From positions 1-64,000 of the IMG/VR virus record IMGVR_UViG_3300042350_001802: DNA of 64,000 nt; one strand, written 5' to 3'. The notes under the pieces were generated by a model. The model saw only the letters and a list, made by a program, of their open reading frames with translations. It had not been told where the DNA came from and ran no database searches. Shown piece after piece: positions 1 through 64,000 of the stretch. How positions within the stretch are numbered: position 1 is the first letter of the stretch; each line of letters starts with the position of its first letter. Source of the stretch: a virus. The position numbers and the translations under genes were made by a program.

Positions 1-56
1 TTTACATAAGCTTACATACCCCCTCAACATCTTCTGTAAGCTGCCTAAGCAAAAGT

Positions 57-82
57 AAGGGTCCCACAATCGGGACCCTTTT
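57..82. terminator. Intrinsic terminator, probably bidirectional, after ung
   Basis: AAGGGTCCC-ACAATC-GGGACCCTT hairpin flanked by A and T runs. Confidence 0.7.
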
Positions 83-88
83 CCTTTA

Positions 89-817
89 CTACCAAGATAT
101 ACCACCAAGATTCTTAGATGCTAACCATGTATTAATATCATTAAATACATGACCACCATCCCAGTCTTTATCTTTTTTATACGCTGCAGATGCAGGATGT
201 GATACAGATATAATTGGATGTTGATATGCAGAAGCTCCCAGTATAGGACTTTCTATATACTCTCTGAATGTTTCTGCTTGTTTACCTAACAGAACAAATA
301 GTACATCATCTTTCTTTGCTCTTATCTGATCTATAACAAATATCAGGAAATCTTTCCAAATTCCATAGTGTGTACCTGGTTTATTCATCTGCACAGTGAG
401 TGCTGAATTAAGGAGTAAGACACCCTGATTAGCCCAACGTGTAAGATCGGGATCTTGTTCATGTGATCCTAATGCATTAAACATATACTTTAAACTGGGT
501 TGTGCTTTACCTGTAAGTCCACAGGAAAACGCAATACCATCTGCTACACCAGGAGTGAAATAGGGGTCTTGTCCTATCATTACCACCTTAGTTTTACTCC
601 AAGCACACTGTTCAAATGCTCTAAACACATATTTTAACCCAGGAGTGAATCTCCTATCCATTGTAACTTCGTTATACAATCTTTGTATAACTTGTTCAAA
701 ATCAGAGCTATTGAGGAATAGCTTTAATACATCCCCCCATCCTGATTCTTGTAGTTTTGCTATAAGTTTTGTTTTGGTATCTTGTATAATACCTGTTTTT
801 TCTTCAGTTGTTGTCAT
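89..817 (-). CDS. ung: Uracil-DNA glycosylase, family 1
   Basis: Motifs VVMIGQDPY, ADGIAFS, GVLLLNSALTV, SHPAS; start moved to ATG 817 (MTTTEEK) to avoid overlapping the + strand ORF. Confidence 0.95.
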   Translation of the reverse strand: MTTTEEKTGIIQDTKTKLIAKLQESGWGDVLKLFLNSSDFEQVIQRLYNEVTMDRRFTPGLKYVFRAFEQCAWSKTKVVMIGQDPYFTPGVADGIAFSCGLTGKAQPSLKYMFNALGSHEQDPDLTRWANQGVLLLNSALTVQMNKPGTHYGIWKDFLIFVIDQIRAKKDDVLFVLLGKQAETFREYIESPILGASAYQHPIISVSHPASAAYKKDKDWDGGHVFNDINTWLASKNLGGISW

Positions 818-848
818 AAGTTTGTATATTTGATGTAACAAATATTGT

Positions 849-1166
849 ATGGAAAAGTTACAGATTGAAAGAATAAAGAATGAAGGAATCATAGATATAA
901 AACTAAGTGGTAGTTTTTATAAAAGAATCCAGCACGTTTTAAACTTTATAGCTTCTGTAGAAGATAAAGATTCTCTTACAGATCTTATCGATAAATTAAA
1001 TGATGAAGTTTCTGATGAGAATTTTTCAGAATGGGAGACCGTTGTAGAAACAATGATGATCTTGTGTTCTGAAATAGAAACAAAAGCTAAAGAGCAAGGA
1101 CATACAGAGATGGTAGATATAGAAGTTACACCTACCACCACTGATGCTCCTCCTGCTAACCTATAG
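849..1166 (+). CDS. Acidic hypothetical protein; lone + strand gene in the left arm
   Basis: 105 aa ORF preceded by TTGTATATTTG (822-832). Confidence 0.7.
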   Translation: MEKLQIERIKNEGIIDIKLSGSFYKRIQHVLNFIASVEDKDSLTDLIDKLNDEVSDENFSEWETVVETMMILCSEIETKAKEQGHTEMVDIEVTPTTTDAPPANL

Positions 1167-1554
1167 GATAATCAATCGCTTGACCTATAGATACAATAGT
1201 CTCTATTACAAGAGATAGTTCTTCCTTACTGCATTTACCAAAGCTTTTACAATAGAGAAAGGTTTCTCCCTCTATTTCTTTTTCAATACATATGCCAGCT
1301 CTGCGTTTAACTATCAGTTTCATATCTTCAAAAGTTTCTCCAATATGTTGCGATAGTTCTCTAATCATCGCGTGAATCTTTGCAAGCTGTGCAAGACTAC
1401 CATCATCGCTTTGAACTTCCATATAAACTTCTAGCTTATAACCTTCAGGTAGGTTATTTATAAAAGCTTCATACTTTATTTTATCAGCAGCTGTTACATA
1501 ATCAATTTGACCATTCTTTTTTTCTAATATGGTCATTAACGTATTCTTTCTCAT
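1156..1554 (-). CDS. NinB-like recombination accessory protein (tentative)
   Basis: QLAKIHAMIRELSQHIG...KSFGKCSKEELSLVIE resembles the NinB/DUF1367 pattern. Confidence 0.5.
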   Translation of the reverse strand: MRKNTLMTILEKKNGQIDYVTAADKIKYEAFINNLPEGYKLEVYMEVQSDDGSLAQLAKIHAMIRELSQHIGETFEDMKLIVKRRAGICIEKEIEGETFLYCKSFGKCSKEELSLVIETIVSIGQAIDYPIG

Positions 1555-2672
1555 AAGTTTAAAATTTTTTCACCTTGTTTAACCCAGGTTATTTTAGAGC
1601 TATCAAAATCCTTGAGAGCTTCTGTAATCCATTTCTCATCAACTGTACCTTTATAGCACAGGATGTGAATAGTAGCACACTCATCTGGATTTAAACGTAG
1701 TAGTCGTCCTATTCTTTGCGAACTCTTGCGTTCATTACCGTAAGCGTGCATAATAATACCTTCTTTTAGTCCTTTTATATTTACACCCTCATTTAACTGC
1801 AGTACACAGGATAGCTTAGTTATTCTACCAGCAGAGAATGCTTGTAGGTTTTCTTCACTATCAGGATTTGCAGAGTCATAAGTAATAGGACATATCCTAC
1901 GAGCTTGAGCTATCGTATTAGCAAACAGAATACATTTTTCTTCTGAACTATCTAATAGTTTTTTAGCATATACCTCTTTACTAAGATAATCCATCATAGA
2001 CTTCATACGAAGAACACTAGTTATTTGCTTAGCTTTTTGTGTCTTAGCACCAGCTATTCTTCTTGTCCAATACTCATACGAATCAAACTCTGATGTCCAC
2101 CAACTTTTACCTTTACTTTCAATCTTAAGATTTTTTCTAGCATCAAGATATAGTTCGTGTACTACTATCTTATAGTCATTAAGAATTTGATCCTCTACAG
2201 CGTAGTCAGTCATATACTTATATACAATAGGACAGAATCTATTTACCATACGTCCTTTCTCTGAATCTCTCCATCGTGGAGGCGTACCAGTAAGTCCTAG
2301 TATATATCCGTTATATTCTTCTAAAAAGGTTTCGTGAGAATGTAATAAGCTATGACATTCATCCAATACAATATATGTATACTCTTTTGGATCTTTTTTG
2401 TTTAAAGATACATACGTAGTATATTCAATACGTTTCATTAGTGATTTAGAAATATGAAATCTTTCTGCATCTTGTTTCCAAGATTCAAAAATGCTCAACT
2501 TTGGTGCTACCACTAATATCTTATGTATCTTCTCTGTTATCTTATGATAGTGTTCAAGGTATTTTAAACCTATAAGAGTTTTACCAACCCCCATAGATAT
2601 CCCTAATCCACATCTTTTATATTTAAGTGCTTCTGCAAGTGCTTCAGCTTGTACTTCATCTCTTTTACTCAT
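1551..2672 (-). CDS. Superfamily 2 (DExH, ResIII/UvsW-like) helicase
   Basis: GVGKT Walker A, DECH, GLTGTP, EGVNI, QRIGR motifs. Confidence 0.9.
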   Translation of the reverse strand: MSKRDEVQAEALAEALKYKRCGLGISMGVGKTLIGLKYLEHYHKITEKIHKILVVAPKLSIFESWKQDAERFHISKSLMKRIEYTTYVSLNKKDPKEYTYIVLDECHSLLHSHETFLEEYNGYILGLTGTPPRWRDSEKGRMVNRFCPIVYKYMTDYAVEDQILNDYKIVVHELYLDARKNLKIESKGKSWWTSEFDSYEYWTRRIAGAKTQKAKQITSVLRMKSMMDYLSKEVYAKKLLDSSEEKCILFANTIAQARRICPITYDSANPDSEENLQAFSAGRITKLSCVLQLNEGVNIKGLKEGIIMHAYGNERKSSQRIGRLLRLNPDECATIHILCYKGTVDEKWITEALKDFDSSKITWVKQGEKILNL

Positions 2673-3084
2673 TTTTAATGTTTAATCGTGATTCAGATAG
2701 TCCTAGTTCTTTTGCTTCAATAGGATGGAGTTCTATCCATCTATGACAACTATTGCAAGCAGCTAACCAGGTTGAAATGTTTAGATAATCATCACCCACT
2801 CTACCACGCTTATGATGTACTTCAGTTGCCACCTTTGTACAACTAGGTAAATTAGCTTGACAAAACTTATTTAAAGCAAGAAATGCCAATCTACGTTTAT
2901 CGTAGACTGACATTTCCTTCTTTCTTTTATCACTCACCTTTTTTACAGGTGTGCGTTGTTTTGGTTTTTCTGGAGGATTAATACTATACCAGCATTCTTT
3001 ACAATACTTCTGCTTCCCTTCGCTTTTCCAGATATATTTCATCTGATTGCATTGAGCGCATTTCTTGAGTTTTGATTGGATCAT
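2665..3084 (-). CDS. Zn-finger HNH-type nuclease (NinG/Ref-like)
   Basis: CxxC pairs, EVHHKRGR, ACNSCH. Confidence 0.7.
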   Translation of the reverse strand: MIQSKLKKCAQCNQMKYIWKSEGKQKYCKECWYSINPPEKPKQRTPVKKVSDKRKKEMSVYDKRRLAFLALNKFCQANLPSCTKVATEVHHKRGRVGDDYLNISTWLAACNSCHRWIELHPIEAKELGLSESRLNIKNE

Positions 3085-3274
3085 ATTCTATTGATGATTC
3101 TATTAACATACCGCCAATAGCGGGTCTACCCATAATATCTACAGGTCCTTTAATCATATTAGCAATTACACTTCCTCTTTTTAAAAGGTCTTCAAGTAAT
3201 GCTCTCTCTGTTGTTGTTTGTGGTAGTAATACCAATTTTGTTTCTTGATTGATTGTAACAAAAATTGTTTCCAT
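2999..3274 (-). CDS. Hypothetical protein
   Basis: 91 aa ORF in a tightly packed operon; 3' end overlaps the next gene. Confidence 0.55.
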   Translation of the reverse strand: METIFVTINQETKLVLLPQTTTERALLEDLLKRGSVIANMIKGPVDIMGRPAIGGMLIESSIEYDPIKTQEMRSMQSDEIYLEKRREAEVL

Positions 3275-3275
3275 T

Positions 3276-3584
3276 TTAGTAATTGTGGCTTGGAAAGATT
3301 ATCTCCACTTCTTCAGCAAGTTCCGGTTGTACATCTTTGATAATTTCGTAAACCGGTTTTAGTTTATCGTGTATGGATTTCATATATAGATAATGATTAC
3401 TCTGTAGCATTTCATCAAGTACTTTTTCAGGTACTTCTGTTTCTACATTAATAATACCGTGTTTAGTGGGTATTTTTTGATCCACTTTATGGTCTTCATA
3501 CACTCTTTCATACTGTTCTTTAATAGTCTTTGCTGTAAAGAATAAAAAGATGATCTCTTGATTAGTTAAATTAAGTTGAGTCAT
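3276..3584 (-). CDS. Hypothetical protein
   Basis: 102 aa ORF, ATGA overlap with the upstream gene. Confidence 0.75.
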   Translation of the reverse strand: MTQLNLTNQEIIFLFFTAKTIKEQYERVYEDHKVDQKIPTKHGIINVETEVPEKVLDEMLQSNHYLYMKSIHDKLKPVYEIIKDVQPELAEEVEIIFPSHNY

Positions 3585-4126
3585 TGTTTGGGGAACAGAC
3601 CTTTTAGACGCAGATATTCTACAATCTCCTGTTCGGACACTAAGGTACGAATATCTGTTCTACTAACATCAGTTCCAACTGGATTTTCTTTGCAGACATC
3701 AACAAACTGCTTCATAAATTTTGAATGAGGGAATAGTTTTAACAGCAGGTTGTCTAGTCTTGTGCTAATGATTTCTTTCTTCCAGTTATATAGCACTTTC
3801 TCCACCTTTCTTGCTACGTCTAGAATATAATACTGACGTATTAAAGGCATTTCCTTTATCTGCTTATCTGTATATCTGTGTTTAGAATACAAAATGTCAT
3901 TAAGGATTCTCCTGTGCGTAGGTGATAAAAAGTCATCTTTACTGGATAGAGCTCTTTGTCCTTTGTACACCTTGCCAAATAGAACAACTTCTTTTGTAGG
4001 TGTTTGATTTTCAAGCTTATAAACGTAATGCTTGTTTGTGTCTGTATAAACAACAGACATCTTGTTAGCTTCAACGCTAATTGTTTTGAATTGGTTAGAG
4101 GGTTTTTTGGGTTTCTTCCTTGTCAT
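3581..4126 (-). CDS. Basic hypothetical protein
   Basis: 181 aa ORF. Confidence 0.75.
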   Translation of the reverse strand: MTRKKPKKPSNQFKTISVEANKMSVVYTDTNKHYVYKLENQTPTKEVVLFGKVYKGQRALSSKDDFLSPTHRRILNDILYSKHRYTDKQIKEMPLIRQYYILDVARKVEKVLYNWKKEIISTRLDNLLLKLFPHSKFMKQFVDVCKENPVGTDVSRTDIRTLVSEQEIVEYLRLKGLFPKQ

Positions 4127-4153
4127 GTGACATTGATTTAAGGGTTTATAAAT

Positions 4154-4187
4154 AAAAAAGGGGATAGAAATCCTATCCCCTCTTTTT
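4154..4187. terminator. Intrinsic terminator
   Basis: A-run, GGGGATAG-AAATC-CTATCCCC, T-run. Confidence 0.65.
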
Positions 4188-4221
4188 AGAGTTGGTGTGT
4201 AAATACTTGATTTACTATATA

Positions 4222-4473
4222 TTATTCTTCGTCAGGTGTGTAATCAATATCAGGTTTAACAGCATCTTCTACAATCTTATCCACTGGAGGAACAAAGTTA
4301 TCTTCTGAATCAAATCTGGTAGCTTTACCTTCTAATATAGATCCAAAGAATGGATCTTCAATAGGTTCACCATAATTGATGGACAGCAAAAACTCAAATT
4401 CCTCATCATCCATTTCAAGATACTGCTCTACAGATATTTCAATTACCTTACCATTTGGTAGACTGTACAGCAT
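4222..4473 (-). CDS. Acidic hypothetical protein
   Basis: 83 aa ORF; TAAATTCG -7-like element upstream at 4498-4491. Confidence 0.75.
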   Translation of the reverse strand: MLYSLPNGKVIEISVEQYLEMDDEEFEFLLSINYGEPIEDPFFGSILEGKATRFDSEDNFVPPVDKIVEDAVKPDIDYTPDEE

Positions 4474-4552
4474 TACTATTAATTTCTATACGAATTTAAT
4501 AGATAACTGTCACATTTCCAATAGCTTACGCTAACAATTCAGCAGTATACAG

Positions 4553-4708
4553 CTATACCTTCTTTTTTTTCAGGTCTCTTACCACTCCTTTCCAGTAAGC
4601 GTTGGTTTTGTTAATAGCTAACTGACGCTCTTCAAGCTTTCTTTTAAGCTCTTCATTCTCGCGTTCAAGTCTATCAATTCCTAGCAGCTTCTTAAATAGC
4701 TTCAGCAT
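4553..4708 (-). CDS. Small coiled-coil protein (51 aa, below the track cutoff)
   Basis: Hand translation MLKLFKKLLGIDRLERENEELKRKLEERQ...KKKKV*. Confidence 0.65.
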   Translation of the reverse strand: MLKLFKKLLGIDRLERENEELKRKLEERQLAINKTNAYWKGVVRDLKKKKV

Positions 4709-4723
4709 ATACTCTTATTTTAA

Positions 4724-5254
4724 TTAATCAATTAATCCATTTATAAACTTGTGATATAGATTTGTAAATCTACCAGCAGTTTTTTGGGATTCTCCTTTGT
4801 CTTTAACTCTATCTGATTCGGTCAATTCTACTGTTGATTTAAGATCACCATTCTCATCCACCTCATATGGATGGCGTGTGATATTATATACAATTACATC
4901 ATCGCCTTCTTCAGTACTTATATTGATAATAACAACTTCCTCTTTACTCTCTTGTTGTTTTTCTTTGTTGAATATTCTCATCCAAGCTTCTGCTACAAAA
5001 GAAATACATATAGGACTAATATTGTGCTTTTTTATCTTTTTGCATATTACTGGAATACCTTCTGACATAAAGAACTCTTTATCTTCTTCTCCTTTAAAAT
5101 CTGTTTCAATATGAACTATTGCAAGTTGGTCTACATCTTCTTTTATTCCCATAATTTGTATATAAGCACTTATATTTCCTGTTTTATTTATTTCTCTTCG
5201 GATATTTTCGATTAGTTCTTCTTTATAGTTTTGTATAATTAGATCATATTTCAT
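4724..5254 (-). CDS. Hypothetical protein
   Basis: 176 aa ORF with FVAEAWM motif. Confidence 0.75.
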   Translation of the reverse strand: MKYDLIIQNYKEELIENIRREINKTGNISAYIQIMGIKEDVDQLAIVHIETDFKGEEDKEFFMSEGIPVICKKIKKHNISPICISFVAEAWMRIFNKEKQQESKEEVVIINISTEEGDDVIVYNITRHPYEVDENGDLKSTVELTESDRVKDKGESQKTAGRFTNLYHKFINGLID

Positions 5255-5577
5255 ATATGTACTGTTTCGTAATCAGTAATAATCTCTATTTGTCCCTTAT
5301 AGAGTCCTGTACCTAATGTATTTAAATATGATAGTAGGATGTATAGTTCTGATACAACATCATACCCCATTTCTTTGGAATTTACATTAGTTATTTTATA
5401 ACCGCTTCCGGTATCTTCAGCAGATATTGCTGTTTGTGCTTTTGCGTGATCAGTCCATCCTATACCAGATCTAATAAGATGATATACAGGATTACCTGTT
5501 TTTTCATTCTCTGCTTCTATAATAGTATAGTCTTCGACACAATCACCACCGTATGTATCATAAACTCTTACTTTCAT
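5251..5577 (-). CDS. Hypothetical protein
   Basis: 108 aa ORF, ATGA-coupled. Confidence 0.75.
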   Translation of the reverse strand: MKVRVYDTYGGDCVEDYTIIEAENEKTGNPVYHLIRSGIGWTDHAKAQTAISAEDTGSGYKITNVNSKEMGYDVVSELYILLSYLNTLGTGLYKGQIEIITDYETVHI

Positions 5578-5729
5578 AAGTCTCTGGTCTTATCAAGTTT
5601 ACCGAATACACCTTCACACATTTCATCAAAGTAGTCAGCGTTCCATACAAGAAGACTTGTAATAGCTGCCCATAAAATAATAGGAATTGATAACATCACT
5701 CCTACCCAGTAGTAAATAAACTTTAACAT
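5574..5729 (-). CDS. Small membrane protein (51 aa)
   Basis: MLKFIYYWVGVMLSIPIILWAAITSLLVW...; TGA overlaps the next ATG. Confidence 0.6.
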   Translation of the reverse strand: MLKFIYYWVGVMLSIPIILWAAITSLLVWNADYFDEMCEGVFGKLDKTRDL

Positions 5730-5807
5730 AGTTTAGTTTTTAGATTTAAAAAATGTCCCCAGTGTAGAAACACCGGGGTTGATTGCTTGTCATATGAAAA
5801 AAAACAG

Positions 5808-6162
5808 TGGAGGTGACGGGAATCGAACCCGTGTCCAACTAAGAACCTGTACATACAACGTCTCACATGCTTAGATCTGCAAGCTGATCAGTATAGGGAA
5901 CCAAGAGGTCGCATCCACCACCTAGTTTTATGACTACTAGGAAAACTGCTTGTCAGTTTCTGTTGCCAGGTATGACTACCCCGTAGGTTAGGCAGCTACT
6001 GCTACTTCACCGAAGATAGAAGCAAGGATTGCTTCACCTTCTGCTACACGCTCAGACTGAGTCATTGCGTTTATTAGTTGATTCCGAGATTAAAGTGGTT
6101 GGAGAACCATCCCACTGCATGTGTACATACCGACTGCATAGCTGTCAAATCCATGCACCCCC
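5808..6162 (-). ncRNA. ssrA: tmRNA, phage encoded
   Basis: 5' GGGGGTGCATGGATTTGACAG and 3' GGACACGGGTTCGATTCCCGTCACCTCCA form an acceptor stem with G3:U70; helix 2 CACATGC/GCATGTG; tag frame 6068-5988 after ATAAAC: AMTQSERVAEGEAILASIFGEVAVAA*. Confidence 0.95.
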
Positions 6163-6167
6163 AAGAA

Positions 6168-6353
6168 TTATTCTGAATCAGCGTCTTGCTCGTCAAACAT
6201 TTCCATAATGTTATCCAGCTGATCATTAAACTCTCTGACAATTTCTTCTTCATCTACATGTATAATACGTGGTTTTTTATTATCCGCGTCATCAATGTAG
6301 TAATATACTGGAACCTTAATGTTTAGGTTCTTTATAAGTTTAGCCTTCGTCAT
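6168..6353 (-). CDS. Hypothetical protein
   Basis: 61 aa ORF. Confidence 0.65.
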   Translation of the reverse strand: MTKAKLIKNLNIKVPVYYYIDDADNKKPRIIHVDEEEIVREFNDQLDNIMEMFDEQDADSE

Positions 6354-6549
6354 CTGATATAGTTATTTCAAGTGTGACTTCTTTAAATAAATCCCAAGGC
6401 ATACTCTCATCTTGTAAGAGATCTTTAGCAGTTTGTTTAGTAAATGTCATAGGATAGAGCTGTGGTATTAAAGATGTGGTGTATGAACCGTCATCTGTAA
6501 AATGTACAAACTCATCCGTAATGATATACTGTAATGCTTTTAGTTTCAT
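6340..6549 (-). CDS. Hypothetical protein
   Basis: 69 aa ORF. Confidence 0.65.
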   Translation of the reverse strand: MKLKALQYIITDEFVHFTDDGSYTTSLIPQLYPMTFTKQTAKDLLQDESMPWDLFKEVTLEITISDDEG

Positions 6550-6701
6550 TTGTCAATTAAAATTAGTTCAAGACCACGATTAAACCAAAGAATTTCTATA
6601 GAAAGATTACATAGTTCTTCTTCGTATGTTCTTTCATGCCATATACGTAGTGCAGGAAGAATATAGAATGTACTGTGTAACTCACTGATTTGCAGTCTCA
6701 T
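6546..6701 (-). CDS. Small hypothetical protein (51 aa)
   Basis: MRLQISELHSTFYILPALRIW...; fills the gap with an ATGA overlap. Confidence 0.55.
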   Translation of the reverse strand: MRLQISELHSTFYILPALRIWHERTYEEELCNLSIEILWFNRGLELILIDK

Positions 6702-6704
6702 ATG

Positions 6705-6986
6705 TTAATATTTACCTCTACCTCTACGATACGTTTCTAAATCGTCCATTTGTGTTTTTGCACGGGATTTTGACTTGATGGACTTTACAAAGTCTTCCCC
6801 TTTTCCTATAAGTTCCACTAGTGTTTTAATATTGCTAGACTTGAGTATACCTGGAGTATTTGGATTAGACCAATACTCTTGATATTTATCTCTAGGAATA
6901 GCTGACCAGTTTTTAGTCATTGAGTTGTAGTGGAATACATAATTGTATACATTCTCTTCCATATAAATGGTTTTATTCTTCGTCAA
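6705..6986 (-). CDS. Hypothetical protein
   Basis: 93 aa ORF. Confidence 0.7.
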   Translation of the reverse strand: MTKNKTIYMEENVYNYVFHYNSMTKNWSAIPRDKYQEYWSNPNTPGILKSSNIKTLVELIGKGEDFVKSIKSKSRAKTQMDDLETYRRGRGKY

Positions 6987-7431
6987 AGATTTTAATTTCT
7001 ACGCTTTTAAGATAACCATCACTAGTGAAGTTACCATATACAGGATACATTCCATCACCTATCACAGTGGAAAATGCTACACCTGCACCAGTATGTCCCA
7101 TCTTAAACTTTAGTTCACCAAATCCATCTTCAGATAATGTATGCATAGCGCAAGCATTATAACTAAAAGGGGCTTTTGGTTCGTGCTCTTCAATAAGCAC
7201 CCACTCACCAGTGGAGTTAAGCTCGTTCATTGTCTTTCCATACTTAGGAATAACGCTTTCGTAGTTTTCAAAATCTACACGATATTGTAATCTATCACCT
7301 GTACTTTTGTGCTGATAAATACGGATGTCTTCAAAGTCTTCCTTTTGCCACTCGCTATCTATATAGCAAGGATCGCAGATTAGGAGCTGACCAGAGTCCA
7401 CTGCAGCATACCCCATTAGTAGTGTTTCCAT
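6973..7431 (-). CDS. Hypothetical protein (VDSGQ...DPCY...GDGxYPV family)
   Basis: 152 aa; VDSGQLLICDPCY and GDGMYPVY motifs. Confidence 0.7.
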   Translation of the reverse strand: METLLMGYAAVDSGQLLICDPCYIDSEWQKEDFEDIRIYQHKSTGDRLQYRVDFENYESVIPKYGKTMNELNSTGEWVLIEEHEPKAPFSYNACAMHTLSEDGFGELKFKMGHTGAGVAFSTVIGDGMYPVYGNFTSDGYLKSVEIKIFDEE

Positions 7432-7433
7432 TT

Positions 7434-7664
7434 TTATTTTTTTGGATTATTAAATGTTTCTTCGTAAACTTCTTCAAATGTTTTGAAGTCTTTTCCTCTT
7501 CCAGCGTTCCAAGCTTGCTGTCCACCCATAATAAAGAACTGTCTAAGAAGACTTCTTTCCATTATGCGTGCTTGTTCATATGTAATGTCCCAAATAGCTT
7601 TTGATTTGGGTTGCTCATCTTGAATCTCTTTGATAAGTAGTTCTACTCCTGTTTTTTCCTTCAT
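7434..7664 (-). CDS. Hypothetical protein
   Basis: 76 aa ORF. Confidence 0.7.
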   Translation of the reverse strand: MKEKTGVELLIKEIQDEQPKSKAIWDITYEQARIMERSLLRQFFIMGGQQAWNAGRGKDFKTFEEVYEETFNNPKK

Positions 7665-7820
7665 ATTATTTTTTTTAAACGTTAATGTGCGTTATAATGC
7701 ACAAAATGTGGGGTTTTTGTCCGTTATAAGGGACATTATATTGCACTTATTGTTAAAAAACTATACCTAATTCGGTATAATTCCGAATAAAGGTGCATTA
7801 TTATACACTTTTACATATAA

Positions 7821-8510
7821 TTATAGAGATAGGATATTACCAAAGGATATTAACCCCTTCTCAAACTCACCATCCTCTACACACGCAGCGTTAGAAAACA
7901 TAGTGGGTGTATTAGAAAAGTGACTAACTCCTTGATTATTAAGGTCTTTATAGTTGTGTATATGACCAAAGCACACTAGTTTAAGCGTATCTTTTAGAGC
8001 ATAACAGCGCTTCATAAGTGATAAGTCACCGCACATCTCTAGGTTATTCTGTCTATCATAGCTTAGATCACGGATACCCTTGGGAGGACCGTGTACAACA
8101 AGCACATCAGTATACTCTGGTATTTTCTGCCACACTGCGTGAGTTTTATCTCTAGCTTTCATAAATGCCCAGTCACCAAACGTTGGTGTAACAGGAGTTC
8201 CATAAAACACTACACCATCAATAGTGGCGGTAGCATTTTCTAGATAGGTGATTTCAGCTTGAGCAAAATGTGCTAGGGTAACTAAGTTCCTTTCGATAGA
8301 TGTATCGTGGTTACCTGCTACATAAATCTTATGCTTTACAGGTACAGACTGATACCATTCTACAAAGTTGAGTACCTCTTCTCTGTTTCTATATGGATCT
8401 CTCCAGTTGGAGCAGTCCCCGCTGTGTACCACCACATCAACACCATCAAACCTTTCGTCAGGTATCATATGATGGAAGCTGTGCGTGTCGCTAATGTGTA
8501 GAATTTTCAT
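7821..8510 (-). CDS. Calcineurin-like metallophosphoesterase
   Basis: ISDTH, HSGD, AGNHD, VHGPP, FGHIH; start at MKILHISD (8510). Confidence 0.92.
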   Translation of the reverse strand: MKILHISDTHSFHHMIPDERFDGVDVVVHSGDCSNWRDPYRNREEVLNFVEWYQSVPVKHKIYVAGNHDTSIERNLVTLAHFAQAEITYLENATATIDGVVFYGTPVTPTFGDWAFMKARDKTHAVWQKIPEYTDVLVVHGPPKGIRDLSYDRQNNLEMCGDLSLMKRCYALKDTLKLVCFGHIHNYKDLNNQGVSHFSNTPTMFSNAACVEDGEFEKGLISFGNILSL

Positions 8511-8729
8511 AATAATGGGTTTTAAAATAACACTCTTATCTATCCAACTTACAAGTGTCATGGCTGTCCCCTTGCAGTGATTCTGCGTAGGTTAGGAATA
8601 GACTGTTCAGAAGTTCATCATCAGGTATAGTCAACCTGCTGTTACCAAGTAACCGCCACTTACCTATACGGTTATCATACCGTTTCTCATCGTATTAGGC
8701 ATACTATCCAGTGATTAACCTGGAACGTG

Positions 8730-8807
8730 TAGTCAGGACAGGATTCGAACCTATGAAGTACCACCACGGAAAAACAATCCTTGAGAAAACAATTCCGCCA
8801 CCTGACT
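8730..8807 (-). tRNA. Degenerate tRNA-like element (pseudo-tRNA, Leu-like ends)
   Basis: Acceptor AGTCAGG/CCTGACT-A, TGGCGGAAT, T-arm ATAGG-TTCGAAT-CCTGT; no D-stem partner or anticodon arm. Confidence 0.6.
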
Positions 8808-8903
8808 ATATACCCCCATATTCATTCCTAGACCAAAACCCAATCTGATAAGTAAGTAATATAGGGGTTTGTTATGTCAGATTATAGACCTCCATAACAC
8901 GGT

Positions 8904-9689
8904 CTATTTCAAAAATATCAAATCTTTTTCAGATGGAGTCCATCCTTCTGGCATTGGATCATCATCCACATCGGAATCTACTGTTACAGGAACAGGGTTA
9001 TCATTAGTAGTACCATTTATAAATGCTAGATAATCAGCAGTGTATATGAGTTTAATATCTTTAGTGTCATTTGTACAGATCTTATTATTCTTTACCATTA
9101 CAGACCAAGAATGTTTAAAACCATACATATTCTTTACACCTGATATCCGAGGCATAACAAACTTATCACTTCCTGTACGAATATCTTGACATATAACAAA
9201 CTCACTGTGAGCAGGTGTAATATTAACAATGTTAACGCGACCAACTACTACATCTTTTGGTGAGCTAGGATTACCAAGAGTTGCTTGTACAAGACACCCC
9301 TCGTGATATTCTACATCATTAATGGTGACATAGTTTCTTTCATATAATGGTAAAATCCACTCAGTATCATCAGATGTTATAATTCCAGCTTCATCTACGT
9401 CAAATACCCAACCATATTCATACTCAAATTTTTCATTAGCTTCAGTGCAACCATTCCAATCATCATCATCGTGACATATCCATGCTCTAAAAGCTCTATC
9501 TTCAAGATTCACCTTATTAATACAAAGCATTGCATCTGTAATTTCAACTGTTTCATCTGGATCATCTTGGTCTCCTCTAAATAGCTTTACTTTTATTTTA
9601 TCACCATGAAATATTTTAATACCATCTACAACTATATACCATAACGACTTATCAATCTGTGCTTCTGATTTAACTTTAAGTCTTTTCAT
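8904..9689 (-). CDS. Hypothetical protein with an internally duplicated domain
   Basis: 261 aa; two similar halves (ICHD...YGWV and ICQD...HSWS). Confidence 0.75.
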   Translation of the reverse strand: MKRLKVKSEAQIDKSLWYIVVDGIKIFHGDKIKVKLFRGDQDDPDETVEITDAMLCINKVNLEDRAFRAWICHDDDDWNGCTEANEKFEYEYGWVFDVDEAGIITSDDTEWILPLYERNYVTINDVEYHEGCLVQATLGNPSSPKDVVVGRVNIVNITPAHSEFVICQDIRTGSDKFVMPRISGVKNMYGFKHSWSVMVKNNKICTNDTKDIKLIYTADYLAFINGTTNDNPVPVTVDSDVDDDPMPEGWTPSEKDLIFLK

Positions 9690-9740
9690 ACAAGAGTTTT
9701 AAAAAAGCTCCCAGGAATAATTTCCCAGGAGCTTATATTA

Positions 9741-10163
9741 TCAATCATCATCCTCGTCATCAGCTTGTCTACTCTTATGAGCTTTTGCTTCATTTTTGTA
9801 GCTGATGAATTTTTCTACGAACTTATCCTCATCACCATCTACAGCTTTATAAAGCATAGTCATACCAGCAAGCACGTGCTGTAACTTCTTGTCGGTATCC
9901 ATTCTTAAATCAAGACGAGAATACTCCCATACAAGATAGACACGCTCATTATCTGTCTTCGCTTCATCAAGAATTTTTTCAATAACTCCTGTTTTTGTAC
10001 GAAGATTTGAAGGTGCATCGTCAGGATCATCAAATAACTTATTAACCATAACTGCTTGATTAATAATGTTGAACAATACCTTTGCGTCCAATACATCAGA
10101 TCTGTGATCTGGAATACTCAAAGCAGCTTGGACATTACCTGCTGAGTGATCAAATTTTACCAT
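9741..10163 (-). CDS. Hypothetical protein
   Basis: 140 aa ORF. Confidence 0.75.
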   Translation of the reverse strand: MVKFDHSAGNVQAALSIPDHRSDVLDAKVLFNIINQAVMVNKLFDDPDDAPSNLRTKTGVIEKILDEAKTDNERVYLVWEYSRLDLRMDTDKKLQHVLAGMTMLYKAVDGDEDKFVEKFISYKNEAKAHKSRQADDEDDD

Positions 10164-10476
10164 TGTCGGTAGTTTTAGGGTTTAAAGATTGTTTTACCAT
10201 TTTCACTGCTTCAGTGTGACCTTGCAGTGACTCGTTATACGTTTTATATCGACGTTGAAACTCGTCATACTGTCCACCAAATATCATTGTCTCAAATAAT
10301 ATGGGTGTTGATTCGTCTATAAATGAATGATCCCATCCAAGGAAGACTGTTGATATTTTAATGTTGTCTATATAATCAATAGCAACACGTTTCATATCAT
10401 CAGTCATTCCTTTTCGGAACTCATCAAAACTCACAACATATGGATTCTTATTCTCATCTAAAAGATAGGAGTTCAT
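10150..10476 (-). CDS. Conserved phage protein (ISTVFLG-D...FETMIFGG family)
   Basis: Recognisable phage motif, function unknown. Confidence 0.75.
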   Translation of the reverse strand: MNSYLLDENKNPYVVSFDEFRKGMTDDMKRVAIDYIDNIKISTVFLGWDHSFIDESTPILFETMIFGGQYDEFQRRYKTYNESLQGHTEAVKMVKQSLNPKTTDNGKI

Positions 10477-11330
10477 GATTTAGTTTTATGAAGTTGTTCG
10501 AAAATAGAGTTTACCTGCTTAACAGGACCAACAGCATTAAGACCAATGACAGCGGTATATCCAAAGTTATCTTTCTTTTTGATATCACTATCATCCATTG
10601 GCCTACCTAAACCACTGGTAATATGGAACTCACTAAATATTTCAGCAAGAAACACAGACTCACGGAAAGACCCTAATGTAAATACAGGAGCAAAGGTAGT
10701 CCAATTGAAACGCTCTTGTGCAGATTTAATCTTTGCTTGCACAATACAATACTTACCTGCTAATTTAGGGTCTTTGTATGTATCTGATGAAAACGAACAA
10801 TACCATACTTCTGTTGCAATACCAGCTTGTTCTAGTGCATAGATGGTAGGGATTGCTGTTGCTGCCACCTTACGAAATGATTCTTGATCTACACACGCAG
10901 AACCACAGATATTAATAGCAATCTTTACAACAGGCTTTCTAGCGTTTTTGTAAACACCAAAATATCTATCCTCACCACTGAGTGCTTTTGGAACATTCAG
11001 TCTGAACCCGTGATCAGTAAACTCTATGCGTTTACGGTAGGTGCGTGCTTGTCTAATAAGATCTTTATACTTCTTATCAGCCATAGTTTTCTTCACCTCA
11101 GCTAGACACATATCTTTACCCTTCTTAGGATCAAATCTCGTAGTGTGAAAACCATCTTTACTTTTTTCGTCACCATAACGCCAGCTTGAATCATCTGTCA
11201 TATTATCCAATTGACCTTGATTTCTAGGGTGCATAGTGGCAGGAGGATTATCTATATCAGTATTAGCAAAGAAATCTGCAACAGATTCATACATAATATG
11301 ATATGTATCATCTTTTATAAATCTTTTCAT
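10473..11330 (-). CDS. vWA/CobT-like partner of the AAA+ ATPase
   Basis: Directly downstream of the MoxR-type ATPase; NICGSA...ALEQAGIATEVW pattern; start at MKRFIK. Confidence 0.6.
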   Translation of the reverse strand: MKRFIKDDTYHIMYESVADFFANTDIDNPPATMHPRNQGQLDNMTDDSSWRYGDEKSKDGFHTTRFDPKKGKDMCLAEVKKTMADKKYKDLIRQARTYRKRIEFTDHGFRLNVPKALSGEDRYFGVYKNARKPVVKIAINICGSACVDQESFRKVAATAIPTIYALEQAGIATEVWYCSFSSDTYKDPKLAGKYCIVQAKIKSAQERFNWTTFAPVFTLGSFRESVFLAEIFSEFHITSGLGRPMDDSDIKKKDNFGYTAVIGLNAVGPVKQVNSIFEQLHKTKS

Positions 11331-11395
11331 ATGATTTATTTTAAAGTTAAAAAAAAGCAAAGGGGTTTTTACGCCCCCTTGCTATAACCCATCCA

Positions 11396-12715
11396 TCAGG
11401 ACACTCCAACAGTGTTTTTTAGCTTTTTCTGAAGCTCTTCATCCCAATGACTAGAAATCATATTTAGGATATCCTGCTTACAGAAATTGTTGAACAGTAA
11501 TGTAGATGCATCAAACACAGAGCGCGTTGAGAACTTCTCGCTTTCTACGTGAGAGTTCATAAATGCTCTGATGCCCTGCATCCATACATAATGATCACCA
11601 GCAATGCTCTTCTCGATGTTCTCATCATAGTCGATGAATATACGACACAGTTTAAAACGATCGAGGAATGCCATATCCTGCATCTCTCTACCCTGATATT
11701 CAACAGAACCTGATCCCCACGTATTACCTGCTAGAATACAGAAGAAATCCTTATGCTTTTTAGCAATAGGATTACCTTGTCTATTAGGTACAGAGATCTG
11801 TCCGCTTCTGTCAAATACAGCGTTAAGCACTACAGCAATAGATGGTGACATTGCATCATACTCATCGATTAGAAACAAACCACCGTTCTCATAGAAGTCT
11901 AGGAACTGTGATGTAACATAACCGTTGAGATTAGCAAATCCCACCAACTCTGACTTAGATGCCTCCATATTACAGGAGAAGGATGCATAGCGAAGCTGCA
12001 TAGAATCAGCAGCTTGTTTTGCTAGCGTTGATTTACCAGAACCTGTAGGTCCTACAATCATAGCTTGCTTAAACAGTTGCAGATAACTGATGAGCTTCGG
12101 AAGTTCTTTGTGTGCAGAAGGATTGTCAATTACTGCTTTCAATTCACCTTTTAAGTGAATCTGTGTGCGTTTGCTCTCTAAAAATGACTCAATAATCTTT
12201 TCTTTCTTACTAGAGTAGTCGTCTTTAAGTGCTTCCAACAGCTCCTTCTTTAACTGTTTGGTTAGTTTGTCTTTTTCTGATACCACGACATCAGACAATA
12301 TACCGTGGATTTTTTCGTGTCTGAGCTTGTACATAACAAGTTTATCGACACGTTCTTGAATTGCTTGTTCGGGAATCATCACTTGAAATCCCGTTGTTGT
12401 TGAAGTGTTACTCATCTTCGTTTCTATTTTAGGGGGTTTTTGAATACTCTGTTCTTTTTTAACTGTTCTAATTACATTAAAGTAGGTGTTGGTACAACTC
12501 CATCTAATTGGTTCATTTTTATCACCATAAAAGAATAGATTAAAAATACCATCATGAGTGGTGCTACTTGATTTAGCTTTCACTGTATAAGTGCTACCTT
12601 TTGTAACATACGCATATCCACCTGTATGTAATATCTCAATGGTGTCTCCTGCTTCTATATCCTCGTAAGCAATCTTTTCTATTCTAATTGTTGTTTTTTC
12701 CATAGGATACACCAT
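11396..12715 (-). CDS. MoxR/CobS-like AAA+ ATPase
   Basis: GPTGSGKS, FLIDEYD, AGNTWG, AFLDRF. Confidence 0.9.
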   Translation of the reverse strand: MVYPMEKTTIRIEKIAYEDIEAGDTIEILHTGGYAYVTKGSTYTVKAKSSSTTHDGIFNLFFYGDKNEPIRWSCTNTYFNVIRTVKKEQSIQKPPKIETKMSNTSTTTGFQVMIPEQAIQERVDKLVMYKLRHEKIHGILSDVVVSEKDKLTKQLKKELLEALKDDYSSKKEKIIESFLESKRTQIHLKGELKAVIDNPSAHKELPKLISYLQLFKQAMIVGPTGSGKSTLAKQAADSMQLRYASFSCNMEASKSELVGFANLNGYVTSQFLDFYENGGLFLIDEYDAMSPSIAVVLNAVFDRSGQISVPNRQGNPIAKKHKDFFCILAGNTWGSGSVEYQGREMQDMAFLDRFKLCRIFIDYDENIEKSIAGDHYVWMQGIRAFMNSHVESEKFSTRSVFDASTLLFNNFCKQDILNMISSHWDEELQKKLKNTVGVS

Positions 12716-12992
12716 TTTTAACAGTGAGTAAGAAGCTTGTCACTACACCGCACTTTATAGAAAAGTCAGCGTTGTTGTGTGCATACTTGCACAAGTCCTT
12801 GAGAGACTTTGGTACATTTAATGTAACAGGTGACTTAGTCCAGCTATCAGATAGACGCTCTAATAGCATCACTCTAACAGGTGCTGGGATTCTTGCATCA
12901 CTAATGTTTTTTAGCACTTCAATAGTGCCAGTGATTGTACTATCTAACATATCAGATAGTGCATTTTGAATGAATTGATGTTGGGTTTCCAT
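12684..12992 (-). CDS. Hypothetical protein
   Basis: 102 aa ORF. Confidence 0.65.
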   Translation of the reverse strand: METQHQFIQNALSDMLDSTITGTIEVLKNISDARIPAPVRVMLLERLSDSWTKSPVTLNVPKSLKDLCKYAHNNADFSIKCGVVTSFLLTVKNGVSYGKNNN

Positions 12993-13204
12993 ATGTTTAG
13001 GTTATTAATTACAAAAAAAGCAGGAGACAATTACATTACCTCCTGCGTTAGAACTACTTGAGTAGAAATTAGAGGAGCGACTATACGGGATGAGCTGACG
13101 CGTTCCAGAAACTAGTATTCTGTACTAAGCTAAATCAGAGTGACCGCCAATACGGTTCCGGTTTTTCTACGTTTCGTTCTAGGATGTGTGTTTTACATCT
13201 TTGC

Positions 13205-13244
13205 ATCAGGGGTGGAATCGAACCACCCTTAACACCATGCTGAT
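13205..13244 (-). ncRNA. Mini tRNA-mimic element A
   Basis: ATCAG-C-ATGGTGTTAA-GGGTGG-TTCGATT-CCACCC-CTGAT. Confidence 0.7.
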
Positions 13245-13250
13245 AAATTA

Positions 13251-13649
13251 TTATTCAATATCGTATTCTCTTATTTTACGATATAAAGTACGAGCACTAA
13301 TACCAAGAGCTTCAGCAGCATTATCTCTATGTCCTTTATGTCTTCTTAAAGCATTAATTATAGATCCTTTTTCCAGTACTATCATAGGAAGAATATTTTC
13401 TTCATCGTCTTCATATCGGTTATTCTTATATTCTTCAGAAGGTACTTTTAATGGTTCATATTTAAAAGTGTCTATCTCTTTTTTTTCTAGCTCATCCTGT
13501 AGTATTTTTACAAACATGCGTTTTAATTCTGTTACATCTTTTTTCATGTCAAAGAAAAGCTTGTAAAGAATTTCTTTTTCTGATGTATTAGCTTGTACTT
13601 CAGCTTTTAATTTTTCAATTAATTCAGATTTTAGGGTTTCAATATCCAT
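13251..13649 (-). CDS. Fis/NtrC-type HTH (HTH_8) protein with N-terminal coiled coil
   Basis: IINALRRHKGHRDNAAEALGISARTLYRKIREY; start MDIETLK at 13649. Confidence 0.85.
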   Translation of the reverse strand: MDIETLKSELIEKLKAEVQANTSEKEILYKLFFDMKKDVTELKRMFVKILQDELEKKEIDTFKYEPLKVPSEEYKNNRYEDDEENILPMIVLEKGSIINALRRHKGHRDNAAEALGISARTLYRKIREYDIE

Positions 13650-13664
13650 AGATTTAAGTTTTAG

Positions 13665-13707
13665 AACTAGGAGGGGGAATCGAACCCCCTCTAGAACCAT
13701 TCTAGTT
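13665..13707 (-). ncRNA. Mini tRNA-mimic element B
   Basis: AACTAG-A-ATGGTTCTA-GAGGGGG-TTCGATT-CCCCCTC-CTAGTT. Confidence 0.7.
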
Positions 13708-14602
13708 AAGCACACTCGTTAAAAAAGTTAAAGATGTTATCTTTATCTCCATTAACAAATGTGAGTTTTTCACTATTCTTTTTCAGATAGTTACAAAATC
13801 TTGTGTGATTATAAGTGGAAAAGTTTTGGGTTACGTATTCTACATAAGCACCTACAAAGAACTTATTAGAAATACGGTCCATACGAGGTACAATGTTCAA
13901 TACATCAGTTACAAAATCTAAGATTTGTACTGCTCTATCTTCGTTTTTCACTTTAAATGTACCCTTCTTGATAACCGAGTTTACTCCACCACTACCAGCA
14001 TTTCTACCACTAAGAATAGAAGCAATAGTTTGCACTTCAAGATCATACTGATTAAAGTAGTGAGATAGTTTCTTATAATCAGGACGGATAAATGACCATA
14101 TTTGGATATAGTCTTTTAACTGCCATGACTTAGAACTTGAGTTTAACAATGCTGTTTTCTCTACTAATTCTTCTTCGTTTTTGATTTCTATCTCTACATA
14201 TGGAATATCCATATTTAGACGAAGAAGAGCAAAATAGAGGTGTTGACCATCAATAATGTACCAACCTTTAAGACCAGCAAAATCAAGATATGCAACTACA
14301 ACAGGACGGATGATCCCCATTAGTTGTATAGATGTTGCAAGAAGCGTCACTTGAGCAGGAATAATGGCACGGTTGATACCTTCTAAGAACTTAAAACCAA
14401 TCTTCGCTACTTTCTCAAGGATCTTTACATTAAATAAATCGCGCATCTTTTTACTGTAGGTGTTACGCTGACCTTTTGTTTTTGATGATTGGTTCTCGGT
14501 TTGAGGTTCATCAGGTGTGACTCGCATTTTACCTTTCTCTATTACTAGAGCTTTTCTTTTGACAGTGAGTTTGTTACTGTCATTCTTTTTTTTGTTTTTC
14601 AT
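13706..14602 (-). CDS. ParB/Srx-like domain protein
   Basis: INRAI...SIQLMGIIRPVVV...YIIDGQHL. Confidence 0.75.
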   Translation of the reverse strand: MKNKKKNDSNKLTVKRKALVIEKGKMRVTPDEPQTENQSSKTKGQRNTYSKKMRDLFNVKILEKVAKIGFKFLEGINRAIIPAQVTLLATSIQLMGIIRPVVVAYLDFAGLKGWYIIDGQHLYFALLRLNMDIPYVEIEIKNEEELVEKTALLNSSSKSWQLKDYIQIWSFIRPDYKKLSHYFNQYDLEVQTIASILSGRNAGSGGVNSVIKKGTFKVKNEDRAVQILDFVTDVLNIVPRMDRISNKFFVGAYVEYVTQNFSTYNHTRFCNYLKKNSEKLTFVNGDKDNIFNFFNECA

Positions 14603-14639
14603 ACAAAGATGAATTTAGGGTTTAAAATAAGGGTTTCAG

Positions 14640-14683
14640 AACCAGGGAGAGGAATCGAACCTCTCCTTGCTACCATACTGGTT
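14640..14683 (-). ncRNA. Mini tRNA-mimic element C
   Basis: AACCAG-T-ATGGTAGCAA-GGAGAGG-TTCGATT-CCTCTCC-CTGGTT. Confidence 0.7.
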
Positions 14684-15023
14684 AATATGTGATCACCAAT
14701 CTCTGCACTCCATCTGCGTAGTTCATAATAGAAATGCTTTTGATGGGAACATAGATGGTGTTACCTTCTGTTTCAATAACAGTTGGTGTGGTGTACACAT
14801 CGTTTGCTCTCACAGTTTTAGATCCTAGGGGTTTACCAAGTTTAACAGTCGGATCTATGTCTGTTAATCTTTTACCTGTTAGTTTACGCCAATAAGCGTA
14901 TACAGAGGCATAACTGTGCTTCGTTGTCCGAGAAAAGGATCTAAGTTCTTTTCTGGTAGAGAGTGTAGCTAACTCTTTTAGCTGACTATCAGTGTAATAC
15001 TGATATTTTTTACGTCTTCCCAT
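14682..15023 (-). CDS. Basic hypothetical protein, possible DNA binder
   Basis: 113 aa, N-terminal HTH-like basic segment. Confidence 0.7.
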   Translation of the reverse strand: MGRRKKYQYYTDSQLKELATLSTRKELRSFSRTTKHSYASVYAYWRKLTGKRLTDIDPTVKLGKPLGSKTVRANDVYTTPTVIETEGNTIYVPIKSISIMNYADGVQRLVITY

Positions 15024-15109
15024 GATTTTTAACGGGTTTTATGGTGGATTAAAAAATACAAATAAAAGGGGAGTGTAGAGACACCCCCCGTATTGCTTAT
15101 GCTTACCTA

Positions 15110-15247
15110 TTACTGCTTTACGCGAGTAATAATCTTTGAGCGTCCTTTACATCCATATCCATTAGTGGCACAGGAGGAGAACAAGGATGCTACAGTGAGT
15201 AGAAATGCGATGTACATAAGGATGTACGCTCCAGGGATCTTATTCAT
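15110..15247 (-). CDS. Small lipoprotein (45 aa)
   Basis: MNKIPGAYILMYIAFLLTVASLFSS-CATNGYGCKG...; lipobox FSSC. Confidence 0.65.
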   Translation of the reverse strand: MNKIPGAYILMYIAFLLTVASLFSSCATNGYGCKGRSKIITRVKQ

Positions 15248-15329
15248 ATGATAGAATTTACATTACTTCCCCTCTGCGTTCAATGGTATGCTAAACACAC
15301 ATATGTCACCATATATGCAGACCTAATTA

Positions 15330-15490
15330 CCACTGTCTGTCCTTGGGAAACAGATTATGACGCATTAAAAGTTCTGTGAATCTCCTTATAAAAGGATATA
15401 CTACCTTCACAGACAAACCAGTAGTCTGGTATCACCCCTAACTATGTCCTTAAAAAAGGAGAAGGCACTTGCGTCTCCGGACACAGTGGG
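15330..15490 (-). ncRNA. Candidate multi-stem structured RNA
   Basis: Nested CCACTG/CAGTGG and GACGCA/TGCGTC; hairpins ACCAG/CTGGT, TCTGTGAA/TTCACAGA, TCTGTT-TCCCAAG-GACAGA. Confidence 0.55.
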
Positions 15491-15497
15491 TATACTA

Positions 15498-15707
15498 TCA
15501 TTCATTATCTGCCATAAACACGCTATCTAACACTCCTGTCTTTTCATATGGGACAGTGGCTACATGACGTCCGTGGTCAGATATCACCATAGCACTATCT
15601 TCAAGTGTGACTTGGTAGTGCCAGGATTTACAACATTCAGCGGGTGCTTGACGGGTGCTACAAGAGGCTAATAACACCCCTAATAACACAAACAACATCT
15701 TATACAT
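15498..15707 (-). CDS. Lipoprotein
   Basis: MYKMLFVLLGVLLAS-C lipobox. Confidence 0.75.
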   Translation of the reverse strand: MYKMLFVLLGVLLASCSTRQAPAECCKSWHYQVTLEDSAMVISDHGRHVATVPYEKTGVLDSVFMADNE

Positions 15708-16054
15708 ACACTATAACAGTTTTATTATAACAGATCTCTGTATGTCTATAATAGACACATAGGAAACAGATCTTAATACATATATATCTATAGCCATCTA
15801 CTGGCGATGACACATTTACACTTTCTACCACTTTCTCCCACCCATAGAAATACCACTGAGGAGTCCACCCACCCCCTAACTCCTTCACATTCAACGAATT
15901 ACGTCGTTTAATCCTGTAAATCTATGCATTTGCACTGTGACACCCGACACGTGTAGGTGCAGTCCATATATTGTCCATACAAGGTGCTGTGGTGATGTGG
16001 TGAAAAAGAAAAAAGAACCCCCGTCTATATGAGCGAGGGTTCTTATGTTATTGA

Positions 16055-16594
16055 TTAGAACGGAGCGCTTTCTGTTTCAAGCGTCAGTTCAGCGGGTTGC
16101 TCCGCAGATGGTGTTTCATCTGTATCGGGAGCATCAGCAACAGCAGGGCGGGATGCTATGCGTGCGAGCAAAGCGAGTTTCTTTGCGTTCATAATCTCAC
16201 GCTCTTTCGCAATCTTCACTTGCGCGTTGGTGCGAGCGAGCAGTTCGATGTTCTCTTCCTTGTAGATGTCACTACGCTCAATCGTGTGATTGAGGGAATT
16301 GAACAGCACTAAACGCTGTTTACCTTCGAGCGCCATTTCCACTCTCTCGTCCCCGTTGATGATTGCACCTGTCTCACGGTCAACGAAGTCTTTCGTCTTA
16401 ACAGAGCAACCTACCAAACGAGATAAGCTTTCGGGTGCAGTGTCATAACCTGCACGAGTTAGAGAGTTGTGGGTAACACCGATTTCGAGGGAGTTACCGT
16501 CGCATACTGCGGAAAACATAGCGTACGCAGTTGCATTAGCACCAAATAATTGAGTAGGATTGGTGAGACCTACGATTGTCAGCGTCTTTGCCAT
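16055..16594 (-). CDS. Probably highly expressed early protein, candidate ssDNA-binding protein
   Basis: 179 aa, visibly higher GC, acidic disordered tail ending ESAPF; terminator downstream. Confidence 0.6.
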   Translation of the reverse strand: MAKTLTIVGLTNPTQLFGANATAYAMFSAVCDGNSLEIGVTHNSLTRAGYDTAPESLSRLVGCSVKTKDFVDRETGAIINGDERVEMALEGKQRLVLFNSLNHTIERSDIYKEENIELLARTNAQVKIAKEREIMNAKKLALLARIASRPAVADAPDTDETPSAEQPAELTLETESAPF

Positions 16595-16758
16595 ACAATT
16601 TGAATTTAAAATTAAAAAAAAAGATTACGCATTTATATAGTTTAAAATTACAGCTTTGATACTGTGTGATAAACGCAAGATGCACGATAGTAAAGGTGTC
16701 CTGCGTAGCAGAGTGAAATAAAGCGGGATGTAAAAAAGGGGGAATAACCCCCTTTGTG

Positions 16759-17178
16759 TTAACATTCGTAAGACTGCGATTCTAATGCATTTAATTCTTT
16801 TTCGTTCTTTAAATCCTGCATAAATCTATCGTAGTCGTCTTTCTGTTTCATCTGCTCAAACCAATGGTCCATAGCAGATGACTCTTCTGCTGGCGTAGCA
16901 AACCCGTATTTGATGTCGAGTCTGCGTTGCATTACAGATTTGAGGAACATATTTAGTTCCCGGATGTTAGCACTATGTACATTAGTGTCAGATGTAATCC
17001 AACGGATGTGTACATAATACCATTGACCTGCATCTGCTGTTCTAACCTGTGCGTTAGCAAATGGTGGCATAAGAGTGTCTTTGTCTACGCGCACGCGGAT
17101 TTTAGCGTAGAACAATTTGAATGTCTCGATGTTTACGGAGCTAATCCCGTAAGGAAGCATGATGACTTTGTTGTCCAT
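16759..17178 (-). CDS. Early hypothetical protein
   Basis: 139 aa ORF with its own leader motif and terminator. Confidence 0.75.
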   Translation of the reverse strand: MDNKVIMLPYGISSVNIETFKLFYAKIRVRVDKDTLMPPFANAQVRTADAGQWYYVHIRWITSDTNVHSANIRELNMFLKSVMQRRLDIKYGFATPAEESSAMDHWFEQMKQKDDYDRFMQDLKNEKELNALESQSYEC

Positions 17179-17271
17179 AATGATGGATTTAGGTTAAGGA
17201 AATATATATCTAATTCATATAGTTTAAATAAGAACCCCTACGGACTTTCGTCTTTCGGGGTTTCCTAACCA

Positions 17272-17487
17272 TTAAAAGGTCTCGTCTTCTAGACGACCGC
17301 AAACTTGCAGTTGATTGATACCACGAGCACCCCATTCTGTATGGTAGTTGATTTGCTCCTTGAGCGCTTCAATAGCACTCTGTTCGTCGCAAGCTACCAC
17401 ATCGAAGGTGTCCTGTTCTACATCAATCTCTTCTGGTGAAGAGAAGTTTACGGTGATGATTTCCACTACAATAAAGTAGGTGTACAT
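17272..17487 (-). CDS. Acidic early hypothetical protein
   Basis: 71 aa ORF. Confidence 0.7.
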   Translation of the reverse strand: MYTYFIVVEIITVNFSSPEEIDVEQDTFDVVACDEQSAIEALKEQINYHTEWGARGINQLQVCGRLEDETF

Positions 17488-17530
17488 AACAAATGATTTA
17501 GGTTAAGGAAAATTGTTACATTCAAATAGT

Positions 17531-17722
17531 TTACTTCCACCAGTAGTCTCTGGTCCAAACGAAGGGTAGTCCGAGTACGAGTAGAACATACGTATACCCC
17601 ACCCATCCACCGTTTAGATTTTCATCACTCCAATAAAATGTGTCATCTGAGGGTTCTACGAGCATAAGCATAAACAGCATCACCCAAATGCTGAATAGCG
17701 CGATTCCGATAAACTTTTTCAT
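17531..17722 (-). CDS. Small 2-TM membrane protein
   Basis: Two hydrophobic segments. Confidence 0.7.
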   Translation of the reverse strand: MKKFIGIALFSIWVMLFMLMLVEPSDDTFYWSDENLNGGWVGYTYVLLVLGLPFVWTRDYWWK

Positions 17723-17787
17723 ATGATTAGAATTTAGATAACATAGTTAAGAAAAGGGGAAATGCGGAAATCCCCTTTTCTCTACAA

Positions 17788-17979
17788 TCAATCCCTGGTA
17801 TCAGGATGATTACCTATGTAAACGCAGAATAGCAGGTTTAACATAGATAAGATCATACCAAATACAAAGAACCAATGCGTAATAATCTGCTTACTCTCAT
17901 CCATCATAGCAAGCATCAGGTGGATTAATACCCAGAAAACTGAAAGTACGAACCACCAATTCCAATTGTACTGTGTCAT
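17788..17979 (-). CDS. Small 2-TM membrane protein
   Basis: Two hydrophobic segments. Confidence 0.7.
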   Translation of the reverse strand: MTQYNWNWWFVLSVFWVLIHLMLAMMDESKQIITHWFFVFGMILSMLNLLFCVYIGNHPDTRD

Positions 17980-18318
17980 TTGAATAAATTTAGATTAAGA
18001 AAAGATAACTCATTCACATTCATACAGTTATACAATTCTCTACATCTTTCTAAAAATACATAAACATTCTAAAACAATACTCTCACCCTCCTTGTACATT
18101 GATTTTCAAAACATTAGGTCTGCACATACGGGGGTAGTACCGCTTGTTTTTTTAGCTGGGGTCTTAATATATAATACCCCCACCTCTCTCACACACAATA
18201 CATTTGCATCGTCGGAATGTAAAGATGTAAAGAAAATAAAGGGTGTGGGGGGTTGAATATGGGTTTACAAACCGGGGGTATTTGGATTTTATATAGATTT
18301 GTGGTATATTATAGTGTA

Positions 18319-18650
18319 CCCACCTGTAGACGCGGGTGATCCTGTTCGATGGTCCAAAGATAGTTAGAATGGTAGACGTTGGGTTATGGGAGTAGCACAC
18401 AGCTTGTGATGTGAAACTGGTTTTCTCCAATAGGTACGAAAACGGTAGTTCTTTAAAATAGTTTTGTAGGTGGAAACATTACACATAGGGTATGTGTTCC
18501 GAGGTCACGGAGATTTTAGTTTCCACGTGGGTGTAGGCATTATGCTAACGTACAGTACAAAACTGTTTGAACTATTAAAGTATGTGAGTGATGTAAAAAT
18601 CACACGGGGAGTTCTATGTTCAATACACAAGGTGTGGATAAGTAATATTA
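18319..18650 (+). ncRNA. Candidate large structured RNA in the strand-switch region
   Basis: Follows GTATATTATAGTGTA (18304-18318); nested stems TAGTTC/GAACTA, AATAGTTTTGTA/TACAAAACTGTT, GTGGAAAC/GTTTCCAC, ACACATA/TATGTGT. Confidence 0.55.
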
Positions 18651-18696
18651 TTTAAAGAGTTATACAGATTAAATTTGTATAGTTTAAACTTTTTAA

Positions 18697-18711
18697 GTAT
18701 ATTATATTATA
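18697..18711 (+). promoter_or_regulatory. Late promoter motif
   Basis: GTATATTATATTATA, 13 nt before the first right-arm ORF. Confidence 0.55.
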
Positions 18712-18724
18712 AACCAAGTGTATT

Positions 18725-18952
18725 ATGAATAAGCCAAAGACTGTTCAGAACGAGGGGCAACTTTCTTATTATATCCAAACAGAAGACAAATATGGGCAAG
18801 CAGTGTATATTCCTGTTATTGATGTTAGAGATGGAATAGCAGAACGTGCTTTAGCTGAGCAGATTATAAAAGCTCAAAATCGTAGTAGGTATATTAACTA
18901 CAATCAGTATCATTTTTCCCAAAAACAAGACAAAAAACAATTTGATATATGA
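18725..18952 (+). CDS. Hypothetical protein
   Basis: 75 aa ORF. Confidence 0.65.
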   Translation: MNKPKTVQNEGQLSYYIQTEDKYGQAVYIPVIDVRDGIAERALAEQIIKAQNRSRYINYNQYHFSQKQDKKQFDI

Positions 18953-19254
18953 TGCATTCATGTAATGTACATTGTCATTCTATAAACATAGAAGACATGG
19001 GTATTATGGGTGTAAACGATAATGGTAAATGGTTACCCTTTGCTTTTTTATTAGATGTTGTTATTGCAATAAAGGTGGCATCTGATGATGAAGAAGAGCC
19101 AGTGTTTAATTGTACCACTGTATTCACTGATGCAGGTGAATCATACACTATTGACACCCCGTATATGACATTCCAAGAAATATGGAAAAACTATCTCACC
19201 TATTCTGAAGAAAATGAGGGTGATGATGAAGACGATGATAATTTTAAACTTTAA
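18949..19254 (+). CDS. Acidic hypothetical protein
   Basis: 101 aa ORF. Confidence 0.75.
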   Translation: MMHSCNVHCHSINIEDMGIMGVNDNGKWLPFAFLLDVVIAIKVASDDEEEPVFNCTTVFTDAGESYTIDTPYMTFQEIWKNYLTYSEENEGDDEDDDNFKL

Positions 19255-19265
19255 AACCAACAAAC

Positions 19266-19514
19266 ATGTCAGAAGAAAAAAAGATCCCAACCGTTGAAGA
19301 GTTCGTAACACATTTAAACGAACAGATTCAAATTGCTGAAGTGAGAGCTAAACTACAAGCTCTTAACACGCAGATTGCAAAAGACAGAGCTGAAGAGTTG
19401 AATGCTTTAGCGTTTATTGCGCAAGTGACAAACCCACAATCAGGTTCTGATGCTGATTTAGATGAAGAAGAATCTGAGGAGCAGTTGCCAAAGAGAAAGC
19501 TTAAAAAAGACTAA
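19266..19514 (+). CDS. Coiled-coil hypothetical protein
   Basis: 82 aa ORF. Confidence 0.75.
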   Translation: MSEEKKIPTVEEFVTHLNEQIQIAEVRAKLQALNTQIAKDRAEELNALAFIAQVTNPQSGSDADLDEEESEEQLPKRKLKKD

Positions 19515-19517
19515 TCT

Positions 19518-19883
19518 ATGGCTATTGTCAATCAGGTGGAGAAACGCGTAAAGCTGTCTCTCGATCAGGTGGTGCAATATCAAATACTTACACATTGTTT
19601 TCTTTCGAATATTGCATTAAGCAGTGCGGATCTTAAATGTCTCACAATGTTAGCTCTGGAAAAAGATTCAGAGCTTAACACCTTTTGTACTAAGGTGTAT
19701 CAGAAGGGGATATTTAAGAGTCCGCAATCTGTGCGTAATGCAATTATTAAAGCAGAGAAAAACAATTTGATTAAGAAAGAAGGAAAGAGTAAGAAGAAGA
19801 TTTGGATCAATCCAGATCTACGCATACAAGTGGAAGGAAATGTTTTTCTTGATTATAAATTTTTAAGTATTGCACCCCAATAA
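19518..19883 (+). CDS. Winged-helix DNA-binding protein
   Basis: LSSADLKCL...SPQSVRNAIIKAEKNNLIKK...INP. Confidence 0.65.
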   Translation: MAIVNQVEKRVKLSLDQVVQYQILTHCFLSNIALSSADLKCLTMLALEKDSELNTFCTKVYQKGIFKSPQSVRNAIIKAEKNNLIKKEGKSKKKIWINPDLRIQVEGNVFLDYKFLSIAPQ

Positions 19884-20271
19884 ACTTCGTAATCTTTTGC
19901 CCTCCTTTGCAATGGAGATGGATAAATCTGTGGAGGAGGTGGATGCTGTGATGTCCTTTTTCTATAAGACGTTAAGATCTCGTCTTTCTTCTTTAGAAAA
20001 TCCCACGGTGCATGTCCAAAACCTTGGGAATTTTTATATTAAAGAAAAAGCACTAGATGCCACTATTGAACAATATGGTCGTTTATTAGAAAAATTAGAT
20101 AACACTAGTTTTAAAGAGTACGGAATTAAGAAAACATTAGTTACAGAAATAGAAACCATGCGTAAGGTGAAAGAGAAGTTGAATGAAGAGCGTGGTAGAA
20201 GACGCGAAATAATTAATAAACGCTTTAACAATGAATCTACAAAAGAACATAATACAGATATGGAAGAGTAA
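19870..20271 (+). CDS. HU/IHF-like DNA-binding protein
   Basis: SVEEVDAVMSFFY...TVHVQNLGNFYIK; IHF-like genes near terL are typical of crAss-like phages. Confidence 0.6.
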   Translation: MHPNKLRNLLPSFAMEMDKSVEEVDAVMSFFYKTLRSRLSSLENPTVHVQNLGNFYIKEKALDATIEQYGRLLEKLDNTSFKEYGIKKTLVTEIETMRKVKEKLNEERGRRREIINKRFNNESTKEHNTDMEE

Positions 20272-20560
20272 GGGTCAGATTATTGAGGGCATTACCAATT
20301 CCATATTTAAAAGAGAAGATGTAGAAGAGATTGCAGAGCAGAGAATAAGTATTTGTAAAGAATGCACACTCTATGATCAAAGTGGTAAGGGATGTGCAGT
20401 TCCAGGTACACAACCTTGTTGTAATGAGGGTATGGGTGGATGTGGGTGTTCTCTATCCTTAAAAACAAGAGCTCTTTCTTCTGAGTGTCCACTAGGATAT
20501 TGGAAAGCTGTTCTTTCAGAGGAAGAAGAGGATAAACTGAATGAAAAATTAGGATTATGA
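20231..20560 (+). CDS. Cys-rich Zn-binding protein
   Basis: RISICKEC...CGCSLSLKT...CPLGYW. Confidence 0.75.
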   Translation: MNLQKNIIQIWKSKGQIIEGITNSIFKREDVEEIAEQRISICKECTLYDQSGKGCAVPGTQPCCNEGMGGCGCSLSLKTRALSSECPLGYWKAVLSEEEEDKLNEKLGL

Positions 20561-21369
20561 GTTTAATATTTAAACCAGAAAAGCACGAGTATGTATCATT
20601 AAATGGAGAGAATGTAGATTGGACTAGTGTCACTAGTTTCATTTCTAACTTTAAACAACCATTTGATGCGGATACTATTGCTCTTAAATCATCTCGTAAT
20701 AAAAAAAGTAAATGGTATGGAATGAGCGCAGATGATATTAAAAGTGCTTGGAAGTCTGAAGCAAAACGTGCTACAGACCTTGGTACATGGTATCATAACT
20801 GTAGAGAAGCTGATCTTTGTCATTTAGAAACAATAGAACGAGAAGGAGTGACGGTTCCTGTTTTTAAACCCGTAGAAGTAGACGGTATCAAGTATGCGCC
20901 AGATCAAAAACTTAAGGATGGAATCTATCCTGAGCACATGGTCTATTTGAAATCTGTTGGTCTTTGTGGTCAGTCTGACTTAGTAGAAGTAGTAAATGGA
21001 CATGTTAACATTACAGACTACAAAACTAATAAAGAAATTAAGATTGAAAGCTATGTAAATTGGGAAGGTGTCTCGCAAAAGATGTCTCCTCCAGTAGCGC
21101 ACCTTGACGATTGTAACTTTAACCATTATGCGTTACAACTGAGTTTGTATATGTACATGATACTAAAGCATAATCCAAAGCTAAAAGCAGGAACCCTCAC
21201 TCTTCATCACATTTTATTTGAAGAAGCAGGAAGAGATAAGTTTGATAATCCAATTACAGCGTTAGATACAAATGGAGATCCAATTGTACTAGACGTTGTG
21301 CAATATGATGTACCCTATTTAAAATCAGAAATAAGTGAATTAATAAAATGGAAAACCAGCAACCAGTAA
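20557..21369 (+). CDS. PD-(D/E)XK nuclease (RecB/Cas4-like)
   Basis: GQSDL...ITDYKTN...YALQLSLY. Confidence 0.88.
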   Translation: MSLIFKPEKHEYVSLNGENVDWTSVTSFISNFKQPFDADTIALKSSRNKKSKWYGMSADDIKSAWKSEAKRATDLGTWYHNCREADLCHLETIEREGVTVPVFKPVEVDGIKYAPDQKLKDGIYPEHMVYLKSVGLCGQSDLVEVVNGHVNITDYKTNKEIKIESYVNWEGVSQKMSPPVAHLDDCNFNHYALQLSLYMYMILKHNPKLKAGTLTLHHILFEEAGRDKFDNPITALDTNGDPIVLDVVQYDVPYLKSEISELIKWKTSNQ

Positions 21370-21602
21370 TCTACAAACTCAATGATCTAATAGATCTTTA
21401 TTTAGCAGCTAAACTTCCAGAAGGAGAAAAGATATTTAAATATGAAGCATCTTTTGGTCTTCATAAATGGATACATCTTGATGAACTTAGAATACAAGCT
21501 AATTTTAAAGCTTACTATCCAACAGGTCAAAAGTATATAGAAGGATTTGCTGGTGTAGTTAATAATCACCATCAAGTTAAAAAAGATGATAAGACTATTT
21601 GA
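21348..21602 (+). CDS. Hypothetical protein
   Basis: 84 aa ORF. Confidence 0.6.
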   Translation: MENQQPVIYKLNDLIDLYLAAKLPEGEKIFKYEASFGLHKWIHLDELRIQANFKAYYPTGQKYIEGFAGVVNNHHQVKKDDKTI

Positions 21603-22098
21603 TATACAAAATGGACAGGTGATACCATCTGAACATTGTTACACATTAGCATTTTTAAAAGATATAATGGACAATTTTCCTGACGATTGTAATAAGATAT
21701 ATACATATCTTTTTTATATGACTTGTCCAAATCCAGATCTTAATCCTTTTTTTCATTTTCCAGATGAAGAAAAAGAAGAAATAATATTACAAGAAATAGG
21801 AGCAGAGTTTTCTACAGATGAAGATATGATAGTTAGAGCATTGAAATTATGCGAAAAAATGTATCAGACAGAAACATCTAGAGCATACTATGGTATTAAA
21901 AAAGCATTAGATAATATAGCAAGATATATGTCTAGTACACAAATTACTGATGGACGAGATGGTAATATTGCTCAAATAGGACGTATAGCAAAAGACTTTG
22001 ACGCTATTAGACAGAGTTATAAAGGAGTGTATAAAGATCTTATGGAAGAGCAACAATCATCTGTACGTGGAGGTCAAAATCTAGCATATGATCAGTAG
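21586..22098 (+). CDS. Conserved pre-terminase protein (possible small terminase subunit)
   Basis: 170 aa, C-terminal VRGG, lies just upstream of terL. Confidence 0.6.
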   Translation: MIRLFDIQNGQVIPSEHCYTLAFLKDIMDNFPDDCNKIYTYLFYMTCPNPDLNPFFHFPDEEKEEIILQEIGAEFSTDEDMIVRALKLCEKMYQTETSRAYYGIKKALDNIARYMSSTQITDGRDGNIAQIGRIAKDFDAIRQSYKGVYKDLMEEQQSSVRGGQNLAYDQ

Positions 22099-22198
22099 TA
22101 TGGCATTAAATGTATTTACGGTGTGGATTTTTATACTATCTATAATAGCGGTTATTATTGCTGGAATAGATGTATGGGATCAAACTAAGGACAAGTGA
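22088..22198 (+). CDS. 36 aa single-TM microprotein
   Basis: MISSMALNVFTVWIFILSIIAVIIAGIDVWDQTKDK*; TGA overlaps the terL GTG start. Confidence 0.5.
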   Translation: MISSMALNVFTVWIFILSIIAVIIAGIDVWDQTKDK

Positions 22199-24405
22199 AT
22201 TTATCTGTATATAAAACAGTTCCTACGTGGAATAATGGTGTGTGGGAAACTACAGAATTTGCATCTAGAGATGAGTGGAAAGAATTTGTGCGTTCTATAT
22301 TTATAGAAGAAGGTCCTGATGTGGGGTATAAATTTGATGAAACATCTTTTCTTTTTAATGAACAAGCAAGAAAGTTTCAAAAAGATGGATATTATTGTTC
22401 AGCTCCTGTAAGAACTAAAGATTATATAAACTACTGGGACGATCAAAAGACAAAGTGTAAATCAGGGGTTATTTTTAAAAATAAGGATAACACTTGGTAT
22501 CTAAGTAGAGACTACTACATGTGGTTAAATTTTCTTCCTATTTATGACAAGGAAGAATCTAGATTTGACTTTGCTAAGGTGAGAGACGCACAATATCACA
22601 TGGCATTATATGAATGTTTAGCAGAATTAGAGTATAAACATTGCCCTATTCTAAAAAAGCGTCAGATAGCATCTTCCTATTTTCATGCTGGTAAACTTAT
22701 TAATCAATATTGGTTTGAGTCTGGTGCTATTCTTAAAATTGGTGCTAGTCTTAAGGATTATATCAACGAAAAGGGTACATGGAGAATGCTCAACGAGTAT
22801 AAAAACTTTTTGAATGAGCACACTGCATGGTATCGTCCTAATGATCCCGATAAAGTATTAGCATGGCAGCAGCGTATTAAGGTGAGAGTGAATGGTAGGG
22901 ATACGTTTAAGGGGTTATTTTCAGTGCTACAAGGAACATCTTTTGAGAAAGACGCAACAGCTGGTGTCGGTGGCCCTGTCACCTACTTTTTTCATGAAGA
23001 AGCTGGTATTGCTTCTAAGATGGATGAAACATATGAGTATATGCGTCCTGCTATGCAATCAGGTATGATTACTACCGGAGTTTTTATTGCTGCAGGGTCT
23101 GTGGGTGATCTTGATCAATGCGAACCTCTTAAGAACTTCATCTTAAATCCGGAGGTTTATGATATGTTAGCAGTAACAACATCATTATTAGATGCTAAAG
23201 GTACAATAGGTAAGAGCGGACTTTTTATTCCAGAACAGTGGTCAATGCCACCATTTATAGATGAATATGGTAATTCTAAGGTGGTAGAAGCTCTAGAAGC
23301 TATTAAAAAAGAAAGAGAAAAATGGAAGAAGGAGTTAAATCCAGAACAATATCAGCTCCGTATATCCCAGAAACCTACAAATATTGAAGAAGCTTTTGCG
23401 TTTAGAAAAGAGTCTAAGTTTCCTCAACATCTAGTTTCTAAACAAATGCAACGTGTAGAAGATAAAGAATATCCTTATGAGCTGTTAGATCTTTACAAAA
23501 ATGAACAGGGTAAGATTATTGCACAAGAGTCTAGAAAGCTTCCCATCTCCGAGTTTCCTATTTCTAAGACAGCAGAAGATAAAGAAGGATGTATTGTTGT
23601 TTGGGAAAAACCTGTTTCTAATCCTGGGTTTGGAATGTATTATGCATCTATTGACCCTGTAGGGGAAGGTAAGACGACCACCTCAGATTCATTATGTTCC
23701 ATTTTCATTTACAAAACTAAGGTGGAGGTGACAAAGGATGACGGATATGGAGACCGTAAAACATATGTAGAACATGATAAGATTGTAGCTAGCTGGTGTG
23801 GGAGGTTTGATGACATCAATAAAACACATGAGCGTTTAGAGCTAATAATTGAATGGTATAATGCCTGGACTGTGGTGGAAAATAACATCTCACTATTCAT
23901 CCAGTATATGATTTCTAGAAAAAAACAGCGCTATCTAGTACCAAAAGACCAAATCTTATTCCTTAAAGATTTAGGATCTAATGCCACTGTATATCAAACA
24001 TACGGATGGAAAAACACTGGGACACTCTTTAAGCAACACCTCTTATCCTATGGTATTCAATATCTTACAGAAGAAATAGACGAGGAGATAAATGAAAAAG
24101 GAGAGACAACAAAAGTGATGTTTGGGGTGGAGCGTATTCCAGATCCCATGCTTTTAAAGGAGATGCAGGCATACCATGAAGGTTTAAACGTGGACCGTTT
24201 AGTGGCATTCTGTGCACTTATAGCGTTTGCAAAAGTGCAGGAGTCAAACAGAGGGGTACATAAGCGTTTAGAAGCAAACTCAAATTTGGAAAAGTCAGAA
24301 AAAAGTTATAAATTAAAATTGAACCCTTTTAGACATATTGGAGGTTCACAATCAATTGGTTCTGGTATGTCTAAACCCCGTTCACCATTTAAAAACTTAA
24401 AGTAG
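22195..24405 (+). CDS. terL: Terminase large subunit
   Basis: ILKKRQIASS Walker A, FFHEEAG Walker B, RNase H-like ASIDPV...VENN...DRLVA. Confidence 0.93.
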   Translation: MNLSVYKTVPTWNNGVWETTEFASRDEWKEFVRSIFIEEGPDVGYKFDETSFLFNEQARKFQKDGYYCSAPVRTKDYINYWDDQKTKCKSGVIFKNKDNTWYLSRDYYMWLNFLPIYDKEESRFDFAKVRDAQYHMALYECLAELEYKHCPILKKRQIASSYFHAGKLINQYWFESGAILKIGASLKDYINEKGTWRMLNEYKNFLNEHTAWYRPNDPDKVLAWQQRIKVRVNGRDTFKGLFSVLQGTSFEKDATAGVGGPVTYFFHEEAGIASKMDETYEYMRPAMQSGMITTGVFIAAGSVGDLDQCEPLKNFILNPEVYDMLAVTTSLLDAKGTIGKSGLFIPEQWSMPPFIDEYGNSKVVEALEAIKKEREKWKKELNPEQYQLRISQKPTNIEEAFAFRKESKFPQHLVSKQMQRVEDKEYPYELLDLYKNEQGKIIAQESRKLPISEFPISKTAEDKEGCIVVWEKPVSNPGFGMYYASIDPVGEGKTTTSDSLCSIFIYKTKVEVTKDDGYGDRKTYVEHDKIVASWCGRFDDINKTHERLELIIEWYNAWTVVENNISLFIQYMISRKKQRYLVPKDQILFLKDLGSNATVYQTYGWKNTGTLFKQHLLSYGIQYLTEEIDEEINEKGETTKVMFGVERIPDPMLLKEMQAYHEGLNVDRLVAFCALIAFAKVQESNRGVHKRLEANSNLEKSEKSYKLKLNPFRHIGGSQSIGSGMSKPRSPFKNLK

Positions 24406-24503
24406 ATGTACGTATTTGAAAGTACTTTCACTACACCAAGTGTTTACACTTATTCTTCTAGCACAGCTGGAGACACTATTTTTTTTATAAGTAACTCATA
24501 ATC

Positions 24504-27227
24504 ATGCAGATATTAAATGCTTTAGATCTTAAATCTGGCAAGAAAGCTGAGTATAACAAGTTGGGTACACTCACCCAACCTATTCAGTTTTTACCCCTGT
24601 CTGCTAAAGATGAGCAGTGGAGAGCTAGTAACATGGACTGGTTGGAGTGGCAGGGTATTAAACAAATACGCAGAAACGCTCGTAAACTTCTTAAAAACTA
24701 TAAGCTTGCTAAAGGTATTATTGACCGTACAGACTATATAGTAGAAGAAAATAATGAATACGCAGATCTAATTGAGACGTTAACCAAAGAAGATCAGTCT
24801 GCTTTAGAACTTAAGTTTTACCCCATTATTCCAAATGTAATTAATCTTTTAAGTGGGGAGTTTTCAAAAAGAGCTTCTAAAGTTATATTTCGTGCAGTTG
24901 ATGACATTTCCTACAATGAAATGTTAGAACAAAAACGTTCAATGATTGAACAAACCCTCATTACAGAAGCTGAACGCGAGATGACAATGAGGATGATGAA
25001 TATGGGGATGGATCCAAACTCTGAGGAAGCTCAGCAAGCACTTTCTCCTGAAGCTATCCGATCGCTTCCTGAGATTGAGTCTTTCTTTAAAAAAGACTAT
25101 CGTTCTATGGTGGAGGAATGGGCAACTCACCAGATGAAGGTAGATGAGGAAAGATTTAAGCTCTTTGAATTAGAAAATATGGCATTTCGTGATATGCTCA
25201 TCTCAGATCGTGAGTTTTGGCATTTCCGCATGCTGGAAGATGATTATGAAGTGGAGCTTTGGAACCCTGTCTTAACTTTCTACCATAAGAGTCCTGATGC
25301 ACGTTATGTATCTCAGGGTAATTGGGTGGGTAAGTTTGATATCCTAACTGTTGCTGATGTTATTGACAAGTATGGCTACATGATGACACAGGAGCAGTTG
25401 GAATCTTTAGAGGCAATCTATCCTATTCGTTCTGCGGGTCTTCCTATGGGAGGATTACAAAACGATGGTAGCTTTTATGATCCTAGTAGATCTCATAAAT
25501 GGAATACTGAAGGACCATCTTTAGCGATGCGTCAGTTCTTATCTGCATATGAGAATATGCCATACAATGGTGACATTGTACAGTGGATTTTAAGTGAGAG
25601 CGAAGATTTCTTCGATTATGGACCCAACTTTATGCTTCGTGTAGCTACCATTTATTGGAAGAGTCAGCGTAAAGTGGGGCATCTCACTAAGATTACAGAA
25701 GATGGAGAGATGATTCAGGATATTGTAGACGAGACATTTAAGGTGTTAGAAAAACCTATTTATGACACTCGTCTTTCTACAAAAAAGACTAGAGAAAATC
25801 TAGTTTACGGAGAACATATTGATTGGATTTGGATTAATGAAACATGGGGTGGCATTAAGATTGGTCCAAATAGACCTACATTCTGGGGTATGGAAAATCC
25901 CACAGGATTTAGTCCTATCTACCTTAATGTTAAAAAACTTCCATTCCAATTTAAAGGAGACCACACACTTTATGGATGTAAACTTCCTGTAGAGGGTTCT
26001 GTGTTCTCTGATCGCAATACGCGATCCGTATCTCTGGTGGATCTTATGAAACCATATCAGATTGGATACAATATTGTAAACAATCAGATAGCAGATATAC
26101 TAGTCGATGAGTTGGGAACCGTAATCCTTCTAGACCAGAATGCTCTACCTCGTCACTCTTTAGGAGAAGACTGGGGACGAAATAATCTGGCAAAGGCTTA
26201 CGTAGCAATGAAAAACTTTTCAATGCTTCCGTTAGATACAACTATCACTAACACTGAGAATGCTCTTTCATTCCAACACTATCAAGTGTTAAATCTGGAG
26301 CAGACTCAACGCTTGCTTTCTAGGATTCAGTTATCTAACTATTTTAAAACGCAAGCATTTGAGTCTATTGGTATCACTGGGCAGCGTATTGGAACACCTG
26401 TTGGTCAAGAAACAGCAACAGGTATCCAACAGTCTGTAGCAGCATCATATTCTCAAACTGAACAGTATTTTACGCAACATAGTGACTTTTTGATGCCACG
26501 CGTACATCAAATGCGTACTGATCTTGCACAATACTATCAGTCTAAAAACCCTTCTCTACGCTTACAGTATGTAACAACTGCAGAAGAGAAGGTGAATTTT
26601 GAAATTAACGGTACAGATCTTCTACTCAGAGATCTAAACATATTTGCTACTACCAAGAGTAATCATAAGTTTGTTCTTGAGCAGCTTAAGCAACTTGCTA
26701 TTACAAATAATACAGCAGGTGCATCTATTTACGATCTTGGTAATATCATTAAATCAGAATCGATTGCAGAGCTTTCTCATGTTCTTAAGTCTGCTGAAGA
26801 GAAGCAACAAGCAAATCTCGAACAACAGAGACAACAAGAACAAGCTCTGCAACAACAACAAATTGAAGCTCGTCAGCAAGAACAAATGATGAAGATGCAG
26901 TTTGAAGCTGAAGAGAATGAAAAAGATAGACAAGCAAACATTTTACAAGCTGAAATACGTTCTGCTGGATATGGTTCTATGATGGATATTGATAAGAATC
27001 AACAAAGTGATTATCAAGATGCTCTAGAAAATATCCAAAAACAAGAGAATTATCAGCAGCAGATGGGTCTTGAAAGAGACAAAGAGATTAATAAGACAAA
27101 CACTGCACGTGAGCAACTTCGTATTAAAGAGCAAGAGATTTCAGCAAAAGAACGTATTGCAGAAAAACAAGTGGAGATTGCTCGTATGAATAAGAACAAA
27201 TACGATGTAAAAAAACCTAAAAAATGA
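24504..27227 (+). CDS. Portal protein (crAss-type)
   Basis: 907 aa after terL; YPIIPNVINLLSGE, SLVDLMKPYQ, Q-rich coiled-coil C-terminus. Confidence 0.88.
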   Translation: MQILNALDLKSGKKAEYNKLGTLTQPIQFLPLSAKDEQWRASNMDWLEWQGIKQIRRNARKLLKNYKLAKGIIDRTDYIVEENNEYADLIETLTKEDQSALELKFYPIIPNVINLLSGEFSKRASKVIFRAVDDISYNEMLEQKRSMIEQTLITEAEREMTMRMMNMGMDPNSEEAQQALSPEAIRSLPEIESFFKKDYRSMVEEWATHQMKVDEERFKLFELENMAFRDMLISDREFWHFRMLEDDYEVELWNPVLTFYHKSPDARYVSQGNWVGKFDILTVADVIDKYGYMMTQEQLESLEAIYPIRSAGLPMGGLQNDGSFYDPSRSHKWNTEGPSLAMRQFLSAYENMPYNGDIVQWILSESEDFFDYGPNFMLRVATIYWKSQRKVGHLTKITEDGEMIQDIVDETFKVLEKPIYDTRLSTKKTRENLVYGEHIDWIWINETWGGIKIGPNRPTFWGMENPTGFSPIYLNVKKLPFQFKGDHTLYGCKLPVEGSVFSDRNTRSVSLVDLMKPYQIGYNIVNNQIADILVDELGTVILLDQNALPRHSLGEDWGRNNLAKAYVAMKNFSMLPLDTTITNTENALSFQHYQVLNLEQTQRLLSRIQLSNYFKTQAFESIGITGQRIGTPVGQETATGIQQSVAASYSQTEQYFTQHSDFLMPRVHQMRTDLAQYYQSKNPSLRLQYVTTAEEKVNFEINGTDLLLRDLNIFATTKSNHKFVLEQLKQLAITNNTAGASIYDLGNIIKSESIAELSHVLKSAEEKQQANLEQQRQQEQALQQQQIEARQQEQMMKMQFEAEENEKDRQANILQAEIRSAGYGSMMDIDKNQQSDYQDALENIQKQENYQQQMGLERDKEINKTNTAREQLRIKEQEISAKERIAEKQVEIARMNKNKYDVKKPKK

Positions 27228-28525
27228 TATATTCATCACAAATAGAACCTATTCTATCTAAGATATATAACAGAGTTTGTTGTATTACAACTAGTATTGG
27301 AGAACCACAACCAATTGTGTTTGCACCTTCCACTGGACAAGATAGTTTTGGTAGACTAAGAACATCTTCTCCTTTTACATTATTTGATTCTAGTCATAGG
27401 TTTGATGATAATGACCTTTGGGCAACAGAAACATCTACTAGTGGGACAGCTGTATTTAATGCAAATCAGGGACTTGTAGACTTAAATGTTACAGCAGCAT
27501 CCGGGTCTTCAGTGCTAAGAGAAACAATTAAAGTGTTTGCTTATCAACCAGGTAAGTCACTTCTTGTAATGAATACATTTGTGATGAATGCTCCTAAAGC
27601 AGGACTTACACAACGTGTTGGATATTATGGGGATGAGAATGGGTTTTATTTGGAGCAAGCAAATTCTGATATAGCTTTTGTAAAAAGAAGTATGGTGACA
27701 GGTTCTTTAGTAGAAACACCTGTACCTCAAGCAGATTGGAATGGTGATAAACTTGATGGTACTGGACCTTCAGGACTTACACTTGATCTAACTAAAGCAC
27801 AGATTTATTGGATGGATCTTGAGTGGTTAGGAGTAGGATCAGTTAGAATGGGTTTTGTGATTAATGGACAGTTTATTCTTTGTCATACATTCAACCATGC
27901 TAACATTATAGCTTCTACATATATAACAACCGCTTCATTACCGCTACGTTATGAGATATTTAATGATACTGGTACAGACTCAGCTTCTACTTTGAAGCAA
28001 ATTTGTTCTACTGTCATTTCTGAAGGAGGGTATGAATTAAGAGGTAAACAGCAATCTGTTGGTACATCTATCACTGCTCCAAGAATATTTACTGTAGCAG
28101 GAACATATTATCCAATTGTAGGTATAAGACTTAAAACTACAAGACTAGATGCTATCGTAATAGCAACAGCTATTTCTCTTATAGGACTTGGTAATGGAAA
28201 GAACTATCAGTGGAGAGTAATGAATGGTAATGTAGCAATCTCAGGAGGAACTTGGTTCAGTGCTGGTGGCGATTCTGCTGTAGAATATAATACTACAGGA
28301 ACAGGTGCTACTGGTGGTAGAATTTTAGCTAGTGGGTTTGTAAACTCTTCTAATCAAGGATCACCCAGTATAAACATTCTTAAAGAAGCTCTTTTTTCCA
28401 ATCAGCTTGAGAGAAATGCACTAGCAGGTGTTCCTTATGAGTTTGTAGTGGAAATGGCTATAGACGCAGTGGGGGGACTTTCAGGTGCATATGCTTCCAT
28501 AGACTGGGAAGAAGTAAGTAGATAA
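27224..28525 (+). CDS. Virion-associated protein (head fibre/decoration candidate)
   Basis: 433 aa beta-rich; DSFGRLRTSSPFTLFDS, YQPGKS, EWLGVG. Confidence 0.6.
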   Translation: MIYSSQIEPILSKIYNRVCCITTSIGEPQPIVFAPSTGQDSFGRLRTSSPFTLFDSSHRFDDNDLWATETSTSGTAVFNANQGLVDLNVTAASGSSVLRETIKVFAYQPGKSLLVMNTFVMNAPKAGLTQRVGYYGDENGFYLEQANSDIAFVKRSMVTGSLVETPVPQADWNGDKLDGTGPSGLTLDLTKAQIYWMDLEWLGVGSVRMGFVINGQFILCHTFNHANIIASTYITTASLPLRYEIFNDTGTDSASTLKQICSTVISEGGYELRGKQQSVGTSITAPRIFTVAGTYYPIVGIRLKTTRLDAIVIATAISLIGLGNGKNYQWRVMNGNVAISGGTWFSAGGDSAVEYNTTGTGATGGRILASGFVNSSNQGSPSINILKEALFSNQLERNALAGVPYEFVVEMAIDAVGGLSGAYASIDWEEVSR

Positions 28526-28541
28526 TATAAACTATTATAAG

Positions 28542-28718
28542 ATGATTCAAGGTATATACGAAAGATTAGACTGGTTAACAAACAAGGTGAAAAAGCTTTG
28601 TTGCATAGTAGATTATACTAATCTTCCTGAGTATGCAGATAATGCTGCAGCTTTAGCAGGAGGTTTAACCGTAGGTCAAGTGTATAGAACAGGAGACTTT
28701 TTAAAAGTTGTTCACTAA
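28542..28718 (+). CDS. Small virion fibre-like protein (58 aa)
   Basis: MIQGIYERLDWLTNKVKKLCCIVDYTNLPEYADNAAALAGGLTVGQVYRTGDFLKVVH*. Confidence 0.7.
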   Translation: MIQGIYERLDWLTNKVKKLCCIVDYTNLPEYADNAAALAGGLTVGQVYRTGDFLKVVH

Positions 28719-28753
28719 TAATTATTAATCACCCTTTATAAAAAACAAAAAAC

Positions 28754-29101
28754 ATGAGACCAATTGAACCTGTACAAGTGTGGTTTAACGGTGTAGAAAT
28801 GCAAGCTAACCGTCTCAACTTGTATATTACTAATGACAATTTGAAAGACACTGCTCAGTTTTATTATGCTTTATGTGTAGAAGAAGAAATTCCTACAACT
28901 ACTACTACTACTGGAGAAGGTCCTACACCTCCCTCTGCAGTTATATCTGTAGGTCCTCCAATGAAAATTATACAAGTAACTCAAGGTAATTTAACTATGA
29001 CTGGACAAGAATACCTTGATTGGGATGAGTCTTCTGCTGGTACTATCAATGAAGCAGCTTTTGTATGGGCAGCTGGAAAGTTGAACCTTACTCTTGTTTA
29101 A
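28754..29101 (+). CDS. Hypothetical virion protein with a poly-Thr insert
   Basis: 115 aa, IEPVQVW...PTTTTTTG. Confidence 0.7.
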   Translation: MRPIEPVQVWFNGVEMQANRLNLYITNDNLKDTAQFYYALCVEEEIPTTTTTTGEGPTPPSAVISVGPPMKIIQVTQGNLTMTGQEYLDWDESSAGTINEAAFVWAAGKLNLTLV

Positions 29102-29193
29102 TAATTTAGTGTAGTATACAGTTAAATCTATAGCTGTATACTACACATATTTCATTTTTTTAGTCTACATTTTTAAAATTTACAAGTATTATT

Positions 29194-29215
29194 TTGTATA
29201 TTCTATTGTAGACTA
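29194..29215 (+). promoter_or_regulatory. Late promoter motif before scaffold and capsid
   Basis: TTGTATATTCTATTGTAGACTA, 21/22 identical to 55983-56004. Confidence 0.7.
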
Positions 29216-29227
29216 AAAACAACCAAC

Positions 29228-30490
29228 ATGAGCACACAAAATGCTGCTGCACAAACAAATGTGCAACAAATAGATCTTGACATTGATAGTCTTTTTTCAG
29301 GTGCACCCGATGCATCTAGTGTAGTTACTCCGGATGCGCTCGCACCTACGCCCGCGCAGGATAAGAAACCAAGTGTTTTTACAAAACCACAAATGGACTT
29401 GAGTTTTTTAGATCCTAGTAAGGATAACGAAACTGAAGAAGAAGAGAAACCTGAAGAAGACAATAGTAAAAAAGAGGTGAAGACTGAAGATGTTTCACGT
29501 GAAACGTTGGATGATATTCTTAAACCTGATGTCGAAGATGATCAAAAACAAGGTGGTAGACCAAAACTAGATAAATCTGGGATGGTTGAAACCTTTGGTA
29601 AGTTGATCGAAGAGGGTCTCATTGTTCCCTTTGAGGATGAGAAACCGATGGAGGAATACTCCGTAAAAGATTGGAAGGAACTTTTAGAAGCAAACTTCCA
29701 AGAAAGGGAAAAAAAGGTGAGACAAGAAACACCTAAAGAGTTCTTTGAGTCGTTACCGGAAGAGTTGCAATATGCTGCAAAATATGTCGCAGATGGAGGA
29801 CAAGATCTTAAAGGTCTTTTTCAAGCTTTAGCTCAAGTGGAAGAGTTTCGTGAAATGAATCCACAAGATCCTAATGATCAAGAGTTTATAGTGAGAAGTT
29901 ATCTACGAGCTACAGGATTTGGAAATGATGATGAGATTTCAGAAGAAATCAGTACATGGAAAGATCTTGGTAAACTTGAACAGCAAGCAACTAAGTTTAA
30001 ACCGAAATTGGATGCAATGCAAGAAAGTGTTGTACAACAACAACTTGCACAACAAGAGCAAATGAAAGTGCAGCAACAAGCTGCTGCTGAAGCATATATA
30101 GAGAATGTATATGAAACTCTTAAAGCTGCAGAAATCAATGGTTTAAAACTAGATAGAAAAACACAAGCAACTTTGTATACAGGGTTGGTTCAACCTCAGT
30201 ATCCTTCAATAAGCGGACGTCCTACAAATCTTTTAGGACACCTTTTAGAGAAGTATCAGTTTGTAGAACCTAACTATCCACTGATTGCAGAAGCACTTTG
30301 GTTACTATCTGATCCGGAAGCATATCGACAAAATCTTGTTAAACAGGGTAAGAATCAAGCAGTTGAAACAACTGTAAGACAATTAAAGACAGAACAATCT
30401 AGAAAGATTGCAAGTTCTGTACAAGAACAACCTGAAACTAAACCCTCACAAAACAAGATACCTCGTAACACAAATATATTTAAAAGGTAA
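29228..30490 (+). CDS. Putative capsid scaffold protein
   Basis: Acidic, low-complexity, coiled coil; directly upstream of the major capsid gene. Confidence 0.7.
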   Translation: MSTQNAAAQTNVQQIDLDIDSLFSGAPDASSVVTPDALAPTPAQDKKPSVFTKPQMDLSFLDPSKDNETEEEEKPEEDNSKKEVKTEDVSRETLDDILKPDVEDDQKQGGRPKLDKSGMVETFGKLIEEGLIVPFEDEKPMEEYSVKDWKELLEANFQEREKKVRQETPKEFFESLPEELQYAAKYVADGGQDLKGLFQALAQVEEFREMNPQDPNDQEFIVRSYLRATGFGNDDEISEEISTWKDLGKLEQQATKFKPKLDAMQESVVQQQLAQQEQMKVQQQAAAEAYIENVYETLKAAEINGLKLDRKTQATLYTGLVQPQYPSISGRPTNLLGHLLEKYQFVEPNYPLIAEALWLLSDPEAYRQNLVKQGKNQAVETTVRQLKTEQSRKIASSVQEQPETKPSQNKIPRNTNIFKR

Positions 30491-30518
30491 ATATTATTAA
30501 TCTAAACAAACATTTACT

Positions 30519-32147
30519 ATGGCAACTCCAGTTTTAAACAATGGTATATTTCTACGTGATACCAGTTATTCGGGCGCAAGCTCACACGTAGATTCTTACC
30601 ACCTGGTGAACATGATGAAGACTGCAGAACCTATGGACCTTGGTCCTGTGGATCTGTGGGCGATGGCACAAAAGGTAGAAATGCCTTTGTACCAAATGTC
30701 ATCTTTTGGTGGAAAGAACGTAATCGATGTTAACAATGCTCGTGGAGAGTATAAGTGGCAAGTTCCTGTGTCTCAAGACCTTCCCTACATTGTAGAGAAT
30801 GTTGAAGATTCTCAAGCTCAATTGGGTATTGATGGTACTACCTTCAAGATCAAATTGAACCGTCGTATCTTCGGACATGGTGATATCATCACTTATGACA
30901 AGTACAATGGTGTGGAATTGTACATTGTTCCTACAGAAGATGTTCTTCCTGTAGCGGATGGTGTAATCTACACAGTTCAACTTGTTAACAATGACAACAC
31001 AAGGTATTTGGATCAAAAGTATCTGAAACCTGGTACTAAATTCTTCCGTAAAGGTTCTGCTCGTGGTGAATACGGTGAGCGTTTCTCTGATATCGGAGCA
31101 TATGGTGCTGGTTTCCGTGAGTTCTACAACTACGTAGGTGGTGCTGAAGCTCACGTACACTATTCTGTTTCTTCTCGCGCTGATCTTATGTTGAAAGGCG
31201 GTTTGAAGAACGATGGTTCTGTACCTGTAGTGGAAATCTGGCGTAACTTCGACAAAAATTTGACAGATCCTTCTATTCCTAATTTGGAAGGACTTGCAAA
31301 CAAGTTTGGTAAAGATGCTGTAAAGCGTGCTATGCAAAGTGGTACACTTACACGTACATTCTTGACTGCTCTTGAAGCAGCTCACCTGACTAAGATTGCT
31401 ACTGACATCGAGACCTACTTAATGTGGGGACATGGTGGACGTGTTAAGCAAGATGGTCCAGATGATGTACGTTTGTCTGTGGGTCTTTGGAAGCAGCTTG
31501 ACAACTCTTACAAGCGTATTTACAACAAAGCTAGTTTCAATCTTGACCTGTTTAAATCTGAGATCTTCAACTTCTTCAACGGTCGTGTGGAGTTCAAAGG
31601 ACCTGATCCTCAGCGTTCATTGATTGTACAAACTGGTATGGGTGGTATGCGTCTTGTTAACGAAGCTATCAAGAAAGAAGCAATCAACAGTGGTCTGGTG
31701 ATCAATGCTTCTGAGGTTGGTGCAATCACTGGTAAGGGTATGGATCTGAACTTTGGATTCGCTTACACTAGCTACGTGATTCCGTTCCTTGCTAACGTTA
31801 AGTTTGTACTGAACCCTGCGTTTGATAACGTACACACTAACGATATCGAGAACCCAATCATTGATGGTTTCCCTCTTTCTTCTTACAACTTTATCATTTT
31901 CGATATCACTGACAACACCAACGACAACATCTTCTTGTTGAAGTTGAGCTGGGACAACCAGTTGAAGTGGTGGTATCAGAATGGTACTATGGACTATATG
32001 GGTCGTACGAACGGATTCCAGTCTTCTGGACAGTTCAACGGTTACCGTGTATTCATGAGTCAGACAATGCCTGCTATCTGGGTTAAAGACCCAACTAAGG
32101 TGTTGAAGATTGTGATGCGCAACCCGATCACCGGTGGTTCATTCTAA
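30519..32147 (+). CDS. Major capsid protein
   Basis: 542 aa, strongly biased codons, EYKWQV, LMWG, IWVKDPT; crAss gene order. Confidence 0.88.
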   Translation: MATPVLNNGIFLRDTSYSGASSHVDSYHLVNMMKTAEPMDLGPVDLWAMAQKVEMPLYQMSSFGGKNVIDVNNARGEYKWQVPVSQDLPYIVENVEDSQAQLGIDGTTFKIKLNRRIFGHGDIITYDKYNGVELYIVPTEDVLPVADGVIYTVQLVNNDNTRYLDQKYLKPGTKFFRKGSARGEYGERFSDIGAYGAGFREFYNYVGGAEAHVHYSVSSRADLMLKGGLKNDGSVPVVEIWRNFDKNLTDPSIPNLEGLANKFGKDAVKRAMQSGTLTRTFLTALEAAHLTKIATDIETYLMWGHGGRVKQDGPDDVRLSVGLWKQLDNSYKRIYNKASFNLDLFKSEIFNFFNGRVEFKGPDPQRSLIVQTGMGGMRLVNEAIKKEAINSGLVINASEVGAITGKGMDLNFGFAYTSYVIPFLANVKFVLNPAFDNVHTNDIENPIIDGFPLSSYNFIIFDITDNTNDNIFLLKLSWDNQLKWWYQNGTMDYMGRTNGFQSSGQFNGYRVFMSQTMPAIWVKDPTKVLKIVMRNPITGGSF

Positions 32148-32242
32148 TATATATGTACTAAGGATAGGGGTGCTATATGTTCCCCTATCCCTCTGGTACA
32201 CATTGTAAAAAGATCCCACTCTGTAGATAGTATCTGCAGATC

Positions 32243-32300
32243 ACCTGTTGTACGCACACCGAGTTTGATCAACCGGAGAGCTTGCAACTCTCAACAGGTT
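32243..32300 (+). ncRNA. Candidate tRNA-shaped element downstream of the capsid gene
   Basis: ACCTGTT/AACAGGT 7 bp stacked on GAGAG-CTTGCAA-CTCTC. Confidence 0.45.
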
Positions 32301-32376
32301 CAAAATAAATAGTTAGTATTACACTAATCCGTCTAAGACGAGAGTCTGGACCTATTTATAAACCAAAAAACCAAAC

Positions 32377-33393
32377 ATGAGTAGTATTACAATGGTGGAG
32401 AAGTATCCACAAAACAAAAAGTCTAGTATCGCAGTGCGTCCATTTTTTGAAGCTAATGTTTCAAACATGGGACTCGAAAAGTACGGACTCTCGCTCTTTG
32501 ACGGTGCATTTCATGAAGAACAGCTTGCTTGTTTAGAGATAAACGGTATCAAGCGTTATCTGACAGGACTTAATGAGTTTGCTCCTGAGATTAAAGCACT
32601 ATCTGCTGATGAAGCTGATGCGAAAGTGAAGCAAATCAGAATAGTGGTAGCTCAGTTAGAAAAAGAACTAGCAGCAAACATCATTGATCCTAAAGATGAG
32701 CAGTTCTGGAATAAGGTGAAACTCTTAAAACCCGATAATGATGAGTTTTGGGGTAGAATTAAGATTGCTTGTGGTAATGAACCTTTATTCTTAGAACCTG
32801 ATAAAGATCCTTATGATCTTATTAAATTATACGCAATCGAAGCTGGTGGTTTTTCTATCGTAGCTAAATCTTTTGAGGAAGCGCGTAGAATGCCAACACC
32901 TCCTAAGTTCTATTTAGATAAACTAGAAGATACAGTGTCTACTAAGACAGAGGTGAAGAAACTTCGCAACAAAGCTCTTGCAGAACTACAAAAGCTCTTT
33001 GATAAGAATACAAATAAACTGTTTTATGTAGCTAAGGTGGTAGATATTAATTCCACTCAGTATAAAAAGTCTACACCAAATGATGTATTGTACGATAATA
33101 TGGACAAGTACATTAATGGAGAAACAGTAGAAACAAATAAAAAGAAGACAGCTGAGCGTTTCTTAGAAGTGGTAGATCTTGATATGGAAACACTTAAGCT
33201 TAGAGCAATTGTGAAAGATGCAACCTATTACAAGTATATTTCACCACGTGGAGATGGATTTATCTATCACATGCAATCTGGAACAATGCTTGGTAAAACT
33301 CCTACAGATATTGTAGAATATCTTAAGAATCCACTTAATGATCAGATTCTTATAGATCTTCAACAAAAGGTAGAAAAAACATGGAATAAGTAA
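32377..33393 (+). CDS. Conserved structural-module protein
   Basis: 338 aa after the capsid gene. Confidence 0.7.
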   Translation: MSSITMVEKYPQNKKSSIAVRPFFEANVSNMGLEKYGLSLFDGAFHEEQLACLEINGIKRYLTGLNEFAPEIKALSADEADAKVKQIRIVVAQLEKELAANIIDPKDEQFWNKVKLLKPDNDEFWGRIKIACGNEPLFLEPDKDPYDLIKLYAIEAGGFSIVAKSFEEARRMPTPPKFYLDKLEDTVSTKTEVKKLRNKALAELQKLFDKNTNKLFYVAKVVDINSTQYKKSTPNDVLYDNMDKYINGETVETNKKKTAERFLEVVDLDMETLKLRAIVKDATYYKYISPRGDGFIYHMQSGTMLGKTPTDIVEYLKNPLNDQILIDLQQKVEKTWNK

Positions 33394-34091
33394 TGGATAA
33401 TAATCTTGTTAAAGTTAAATTTTATGAACGCTTAAATAAACTTGCAAGCTTTGATTATGATAACATCGAATGCTGGCAGATTGCAGAAGCGTTTAATAAA
33501 GCTCAACGTGAGTGGTTTCGTAGACAAGTGCACGGTATTAATGTGCGCAAACAATCTACGGAACAAAGCACAGCTTTAATAGATGATATTCAGAAGTTTA
33601 TTAAATCGCAAGATTTAAAAGGAACTAATAAAAAGTTGTTCTTTGAAACAGAGCAGATTCCTGGTGATTATGCTCACTTTATTCGTTTAAGTTCTTATGC
33701 TGATGCTGGTAATTGTAAGAACAGAGAAGTGACAGTGTATTTAGCTGAAGAAGCAAATGCTGATGTTCTTCTTACAGATGTTTTAAAAGGACCCAGTTTT
33801 GAGTGGGCAGAAACATTCACTACAATGTACTTTGATCGTTTTAAGGTGTATACAAACGATAAGTTTAAAGTTACAAAAGCTGTTTTGTATTATTACAGAA
33901 AACCTGCAGATATTTCTTTTGATGGGTGTGTAAATCCTTCTACAGGACAATCTTCTACAGAACAAATATGTGAACTTAGAGATGATGTTGTAGAGATTAT
34001 TATAGATGAAGCAGTAGCAATACTTGCAGGTGATATGGATAATTTTAATCAGTATCAGCGTAACTTACAAAACGGACAAAGAAATAGTTAA
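33393..34091 (+). CDS. Head-tail connector/ring protein
   Basis: AFNKAQ, LYYYRKP, CEL...IIDEAV pattern. Confidence 0.65.
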   Translation: MDNNLVKVKFYERLNKLASFDYDNIECWQIAEAFNKAQREWFRRQVHGINVRKQSTEQSTALIDDIQKFIKSQDLKGTNKKLFFETEQIPGDYAHFIRLSSYADAGNCKNREVTVYLAEEANADVLLTDVLKGPSFEWAETFTTMYFDRFKVYTNDKFKVTKAVLYYYRKPADISFDGCVNPSTGQSSTEQICELRDDVVEIIIDEAVAILAGDMDNFNQYQRNLQNGQRNS

Positions 34092-34093
34092 TC

Positions 34094-34570
34094 ATGAACC
34101 GAGTACTAGCAAGACAACAGTCTATGATTCCATCGCAAAAATTACAGAGACCTGCAGAAACTCCTGTAGCTCAAGATCCTGTAATGAAAACACCTTGTGC
34201 TGAAACAGGAATGTTGGTTGGAGAAATGATGAGCGCTAGTGTAAGTTTTCATAATCTTCATTTAAAAATCACTGGACCTGGTTCTTTTTCAGCACATAAA
34301 GCTCTTGGAGATTTTTACGAAGGTATTCAAGGTCATGCTGACAGTGTTGCTGAGCAGTATCAAGGAGCTCGCGAGTCATTATTAGATATTCCCGCAGTGT
34401 ATCCAACAACTCTATCATCTGTAGATGAAGCAGTTCAGTATTTGAGAGATCTTTCTGGTAAGGTGGACACTTTGCAAAAGATGATGCCTTTTAGTGAGAT
34501 TGTTAATCAACTGGATGAAGTGAAGAGTTTAATTGATTCAACTAAGTATAAACTATTATTCCTAAGCTAA
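34094..34570 (+). CDS. Dps/ferritin-like protein
   Basis: HNLHL...SFSAHKALGDFYE...DSVAEQYQG...YKL. Confidence 0.8.
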   Translation: MNRVLARQQSMIPSQKLQRPAETPVAQDPVMKTPCAETGMLVGEMMSASVSFHNLHLKITGPGSFSAHKALGDFYEGIQGHADSVAEQYQGARESLLDIPAVYPTTLSSVDEAVQYLRDLSGKVDTLQKMMPFSEIVNQLDEVKSLIDSTKYKLLFLS

Positions 34571-34606
34571 TTATTTTTTATTTTTTAACCCATAAATGTA
34601 AACAAC

Positions 34607-35971
34607 ATGGCTTATTTTAATCATGCGTTCAAGAAAGCGTTTCTTCCTGCAACAACTGGAAATGCGCTTGTTCTTGCTGATGGTGGTAGCACAGCAGATC
34701 TTACTGCTGGTGAACTGGGTCTTTTTGACGCGAAGACTTACCAGGCTATTACTACTGTAAGTTCTAAACCCTTTATTCTTGCACAGGGTTCTTATTTCAC
34801 TAGTGATAAGATCGGACCTTTTCACGGTGGGTATAAAGAGTCTGTAAAGAGTAAGGTGATCAATCCTAAGTACATCACCAAAGTATGGACTGCTTGTGCT
34901 GAAGAACCTCAGAATCAAGAGATTGAAGTATCTGTTAGTGGCGCTGAGTGCGGTACTACTTACTATCTTCGCTTGGATCTTAAAGGATCTCCTGCTTTGC
35001 GTCTGCTTTCTCACAACATTTATCGTACTGTAGATGCTTTTACAGGATGTTGCGATGATGATTGTTCTGCTACTTGTACTGGAGCTTTGGTTGACCCAAC
35101 TATCGTAACTATCAACTGGGCAAAGCAAATCCTGGAGCGTCCTATTCTCCCTGATTTTGTAAAGTTGGTTGTAACAGACTACGAAGGAAACACTGTAGCT
35201 ACACAAGCTGGTACATCTCAAGCTGATATTGCTGCGTTTATCGCTGCTTTAGATGCTTATCTTGCTGGTCCTGTGCATGCTGCTTTTGATCCTACAACTG
35301 ATGCTTCTACAGATTCAGTTCTGACATTAGTTGCTGCTTATGTAGACACTAAATTCGGTAACTGTACTTTCACTCCTACAGATCATTACGAACTTCAACC
35401 TTTGCAGATTTTCCCTTCATTGGTTGATGAGTCTGGTGAACCTTGTGTTGTGAGAAGCGGTCCTAACGCAGACTACGATTGGACTTGGAAAGGATTTGCT
35501 TGTAACCTCATCCAACCTGGACTTCAAGCTCAGGGAACTGGTGAGACAGTTGTACGCGAATTGATCCTTGATACTCGTTATCATCAGAACGCTTTCCCTG
35601 ACAACAAATATGTTGACAGCTTGCGTATGCGTGAGATCGAGACTGATCCTGCGATTAAGAACTTTAATCGTAACACCTTGTGGGATTCTATCAACATTCT
35701 TCACAGTGTTCCTCGCTTTAACAACCCAACTGGTACATTTGACAACGATCAGTATTTGCTGAGCTTGTACATTCCTAAAGGAACAAATGCTATCTTATTC
35801 CTTAACATGATTCAGGATATCCTGAACTGTGCTGGAAATGGTGTTGAAATTGAGAGCACTAACGCTACACCTTGTTCTAATTTGACACCTGGTGTACCTT
35901 TTGTGAACAATTGTGACACTACTCCTACAACAACTGTGCCTCCTACTAGTAGCACTACCACTGTAGGTTAA
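34607..35971 (+). CDS. Abundant structural protein (auxiliary capsid/tail)
   Basis: 454 aa, capsid-like codon bias, Thr/Pro-rich tail, terminator downstream. Confidence 0.65.
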   Translation: MAYFNHAFKKAFLPATTGNALVLADGGSTADLTAGELGLFDAKTYQAITTVSSKPFILAQGSYFTSDKIGPFHGGYKESVKSKVINPKYITKVWTACAEEPQNQEIEVSVSGAECGTTYYLRLDLKGSPALRLLSHNIYRTVDAFTGCCDDDCSATCTGALVDPTIVTINWAKQILERPILPDFVKLVVTDYEGNTVATQAGTSQADIAAFIAALDAYLAGPVHAAFDPTTDASTDSVLTLVAAYVDTKFGNCTFTPTDHYELQPLQIFPSLVDESGEPCVVRSGPNADYDWTWKGFACNLIQPGLQAQGTGETVVRELILDTRYHQNAFPDNKYVDSLRMREIETDPAIKNFNRNTLWDSINILHSVPRFNNPTGTFDNDQYLLSLYIPKGTNAILFLNMIQDILNCAGNGVEIESTNATPCSNLTPGVPFVNNCDTTPTTTVPPTSSTTTVG

Positions 35972-35994
35972 TAACTACATTGATTAACATAAAA

Positions 35995-36029
35995 GAGGGT
36001 GGGGATTTTTCCCTACCCTTTTTTTATTT
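35995..36029 (+). terminator. Intrinsic terminator
   Basis: AGGGTGGGG/CCCTACCCT followed by a T run. Confidence 0.75.
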
Positions 36030-36113
36030 GCAGAAGTGCTCTTTTTTTGTTATATTATTATTGAGTAGTATGCCCAATTTAGACATACACTTTTAAAGTG
36101 TAAACCATTGATT

Positions 36114-36662
36114 ATGAGACACATATTAGGTTTAGATAATATAGAAACAGCAAATAAAACAATCATACGTATTGCAGATGCTAGTATTTATGCTGATTTT
36201 CCAGCAACTTGTGGACTTTTAGAAATACAAGCACCAGGTTTTAACATCATTAAACAGTTTGATGTCACTCCTAATTTTACGCTTGTTTTGAATGCATGTA
36301 GTCTTGGTTTACAGACAGATGATTGTGGTGATCACGCTGCTGATCTTCCTGATGGAATTTGGAAAGTAAAGTACTCTGTTTCCCCTAATGATAAAGTTTA
36401 TGTAGAATATGCATGGTTAAGAACCACTGCATTCATGGCAAAGTATTATGATATACTTTGTAACCTTGACATGTCTGGATGTGATCCTTCACAAGAAGTA
36501 GCGTCACAACTAGAGCAGTTAGGGATGATTCGTATGTATTTGGATTCTGCTAAAGCGGAAGTTGAATACTGTCATGAACTTCAGAAGGGAATGGATGTTT
36601 ATAAATATGCAAAAGCTCAGTTGGATAAACTAAGCGTTGCATGTTGTGGAGCGACTTGTTAA
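36114..36662 (+). CDS. Structural (tail ring) protein
   Basis: LPDGIWKVKYSVSPN; ATG at 36114. Confidence 0.6.
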   Translation: MRHILGLDNIETANKTIIRIADASIYADFPATCGLLEIQAPGFNIIKQFDVTPNFTLVLNACSLGLQTDDCGDHAADLPDGIWKVKYSVSPNDKVYVEYAWLRTTAFMAKYYDILCNLDMSGCDPSQEVASQLEQLGMIRMYLDSAKAEVEYCHELQKGMDVYKYAKAQLDKLSVACCGATC

Positions 36663-36681
36663 ACCAAAAATAAAACCAATT

Positions 36682-36828
36682 ATGTCACAGTCAGTTTGTC
36701 CAAACTGTTCTTCTAAGATTACATGCGGATGTCAAAGAAGAACAGCATCAGATGGTAAATCCGTATGTTCTAATTGTGTAACGCTTTACGAAAAGAAGTT
36801 ACAGGAACAAAAAGCACAAAAAAGATAA
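36682..36828 (+). CDS. Small Cys-rich protein
   Basis: CPNC...CGCQ...CSNC; ATG at 36682. Confidence 0.7.
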   Translation: MSQSVCPNCSSKITCGCQRRTASDGKSVCSNCVTLYEKKLQEQKAQKR

Positions 36829-36829
36829 A

Positions 36830-37393
36830 ATGTCTTGTTATTCTACACCCACATCAGAAACAAATACATGTTGCCCAGCAGAAGCACCTAACTTAGTTAA
36901 AGATGCTAAGAAGGTCTACTCGCAATACGCATCTAATGTATATGCAGAGTTTCTCACTAAAAGATATGGAGTGAAGTCATGCAGAAAACAGCGTGACTTC
37001 ATTTCTGCTTCTATACGTAAGCAAATGCTTGATTGGCAACTTATTGCTGGTGTTAAGTGTGATGTAAATATTGGGTTTGCAGATGGATCTATTGTACTTC
37101 CTTCTTCTGGAGTTCTTGAGATTCCTGTACAAGGAACAGATGGTCTTATTCATGTTAATATGGGTGGTTGTGAAATTAAACTTAAAGTGACTAGTAGACC
37201 TGATAACTATGCACACGTTCAGTCTATTCCGTCTACTAACTGGTTTATTAAACATAATCTTGGATATAACCCAGTTGTACGTACAGAAAATGCTATGGGT
37301 GTAGATATGGAAGGTGTGATTACACATGATAATGTTAATGAACTCACTATCGTATTTTCTCAACCCGTTACCGGAACAGCATACTTATCATAA
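36830..37393 (+). CDS. Tail/fibre-associated protein
   Basis: C-terminal W-x-x-x-HNLG-x-x-P-x-V domain. Confidence 0.65.
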   Translation: MSCYSTPTSETNTCCPAEAPNLVKDAKKVYSQYASNVYAEFLTKRYGVKSCRKQRDFISASIRKQMLDWQLIAGVKCDVNIGFADGSIVLPSSGVLEIPVQGTDGLIHVNMGGCEIKLKVTSRPDNYAHVQSIPSTNWFIKHNLGYNPVVRTENAMGVDMEGVITHDNVNELTIVFSQPVTGTAYLS

Positions 37394-37926
37394 TGGCAGA
37401 TAATAAATTATATCTACATAATATTGATTTAGCAACAAATCAGTTGTTAAATGCTAGAATGCAACCAGTTACAACTGGAGTGAGAAATGCTCTTGCTAGC
37501 AATTATAACTCAGGAGATGAAGGCATTCTAGTTTATGATATTGATTTAGATGCTTTTTTTGTATGGGATGGAAATCAGTGGGTACAGGTAACACTAACTC
37601 CTATTCAGATAGCTCAGTTACAAGCTGCTTATGATAATATTATAACAGGAATAACGGTAAGTCCGATTAATCCTGAGCAAGCGATGATTACGCTTAGTAA
37701 GCTTAATGCTGTTCCTATCACATACACTTATGAGCGTGCTTATATTCATAATCAAACATCACCAGCTTCTACATGGACAGTAGCACATAATTTAAATAAG
37801 TATCCATCAGTTTCTGTAGTGGATAGTGCATATGAAGAAGTGATAGGTGAGGTGGAATACTTAACCCCAAATACACTAGAGGTTAGATTTACAGCACCTT
37901 TTAGTGGACAAGCATATATAAATTAA
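37393..37926 (+). CDS. Tail/fibre-associated protein
   Basis: WTVAHNLNKYPSV domain paralogous to the previous gene. Confidence 0.65.
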   Translation: MADNKLYLHNIDLATNQLLNARMQPVTTGVRNALASNYNSGDEGILVYDIDLDAFFVWDGNQWVQVTLTPIQIAQLQAAYDNIITGITVSPINPEQAMITLSKLNAVPITYTYERAYIHNQTSPASTWTVAHNLNKYPSVSVVDSAYEEVIGEVEYLTPNTLEVRFTAPFSGQAYIN

Positions 37927-37937
37927 AAATATTCGTC

Positions 37938-39155
37938 ATGTCAAAAAGAGTCTTAACCAGTCTCGACTTTGCGAAAAATCAGATACTGAACGTAGCTCTA
38001 CAAAATCTACCTTCACCTCCTGGTTCTCCTGTCGCAGGTCAGATATATTATGATACAACAGATTTTCGTGTATACTTCTGGGATGGTTCATCCTGGATAG
38101 ATATGTCAGGAGATATCCGTGATGTTATTGGAGGAGCAGGTATTACAACAACCACTGTAGGAGATGTCGTTACAGTGGATGTAAACGTAGACAATGTTAC
38201 CATCGAAGTAGATGGTAGTGATAATCTACGAATTAAAGATCTTGGTGTAAGTACAGCAAAACTTGCTGACTCTGCAGTTACAACTATTAAGATTAATGCT
38301 AACGCAGTAACATATGATAAGATCCAGCAAGTTGGGTCTATGAAAGTGTTAGCAAACCTTACAGGTTCAACAGCTAACGTAGCTGAGTTTGATGTTTTAA
38401 CAGATATATCTACAGGAGCTAGTAATACAAATCTAGGTACAGCGCTTGCTGTTAAAAACTATGTAGATAATGCGATAGCAGGTATTGGTATTTTACAGGG
38501 TGGATGGGACGCATCTAGCGGTGCGTTTCCCTCAGCTCCTGGTGGTACAATGAAGGGTGACTACTGGTATGTTACAGTTGCAGGTACTTGTTTTGGACTA
38601 GTATTTAATGTAGGAGATGTAATTATTGCAGCTATAAACAGTGCATCAACAACCAATCCTAACGACTGGATAGCACTTGAAGTTAACCGTGATCAAGCTA
38701 CTGAAACAGTTCTTGGTATTATTAAGCTTGCAACACAAGCACTTACAGATGCAGGTACAGATGACCTCACTGCTGTCACTCCTTTAAAGCTAGCAGGACG
38801 TACAGCAACTGAGACACGTACTGGTATAGCAGAAATTGCTACACAAACAGAAGTTAATGCTGGTCTTGACGATAGTAGAATTGTAACTCCTTTAAAACTT
38901 GTTACATATTTAGCTACGTTTGCAGGTGGATATAAAGCAACCATAAATGTTACTGCAGCAGGTACATATACAGTGACACACAACTTAAATAACTTAGATG
39001 TTCAAGTTGAGGTGTACAGAGAGTCTACGGGTGAAACAGTGATATGTGACGTAGCTCGTATTACAGTGAATGATATTAATCTTACATTCTCATGGGATGC
39101 TTCTGTAGCAGCTTCCATGACTGGTAACTATCGTGTACTTGTTAAAGAACAATAA
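37938..39155 (+). CDS. Tail fibre protein
   Basis: ATETRTGIAEIAT / VTPLKL fibre repeats, C-terminal HNL domain. Confidence 0.8.
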   Translation: MSKRVLTSLDFAKNQILNVALQNLPSPPGSPVAGQIYYDTTDFRVYFWDGSSWIDMSGDIRDVIGGAGITTTTVGDVVTVDVNVDNVTIEVDGSDNLRIKDLGVSTAKLADSAVTTIKINANAVTYDKIQQVGSMKVLANLTGSTANVAEFDVLTDISTGASNTNLGTALAVKNYVDNAIAGIGILQGGWDASSGAFPSAPGGTMKGDYWYVTVAGTCFGLVFNVGDVIIAAINSASTTNPNDWIALEVNRDQATETVLGIIKLATQALTDAGTDDLTAVTPLKLAGRTATETRTGIAEIATQTEVNAGLDDSRIVTPLKLVTYLATFAGGYKATINVTAAGTYTVTHNLNNLDVQVEVYRESTGETVICDVARITVNDINLTFSWDASVAASMTGNYRVLVKEQ

Positions 39156-39157
39156 TA

Positions 39158-42100
39158 ATGAAGTTTGTAACCGACATACTAGCAAAAGCAAATCTAGTTG
39201 TCGATGGTAGCGTCATACTGAATACTACACCTAATGCTATCGTTGATACAGATAAGTTTTTGGTTCAAGATGGAGCAACCATTAAGTACCGTACAGGAGC
39301 AGAAGTGCTTTCTGATATTGGTGCTCAGGGTGCTATCACTCTCACTGTTATAGGAAATAGTGGTCCAGCTACTCTGATAGGTAATGGACTAAATATTCCT
39401 ACATATTCTTTATCAGGACTCGGAGGGGTTCCTCTCACTCGTACTCTTACAATAAACGGAACTAGTTACGATCTTAGTTTTGATAGAACCTGGTCAGTAG
39501 GTACTGTCACTAGTGTTGATATGTCCGTACCTACAGGATTTACTATATCTGGTAATCCTATTACAACCACTGGTACTTTAGCATTAGCTTTTGCATCGGG
39601 ATATGCACTTCCAACTGTAGCATCTCAGCTTAACTGGAATAGTGCGTATAATAATATGATCACTGCAATCTCCTATAATACATCAACAGGGGATGTTACA
39701 CTTACACAACAGGATCTTGGGACACTTAGTGCTACTATTACATTACAACCTTTTACTACTACAAACCTTGCAGAGGGAACTAATCTCTACTACACGGACG
39801 CGCGCGCGAGACTAGCTTTATCAGCTGGTACAGGTATAAGTTATAATAATCTCACAGGTGTTATCACTAACTCAGACACAGGTTCTGCTCAGAATATATT
39901 TAAAAATATTGCAGTAACTGGACAGAATACTATCGTAGCAGATAGTAATAATGATACACTTACAGTGGTAGCTGGAACAGCTATTTCTATTACTACTGAT
40001 GATACTACAGATTCTATCACTATTACAAATACTCTACCTGATCAAACTGTAGTATTAACTGGAGCTGGTACAACTGTAGTTTCTGGAACCTATCCTAATT
40101 TTACAATTACATCAAATGATTCATATGGAGGAACAGTAACAAATGTTTCTGCTTTAACTATTGGAACTACTGGTACAGATTTAAGCAGTAGTGTAGTAAA
40201 TAGTACAACCACTCCAGTTATTACATTAAATGTTCCAACAGCATCTTCTGTAAATAGGGGAGCTCTTTCTGCAGCAGATTGGAGTATGTTTAATGCAAAG
40301 CAGGATGCTCTCACTCTTACTACAGTTGGTAGTTCAGGAGCGTCAACATTAATTGGAGCTACTCTTAATATTCCTGCTTATACACTTTCTGGACTTGGTG
40401 GGGTTCCTAGCACACGTACAATTAATGGTTTAGCTCTTTCTTCTGATCAAACATTTGCTACTGGAACAACGGGTACAGACTTTAATATTGTAAGTGCAGG
40501 TACTGTTCATACATTTAATATTCCTGATGCGTCTTCTACAGCTAGAGGACTAATTAACGATATTTCACAAACTATTAATGGTACAAAAACTTTCTTAAAC
40601 TCTCCTGTAGTTCCTTCTTTGTTTTTAACAAACATGGGAGCAGGAAGTGGGGCTGTTTATTATGATGTTCCAGATAATCGTTTAACACTTGCTAACTATA
40701 ATGTAGGTGGTGAGATTAAGTTTGAGGTGAATGGTGGTGTGTACACAATGACTCTAAATAGTGACCTCACTATTGAGTTAATGGGATATACAACTAATGG
40801 ATTCCTTAAAACATCCGGATCTAATGGTTTATTAGTAGTAGATACTACATCTTACACTCCAACTACTAGAACTCTTACTATAAATGGTGTTGCTCATGAT
40901 TTGTCAGCAGATAGATCATGGTCTGTTGGAACAGTAACATCTGTTGGACTTTCAGTTCCTACAGGATTTAGTGTTGCAAGTTCTCCAGTTACTACATCTG
41001 GAACTATAGCTTTAAGTTTTGCTTCTGGGTATAGTCTTCCCACAAATGCTTCTCAGTCCAATTGGGATGCAGCATATACTGGAAGAATAGATTCTTTGAC
41101 AACTACAGGAACAAGTGGTGCTGCAACCTTTGTAGCAAACGTTCTTAATATCCCTCAGTATCAAGCTCAGGGTAACTATATCACTTCTCTTACTGGTGAA
41201 GCTACTGGATCAGGTCCAGGTGCAACTACTGTAACTCTTACTAACTCTGCTGTAATAGGTAAGGTGCTAACAGGACTTACAGTTACTAGTGGTGCAGTGG
41301 TTGCAACAGATAGTATTTTACAAGCATTTGGAAAAGTACAAGGTCAAATCAATGCTCTTGCTGGGGGTCTTCAGTTTCAGGGTACATGGAATGCTAATAC
41401 TAACTCTCCAACGATTACATCTGGTGTTGGTACACAAGGTTATTTTTATATTGTAAATGTAGCAGGTAATACCACAATTGATGGTAATACTGGATGGCAA
41501 GTAGGTGACTGGATCTTGTTTGACGGTACAGTGTGGCAAAAGGTGGATAACACTGATGCTGTTACATCTGTTAACGGATTTACAGGAGCTGTTGTTCTTA
41601 CAACCACTAATATATCTGAGGGTACAAACCTTTATTATACTGATGCTAGAGCTAGACAAGCAATCAGTCTTACCACTACAGGATCTAGTGGAGCAGCCAC
41701 TTATAGTAATGTAACAGGTATTCTTAATATACCACAATATACATTAACAGGACTTGGTGGTGTTCCCACTTCTAGAACAATAACTATTAATGGTACAGCA
41801 CAAGACTTATCTGTTGACCGCACTTGGAACGTAGGCACTGTAACTAGTATTGCAACTACAGGTCCAATTACAGGAGGCACTATTACAGGAACTGGTACAA
41901 TTGGTATTACACAAGCTACTACATCAACTAATGGATATCTATCTAGTACAGACTGGAACACCTTTAACAATAAGCAGAATGCTATCACACTAACAACAAC
42001 AGGAAGTAGCGGATCTGCAACTTTTGTTGGTGCAACACTGAATATACCTAACTACACTTTATCTGGTTTAGGTGGTGTTCCTGATAGTAGAACTTTGACC

Positions 42101-44044
42101 ATTAATGGTACAAGTTATGATCTTACTACTAACCGTACATGGTCAGTGGGTACTGTTACATCTATCACCTTCTCAGGACCTCTTACAGGAGGAACCATTA
42201 CAGGAAGCGGTACAGTAGGAATATTACAAGCAAGCGGTTCTCAGAATGGTTTCTTGTCTTCTACTGACTGGACTACGTTTAATAACAAACAGAATACTAT
42301 TACGCTTACTACTACTGGTTCTTCTGGTGCTTCTACACTTGTAGGGGCTACTTTAAACATCCCAACTTATACTTTGTCAGGTTTAGGGGGAGTACCAACA
42401 TCAAGGACACTTACAATTAATGGTACTGCTCTTGACTTATCCGTTGATAGATCTTGGAGTGTTGGAACCGTAACTAGTGTAGCAGCTCTTACTTTAGGAA
42501 CATCGGGTACAGATTTAAATAGTTCAGTAGCTACAGGAACAACAACTCCTGTTATAACATTAAATGTACCAACTGCTTCTGCTACGAATCGCGGTGCTTT
42601 ATCATCTACCGATTGGTCAACTTTTAACAATAAGATTGGGGGTAGCGGAACAACTAATTATATATCAAAGTTTACAGCGTCTGGAACTATTGGTAATTCT
42701 CAAATATTTGATAATGGTACTACAGTTGGTATTGGAACCTTAACACCAGTAGGAACCGGATTAGAGATATTTAATGATACTATTAGTGGTAGATTAAGAT
42801 TATCTCGTGATTCAGGTCAGATTAAAGGTATTATTATTTTTGGAAGAAATAATGGAGGTTCATTTCAAGAGACAGCTAGTATAACAGGAAGAGCGGATAG
42901 CGCATCTCAAAATAATGGTACTTTAACTTTTAATACTTCTGATAGTACGGGTGCATCGGTAGTACGATTAACTTTAGAAGCTAATGGTGATGTAAGAATA
43001 GCTACAATTAATAATGCCACTATAGATACGGATAGGTTTTTAGTTAGCGATAACGGGGTTATTAAATATCGAACTGGAACCGAACTTCTTTCCGATATTG
43101 GAGCACAAGCTGCTTTAACAAATCCTGTAACTGGCACTGGAACAGCTAACTATGTAGCTAGATGGACAGGTTCTACTACTCTTAGTACAGGTACATTATA
43201 TGATACTGGATCAGCAGTTGGAATTGGTACAACAACAATGACCTCAGTATTTAACGTAACTGGATCTAATTCAGGTAGTGTTCCTCTTATAAATCTAACA
43301 GTATCAGGAAGTGGTTCATTCCAAAGAGGTGTAAGAATGCTTAATAGTGGAATGAGCACTGGTGATAGTCTTATGTATGCTGTTGGACGTTCTGATGATG
43401 CTAGAAACATGGGTCAGTTTTATTTCTATTATTCATCAGCAGGTTCTGTTTCTAACAGATTATCAATGGGACTTCATTCTGTTGATGATGTATTTAATAT
43501 ACAAGGAACTGGAGATGTTACTATTGGATCAACCACAAATACAGGATTAGCTAAACTACAAGTGACTGGAGCTATACAGCAAACATCTGTTACTTCCTCA
43601 ATGCTTAAAGTAAACTCTAATGGTGTTCTTGTAGCAGCTGTAGCAGGTACAGATTATTTAACCGCTACTAGCTCTGACTTTACATACAATGCAAGCTTGA
43701 CACTTTCTACCAGTTGGCAGAATACAGGTGTTACCTCAGCAAATCTAGGAACCAAGGGTACTTATGTTGTAACATGTTATGCAAATGACTACTCTGTTGG
43801 AGGATCACAATACATGTGCACTTACGTAGGACTTATGTTCTGGTATACAGATGGAACTAATAGTGTTGATACTATATCTGAGATAGCATTACATCATTCT
43901 GGTCATCATGATGGTGGAAGATTTATATATTTGAGAACTTTATCTACTCTTAATGCAGATGGTAAAACTTATCTACAGATTAAAGGTAACGGAACTAACT
44001 CAGGAGCATCCACTTACACATTCACATTTAAACGTCTACTATAA
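39158..44044 (+). CDS. Long repeat-rich tail fibre (1628 aa)
   Basis: Repeated LNIPxYTLSGLGGVP-RTLTING-DRTWSVGTVTS and LSSTDW-FNNKQ modules. Confidence 0.85.
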   Translation: MKFVTDILAKANLVVDGSVILNTTPNAIVDTDKFLVQDGATIKYRTGAEVLSDIGAQGAITLTVIGNSGPATLIGNGLNIPTYSLSGLGGVPLTRTLTINGTSYDLSFDRTWSVGTVTSVDMSVPTGFTISGNPITTTGTLALAFASGYALPTVASQLNWNSAYNNMITAISYNTSTGDVTLTQQDLGTLSATITLQPFTTTNLAEGTNLYYTDARARLALSAGTGISYNNLTGVITNSDTGSAQNIFKNIAVTGQNTIVADSNNDTLTVVAGTAISITTDDTTDSITITNTLPDQTVVLTGAGTTVVSGTYPNFTITSNDSYGGTVTNVSALTIGTTGTDLSSSVVNSTTTPVITLNVPTASSVNRGALSAADWSMFNAKQDALTLTTVGSSGASTLIGATLNIPAYTLSGLGGVPSTRTINGLALSSDQTFATGTTGTDFNIVSAGTVHTFNIPDASSTARGLINDISQTINGTKTFLNSPVVPSLFLTNMGAGSGAVYYDVPDNRLTLANYNVGGEIKFEVNGGVYTMTLNSDLTIELMGYTTNGFLKTSGSNGLLVVDTTSYTPTTRTLTINGVAHDLSADRSWSVGTVTSVGLSVPTGFSVASSPVTTSGTIALSFASGYSLPTNASQSNWDAAYTGRIDSLTTTGTSGAATFVANVLNIPQYQAQGNYITSLTGEATGSGPGATTVTLTNSAVIGKVLTGLTVTSGAVVATDSILQAFGKVQGQINALAGGLQFQGTWNANTNSPTITSGVGTQGYFYIVNVAGNTTIDGNTGWQVGDWILFDGTVWQKVDNTDAVTSVNGFTGAVVLTTTNISEGTNLYYTDARARQAISLTTTGSSGAATYSNVTGILNIPQYTLTGLGGVPTSRTITINGTAQDLSVDRTWNVGTVTSIATTGPITGGTITGTGTIGITQATTSTNGYLSSTDWNTFNNKQNAITLTTTGSSGSATFVGATLNIPNYTLSGLGGVPDSRTLTINGTSYDLTTNRTWSVGTVTSITFSGPLTGGTITGSGTVGILQASGSQNGFLSSTDWTTFNNKQNTITLTTTGSSGASTLVGATLNIPTYTLSGLGGVPTSRTLTINGTALDLSVDRSWSVGTVTSVAALTLGTSGTDLNSSVATGTTTPVITLNVPTASATNRGALSSTDWSTFNNKIGGSGTTNYISKFTASGTIGNSQIFDNGTTVGIGTLTPVGTGLEIFNDTISGRLRLSRDSGQIKGIIIFGRNNGGSFQETASITGRADSASQNNGTLTFNTSDSTGASVVRLTLEANGDVRIATINNATIDTDRFLVSDNGVIKYRTGTELLSDIGAQAALTNPVTGTGTANYVARWTGSTTLSTGTLYDTGSAVGIGTTTMTSVFNVTGSNSGSVPLINLTVSGSGSFQRGVRMLNSGMSTGDSLMYAVGRSDDARNMGQFYFYYSSAGSVSNRLSMGLHSVDDVFNIQGTGDVTIGSTTNTGLAKLQVTGAIQQTSVTSSMLKVNSNGVLVAAVAGTDYLTATSSDFTYNASLTLSTSWQNTGVTSANLGTKGTYVVTCYANDYSVGGSQYMCTYVGLMFWYTDGTNSVDTISEIALHHSGHHDGGRFIYLRTLSTLNADGKTYLQIKGNGTNSGASTYTFTFKRLL

Positions 44045-44047
44045 CAT

Positions 44048-47000
44048 ATGTCATTTAGAATAGACCAATTAGCAGTACTAAACTTAGCAACGGTAGGTAA
44101 CTCTATCACTGCAGGTTCGTTTGTGAGATCTGGTGGCACATCCTCTCAGTTTTTAAAAGCTGATGGATCTGTAGACTCAAGTGCTTATATCACAGGTATC
44201 ACCTCTGGTATGGTGACCACTGCTTTGGGATATACGCCAGTACCAACTACACGTACATTAACCATTAATGGAGTAGCACAAGATCTTTCTACTGATAGAA
44301 GCTGGACTATTTCTGCAGGTGTATCTTCTGTATCAGGATCTGGTGCTGGAATTTCTGTATCTCCTACAACAGGAGCAGTGGTGGTTAGTAATACGGGAGT
44401 AACATCTAATTTAGCTGGTACGGGCATCTCTGTATCAGGTGCAACGGGTGCTGTTACTATTACAAACACGGGTGTTACATCTATTGTAGCAGGAACAGGA
44501 ATATCAATTTCTGGAGCTACAGGAGCTGTAACAGTAACAAATGCTGGTGTTACATCAGTGAACGGATCTTCAGGTGCTATTACAGGTATTGCTACAACAG
44601 CTCAATTAGCAAGTTATCTTCCTTTAGCAGGTGGTACAATGACTGGAGTAATTACAACTCCAAATGGTACTCATGGTATTATAGTTGGTGATGATTCAAG
44701 ACTTGCAGATAGAAATATTGCTAATACATTATTTGTAGAGGGTGTTCAAAATAATGATAGAGGATATATAAACTTTAGTTCAACAACAGGAAATGCTCTT
44801 GGAGCAATTAATGCAGGTTCATTAACATGGAGGGGGGATGTTGTTTTAACATCTGCAAACTATAATAGTTATGCTCCCACATTAACTGGAACAGGAGCTT
44901 CTGGTAGTTGGGGGATTAGTATTACAGGTAACTCAGCAACCACTTCACAAACTAACTTTACTACCCTCACTTTAAATAGTGCAACAGTTGCAACACAAAC
45001 TTGGGTGACATCTCAGGGGTATATTACAAGTGCGTCTGTTGGAAATGGTACATTAACTCTTGCTGTAGCTGGAACTGGATTAACAGGGTCTGCTTCTTTT
45101 ACAGCAAACCAATCTGGTAATACTACATTCACTGTAACATCTAATGCTACAAGTGCAAATACAGCTTCTACAATAGTAGCTCGTGATGCATCTAGTAACT
45201 TTACTGCTAGTAGAATAACAACAAGTGGTCTTTATGGTCCTAGTACTAGTGGTGGTAATATTCCTATATGGCAGTATGATTCAGCTAATACTGGCTATGG
45301 TATTGTTTATGTAGAAGGAGCAACAGACAGTTTAAGAATTGATGTTAGTGGTCAAGCTTTAACGGGTACCCCTGATTTATTAGTTACTCCAGATACTTTA
45401 CAAATAAATGGTAATACTGTACTTCACGCAGGTAATTTTAATTCTTATGCTCCAACGCTAGCAGGAACAGGAGCTTTTGGAACCTGGTCTATAAATATCA
45501 CAGGAGATGCGGGAAGTGTGGATGGGTATAGTGCTTCTACATCAATATTAGGTACACATATTGTTGTAAGAGATCCTAATGGTTACATATTTGGTAACTA
45601 TATAAATATGACAGATGATGGTAATCCGGGAGGAGGAACAGCTATCACTTCTTTCATCACCAAACAAGGTGACAACTATTATCGTTCTGTATCTCCAACA
45701 AATGCAATGGTTTCTATAAGAAGCGTTGCATCAGGATCATGGGGTATTAATATTACTGGTACAGCTGGATCAGAAACTCTTGGTACAGTAACTGGAAGAG
45801 GAAGCAGTACAGGAACGTTCTCTACGTTTTCTGGAGGATTAAGTGTAAGTTCAAGTACATTATATTTTAGAGGTAGTAACACTGAAAGGATTCAGGGTGA
45901 AGGATGGGCAATGGGTATTTACGGGTATAATAATAACGATGGGTTTTTATTTTACCAAAGAGATACCGCAGATGCTGCTCATCCATGCTTTCATATAGGT
46001 GGCTGGAATAATGCTAGTTATGGAGGGTGGTCTAATGCAGACTCCTTAATCACATTAGTAAGAGGAGATGGTACTAATACAACAGGACCTAGTTATGCTT
46101 ATAGAGGTCTTTCTAACTCTTCTTACTATAGTAATATTGTAAAAACAGTATCTAGTACAATATTTAAAGATTCTCAGGGATTACATGAGTTTGTTGGTTC
46201 GGTTAATATAAATGGATCAGGAGTTCAACCTTTAGTATTAACTACTAACTCTAATGGACCTTGGGCATTAAATCTTTATAGATCTGATTTAGTTAGTAGT
46301 ACACGTGTTTTTAATAATGGTGGATATTGGTATTTTGAACATAGACCAATGTTTAATGGTAACTGGGCATTAGATGCAGGTAACTATAACTCTTACTCTC
46401 CAACTTTGACGGGTGGGGGAGCAAGCGGTACGTGGGGTATTAATATTACAGGTAACGCTGGATATGCATCTTCTGCAGGAAGTGCAGATGTATTAAATAC
46501 TTTCTTTTTAGGTACTGGCTCAATGAATACTAGTGCTGGTAGTTCTCGTATTTTGAGAGTAGATGGTGGTTCTGGGGCTGCTGTACAATATTCACCTTTA
46601 TTTCATGCTGCAGCAAGTGATACTATGTGGCAAATTCAAGGTACATATGGTACTTCGGGTGATGGTATTCTATATTTTAGACAAGGTTATGCGGGTAGTT
46701 GGGGGAATTGGCTTACAATGCTTTCTTCTTCTAACTTTAGTTCCTATGCTGTTCCATTAAGAACTCAGTCTAACTGGAATGATGCAACATCAGTGATAGG
46801 TAATGTAGTTGGACTATTAGCTTGGAAGGAATATCAAAATAATCACGTTATCTTTGATGCTTCTGATGGTACATCTCCAAGTGGCACTAGTATAAATAGT
46901 GTAAATTCTCAAATAGCTTGGTCTAACACATATCCAACTCTCATGGGTTGGAATGGAGCAAACACGTATGGTGTACGTGTAGATAGAGCAAGACTTGCTG

Positions 47001-47572
47001 ACAGTGCAAATTATGCTTTATCTGCAACTCAGGTGGTTAGTATTCAAGATTCTGTTCCTCCTACAGCACTTACTGGTGAATTGTGGTGGGAAAGTGATAC
47101 AGGAAGACTTAAACTTTATAACGGAATAGCAGCTGCATGGGTTGATGCTATGCCAATTCCAGATATGTCGATTTACTACCCTAAAGCGGGTGGTCCTATT
47201 TATGGGGATGTGTCAATTCAACAAACCCTTAATGTAGTAGGAAACGTTCTCATTCAGGGTTTTTTAACTGAAACCTCAGATGCATCTTTAAAGGAAAATG
47301 TAGTTTCTCTTGAAGGTTCATTAGATAAAGTAATGAAACTCAAAGGAGTATCTTTTAATAAAAAAATCACTCCACATATAAAAGAAGTTGGTTTTATTGC
47401 ACAAGAAGTGGAAGCTGTTATTCCTGAACTGGTAACAGAAACTGATCAGGGTATTAAAACAGTATCCTATTCAAGAGTTGCTGCTGTACTTGTTGAAACT
47501 ATTAAAGAACAACAAAGTCAGATTGATGAACTTAAAGACTTATTAAATAAATTAATTCTAGGAAAACTTTAA
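44048..47572 (+). CDS. Tail fibre with C-terminal peptidase S74 chaperone
   Basis: SDASLKENV...GFIAQEVE...VSY...IKEQQ. Confidence 0.88.
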   Translation: MSFRIDQLAVLNLATVGNSITAGSFVRSGGTSSQFLKADGSVDSSAYITGITSGMVTTALGYTPVPTTRTLTINGVAQDLSTDRSWTISAGVSSVSGSGAGISVSPTTGAVVVSNTGVTSNLAGTGISVSGATGAVTITNTGVTSIVAGTGISISGATGAVTVTNAGVTSVNGSSGAITGIATTAQLASYLPLAGGTMTGVITTPNGTHGIIVGDDSRLADRNIANTLFVEGVQNNDRGYINFSSTTGNALGAINAGSLTWRGDVVLTSANYNSYAPTLTGTGASGSWGISITGNSATTSQTNFTTLTLNSATVATQTWVTSQGYITSASVGNGTLTLAVAGTGLTGSASFTANQSGNTTFTVTSNATSANTASTIVARDASSNFTASRITTSGLYGPSTSGGNIPIWQYDSANTGYGIVYVEGATDSLRIDVSGQALTGTPDLLVTPDTLQINGNTVLHAGNFNSYAPTLAGTGAFGTWSINITGDAGSVDGYSASTSILGTHIVVRDPNGYIFGNYINMTDDGNPGGGTAITSFITKQGDNYYRSVSPTNAMVSIRSVASGSWGINITGTAGSETLGTVTGRGSSTGTFSTFSGGLSVSSSTLYFRGSNTERIQGEGWAMGIYGYNNNDGFLFYQRDTADAAHPCFHIGGWNNASYGGWSNADSLITLVRGDGTNTTGPSYAYRGLSNSSYYSNIVKTVSSTIFKDSQGLHEFVGSVNINGSGVQPLVLTTNSNGPWALNLYRSDLVSSTRVFNNGGYWYFEHRPMFNGNWALDAGNYNSYSPTLTGGGASGTWGINITGNAGYASSAGSADVLNTFFLGTGSMNTSAGSSRILRVDGGSGAAVQYSPLFHAAASDTMWQIQGTYGTSGDGILYFRQGYAGSWGNWLTMLSSSNFSSYAVPLRTQSNWNDATSVIGNVVGLLAWKEYQNNHVIFDASDGTSPSGTSINSVNSQIAWSNTYPTLMGWNGANTYGVRVDRARLADSANYALSATQVVSIQDSVPPTALTGELWWESDTGRLKLYNGIAAAWVDAMPIPDMSIYYPKAGGPIYGDVSIQQTLNVVGNVLIQGFLTETSDASLKENVVSLEGSLDKVMKLKGVSFNKKITPHIKEVGFIAQEVEAVIPELVTETDQGIKTVSYSRVAAVLVETIKEQQSQIDELKDLLNKLILGKL

Positions 47573-47574
47573 CT

Positions 47575-48612
47575 ATGCCCGCTACATTTACATTTCCATC
47601 ATCACCAACTATAGGAACATTGTATGTTTCTCCTGTTGGGGTTATGTATGTTTGGGATGGAACCTGGACAACATCTGGGTCAACTCAGACATCTAATCCA
47701 TTTAATAATAGCTTTTTGTATAGAACAATTTATACAAAGGGGTATATGACCGCAGGATACAAAAATAGTTCTCCATGGAGAAACGTTAATAAAACTATTC
47801 ATGCTATAGATTTAACAACCAACTTAGGAGATAAACTGGTTTATAGTAGTAGTTATATTGGTGGAGGATTTAGTGATTATACTAGTTATAATTATCCAAG
47901 TACTGGAGCTGTTCAAGGAACTGGTACTATAGTGGAAGCTATGAATATGGCTACTGAGTCAATGTTTTCTTTAGATTCAGCTAGATATCTTAAAACATCA
48001 CGTACCGACTGTGAAGCATTAATGACCCCCTCTTTAACTTCTGCATATATTGTTGGAGGTGGATCAGTAACAGTCGATAGACATAACTTTACAACAGATG
48101 TTATGTTTTCTGCTGGAACAGCTCCCAACTCTCCATTAGCTGGTGGAACAGCTGGTGGACTTGGTTCATTTTTTGGACAGTATAAAGGATGGGTATCTCA
48201 AGGAGCTGGTTCTAGTTTTACATTTGCTACAGAAACTTGGGCTACTGGTGGCATGAGTTGGGCTACAGATGGACAACCAAAGGGTTTATCTAGTAAGCAT
48301 GGTTATGGATATGGTGGAACAGGTTCATATCCTGGTTCAGTAAACTTAGGTAAGTATAGTGAAGCCACTGGATCAAATCTTGCAACTATTAGTAGAAATA
48401 AAACAAATGGTGAAGAAAACTGGCAGGTAGGACAGAACTGGGGGTATATGCTTGGTGCTTATGATGGGTCTGCTCAAAATAATGATGCTGGTAGACTTAA
48501 CTATTTAACGGATGTTTATACAGCATTGGGTAGTACCGCTGAACCAAAAGGACATGATGGTGCATCATCGGGTTGTTGTTCTACAGGTTCTGCAATGTTA
48601 GTTGGGTATTAA
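47575..48612 (+). CDS. Kelch-like beta-propeller protein with fibre-type N-terminus
   Basis: FPSSPTIG...YVWDG, then Gly-rich blades (GYMTAG, AYIVGG, GYMLG). Confidence 0.6.
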   Translation: MPATFTFPSSPTIGTLYVSPVGVMYVWDGTWTTSGSTQTSNPFNNSFLYRTIYTKGYMTAGYKNSSPWRNVNKTIHAIDLTTNLGDKLVYSSSYIGGGFSDYTSYNYPSTGAVQGTGTIVEAMNMATESMFSLDSARYLKTSRTDCEALMTPSLTSAYIVGGGSVTVDRHNFTTDVMFSAGTAPNSPLAGGTAGGLGSFFGQYKGWVSQGAGSSFTFATETWATGGMSWATDGQPKGLSSKHGYGYGGTGSYPGSVNLGKYSEATGSNLATISRNKTNGEENWQVGQNWGYMLGAYDGSAQNNDAGRLNYLTDVYTALGSTAEPKGHDGASSGCCSTGSAMLVGY

Positions 48613-48646
48613 TTAAAACTGATATATATTTGCTAATAAAAGATAT

Positions 48647-49189
48647 ATGAAATACTTTCTTATAAGATTCTATAAAGAGATCCCTACAATCGCGGGTATG
48701 ACCTCATTAAGTAGGTTTGATTCTTATGGTATATATCTACTCACTCCAGAAGCAGAAAATGAAATAACTCAACTTAACTTAAGTATGGAGGAAATTTCAG
48801 AAGATGAAGCTTTAATCGGAGCTAAGTTTTATTCTGTATCTAGAGACTACCGTAAAGCATATTCTGTTGTAGAAGGACTTGAACCAGATGAAGTGGGGGG
48901 ATCTAAAACTAAAGTGTATCATACAGAACATACAAGAGAGGTAACTCTTAGTTTGATGAAGAAGATTACAAAACTTAGAATAATTGATGAGTTTAATAGG
49001 AGAGAAGATCAGACGAATAAAGATACTATTTTAGATTCTGTCGATGCTTGCACTTCTATCTGGGATATTAATATTCTAAGAGAAGATCTTTTAGGAGTAG
49101 AAATGCCTGTTTATCAAGCTACTGAAATGGGTCTTTTTAATGAAAACGGTGTACGTATTGTACCTGTTAACTATAATAAAGGATTTTAA
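48647..49189 (+). CDS. Hypothetical protein
   Basis: 180 aa; TATATTTG upstream at 48625. Confidence 0.75.
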   Translation: MKYFLIRFYKEIPTIAGMTSLSRFDSYGIYLLTPEAENEITQLNLSMEEISEDEALIGAKFYSVSRDYRKAYSVVEGLEPDEVGGSKTKVYHTEHTREVTLSLMKKITKLRIIDEFNRREDQTNKDTILDSVDACTSIWDINILREDLLGVEMPVYQATEMGLFNENGVRIVPVNYNKGF

Positions 49190-49202
49190 ATAAAACTAAT
49201 AT

Positions 49203-50072
49203 ATGAGAATAGTATTAGCAGTACTGGTGATTTTATGCTTTAATATTTTTTCATTTGCTCAATATAGTAATAGTGCAATCAAACAGGGATCTGAGCAGAC
49301 TGTAAAGTCTCAGGACACGGTTAAAAATCAGTTACAGGAGATTATTGTAACTGCTAAGAAGGTTCCTTTGATGACTAAAGTTGGTCCTTATGGTCAACCA
49401 CTTTGGACAACTATTAGGATGTTTCCATCTACAAGAGTTTATGTTATGAACCCACCAGGTACAGCAATGTATGAGAAGTGGTTTGATATTAGACAACGTA
49501 GAAATGGAGCAGCTCAGATTAGGATGAGAGATGAGTTTACATTTGGTTTGGGTAAAAGAGTTCAGTTAGATCTTTATTCACATACAGTTTACGACGGTTA
49601 CAATGGTGATAAAACATTTAAGTGGAGAGGGTTTTCTTGGGAGTTTAGATATGCGTTAGCTGACTGGGGTAAAATCTGGGGTAATCCAACACTCTACTAT
49701 GAGATGAAAATGCTAGATGGTAGATGGGGTATTGAACCTAAACTTTTGTTAGGAGATAGAATAGGTAAAAGAGGTGTATGGGGATTTAATGCAATCTATG
49801 AAGCTAACCTTGGTGGAACAAAAGAAGAGCAAGAACGCGAATATGCATATACTGCATCATACGCCAATATCATTAACAGTGATTTATCTCTTGGTGTTTC
49901 ACATATGTTTAGATACAATGATTTTGAAGGAGGATCTAAAGAATGGTATATAGGACCGTTGCTTCAATATCGCTTTAGTAATAAAGGTTATTTAAATATT
50001 GAACATATGCCAGGTCTGAACCAAGACGCAAAACAGTCTAGAACGCTTATTATTTTTGGATGGAGATTCTAA
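49203..50072 (+). CDS. Outer-membrane beta-barrel protein with a TonB-box-like segment
   Basis: Sec signal peptide, LQEIIVTA, amphipathic strands, C-terminal FGWRF. Confidence 0.75.
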   Translation: MRIVLAVLVILCFNIFSFAQYSNSAIKQGSEQTVKSQDTVKNQLQEIIVTAKKVPLMTKVGPYGQPLWTTIRMFPSTRVYVMNPPGTAMYEKWFDIRQRRNGAAQIRMRDEFTFGLGKRVQLDLYSHTVYDGYNGDKTFKWRGFSWEFRYALADWGKIWGNPTLYYEMKMLDGRWGIEPKLLLGDRIGKRGVWGFNAIYEANLGGTKEEQEREYAYTASYANIINSDLSLGVSHMFRYNDFEGGSKEWYIGPLLQYRFSNKGYLNIEHMPGLNQDAKQSRTLIIFGWRF

Positions 50073-50082
50073 ATAAAAAACC

Positions 50083-50796
50083 ATGGAAAAAAAAGATGTT
50101 TTAAACTTAGTAGAAAGTTACGGAGGATGGAGCATGAGCGACTTCCAAAGTCGTTATTTTGTAGTAAACTCACAGGTTACTGACTATCGTAGAGTTAGAC
50201 AAGCTTTATTAGAGATTGAAACACGTATTGCTGCTAAAAAGCAAATCATTCGTGAATGTAAAAGATCTGAAGTTAAACTAAAGATTAAGGAAAGGGATAT
50301 TGCAGCTGAGTCTCAAGATCTTGAAAAAGAACTTATTCTTTTAGACATTGATCAGCTTCACTATGATATTTCTGTATATAAGAAAAGACTAAGGGTTGTA
50401 GAAGAAGAGCTTGATGAATTTGCAAAGCTTGTACTTGAGTTAGTACCTTCTTTAGCAGAACTAGAAACCTATAAGGAACATAATGAAGAACTAGAAAGAG
50501 AATACTGGATTTACCGTATGGCAAAGCAAGCTAGTGTAGATTTGGTGACAACTGGAAGAATTGGTGCAGGTAACTTAGATTCGATTGCTATGATGAGACC
50601 TAAAGATCAAGCTCTTACAATTGGTTCTGCTCTACTCAACTCAAAGAATCTCACTGCAGGTATTAATATGATTGAACAAGCTATTAATACCAATAGTGGT
50701 CTTCTTGATAATAACTTTTCAGGACTGTTTGGAGAAAAAGATCTTATTGCGCTAATATCAGATAAAAAGGAAAAAACAGATGGCGAAGATATTTAG
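50083..50796 (+). CDS. Coiled-coil hypothetical protein
   Basis: MSDFQSRYFVVNSQVT..RQALLE; GRIGAGN. Confidence 0.75.
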   Translation: MEKKDVLNLVESYGGWSMSDFQSRYFVVNSQVTDYRRVRQALLEIETRIAAKKQIIRECKRSEVKLKIKERDIAAESQDLEKELILLDIDQLHYDISVYKKRLRVVEEELDEFAKLVLELVPSLAELETYKEHNEELEREYWIYRMAKQASVDLVTTGRIGAGNLDSIAMMRPKDQALTIGSALLNSKNLTAGINMIEQAINTNSGLLDNNFSGLFGEKDLIALISDKKEKTDGEDI

Positions 50797-52390
50797 TCTA
50801 CCAATCAATCCTAAATTATCTGTAAAACAGTTTGAAGAGTTTATAAGTTTTTGTGACAAGTATAAAGACTACATTTCAGATATATACTTTACATGCAGAA
50901 TCCCTCCTTTTACACAAGATGCAATGGGAGATCTGTTTGTTTCAGAGGATGATCCTCAATATATGATTGATGTAGCATTGTATATCCAGGAAACAACTGG
51001 TATTACAGCTTCTGCAACGTTTAATAATATATCCGTTAGACCTACGCAGGAGAACTTAGATCTTTGGATAGAATCGTTTAAACCTCTATATGCTAAAGGT
51101 GTTCGGTTATGTACATTACCGTTTAACCATTGGCTTATGACAGGTCAGATTCAAAAGGAGTTTCCGGAGCTGGAAGTTAGAGCTTCTATCTTGATGGATA
51201 CAAAGACACCAACAGATGTCTATAACGTGGTATCAAGTGGTTTCCATTCTGTTTGTATTGATAGAGCTTTGATGCGAGATCATGATACAATAAAGACTAT
51301 AGTTAAGATAAAGCGTAAAAAACCTTTTAAACTTGTCTTATTAGCTAACGAAGGATGCTTGGGTAAGTGTCCAGTGATGTCTGAACACTACCACTATAAT
51401 AATACCAGAACCACTGATAGTCAATACTTTAACAATCCTATTAGTCGAGTGTCATGTCCTAGATGGGATGTTACTAACAAAGCTGTTGTACTAAAGACTG
51501 CAGATATCCCAGCTTGGAAAGAAGACTGGGATGAGTTTCTTGACATGGGAGTAGATATCTTTAAACTGCACGGTAGAGAGAACGTAAACAAGGTTTACGA
51601 AACTATGGAAATAGTAATAAACTATGCAGAAAATAAAAGTATGCTCTATGATATAGATCTTAAGATTAGTGAAAGTAATGCTAATAAGTGGAGAAAGATT
51701 ATTAAGAACTGTAAGTTTGAGTGTTGGAGTTGTAACTTTTGTGATAAAATAGCTGGAGGTACATTGGATGAAAAAGCAGTTAGTGTAGCAGATATTTTAG
51801 TTACAAGTGTCAACTCAGACTTTGAAACAACTTTACCAGGGTTATCTAGTCCTAGAGTTAATAAGTTGCTAAATGAACTTGGTAAAATTTCAACAGCATA
51901 TTTAGAAGTTGGATGTCTTAGTGGTAAAACGTTTTCTAGTGCTATTGCGGGTAATAAGCTTAATGCTTATGCTGTAGATAACTGGAAAGAAGGAATAGGT
52001 GCTGAGAATGGGTCTATCGAGATAACAACTACTAAAGAAGATTTTATTAAAAACATCTTACCCTATAAAGGAGAGAATAAGATTAAGGTTTTTAACTGTG
52101 ACTTTATAGATGTAGATAAGACTAATATTAAGGATATAGATCTGTTTTTTTATGATGGTGATCATTCATATGAAAGCACTAAACTATCTGTAGAATATTT
52201 TGCTGATACGTTTGCTGAGGAATGCGTTCTTGTTTTTGATGATGCTAACTGGAAAGGAGTGGTGGATGGTGCTGTTGCAGGTATTCAGAAAGCTGGTCTA
52301 ACTATTGTATACGAGAAAAAAATGCTAAACGCAATAGAAGACGAAGATATGTGGTGGAATGGATTATATATAGTGGTGGTTAAAAAGTAA
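50780..52390 (+). CDS. U32-family (Fe-S) domain fused to a class I SAM methyltransferase
   Basis: LLANEGCLGKCP, FKLHGRE, CKFECWSCNFC; YLEVGC-SG, FFYDGDHSYE, VFDD. Confidence 0.75.
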   Translation: MAKIFSLPINPKLSVKQFEEFISFCDKYKDYISDIYFTCRIPPFTQDAMGDLFVSEDDPQYMIDVALYIQETTGITASATFNNISVRPTQENLDLWIESFKPLYAKGVRLCTLPFNHWLMTGQIQKEFPELEVRASILMDTKTPTDVYNVVSSGFHSVCIDRALMRDHDTIKTIVKIKRKKPFKLVLLANEGCLGKCPVMSEHYHYNNTRTTDSQYFNNPISRVSCPRWDVTNKAVVLKTADIPAWKEDWDEFLDMGVDIFKLHGRENVNKVYETMEIVINYAENKSMLYDIDLKISESNANKWRKIIKNCKFECWSCNFCDKIAGGTLDEKAVSVADILVTSVNSDFETTLPGLSSPRVNKLLNELGKISTAYLEVGCLSGKTFSSAIAGNKLNAYAVDNWKEGIGAENGSIEITTTKEDFIKNILPYKGENKIKVFNCDFIDVDKTNIKDIDLFFYDGDHSYESTKLSVEYFADTFAEECVLVFDDANWKGVVDGAVAGIQKAGLTIVYEKKMLNAIEDEDMWWNGLYIVVVKK

Positions 52391-52392
52391 TT

Positions 52393-53265
52393 ATGGAAAC
52401 GTTAGTTAAACTGTTAGATGGAATATGGTTTGTTCCTTTTGTAGCAGCTATTATGGTTTTAACTAACCTTATTAATGCTAAAGGATACTTTATACCATTC
52501 TATACCTTTTTAGAAAGAAAGATAAAGTCAAAAAGGTTACTGGTAGCTTTGATTAGCGCAGTATCAGGAGTTCTTCCGATTCCAGGTAGGGTTATTATTA
52601 GTGCTGGAGCTCTTGATACTTTAGCACCAGATGACAAGAGGAGAAAGAACTTTGGTGTGATAAACTACCTATCTACACACCACTACTATCTCTGGTCACC
52701 ATTAGAAGCTACTGTACTTATTCCGCTTTCTGTACTTGGTATAAGCTACTTCTACTTCTTGTCTTTGATTGCTCCTTTGCTGATAACTGTTATTGCGTTT
52801 ACACTATATTATATATTCTATGTCATTAAGGAAGAAGATGTTATAATAAACAAGATGGAGCGTAAAAACCCAGGTGTTATAAAACCTATAAAGTGGGATG
52901 TAGTGGTACTGACAGCTTTGGTTATTATTACGGGTAATGCTATAAAAATGCACTCAAATACTATTGTAGACTTCTTTATGTCCTTTAATAGTAGTGTCTT
53001 TTTTGCGAGTGTGATAGCTTTTGCAACTAGTTTCATTTTAGGATCTAGTAGCAAATTTGCAGGAATAACAGCTTTACTTACTACGGTTTTTGGTATAAAC
53101 TATCTACCGTTGTTCTTTGCACTGGGGTACTCAGGATACTTAATAAGCCCTATGCACAAATGTTTGGTGATTACAAAAAGTTATTTTAACTTATATAGAG
53201 AGCTATATAAGATCCTAATACTTATAATTATAGTATTGATTATAGTAGGATGTTTATTAGTTTAA
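52393..53265 (+). CDS. Multi-pass membrane permease (ion transporter superfamily-like)
   Basis: Many hydrophobic segments; GVLPIPGR, THHYYLWSPLE, GYLISPMHKC. Confidence 0.7.
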   Translation: METLVKLLDGIWFVPFVAAIMVLTNLINAKGYFIPFYTFLERKIKSKRLLVALISAVSGVLPIPGRVIISAGALDTLAPDDKRRKNFGVINYLSTHHYYLWSPLEATVLIPLSVLGISYFYFLSLIAPLLITVIAFTLYYIFYVIKEEDVIINKMERKNPGVIKPIKWDVVVLTALVIITGNAIKMHSNTIVDFFMSFNSSVFFASVIAFATSFILGSSSKFAGITALLTTVFGINYLPLFFALGYSGYLISPMHKCLVITKSYFNLYRELYKILILIIIVLIIVGCLLV

Positions 53266-53283
53266 AAGATTAATCTTAAAAAA

Positions 53284-54117
53284 ATGGCAACTTTACTAAC
53301 AACCGTAATTAATGGTTCTTTGACGGTAGGTACTGGTTTAAATGCTAGTGATATTTACATGAATGATAGTGATGAAGGTACGCGTAGAATACACTGTAAT
53401 TCAAACCGTGTAGGATTTTTAAATCAAGGATCAGGATGGGGATCATATTGTGATGATACAGGAAACTGGGTGTCAGATTATGCAATATATTGTAGTAACT
53501 GGTTTAGAACATATGGGTTTACAGGAATGTATTCTGAGAGTTATGGATCTCATATTAGACCAGTAGCATTGGCAACTCATGGCACATGGGAAATATATGG
53601 GTATACTAAGAATGGTTATAATGGATTAAATATATATGATGCACAAGGTTATATCAATAACTATATGCATGAAAGTGGTAATGGTGGACTATACCTTGAA
53701 AATCAAAGTGGACGTTGGGCATGGTATTGGCATAGAAGTAATATATGTTTAGGTCTTGGTAATTCTACAACATCTAATTCATACCGTGTGTATGTTGATG
53801 GTGGTCTTTATGCAACTGGGGATGTAGTGGCATATTCAGATAGTCGTAAAAAGACTGATGTTATAACTATTAATAATGCTCTTGAAATAGTGACAAATCT
53901 TCGTGGTGTGTTTTACACTAAAGTGGGGGAAGAAGAAAAGGGTAGAAAAACGGGTGTTATTGCTCAGGAAATTAATAAGGTACTTCCAGAAGTAGTAACA
54001 TATGCTGCTGATGTTGATGAATATGGTGTAGCTTATGGAAACATTGTAGGTGTACTTATTGAAGCTATAAAAGAGCAACAGAAACAAATTGAAGAACTGA
54101 AAAAAATGTTGAAATAA
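53284..54117 (+). CDS. Short tail fibre with S74 chaperone
   Basis: NWFRTYG...; YSDSRKK...GVIAQE...VAYGN. Confidence 0.85.
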   Translation: MATLLTTVINGSLTVGTGLNASDIYMNDSDEGTRRIHCNSNRVGFLNQGSGWGSYCDDTGNWVSDYAIYCSNWFRTYGFTGMYSESYGSHIRPVALATHGTWEIYGYTKNGYNGLNIYDAQGYINNYMHESGNGGLYLENQSGRWAWYWHRSNICLGLGNSTTSNSYRVYVDGGLYATGDVVAYSDSRKKTDVITINNALEIVTNLRGVFYTKVGEEEKGRKTGVIAQEINKVLPEVVTYAADVDEYGVAYGNIVGVLIEAIKEQQKQIEELKKMLK

Positions 54118-54118
54118 T

Positions 54119-54733
54119 ATGTGTCTTCCTGCGTCTGGTACTATATCGATTAGTCAGATCCGTAATGAGATATATAATAACGGATGTGGACCTAGTACTT
54201 ATTCTTTAGGTGCTCTTGCAGGGTATGCCGGGTTTCCTGCTAATCCAGATGCTATGAGTGAGTTTTATAACTATTGTTGTAATTGTAACTTTGCAAACTT
54301 TTGTTATCATGCTACAGATTGTTATATGGCGTGTAACAGTACTCCATGTACAGATGTAGTAACATATTGGATTGGCACATTAACAGTGGGGACTGTCCTG
54401 CGTAATGGTGATTGTACAGGAAGTGGAGCATCAAATGGTTATTATGCTTATGCTGGAAACTGTTATACAGTTACAGGAGGAGCGGGTGTTGTAGCAAGTG
54501 TAACATCATGTCCTCCTCCAACAACTACAACCACTACATCTGGAACAACTACAACAACCACTACCGCAGCACCTGGAAACTGTGTCGATCACCAAGCAAC
54601 TGCTAGTGGATTTATGACATGGGACGATTGTTCTGGTAATATTCAAAGTCAGTATCTTATAGTTGGAGATATATTCTGTGCCATAGTGGGTACAGTTACT
54701 GGAAACTATATTAATCTTAATGTACCTTGTTAA
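54119..54733 (+). CDS. Cys-rich virion protein with a poly-Thr linker
   Basis: LPASGTISISQIRNE N-terminus, often found after S74 fibres; PPPTTTTTTSGTTTTTTT. Confidence 0.75.
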   Translation: MCLPASGTISISQIRNEIYNNGCGPSTYSLGALAGYAGFPANPDAMSEFYNYCCNCNFANFCYHATDCYMACNSTPCTDVVTYWIGTLTVGTVLRNGDCTGSGASNGYYAYAGNCYTVTGGAGVVASVTSCPPPTTTTTTSGTTTTTTTAAPGNCVDHQATASGFMTWDDCSGNIQSQYLIVGDIFCAIVGTVTGNYINLNVPC

Positions 54734-54753
54734 ACCTTTAAAACTTATATATT

Positions 54754-55314
54754 ATGCCTACTTATTCTTTTAAACGTGCTCCTGGAGCAGTAACTGCAGA
54801 TTATAAACTTATTGAGGGAGGAGATAAATATAATTTATCTCGTGGAACTCTTACTGATCCTAATAACATTAGTGTTGCTAGTGTTGTTAATTATTCTGTA
54901 GCAAATAATATTATAGCTGCTTCTACCTCATGGTCTTCAATTAGTGCTCAAGTATATGAAACCAGAAAAGTAGATTTTGTATCATATTTGATAAATAGTG
55001 TTCCTTCTGAGTTTATTCCTGAAAGTGAAATATCATATTGGACTTTTGAGAAAAAAACATTTTTTGCTGTTACTACTTCAACAAAAAGTTATTCATTTTC
55101 AGAAACTATTAATTACAATGTAGATACTCTTGAGTTTAATGTTATTAGAAATAACAATCCTGCATATGTAAAAGCTCTTTATGAATTTTTAAAAAATACA
55201 CCAGGATTTGAACCATTTCCTGTTGAAGCATATAATAATGTAAGATATGAAGTTCTTCAGACGCTTTCAAATGAACAAACAGATATTCCTATTGATTTTG
55301 AGGTAGCAGGGTAA
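54754..55314 (+). CDS. Hypothetical protein
   Basis: 186 aa ORF. Confidence 0.7.
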   Translation: MPTYSFKRAPGAVTADYKLIEGGDKYNLSRGTLTDPNNISVASVVNYSVANNIIAASTSWSSISAQVYETRKVDFVSYLINSVPSEFIPESEISYWTFEKKTFFAVTTSTKSYSFSETINYNVDTLEFNVIRNNNPAYVKALYEFLKNTPGFEPFPVEAYNNVRYEVLQTLSNEQTDIPIDFEVAG

Positions 55315-55400
55315 AATGTTTATCCACATATGTTGATATGTCATTTAAAAACTCTAGAATAATACTTGTATATTCGTATTAGATTAATCTACAAACATTT

Positions 55401-55910
55401 ATGGAAAAAATTACATTGAAACTTTTTGAGTTCTACAATCTAGATGCAGAACTCAACGGTCTTGTCAACCAATCGACAGGTGAAACCATCACTGCTGGTT
55501 TGCTTCGTGAAAAACTTCCTCTTGTTACAAAGTACTGGTTAACAGAACTTGGCAAGAAGGTAGCTGCTGAAAAAACTGCTATTGAGGAACTTAAGAATGA
55601 TCTTATCAAAAAGTATGGTAAAGAAGATGATAACGGTAAAATCTTTATTCCCATGCTTGTCGATGACCTTGATGGTAATGGAAATCCTATTAAAGACACA
55701 GATGCTGAGGAAAACGAAGTGATTCGTAAAAAGTTAAACCCTGACTATCAGCAATTTGAAAAGGAGTTTAATGAACTTCTCCAGACTGAAAAGGAGCTGG
55801 AGTACAAACCCGTTCTACTTTCTGACCTAGAAAAGGTTGAGACAGAAGAAAACTACGTAACCCTGTTTAAGCTTGTAAAAGCTGAGGATGGGAAGGTAGT
55901 ACCTATGTAA
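55401..55910 (+). CDS. Tail assembly chaperone-like protein (DUF1617-like)
   Basis: LPLVTKYWL...LIKKYG; own promoter (55366) and terminator. Confidence 0.55.
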   Translation: MEKITLKLFEFYNLDAELNGLVNQSTGETITAGLLREKLPLVTKYWLTELGKKVAAEKTAIEELKNDLIKKYGKEDDNGKIFIPMLVDDLDGNGNPIKDTDAEENEVIRKKLNPDYQQFEKEFNELLQTEKELEYKPVLLSDLEKVETEENYVTLFKLVKAEDGKVVPM

Positions 55911-55934
55911 TCCTCTACTCTGTCAAACATTGAA

Positions 55935-55964
55935 GACCACCTCATTCCTGGGGTGGTTTTTTTT
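55935..55964 (+). terminator. Intrinsic terminator
   Basis: GACCACCTCA-TTCC-TGGGGTGGTT followed by a T run. Confidence 0.75.
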
Positions 55965-55982
55965 GTTTATATCCCTCAAAAA

Positions 55983-56004
55983 TTGTATATTGTATTGTAG
56001 ACTA
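55983..56004 (+). promoter_or_regulatory. Late promoter motif
   Basis: TTGTATATTGTATTGTAGACTA, near-identical to 29194-29215. Confidence 0.7.
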
Positions 56005-56063
56005 TTCTGTTATGTCTGCATTATATCTGTTCTTATTTATAACAACCTGATATTCAGTATATT

Positions 56064-57332
56064 ATGCCTCCTATTAGCTCAAATATAAACAAGGAGACTT
56101 GCTCACCAATATCTTCCAACTGTATAGTGTGGCAAGGACCTGATCTAAAGTGTATCGATGTATGCACTGGTCAACCTCTATCTGAGACAGTTTACAATGT
56201 TGCAATGAAGGTCTGCGAACTGCAGAGTCAACTAGATCTTTCTGATCTAGATCTTAAATGTATCATTGATACTTGTTTAGCTTGTCCTCAACCTCAAAAG
56301 ATATTAGCAATTGTATTGCAACTTATTATAGATAAGGTATGTGACCTACAAGAAATCATTGATAACCTAACAACAGCTTCTACAACATCCGACCCATTGG
56401 TAAGGATGGCAACTTGCTTTCAATATACAGATCCATCTACTGGTGACCTAGTTAAGGATCTTCCTCACACACAGTACACCAAACGTATTGGTGTAGAGGT
56501 TTGTAACCTTGCTAATCAGATTACGGGTATACTCTTAGATATTACCAATTTACAAGATCAGGTGGATGCTCTAGATGTACGTGTTACTATTCTTGAGAAT
56601 CAGACACTTCCCGAAGTGACCCTTACATGTATCAATCCGGGATTACAACCTATGGATGATGCAATTGAAGCTATTGAAGCTGATTATTGTAGTTTAAAAG
56701 GTGTTCTTGGATCAAATACTGATGTAGCAGCTATTGCTGGTGCTGAACCCACTACGCTTCCTGTAATGTCATTAGTTAACCCTGCTACAGCTTTATGGTC
56801 TACAGCTTCTGCTAATGCTGCAGAGTCTTTAGAGAAGATGTGGTTGGCTATTAATGATCTTAGAAGTGCTGTTAAACTCATCCAAGATAACTGCTGTAAG
56901 ATTACTTGTGAGGACATCCTTATTGACTTTGATGTTGAGGTTAATGTAGCAGATGATGAGTTGACACTGTTCTTCTTACCAAAGAGCTTCTTGCCAACTG
57001 GATTTGCAGATTGTAATACAACACTTGGAACTAAGTTTATTATTACAGACACTGCAGGACATGAGTCTTACTTTTACATTAAACTCAGAGAAGATGTATT
57101 TGATGATCCTACAGTACTTCAAGATGGATATCTATTATCTATACCAGGAGCTATAGATCCTACATTAGGTATGACTATCACATCTGATGTTTGCGTAACA
57201 GATGGTAGCACTACATGCGTTAAATGCGTACGTGTAGAGGTTGCTCCTAAAGGTTGTGCATATTGTGAACTTACAGCAACTGGTCCTAAAGAAGGTGGTG
57301 GTACTGCTGTTGTCACTTACACAGTTGGTTAA
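56064..57332 (+). CDS. Cys-rich structural protein with a coiled coil
   Basis: CSPISSNCIVWQGPDLKC; heptads LQDQVDALDVRVTILE. Confidence 0.75.
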   Translation: MPPISSNINKETCSPISSNCIVWQGPDLKCIDVCTGQPLSETVYNVAMKVCELQSQLDLSDLDLKCIIDTCLACPQPQKILAIVLQLIIDKVCDLQEIIDNLTTASTTSDPLVRMATCFQYTDPSTGDLVKDLPHTQYTKRIGVEVCNLANQITGILLDITNLQDQVDALDVRVTILENQTLPEVTLTCINPGLQPMDDAIEAIEADYCSLKGVLGSNTDVAAIAGAEPTTLPVMSLVNPATALWSTASANAAESLEKMWLAINDLRSAVKLIQDNCCKITCEDILIDFDVEVNVADDELTLFFLPKSFLPTGFADCNTTLGTKFIITDTAGHESYFYIKLREDVFDDPTVLQDGYLLSIPGAIDPTLGMTITSDVCVTDGSTTCVKCVRVEVAPKGCAYCELTATGPKEGGGTAVVTYTVG

Positions 57333-57361
57333 TATTTTACATTTTTATAAACTCGCTATAT

Positions 57362-57880
57362 ATGTCTACTACTCAATCTATAACTTTAACTCCTGGACAA
57401 ACCTTTGTTCTTCCAGCAGGTGCTGTTGTTACAGGACTGTTTGTTGATGGAGCAATATCAGTTACATCTTCTTGTGATAATCTTCCACCTCCTGGTGAGT
57501 TTGTATGCGGGCATTTTTACATGAATATAGATGATGATGATAACCCAAGTCACCCTAATGATGAAGAATCTACTGAATTTACAAGTATTAAAATTGGTGA
57601 TACAACATATCCTTTAAATGGTCTTTTGTTAGATCAGACTGTTACTAACTTAAATGCACTACTTAATATTGGTGCTGTATTTACGTTTACATCAATTACT
57701 CGTTATATAATTGATGATGATCCATCAAATGATAAAAGAATGGCTATTAAATTATATTTTAAAGTTCCAGAAACACTTGTTGATACACTTGAGTTAATTA
57801 TTACTGGTAATAGCGGAGAACCTGAACCTACAACTCAGATATATAGACCTGTTGAGGTGGGACCTTGTTCAGAATCCTAA
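57362..57880 (+). CDS. Hypothetical structural protein
   Basis: 172 aa ORF. Confidence 0.7.
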   Translation: MSTTQSITLTPGQTFVLPAGAVVTGLFVDGAISVTSSCDNLPPPGEFVCGHFYMNIDDDDNPSHPNDEESTEFTSIKIGDTTYPLNGLLLDQTVTNLNALLNIGAVFTFTSITRYIIDDDPSNDKRMAIKLYFKVPETLVDTLELIITGNSGEPEPTTQIYRPVEVGPCSES

Positions 57881-57896
57881 TTAAAACTACTAGAAA

Positions 57897-58997
57897 ATGT
57901 CATCTTGTAATTGTAATAATCCTTGGCACGATAAGTGGTGTCCTTCTTTTTTACCACCTGCTGAAACATGTCCAGATGGAGAACCTTGTGATGAGCAAGT
58001 ATCTACAGACTGCGTAATTTATACAGGTCCTAGTATTCCTTGTTATGGAATTACTACAGGTATGACAGTTACTCAACTTCTTTCAATATTATACAGTTCA
58101 ATATATCCAAATTGTAGCACTACAACAACCACATTGAATCCTTGTGGATTATGTAGTGGATTTGCTGCTATTCCCACTATTGCTTGTTTATATAATCTTA
58201 AAATAGAATTTTTATATATAGCTGTTACCTCGGATCTTTCTTTATTACCATCGGGATATGTACACCCTTGTCCAGATTCAATAGCTACACATAATTGTAA
58301 CCGTGCTTTACATGAAGCATATTTAGCTAATTATTATATTGGAGATGTTTACATGAATAACGCGGATGGTGAATGTGGTTCTTTAACAGATTATGGGACA
58401 CCGATATGTAAAGATTTTAAAAACACACCTGCAGCTTTAAGACCAAATAAAATATGGAATGGTAACACTCATAGTAGATATACATCTATTACATTAGATA
58501 TGGATCAAGCTATAGAAATAGCTGCTGCTAATAGTAATAATTCAAATATTGTTTTTGATTTACAACACGCTGTTGGCAAATATGGTATTTCTTGTGATGG
58601 TACACAAGTTTCTCATGATCACGAAGTATGGGTGAGAATAACAAGAGCAGATGGGGTTGTTATCTATAATGGATGTGACACAGGAAATCCGTTTACCGTA
58701 AATGTTTGTCAATTAACTCCTTATACTACAACAACAACAACAATACCGGTTACAACAACGACAACATTGTCTTGTGCAACTTGTAATACATATTCAGTTA
58801 ATAATACAGGTGCTACTCCAGTTTATGTAACATATCGTATTTGTGGTTCAAATACATATAACACTCAACTTGTAAATAATGGATCAAGCGTTACAATTTG
58901 TGCTTGCACAGGATCTATAGCTGCTCCTACAGGATCTTCAGTAACAATAACAAATACTGGTGTCTGTGTTCCAACTACAACAACTACCACCGTGTAA
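57897..58997 (+). CDS. Cys-rich, poly-Thr protein
   Basis: DCVIYTGPSIPC module; Thr tracts between Cys domains. Confidence 0.75.
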   Translation: MSSCNCNNPWHDKWCPSFLPPAETCPDGEPCDEQVSTDCVIYTGPSIPCYGITTGMTVTQLLSILYSSIYPNCSTTTTTLNPCGLCSGFAAIPTIACLYNLKIEFLYIAVTSDLSLLPSGYVHPCPDSIATHNCNRALHEAYLANYYIGDVYMNNADGECGSLTDYGTPICKDFKNTPAALRPNKIWNGNTHSRYTSITLDMDQAIEIAAANSNNSNIVFDLQHAVGKYGISCDGTQVSHDHEVWVRITRADGVVIYNGCDTGNPFTVNVCQLTPYTTTTTTIPVTTTTTLSCATCNTYSVNNTGATPVYVTYRICGSNTYNTQLVNNGSSVTICACTGSIAAPTGSSVTITNTGVCVPTTTTTTV

Positions 58998-59012
58998 TAT
59001 AAAATATTTGAC

Positions 59013-60029
59013 ATGCCATTTTCAGTAAGTATATCATTATCAGGATTAGGTGCTAATACAGGACCTTTTAACTTATTATCTAATGCATCTGGCTCATTTG
59101 TTGTTTTTATGACAGGTGTTAGCAAATCTTTAATTGCTTCACCAGCAATATTTACAGTTTTAGTTCCTGATAATACAACCATTATTAGAGTACAGTCCAC
59201 AGGTACATGTTCAACATTTATTGACCTTTTTGTAATTGGAGGACCTTTACCACCAACCACAACTACTACAACATCTGGAACTACCACTACTACTACATCA
59301 GGTGGATCAACAACCACCACCACAACAGTGAGTGGTCCGACAACTACGACAACTACATCTGGCGGATCAACAACTACTTCGACTACTGGGTCACCATCAA
59401 CTACGACTACTACTATATTAGTACCCACTACAACTACTACCACATCTGGAGCAACACCGACAACTACTACAAGTAGTACTACTTCTACAACATCTACTAG
59501 TTCTACAACTACAAGCACTAGTACTACTACCACAACAATAGAACCGACTACTACAACGACCAGTTCAACAACTAGTACAACATCTACAACAAGTTCTACA
59601 TCAACAACTACAACTGTTGAACCTACAACTACAACCACATCTTCTACTAGTACTACAACTACTGAAGAACCCACAACAACTACTACTAGTACTACATTAG
59701 AGCCAACTACAACTACTACAACTACAGAGTGTTTAAATCCTTGTTACGAAACTGAGTATAGTGTAAGTGGAGATGGAACTGCTGAATGGTTTAGTTGTAA
59801 TCAACAATCTGGACCTCCTAACACTCAAGCTGTTAGTACAGGAACATATTCGTTCTGTCATGATGGAAGTGGTGTAGTATTCTATAATGGTGCATCTGGG
59901 ACACCAATTGGTACTCCAACTATTTGTGGATGTAATGAACCACCTCCTACAACTACAACTTCAACAAGTACAACTACCACATTAGAACCAACTACTACTA
60001 CTACTTTTACAACATTAAATCCTGAATAA
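59013..60029 (+). CDS. Mucin-like Thr/Ser/Pro-rich protein
   Basis: About 160 aa near-continuous T/S/P stretch plus a small Cys domain. Confidence 0.8.
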   Translation: MPFSVSISLSGLGANTGPFNLLSNASGSFVVFMTGVSKSLIASPAIFTVLVPDNTTIIRVQSTGTCSTFIDLFVIGGPLPPTTTTTTSGTTTTTTSGGSTTTTTTVSGPTTTTTTSGGSTTTSTTGSPSTTTTTILVPTTTTTTSGATPTTTTSSTTSTTSTSSTTTSTSTTTTTIEPTTTTTSSTTSTTSTTSSTSTTTTVEPTTTTTSSTSTTTTEEPTTTTTSTTLEPTTTTTTTECLNPCYETEYSVSGDGTAEWFSCNQQSGPPNTQAVSTGTYSFCHDGSGVVFYNGASGTPIGTPTICGCNEPPPTTTTSTSTTTTLEPTTTTTFTTLNPE

Positions 60030-60039
60030 ACGGAAAACT

Positions 60040-60264
60040 ATGAGCAATATAACTGAATGTAAATCTCCTTGTTATAATCAAGAATATATGGTTAACGGGG
60101 TTGGTGTTGCAGTATTCACAGAATGTAAAGGTTCTTCATCTATTTCAGTATTTGTTGAAACAGGATCATATACATTTTGTCATAATGGATCAGGAGTTGT
60201 TTTTAAAGGTAGTCTCTTTGCTTTTCCTGTTGGGGAAAAAGTAGTATGTGGATGCAACGATTAA
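60040..60264 (+). CDS. Stand-alone paralogue of the Cys domain of the previous gene
   Basis: ECKSPCY..EY.V.G.G.A...TGSYTFCHNGSGVVF...CGCN. Confidence 0.75.
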   Translation: MSNITECKSPCYNQEYMVNGVGVAVFTECKGSSSISVFVETGSYTFCHNGSGVVFKGSLFAFPVGEKVVCGCND

Positions 60265-60285
60265 TACACCTGAAGTAAAGTAAGC

Positions 60286-61752
60286 ATGTCTTGTAATTGT
60301 AACAATCAGTATGTTTTATGTGATCCTCCCTGTCCTAATAGTTCAGGAACGACTACATCGTCGACTACAACAACTACTACTTTATGTCTAGATGCTGAAG
60401 TTTGTGTAGATGTTAAAAAAGATATATGTGTAGTTCATCCTGGGAGTACATGTTATGGAATAGAGGCTCTTACTGATCTTAATACGCTAATATTAAATTT
60501 AATCAGTTTACTTCCTACCCCAACAGCATGTTTGACCACAACAACTACTACTGTCAAACCTACTACAACAACAAGTACAACATTAGTTCCCACTACTACA
60601 ACTACTACTTGTATTTGTCCTACAACAACGACAAGTACAAGTACATCTACAACATCTACAACCACACTTGCTCCGTGTAGTTGTTTAACATTTAGTATTA
60701 AAAATATTACTACTTCTACACAAAAGTATTCATATGAGAATTGTTCTCATGTGCAGATTAACAATGTAAATATTGCTGCTGGTGTTACACAGATTATATG
60801 TGTATGTAATGAAAATCTAGTTTATGATCGTACTAAGTTTATAGTGATTGCTACCGGACAAGGGTGTAATACTTCTACAACTACATCCACTAGCACATCT
60901 ACTACTAGTACTACCAGTAGTTCTACAACAACTACAACAACAAATCCTTGTCCTGCATGTAACACTTATAAGATACAATCTACATCTCTACCTGCATCAT
61001 GGCTAGGTAAGAGATGCGATGATGGGGTTGTTGTAAGCTATAACTTTACAAGCGTTGGTCAAATTATTACAACTCCTTGTATTTGTTCTACTTCTTTAGT
61101 AGTAAGCAACGCTTCTGTAAAAGAAACTACAAACTGTATTGGAACTACTACAACTTCTACAAGCACTTCTACTACATCTACAACTACAGCAGCTCCAACA
61201 ACTACAACTACTACAATAGCTTGTTTACAATATATTCTTTCTAGTCCTACTGGAGGATATGCAACCGCTACATCTTGTATTGGGGAAGAAGTTATTATTT
61301 CTGTACCTGTTATAACACCGGTGGTAACTCCTTGTGTACAGGTTGGGTCTCTTGTATTACATGAAGCTGTGATTGATTATAGTATTCCTTGTGGTGGAAC
61401 TACAAGCACTACAACAAGTACTAGCACTACAACCACTTTACCTGCATGCGAATGCTTCTCTATAGAGAACCTAACAGAATTAACTGAAGGAGCTGTGATT
61501 ATACCTTGTGGTAGTAATGATCCTTTAGAGGTTAGTATTGCTCCATTTACAATCAATAGTTACTGTGTTAAATACGGAACTGTTCCTTATGAGCAATCAG
61601 GGTCTAGTCTGAACATTGTAAGATGTTACACATTTACATGTACTTCAAATATAGATTGTACTGGATGTATTGATACTACAACGACAACTACAACAGCTCC
61701 GACTACAACTACCACTACAGAAATACCAACAACCACTACAACTACAATATAA
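60286..61752 (+). CDS. Mucin-like protein: Cys domains separated by poly-Thr/Ser linkers
   Basis: Several T/S tracts alternating with about four C-x-x-[YF]-x-[IL] domains. Confidence 0.8.
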   Translation: MSCNCNNQYVLCDPPCPNSSGTTTSSTTTTTTLCLDAEVCVDVKKDICVVHPGSTCYGIEALTDLNTLILNLISLLPTPTACLTTTTTTVKPTTTTSTTLVPTTTTTTCICPTTTTSTSTSTTSTTTLAPCSCLTFSIKNITTSTQKYSYENCSHVQINNVNIAAGVTQIICVCNENLVYDRTKFIVIATGQGCNTSTTTSTSTSTTSTTSSSTTTTTTNPCPACNTYKIQSTSLPASWLGKRCDDGVVVSYNFTSVGQIITTPCICSTSLVVSNASVKETTNCIGTTTTSTSTSTTSTTTAAPTTTTTTIACLQYILSSPTGGYATATSCIGEEVIISVPVITPVVTPCVQVGSLVLHEAVIDYSIPCGGTTSTTTSTSTTTTLPACECFSIENLTELTEGAVIIPCGSNDPLEVSIAPFTINSYCVKYGTVPYEQSGSSLNIVRCYTFTCTSNIDCTGCIDTTTTTTTAPTTTTTTEIPTTTTTTI

Positions 61753-61783
61753 TAAGATTGTATATTTGTAGAAAACCAACATT

Positions 61784-62716
61784 ATGAAATTTGTCTGTGC
61801 ACAACCAGCGATAGACTATTACGCTTGGCAAGTTGAGGTGATGATTCTCAACTTTATCAGAAACGGAGTAAACGCAAATGACATACATATAGTATGTGGC
61901 TATTATGGATCTGTCCCAGAAAGATGGAGAAAATTAGCTAATACATACAACTATGTGTGTTTTTTCTTTTATCCGGATGATCGTCCTAAAAAGGGTTATA
62001 TACCAAGCATTCGTCCTTACATTTTACATAAACACTGGATAGCTCGTCCTGAGTTAGAAAAGGAAACAGTGTTCTATCATGATTCTGATATTATTTTAAG
62101 TAAACCTTTTGCTTTCCAACATCTTTCAGAAGGAGATACTTGCTATGTAGCTGATACTATTAGTTACATAGGAGCTAATTATGTACGTAGTAAAGGTGAG
62201 CACTATTTAGATATTATGACATCTATTGTAGGTGTCGATAAGCAACTAGTTATAGATAACGAAAAAGATAGTGGTGGTGCTCAGTATATCATTAAAGATA
62301 TAGATGCACTTTTTTGGGAAACTATGTATCATGATGTTGAAGAGATGTATACCACTGTAAATCAAATGATTGCGGAAGATAAAGCTAAAGATCCATCACA
62401 TCATGAGATTCAAATATGGTGCGCTGACATGTGGTGTTTACTTTGGGGACTTTGGAAGCGCGGTAAAGAGGTGAAAGTTACACAAGAACTATCTTTTTCT
62501 TGGGGGACATCTAATATAGAGCAGTGGGATATGCATAATATCTTTCACAATGCTGGTGTAACTCACGAAAGAGCTAATGAATTATTCTACAAAGGAGCAT
62601 ATATACATACACTTCCTTTTGATGATGTAAGTAAAAAGACTTATAGTGATAAGTTTTGTTCTATTAAGTATGTAGATGAAATCTTAAAAACAAAGGAGGT
62701 GACATGTTTAAAATAA
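61784..62716 (+). CDS. Glycosyltransferase resembling peptidyl-Ser/Hyp O-glycosyltransferases (SGT1/HPAT, GT96/GT95-like)
   Basis: YYAWQ, YIPSIRPYILHKHW, VFYHDSDII (DxD), GGAQYII, WCADMW. Confidence 0.65.
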   Translation: MKFVCAQPAIDYYAWQVEVMILNFIRNGVNANDIHIVCGYYGSVPERWRKLANTYNYVCFFFYPDDRPKKGYIPSIRPYILHKHWIARPELEKETVFYHDSDIILSKPFAFQHLSEGDTCYVADTISYIGANYVRSKGEHYLDIMTSIVGVDKQLVIDNEKDSGGAQYIIKDIDALFWETMYHDVEEMYTTVNQMIAEDKAKDPSHHEIQIWCADMWCLLWGLWKRGKEVKVTQELSFSWGTSNIEQWDMHNIFHNAGVTHERANELFYKGAYIHTLPFDDVSKKTYSDKFCSIKYVDEILKTKEVTCLK

Positions 62717-63177
62717 ATAGTGAAGAACCAAAAGAGCATTGGTCATTTTTAGATATATCTGGAAAGATTGTATTAGATCTAGGATGTGGTAAGTTCTACT
62801 CATCTATATCTACAGCACAGTGGTTTTTAAATGAGGGTGCTGCAAAGGTAATAGGGGTAGATCTTTCTAAAGAAGGTATTGAAGACTCTAAACTTGTAGC
62901 ATATGCTAAAGCTGTTTCTAGTAAAGAAGACCTTGAATACTTTCTGCATTATATGCCAGAGATTATTAAGTGTGATATTGAAGGTGCTGAAATATATTTT
63001 GATGAGATTGAACAGCTTCCTACATCTGTAAAACAGTTTGCTGTAGAATACCACGATAACAATCTTAAGACAATCTGTGAGAAAGCTATTCAAAGATGGG
63101 GTTTTACTAATGTTGAACTATATCAGTTGTTTAACGAAAATACAGACCGAGTGGGGGTCTTACACGCATGGAAATAA
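62704..63177 (+). CDS. SAM-dependent methyltransferase (FkbM-like)
   Basis: VLDLGCG, IKCDIEGAE, VEYH. Confidence 0.75.
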   Translation: MFKINSEEPKEHWSFLDISGKIVLDLGCGKFYSSISTAQWFLNEGAAKVIGVDLSKEGIEDSKLVAYAKAVSSKEDLEYFLHYMPEIIKCDIEGAEIYFDEIEQLPTSVKQFAVEYHDNNLKTICEKAIQRWGFTNVELYQLFNENTDRVGVLHAWK

Positions 63178-64000
63178 TTAAAGCAACATACGGTGGTGCA
63201 GATGTTACATCTGTTATAAAAGCTAGAATTAAGAATGGACAGCTAAGGATGAAAGTGTCTAACGATACTTTAGGTGACCCAGCTCCAGGTACTTTTAAGT
63301 TTTTAGAAGTGATTCATTCTGAGGGTATTAAGAAAGTTCCAGAAGGTTCCTACATCACTCTTCCAGAATCACAGATTAACAAACTTGGTATCTGGTATTC
63401 TAATAACAACCATGATAAAACAGTTAGGGAATCCGTAATGAATCTTCAACGATTTGAAAACGTCGCGGATATTCTTACATGCGTATGGAATCCCATACCT
63501 GGAAATCCTTTCTATGAGGTGAGTGCTATGACTAAAAGTAGCAGTCATCTCAATATCGTAATCCAGATCTTACAACTTTTATATGCTGCAAAGTCTAGTG
63601 GTAAGTATAAGTATGTCAGCTTTTTAGAGCATGATGTATTGTATCCAGATGGATACTTTAACTTCCCTGACTTTGAGACTGGCATCATGACTAATATGAA
63701 CTACATTGGTATTTGCGAAGCAGGTTTCCAGAGAAAGACAGCTAACCATGAACCTCTTCATCAGATGACAATGATCTTTACAGAAGCTATAGATCACTTT
63801 GAAAACTTAGTAAAGGAAGCTATAGAAAAAGGTGGTGTGCTTGTAGAACCTAATCCAGGTAGAAAACAGTGGATGTGTGCAAATCCTGCAATCCATGTAA
63901 ATCACGGTAGACACTTTACATCCCACTTTAGTATATACAGTAGGGATACATATGAAGAAGATGCTTTCTGGGGAAAAGCTGATTCTTTGATTAATAAACT
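63168..64000 (+). CDS. Lectin-like N-domain plus GT-A glycosyltransferase (partial, runs off the window)
   Basis: Hand translation MEIIKATYGGADVT...LGDPAPGTFKFLEV...YVSFLEHDVLYPDGYF; open to 64000. Confidence 0.65.
   Translation, partial: MEIIKATYGGADVTSVIKARIKNGQLRMKVSNDTLGDPAPGTFKFLEVIHSEGIKKVPEGSYITLPESQINKLGIWYSNNNHDKTVRESVMNLQRFENVADILTCVWNPIPGNPFYEVSAMTKSSSHLNIVIQILQLLYAAKSSGKYKYVSFLEHDVLYPDGYFNFPDFETGIMTNMNYIGICEAGFQRKTANHEPLHQMTMIFTEAIDHFENLVKEAIEKGGVLVEPNPGRKQWMCANPAIHVNHGRHFTSHFSIYSRDTYEEDAFWGKADSLINK

Follow-up and report, generated by a model that had tools for sequence, protein, structure and literature searches.

Poly-threonine proteins linked to a predicted GT-A glycosyltransferase suggest a virion O-glycosylation system in a crAss-like phage

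In mycobacteriophages Che8, Corndog and Myrna, phage-encoded glycosyltransferases (GTs) add glycans to capsid and tail tube proteins, as described in the accessible parts of the reports (PMC12363180, PMC11256854, PMC12619734), and the sites given there lie at the C-termini of these proteins (PMC12619734). As far as we found, glycosylated tailed-phage virions have been shown only in mycobacteriophages, and the literature searched (largely without subscription journals) gave no link of poly-Thr virion tails or of protein family phrog_4417 to glycosylation. Plant HPAT (GT95, PF23452) and SGT1/SERGT1 (GT96) are priming GTs for hydroxy-amino-acid-rich proteins; in the available portion of its description, SERGT1 has a Golgi-membrane-bound topology (PMC7933510).

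Here, we analysed a window of 64,000 nucleotides from the genome of a lake-water crAss-like phage, whose record is complete, with direct terminal repeats, and whose crass major capsid protein is encoded at 30519-32147 (PF23898, E 7e-34). ORFs start at 54119, 57897, 59013, 60286, 61784, 62704 and 63168, all on the + strand, which confirms the genes described in a sequence-only reading; the last runs to genome position 64007, 7 nt beyond the window. X9 contigs, from a run carrying no possible-source flag, were identical to the window over 54376-60470 as two overlapping pieces, and further shorter pieces up to 64000 showed 0 differences, so that an assembly artefact is ruled out for the poly-Thr locus. 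The poly-Thr genes are flanked by S74 tail-fibre genes and by virion structural genes. The first of them, 54119..54733 (+), follows immediately on a tail fibre gene that encodes an S74 chaperone domain (53284-54117) and codes for a 204-aa Cys-rich protein with one TTTTTTSGTTTTTTT linker. The other candidate acceptors are a 366-aa protein with T5-T6 runs between domains (57897..58997, +), a 338-aa mucin-like protein with 39% Thr (59013..60029, +) and a 488-aa protein with 35 Cys, in which small domains sit on Thr/Ser linkers (60286..61752, +). The 57897 and 60286 products share a Cys-rich N-module with a 422-aa fibre-like protein (56064..57332, +) that has long helices and an FN3-like C-domain and is without poly-Thr. 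A 74-aa Cys-containing mini-protein (60040..60264, +), absent from the sequence-only reading, looks by eye like the 59013 protein's C-terminal domain; its gene is conserved in L418.

Thr is clustered beyond chance in all four candidate acceptors. Runs of at least five contain 13, 22, 67 and 49 Thr in the 54119, 57897, 59013 and 60286 products, compared to shuffle means of 0.04, 0.15, 9.75 and 2.69, and the observed clustering was equalled in 0/2000 shuffles for each protein. Thr codons inside the runs are ACA (82), ACT (79), ACC (20) and ACG (6), near genome background, and neighbouring codons are identical in 51/152 cases (0.34, with 0.38 expected). A microsatellite signature is therefore absent, as the mixed codons had earlier been taken to indicate, and a microsatellite origin of the tracts is ruled out. 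The long Thr/Ser/Pro tracts ascribed to all four genes are found in 59013 and 60286, where T/S runs reach 26 and 24 residues and the 59013 product has a central Thr/Ser/Pro stalk of ~160 aa, but not in 54119 and 57897, with runs of 6-7 residues. Small Cys-rich domains had been attributed to the same four proteins, but the 59013 product has 7 Cys only. No Pfam family matched the isolated domains between tracts.

An overlapping three-gene block (overlaps of 13 and 10 nt) begins 32 nt past the 60286 stop, as had been described. Its first gene, 61784..62716 (+), encodes a soluble 310-aa protein that is a full-length match to PHROG 4417 (E 1.1e-68, aligned over 1-292 of the 293-position profile), a family with >1,000 clusters at 50% identity. 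The GT motifs reported for it (WQ, RP..HW, D100-x-D102 and WCADM) were all found, with most positions invariant or almost invariant; D100 occurs in 99% and D102 in 100% of 207 sequences, and the DxD follows a hydrophobic strand (E95-99), as in GT-A enzymes. Alignment A1 comprised 56 of 61 rows. An HNAG motif is also present. The predicted structure of the product is a GT-A fold close to GT8/GT24, in which the DxD would bind metal. Its identity to GT8/GT24 enzymes (glycogenin, LgtC, UGGT and the Skp1 galactosyltransferase Gat1) is 8-15% with an rmsd of 3.5-4 A, and the common GT-A fold leaves the substrate unspecified. Its profile matched no PDB sequence, and NCBIfam gave no match for this or the 63168 GT.

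We take the motif order WQ...RP...HW...DxD...W-x-x-[D/E]-M to be typical of SGT1/HPAT, and the enzyme had been likened to these families on that basis. The resemblance proved remote and sub-threshold. No Pfam family, HPAT included, matched the window protein, and PF23452 scans of member sets (n=56, 61, 74 and 88) were likewise negative; the sole match among ~345 members scanned, P0267, scored 21.9 bits (E 1.3e-4, positions 9-230 of 307), with a curated cut-off of 23.9 bits, and on this Pfam measure HPAT membership is rejected. In an Atlas neighbour cluster at 0.97, HPAT makes up 10% of members. The PDB fold lists contained no plant enzyme among their entries, and a family search with the phage's own genome plus two walks to distant members reached no plant sequence. 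Whereas HPAT and SGT1 are Golgi-membrane-bound, the phage enzyme is soluble and predicted to be cytoplasmic; its highest 19-residue hydropathy of 0.85 does not fit a Golgi-type membrane anchor. HPAT and SGT1 transfer Araf to Hyp or Gal to Ser, whereas the acceptor here would be Thr.

The second gene, 62704..63177 (+), encodes a 157-aa class I SAM methyltransferase (LDLGCG, KxDIEG) that matches Methyltransf_31 (E 1e-6) and may serve as an accessory enzyme in glycan methylation. Its description as an FkbM-like methyltransferase holds for the methyltransferase but not for FkbM, which rested on one motif: KxDIEG, kept in 4/4 sequences, presumably resembles FkbM, but the FkbM HMMs PF05050 and TIGR01444 gave no match. 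True FkbM genes fill this cassette position in four related loci. The third gene, 63168..64000 (+), encodes a 279-aa predicted elongating GT with a SUEL-lectin-like N-domain and a GT-A-like domain with an invariant EHD. The N-terminus resembles SUEL/rhamnose-binding lectins (5h4s, E 3.2e-14 summed over three repeats; CSL3, E 1.2e-7), but only ~30-40 residues around GDP..G..KYL align, and PF02140 matched 1/20 family members (E 0.09). No tblastn match to this GT was found among 50,697 phage records.

Across unrelated phages, gain and loss of the phrog_4417 GT go along with gain and loss of Thr runs on capsid, tail and fibre-like genes, and the co-occurrence proposed as a check was seen as a two-way association with matched relatives. 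Among orthologues of 56064, a helical, FN3-tipped family kept in the same slot in most crAss-like relatives, poly-Thr is present in 4/5 GT-positive versus 0/33 GT-negative ORFs; for the shared Cys-rich N-module, the counts are 15/15 and 0/26. All 14 bIL285-type positives are almost the same sequence, and just 2-3 changes suffice for the crAss tree, which leaves roughly five independent events. In random virus records the linkage was asymmetric, with the GT in 7/41 poly-Thr records and 1/42 controls (p 0.03; 41/49 and 42/50 records counted). At the locus level, the GT was near 7/80 poly-Thr and 1/80 control loci (p 0.06; 80/125 and 80/124 pattern loci had flanks). In one GT-positive record (G013), T6 gave 0 matches because the tracts are Ser-interrupted; L463 was dropped from this comparison. 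No tract was found near 4/33 GT clusters, of which at least one (L062/L064/L068) has only Thr linkers of 3-4 residues. In record G066 (74% complete), capsid and tail genes encode poly-Thr but no phrog_4417 member is present; the record carries GT2, GT4-like, methyltransferase and sulfotransferase genes instead.

GT-positive cultured phages include Lactococcus 1706 and bIL285 and Lacticaseibacillus R3.3. Among the 11 of 77 tblastn records inspected, the GT lies among structural genes in 10; the exception is Iacchus, where it belongs to a poly-Thr insert of two genes adjoining replication genes. In aquatic phages, exchangeable GT2, GT6, GT7, GT29, GT32 and methyltransferase genes lie beside the phrog_4417 enzyme (72/90 downstream ORFs scanned). 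In a Staphylococcus phage, poly-Thr is found on an annotated assembly protease, which may be without surface exposure.

Since the GT family and the runs are gained and lost together, the 61784 GT likely attaches sugars to Thr runs. The proposal that a phage GT primes poly-Thr O-glycans that its neighbours extend is well supported by the predicted fold, co-occurrence and the variable GT and methyltransferase partners, and we regard it as the likely reading of this locus. The 61784 GT would place the first sugar on Thr runs of the 54119, 57897, 59013 and 60286 products; the lectin-bearing 63168 GT might then extend the glycan and the 62704 methyltransferase cap it, with host nucleotide sugars as presumed donors. 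No transmembrane segment or signal peptide is predicted for the cassette enzymes, and the predicted absence of signal peptides would let the enzymes meet their acceptors in the cytoplasm late in infection. The acceptors would be located on the virion, where the most likely purpose is a hydrated, protease-resistant coat that would make the stalks stiffer and alter adhesion or recognition. The O-methylation and the mimicry towards host Sus receptors proposed earlier are speculative.

Like this locus, mycobacteriophage cassettes combine several GTs with a methyltransferase domain (Che8 gp108, GT2 plus Methyltransf_24/TylF; Corndog gp35). The enzyme family differs, however: the phrog_4417 profile matched 0/3 of the Che8, Corndog and Myrna genomes (best HMM score 4 bits), the 61784 GT showed no homology to Che8 gp108-110, Corndog gp36-38 or the Myrna GTs, and no mycobacteriophage is among the 77 tblastn records. 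Che8 gp110 and Corndog gp38 are GT25-like, unlike the 61784 GT. The capsid and tail proteins of Che8 and Corndog are without a poly-Thr tail, whereas here the acceptor tag is visible in the sequence: the candidate acceptor is a dedicated Thr tract with multiple sites, found in Bacteroidota-type and Firmicutes phages.

The tracts could instead be unmodified flexible linkers, the GT cassette acting on host surface glycan, LPS/capsule or phage DNA and co-travelling in a mobile structural module. Fold neighbours of the 61784 GT include the LPS/O-antigen enzymes LgtC and WbbM, the GT is missing from 34/41 poly-Thr virus records, its chromosomal homologues lack poly-Thr, and late-module GTs of Gratiaviridae are proposed to modify the host surface in the accessible part of one report (PMC8008677). 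We nevertheless consider this improbable. Thr tails appear on capsid, tail tube and decoration genes exactly with the GT, in matched relatives and different host phyla; a terminal T6-T10 tail has no domain behind it to link; and both the predicted lack of membrane or export signals and the structural-gene setting in cultured phages argue against it. We give similarly little weight to a modification that is no simple O-glycoside, for example sugar-1-phosphate (Stealth/GNPTAB-like), or to elongation of a host-primed sugar. Glycosyltransferases scored 4-5 Z units above phosphotransferases in fold comparisons, and the only Pfam family that the enzyme resembles is a peptide-priming one. In Firmicutes phages, phrog_4417 is the sole GT-like gene of the head-tail regions inspected, across four host genera and more; each would otherwise need a suitable host primer, and an enzyme alone in this module would by itself be the primer.

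It is also unlikely that the GT glycosylates the tracts while the four window proteins stay off the virion and are set free at lysis as soluble decoys or assembly factors. The label "virion proteins" was unsupported as stated: 54119, 56064 and 57897 have no tblastn match among the 50,697 phage records, the four poly-Thr proteins match no PHROG, and the mediocre 56064 monomer model (pLDDT 72.8, pTM 0.40) matched nothing in the PDB at E<=1e-3, solved phage fibres included, and gave weak and generic matches to FN3 (best E 2.7e-3) and sigma-1/fibritin (E 0.003-0.008). The genes nevertheless sit between S74 tail-fibre and virion structural genes, their N-module is common to the slot-conserved 56064 family, poly-Thr-tagged proteins of cultured phages are capsid and tail proteins, and, in the part of the crAss001 description available, flexible fibres dock via short N-terminal segments and the tail uses disulfides (PMC10172136). 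Gene position, the fibre-like neighbour model and analogy to cultured phages make it probable that the four poly-Thr proteins serve as virion fibres or decoration.

If the O-glycosylation reading is true, mucin-like glycan coats would be a common trait of aquatic, dairy and therapy-relevant phages, one that genomes alone could predict and that would matter for adsorption, decay, grazing and recognition by antibodies. The system is amenable to laboratory phages (Lactococcus 1706 and bIL285; Lacticaseibacillus R3.3 versus Bassarid), and a soluble single Thr-O-priming enzyme with a short tag could become a glycoengineering tool; phrog_4417 might also hint at the origin of plant HPAT/SGT1. A tentative and rather doubtful extension is that phrog_4417 constitutes a new family at the CAZy level, the viral/bacterial sister of plant GT95/GT96 and a self-sufficient cytoplasmic reader of a portable poly-Thr "glyco-tag". 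Bacteroidota-to-Firmicutes phages might add this tag to any exposed virion protein, perhaps tuning its density by programmed frameshifting and swapping downstream GTs and methyltransferases to switch glycan "serotypes", and Bacteroidota might have co-opted the enzyme for RiPP peptides.

Five Bacteroidota chromosomal homologues adjoin a GG-leader peptide, an rSAM/SPASM maturase, a C39-ABC exporter and a LanC-like gene, neighbourhoods that presumably recall glycosylated RiPP (glycocin-type) clusters. The known glycocin enzymes are GT2. The Bacteroidota homologues form their own clade (support 99), and their clusters lack a poly-Thr acceptor.

The source record is 127,227 bp long, carries a terminal repeat and is classed as complete; its first 64 kb, the window, encode a Crass-type major capsid protein (PF23898, E 7e-34). 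The metagenomes listed for the sequence are from lakes or fresh water, and we infer a Bacteroidota host from the order, Crassvirales (excerpt of PMC10136315). Seven plus-strand ORFs of the sequence-only reading, here named by start coordinate, are all present as described: four candidate acceptors with poly-Thr (54119, 57897, 59013 and 60286), a 310-aa GT-A glycosyltransferase of phrog_4417 (61784, the GT), a methyltransferase (62704) and a predicted second glycosyltransferase with a lectin-like domain (63168). Tail fibre genes with an S74 chaperone domain (44048, 53284) lie on one side of the region; on the other side an exonuclease gene comes first, then virion structural genes at 66102–72856. 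Signal peptides and clear transmembrane segments were seen in none of the candidate acceptors or enzymes, in contrast to two control genes nearby. A Cys-rich N-module of ~50 residues is common to 57897, 60286 and the fibre-like neighbour 56064. Between the tail fibre genes, a six-gene block (47575–53265) includes phrog_1417, 1604, 1409 and 1458, the last with a C-terminal Methyltransf_24 domain; its other products are a DUF401-like membrane protein and, at 49203, a protein with a signal peptide.

Thr runs were above within-protein shuffles in all four acceptors (0/2000 shuffles each). Since Thr codon choice matches the genome and adjacent Thr codons coincide no more often than by chance (51/152), a microsatellite origin is ruled out, in agreement with the earlier view that the tracts are protein-selected. 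They were reproduced without differences in contigs of a run not flagged as a possible source. Long tracts had been assigned to all four genes; only 59013 (39% Thr) and 60286 (27%) have long, mucin-like stalks, whereas the runs of 54119 and 57897 are 6–7 residues in length. Two more small proteins outside the cassette (window 28754–29101; genome 124795–125415) contain single runs of six Thr and are possible additional acceptors.

Loci selected by a structural gene, not by the GT, give the cleanest linkage test. Among bIL285 tail-protein loci, 14, which are near-copies of one another, had both a poly-Thr tail and the GT, 66 had neither, and none was discordant. In locus L349, at 98% identity, the GT is gone from its slot and the tails are gone from capsid and tail proteins. 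GT and tails are both present in Coetzeevirus R3.3 and both missing from the head-tail module of Bassarid; two Streptococcus relatives of phiFL1A likewise lack both. Among 51 crAss-like relatives, selected by tail gene, poly-Thr genes occupied this slot in 7/7 GT-positive loci; 38/44 GT-negative loci were without poly-Thr genes and 6/44 had a single run, mostly elsewhere. Whole-record counts agree. The tail-gene tree requires three changes, of which at least two are forced, and L428, within a GT-positive group, has neither GT nor tracts. The most telling evidence is the split of the N-module by GT presence, with poly-Thr in 15/15 distinct ORFs of GT-positive loci versus 0/26. Orthologues of 56064, itself without poly-Thr, had it in 4/5 cases (GT-positive) versus 0/33. 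The GT and poly-Thr go together in matched relatives, a linkage that the sequence-only reading had proposed to test; roughly five independent events, in phages with hosts from two phyla, agree in direction.

An ORF with a run of at least five Thr was present in 64/80 GT loci versus 6/80 poly-D/E control loci and, after grouping into 70% clusters, in 29/33 GT clusters, directly upstream of the GT in 25. The apparent exception G061 has tracts elsewhere in its genome, and another exception clade has shorter Thr linkers in an adjacent tail-like gene. In three small siphovirus-like genomes the GT lies directly behind a tail-region protein of 900–1000 aa (L062:3623–6679, L080:3894–6614, L081:7271–9991) with linkers of short interrupted Thr runs (TTT, TTSTT), which suggests that three or four Thr may suffice as acceptor. 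The GT is carried by 77 cultured phage records, mostly of Firmicutes. All 11 phages inspected had poly-Thr. In the typical arrangement the major capsid, tail tube or decoration protein ends in a bare poly-Thr tail, and the GT gene immediately follows one of the genes for these proteins. The major capsid gene of Enterococcus phage 9183 finishes with CCCAAAA, where the −1 frame adds a poly-Thr tail of ~30 residues (L469:5790–5890). Frameshift cases occur in Lactobacillus and Listeria phages; by analogy this site is probably a programmed frameshift, by which only a fraction of the capsid subunits would be tagged. Bassarid, which is GT-negative, shares the CCCAAAA site, and its extension there is rich in Ala, Thr and Gly (L504:1290–1640). 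In Staphylococcus phage vB-SscS-F1 a long poly-Thr repeat is part of the protein annotated as assembly protease, for which a surface location is not obvious (L472:1047–2162); the major tail gene of this phage is, in addition, interrupted by a gene that looks unrelated.

The reverse relation is looser. When one in 64 of the IMG/VR poly-Thr matches was sampled, the GT was found in 7/41 poly-Thr records versus 1/42 controls (p 0.03); many GT-negative tracts belonged, as judged by eye, to proteins with signal-peptide-like N-termini or to likely eukaryotic viruses. Record G066 (locus L092; L499:1324–1938, L501:554–4173, L501:12949–13599) has poly-Thr tails on structural genes, those for capsid and tail tube included, and phrog_4417 was not found in it. 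Among its products are GT2, GT4-like, two methyltransferases, a sulfotransferase and a GH130-like protein, which may make up another, independent system for reading the tag. Tracts therefore almost always accompany the GT, but the converse does not hold.

Gene 62704 encodes a class I SAM methyltransferase. It had been called FkbM-like; FkbM HMMs gave no match, though true FkbM genes fill the cassette position in four relatives. With homologues in only nine loci, 62704 is accessory. The 63168 product begins with a short SUEL-lectin-like domain, and its Atlas model aligns with GT2 and GT6 cluster models (TM 0.49–0.58; EHD invariant). Among the crAss-like loci it matched 4/7 GT-positive, two via the N-terminal part only, and 0/44 GT-negative loci. 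What follows the first GT is interchangeable among relatives (GT2, GT6, GT7, GT29, GT32, GT4, rSAM, methyltransferases); such partners adjoin the GT in 21/34 loci and elsewhere occur as fusions. That the first enzyme stays the same while its partners change is what would be expected if it primes and they elongate.

The four candidate acceptors are probably on the virion, because of their gene position, a slot kept in GT-negative relatives, the tagged capsid and tail proteins of cultured phages and, by analogy, crAss001, in which fibres are docked N-terminally and disulfides are present (excerpt of PMC10172136). Searches with three of the fibre-module proteins gave no cultured homologue; the 56064 model shows long helices with an FN3-like sandwich at the end and only weak structural matches. 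Genomic evidence strongly supports the poly-Thr/GT system as a real feature. We propose that the soluble GT would prime Thr residues in late infection from a host nucleotide sugar, that 63168 would extend the glycan and 62704 cap it, and that the glycosylated stalks would then project from the particle; we regard this scheme as a whole as fairly likely.

This predicted working resembles mycobacteriophage virion glycosylation (excerpts of PMC12363180, PMC11256854 and PMC12619734). Membership in that system is ruled out: it shows no sequence match to the phrog_4417 GT, its key GTs resemble GT25, and poly-Thr tails are absent from the capsid and tail proteins of Che8 and Corndog. The predicted working is also like that of plant HPAT/SGT1 (excerpt of PMC7933510), but the GT, formerly read as SGT1/HPAT-like, fails the HMM and topology tests of that group. 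No description of the poly-Thr/GT pairing was found in the literature searched, a scope outside most subscription journals, nor in excerpts of PMC6821194, PMC12494034 and PMC8008677.

Chromosomal homologues show that the GT family is not confined to poly-Thr. Five from Bacteroidota (Chitinophaga, Dysgonomonas, Pedobacter) form their own clade and lie in RiPP-like clusters (L486:3690–12620, L487:2730–10871, L490:2289–4399, L492:8001–10569, L494:4679–16844) from which poly-Thr is absent; in three, the GT domain is fused to a GT7C/GT2-like domain. The L486 and L487 clusters are full, with a GG-leader peptide (Ser, Cys), rSAM/SPASM maturase, C39-ABC exporter and LanC-like gene, and are candidates for producing glycosylated RiPPs; L486 additionally has a GT14, and the remaining clusters hold parts of the set. 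This context fits a peptide acceptor. Some phages have radical SAM/SPASM genes that immediately follow the GT or are joined to it in one protein (L060:10909–11955, L021:10906–11949, protein P0137), an echo of the RiPP context of the bacterial homologues.
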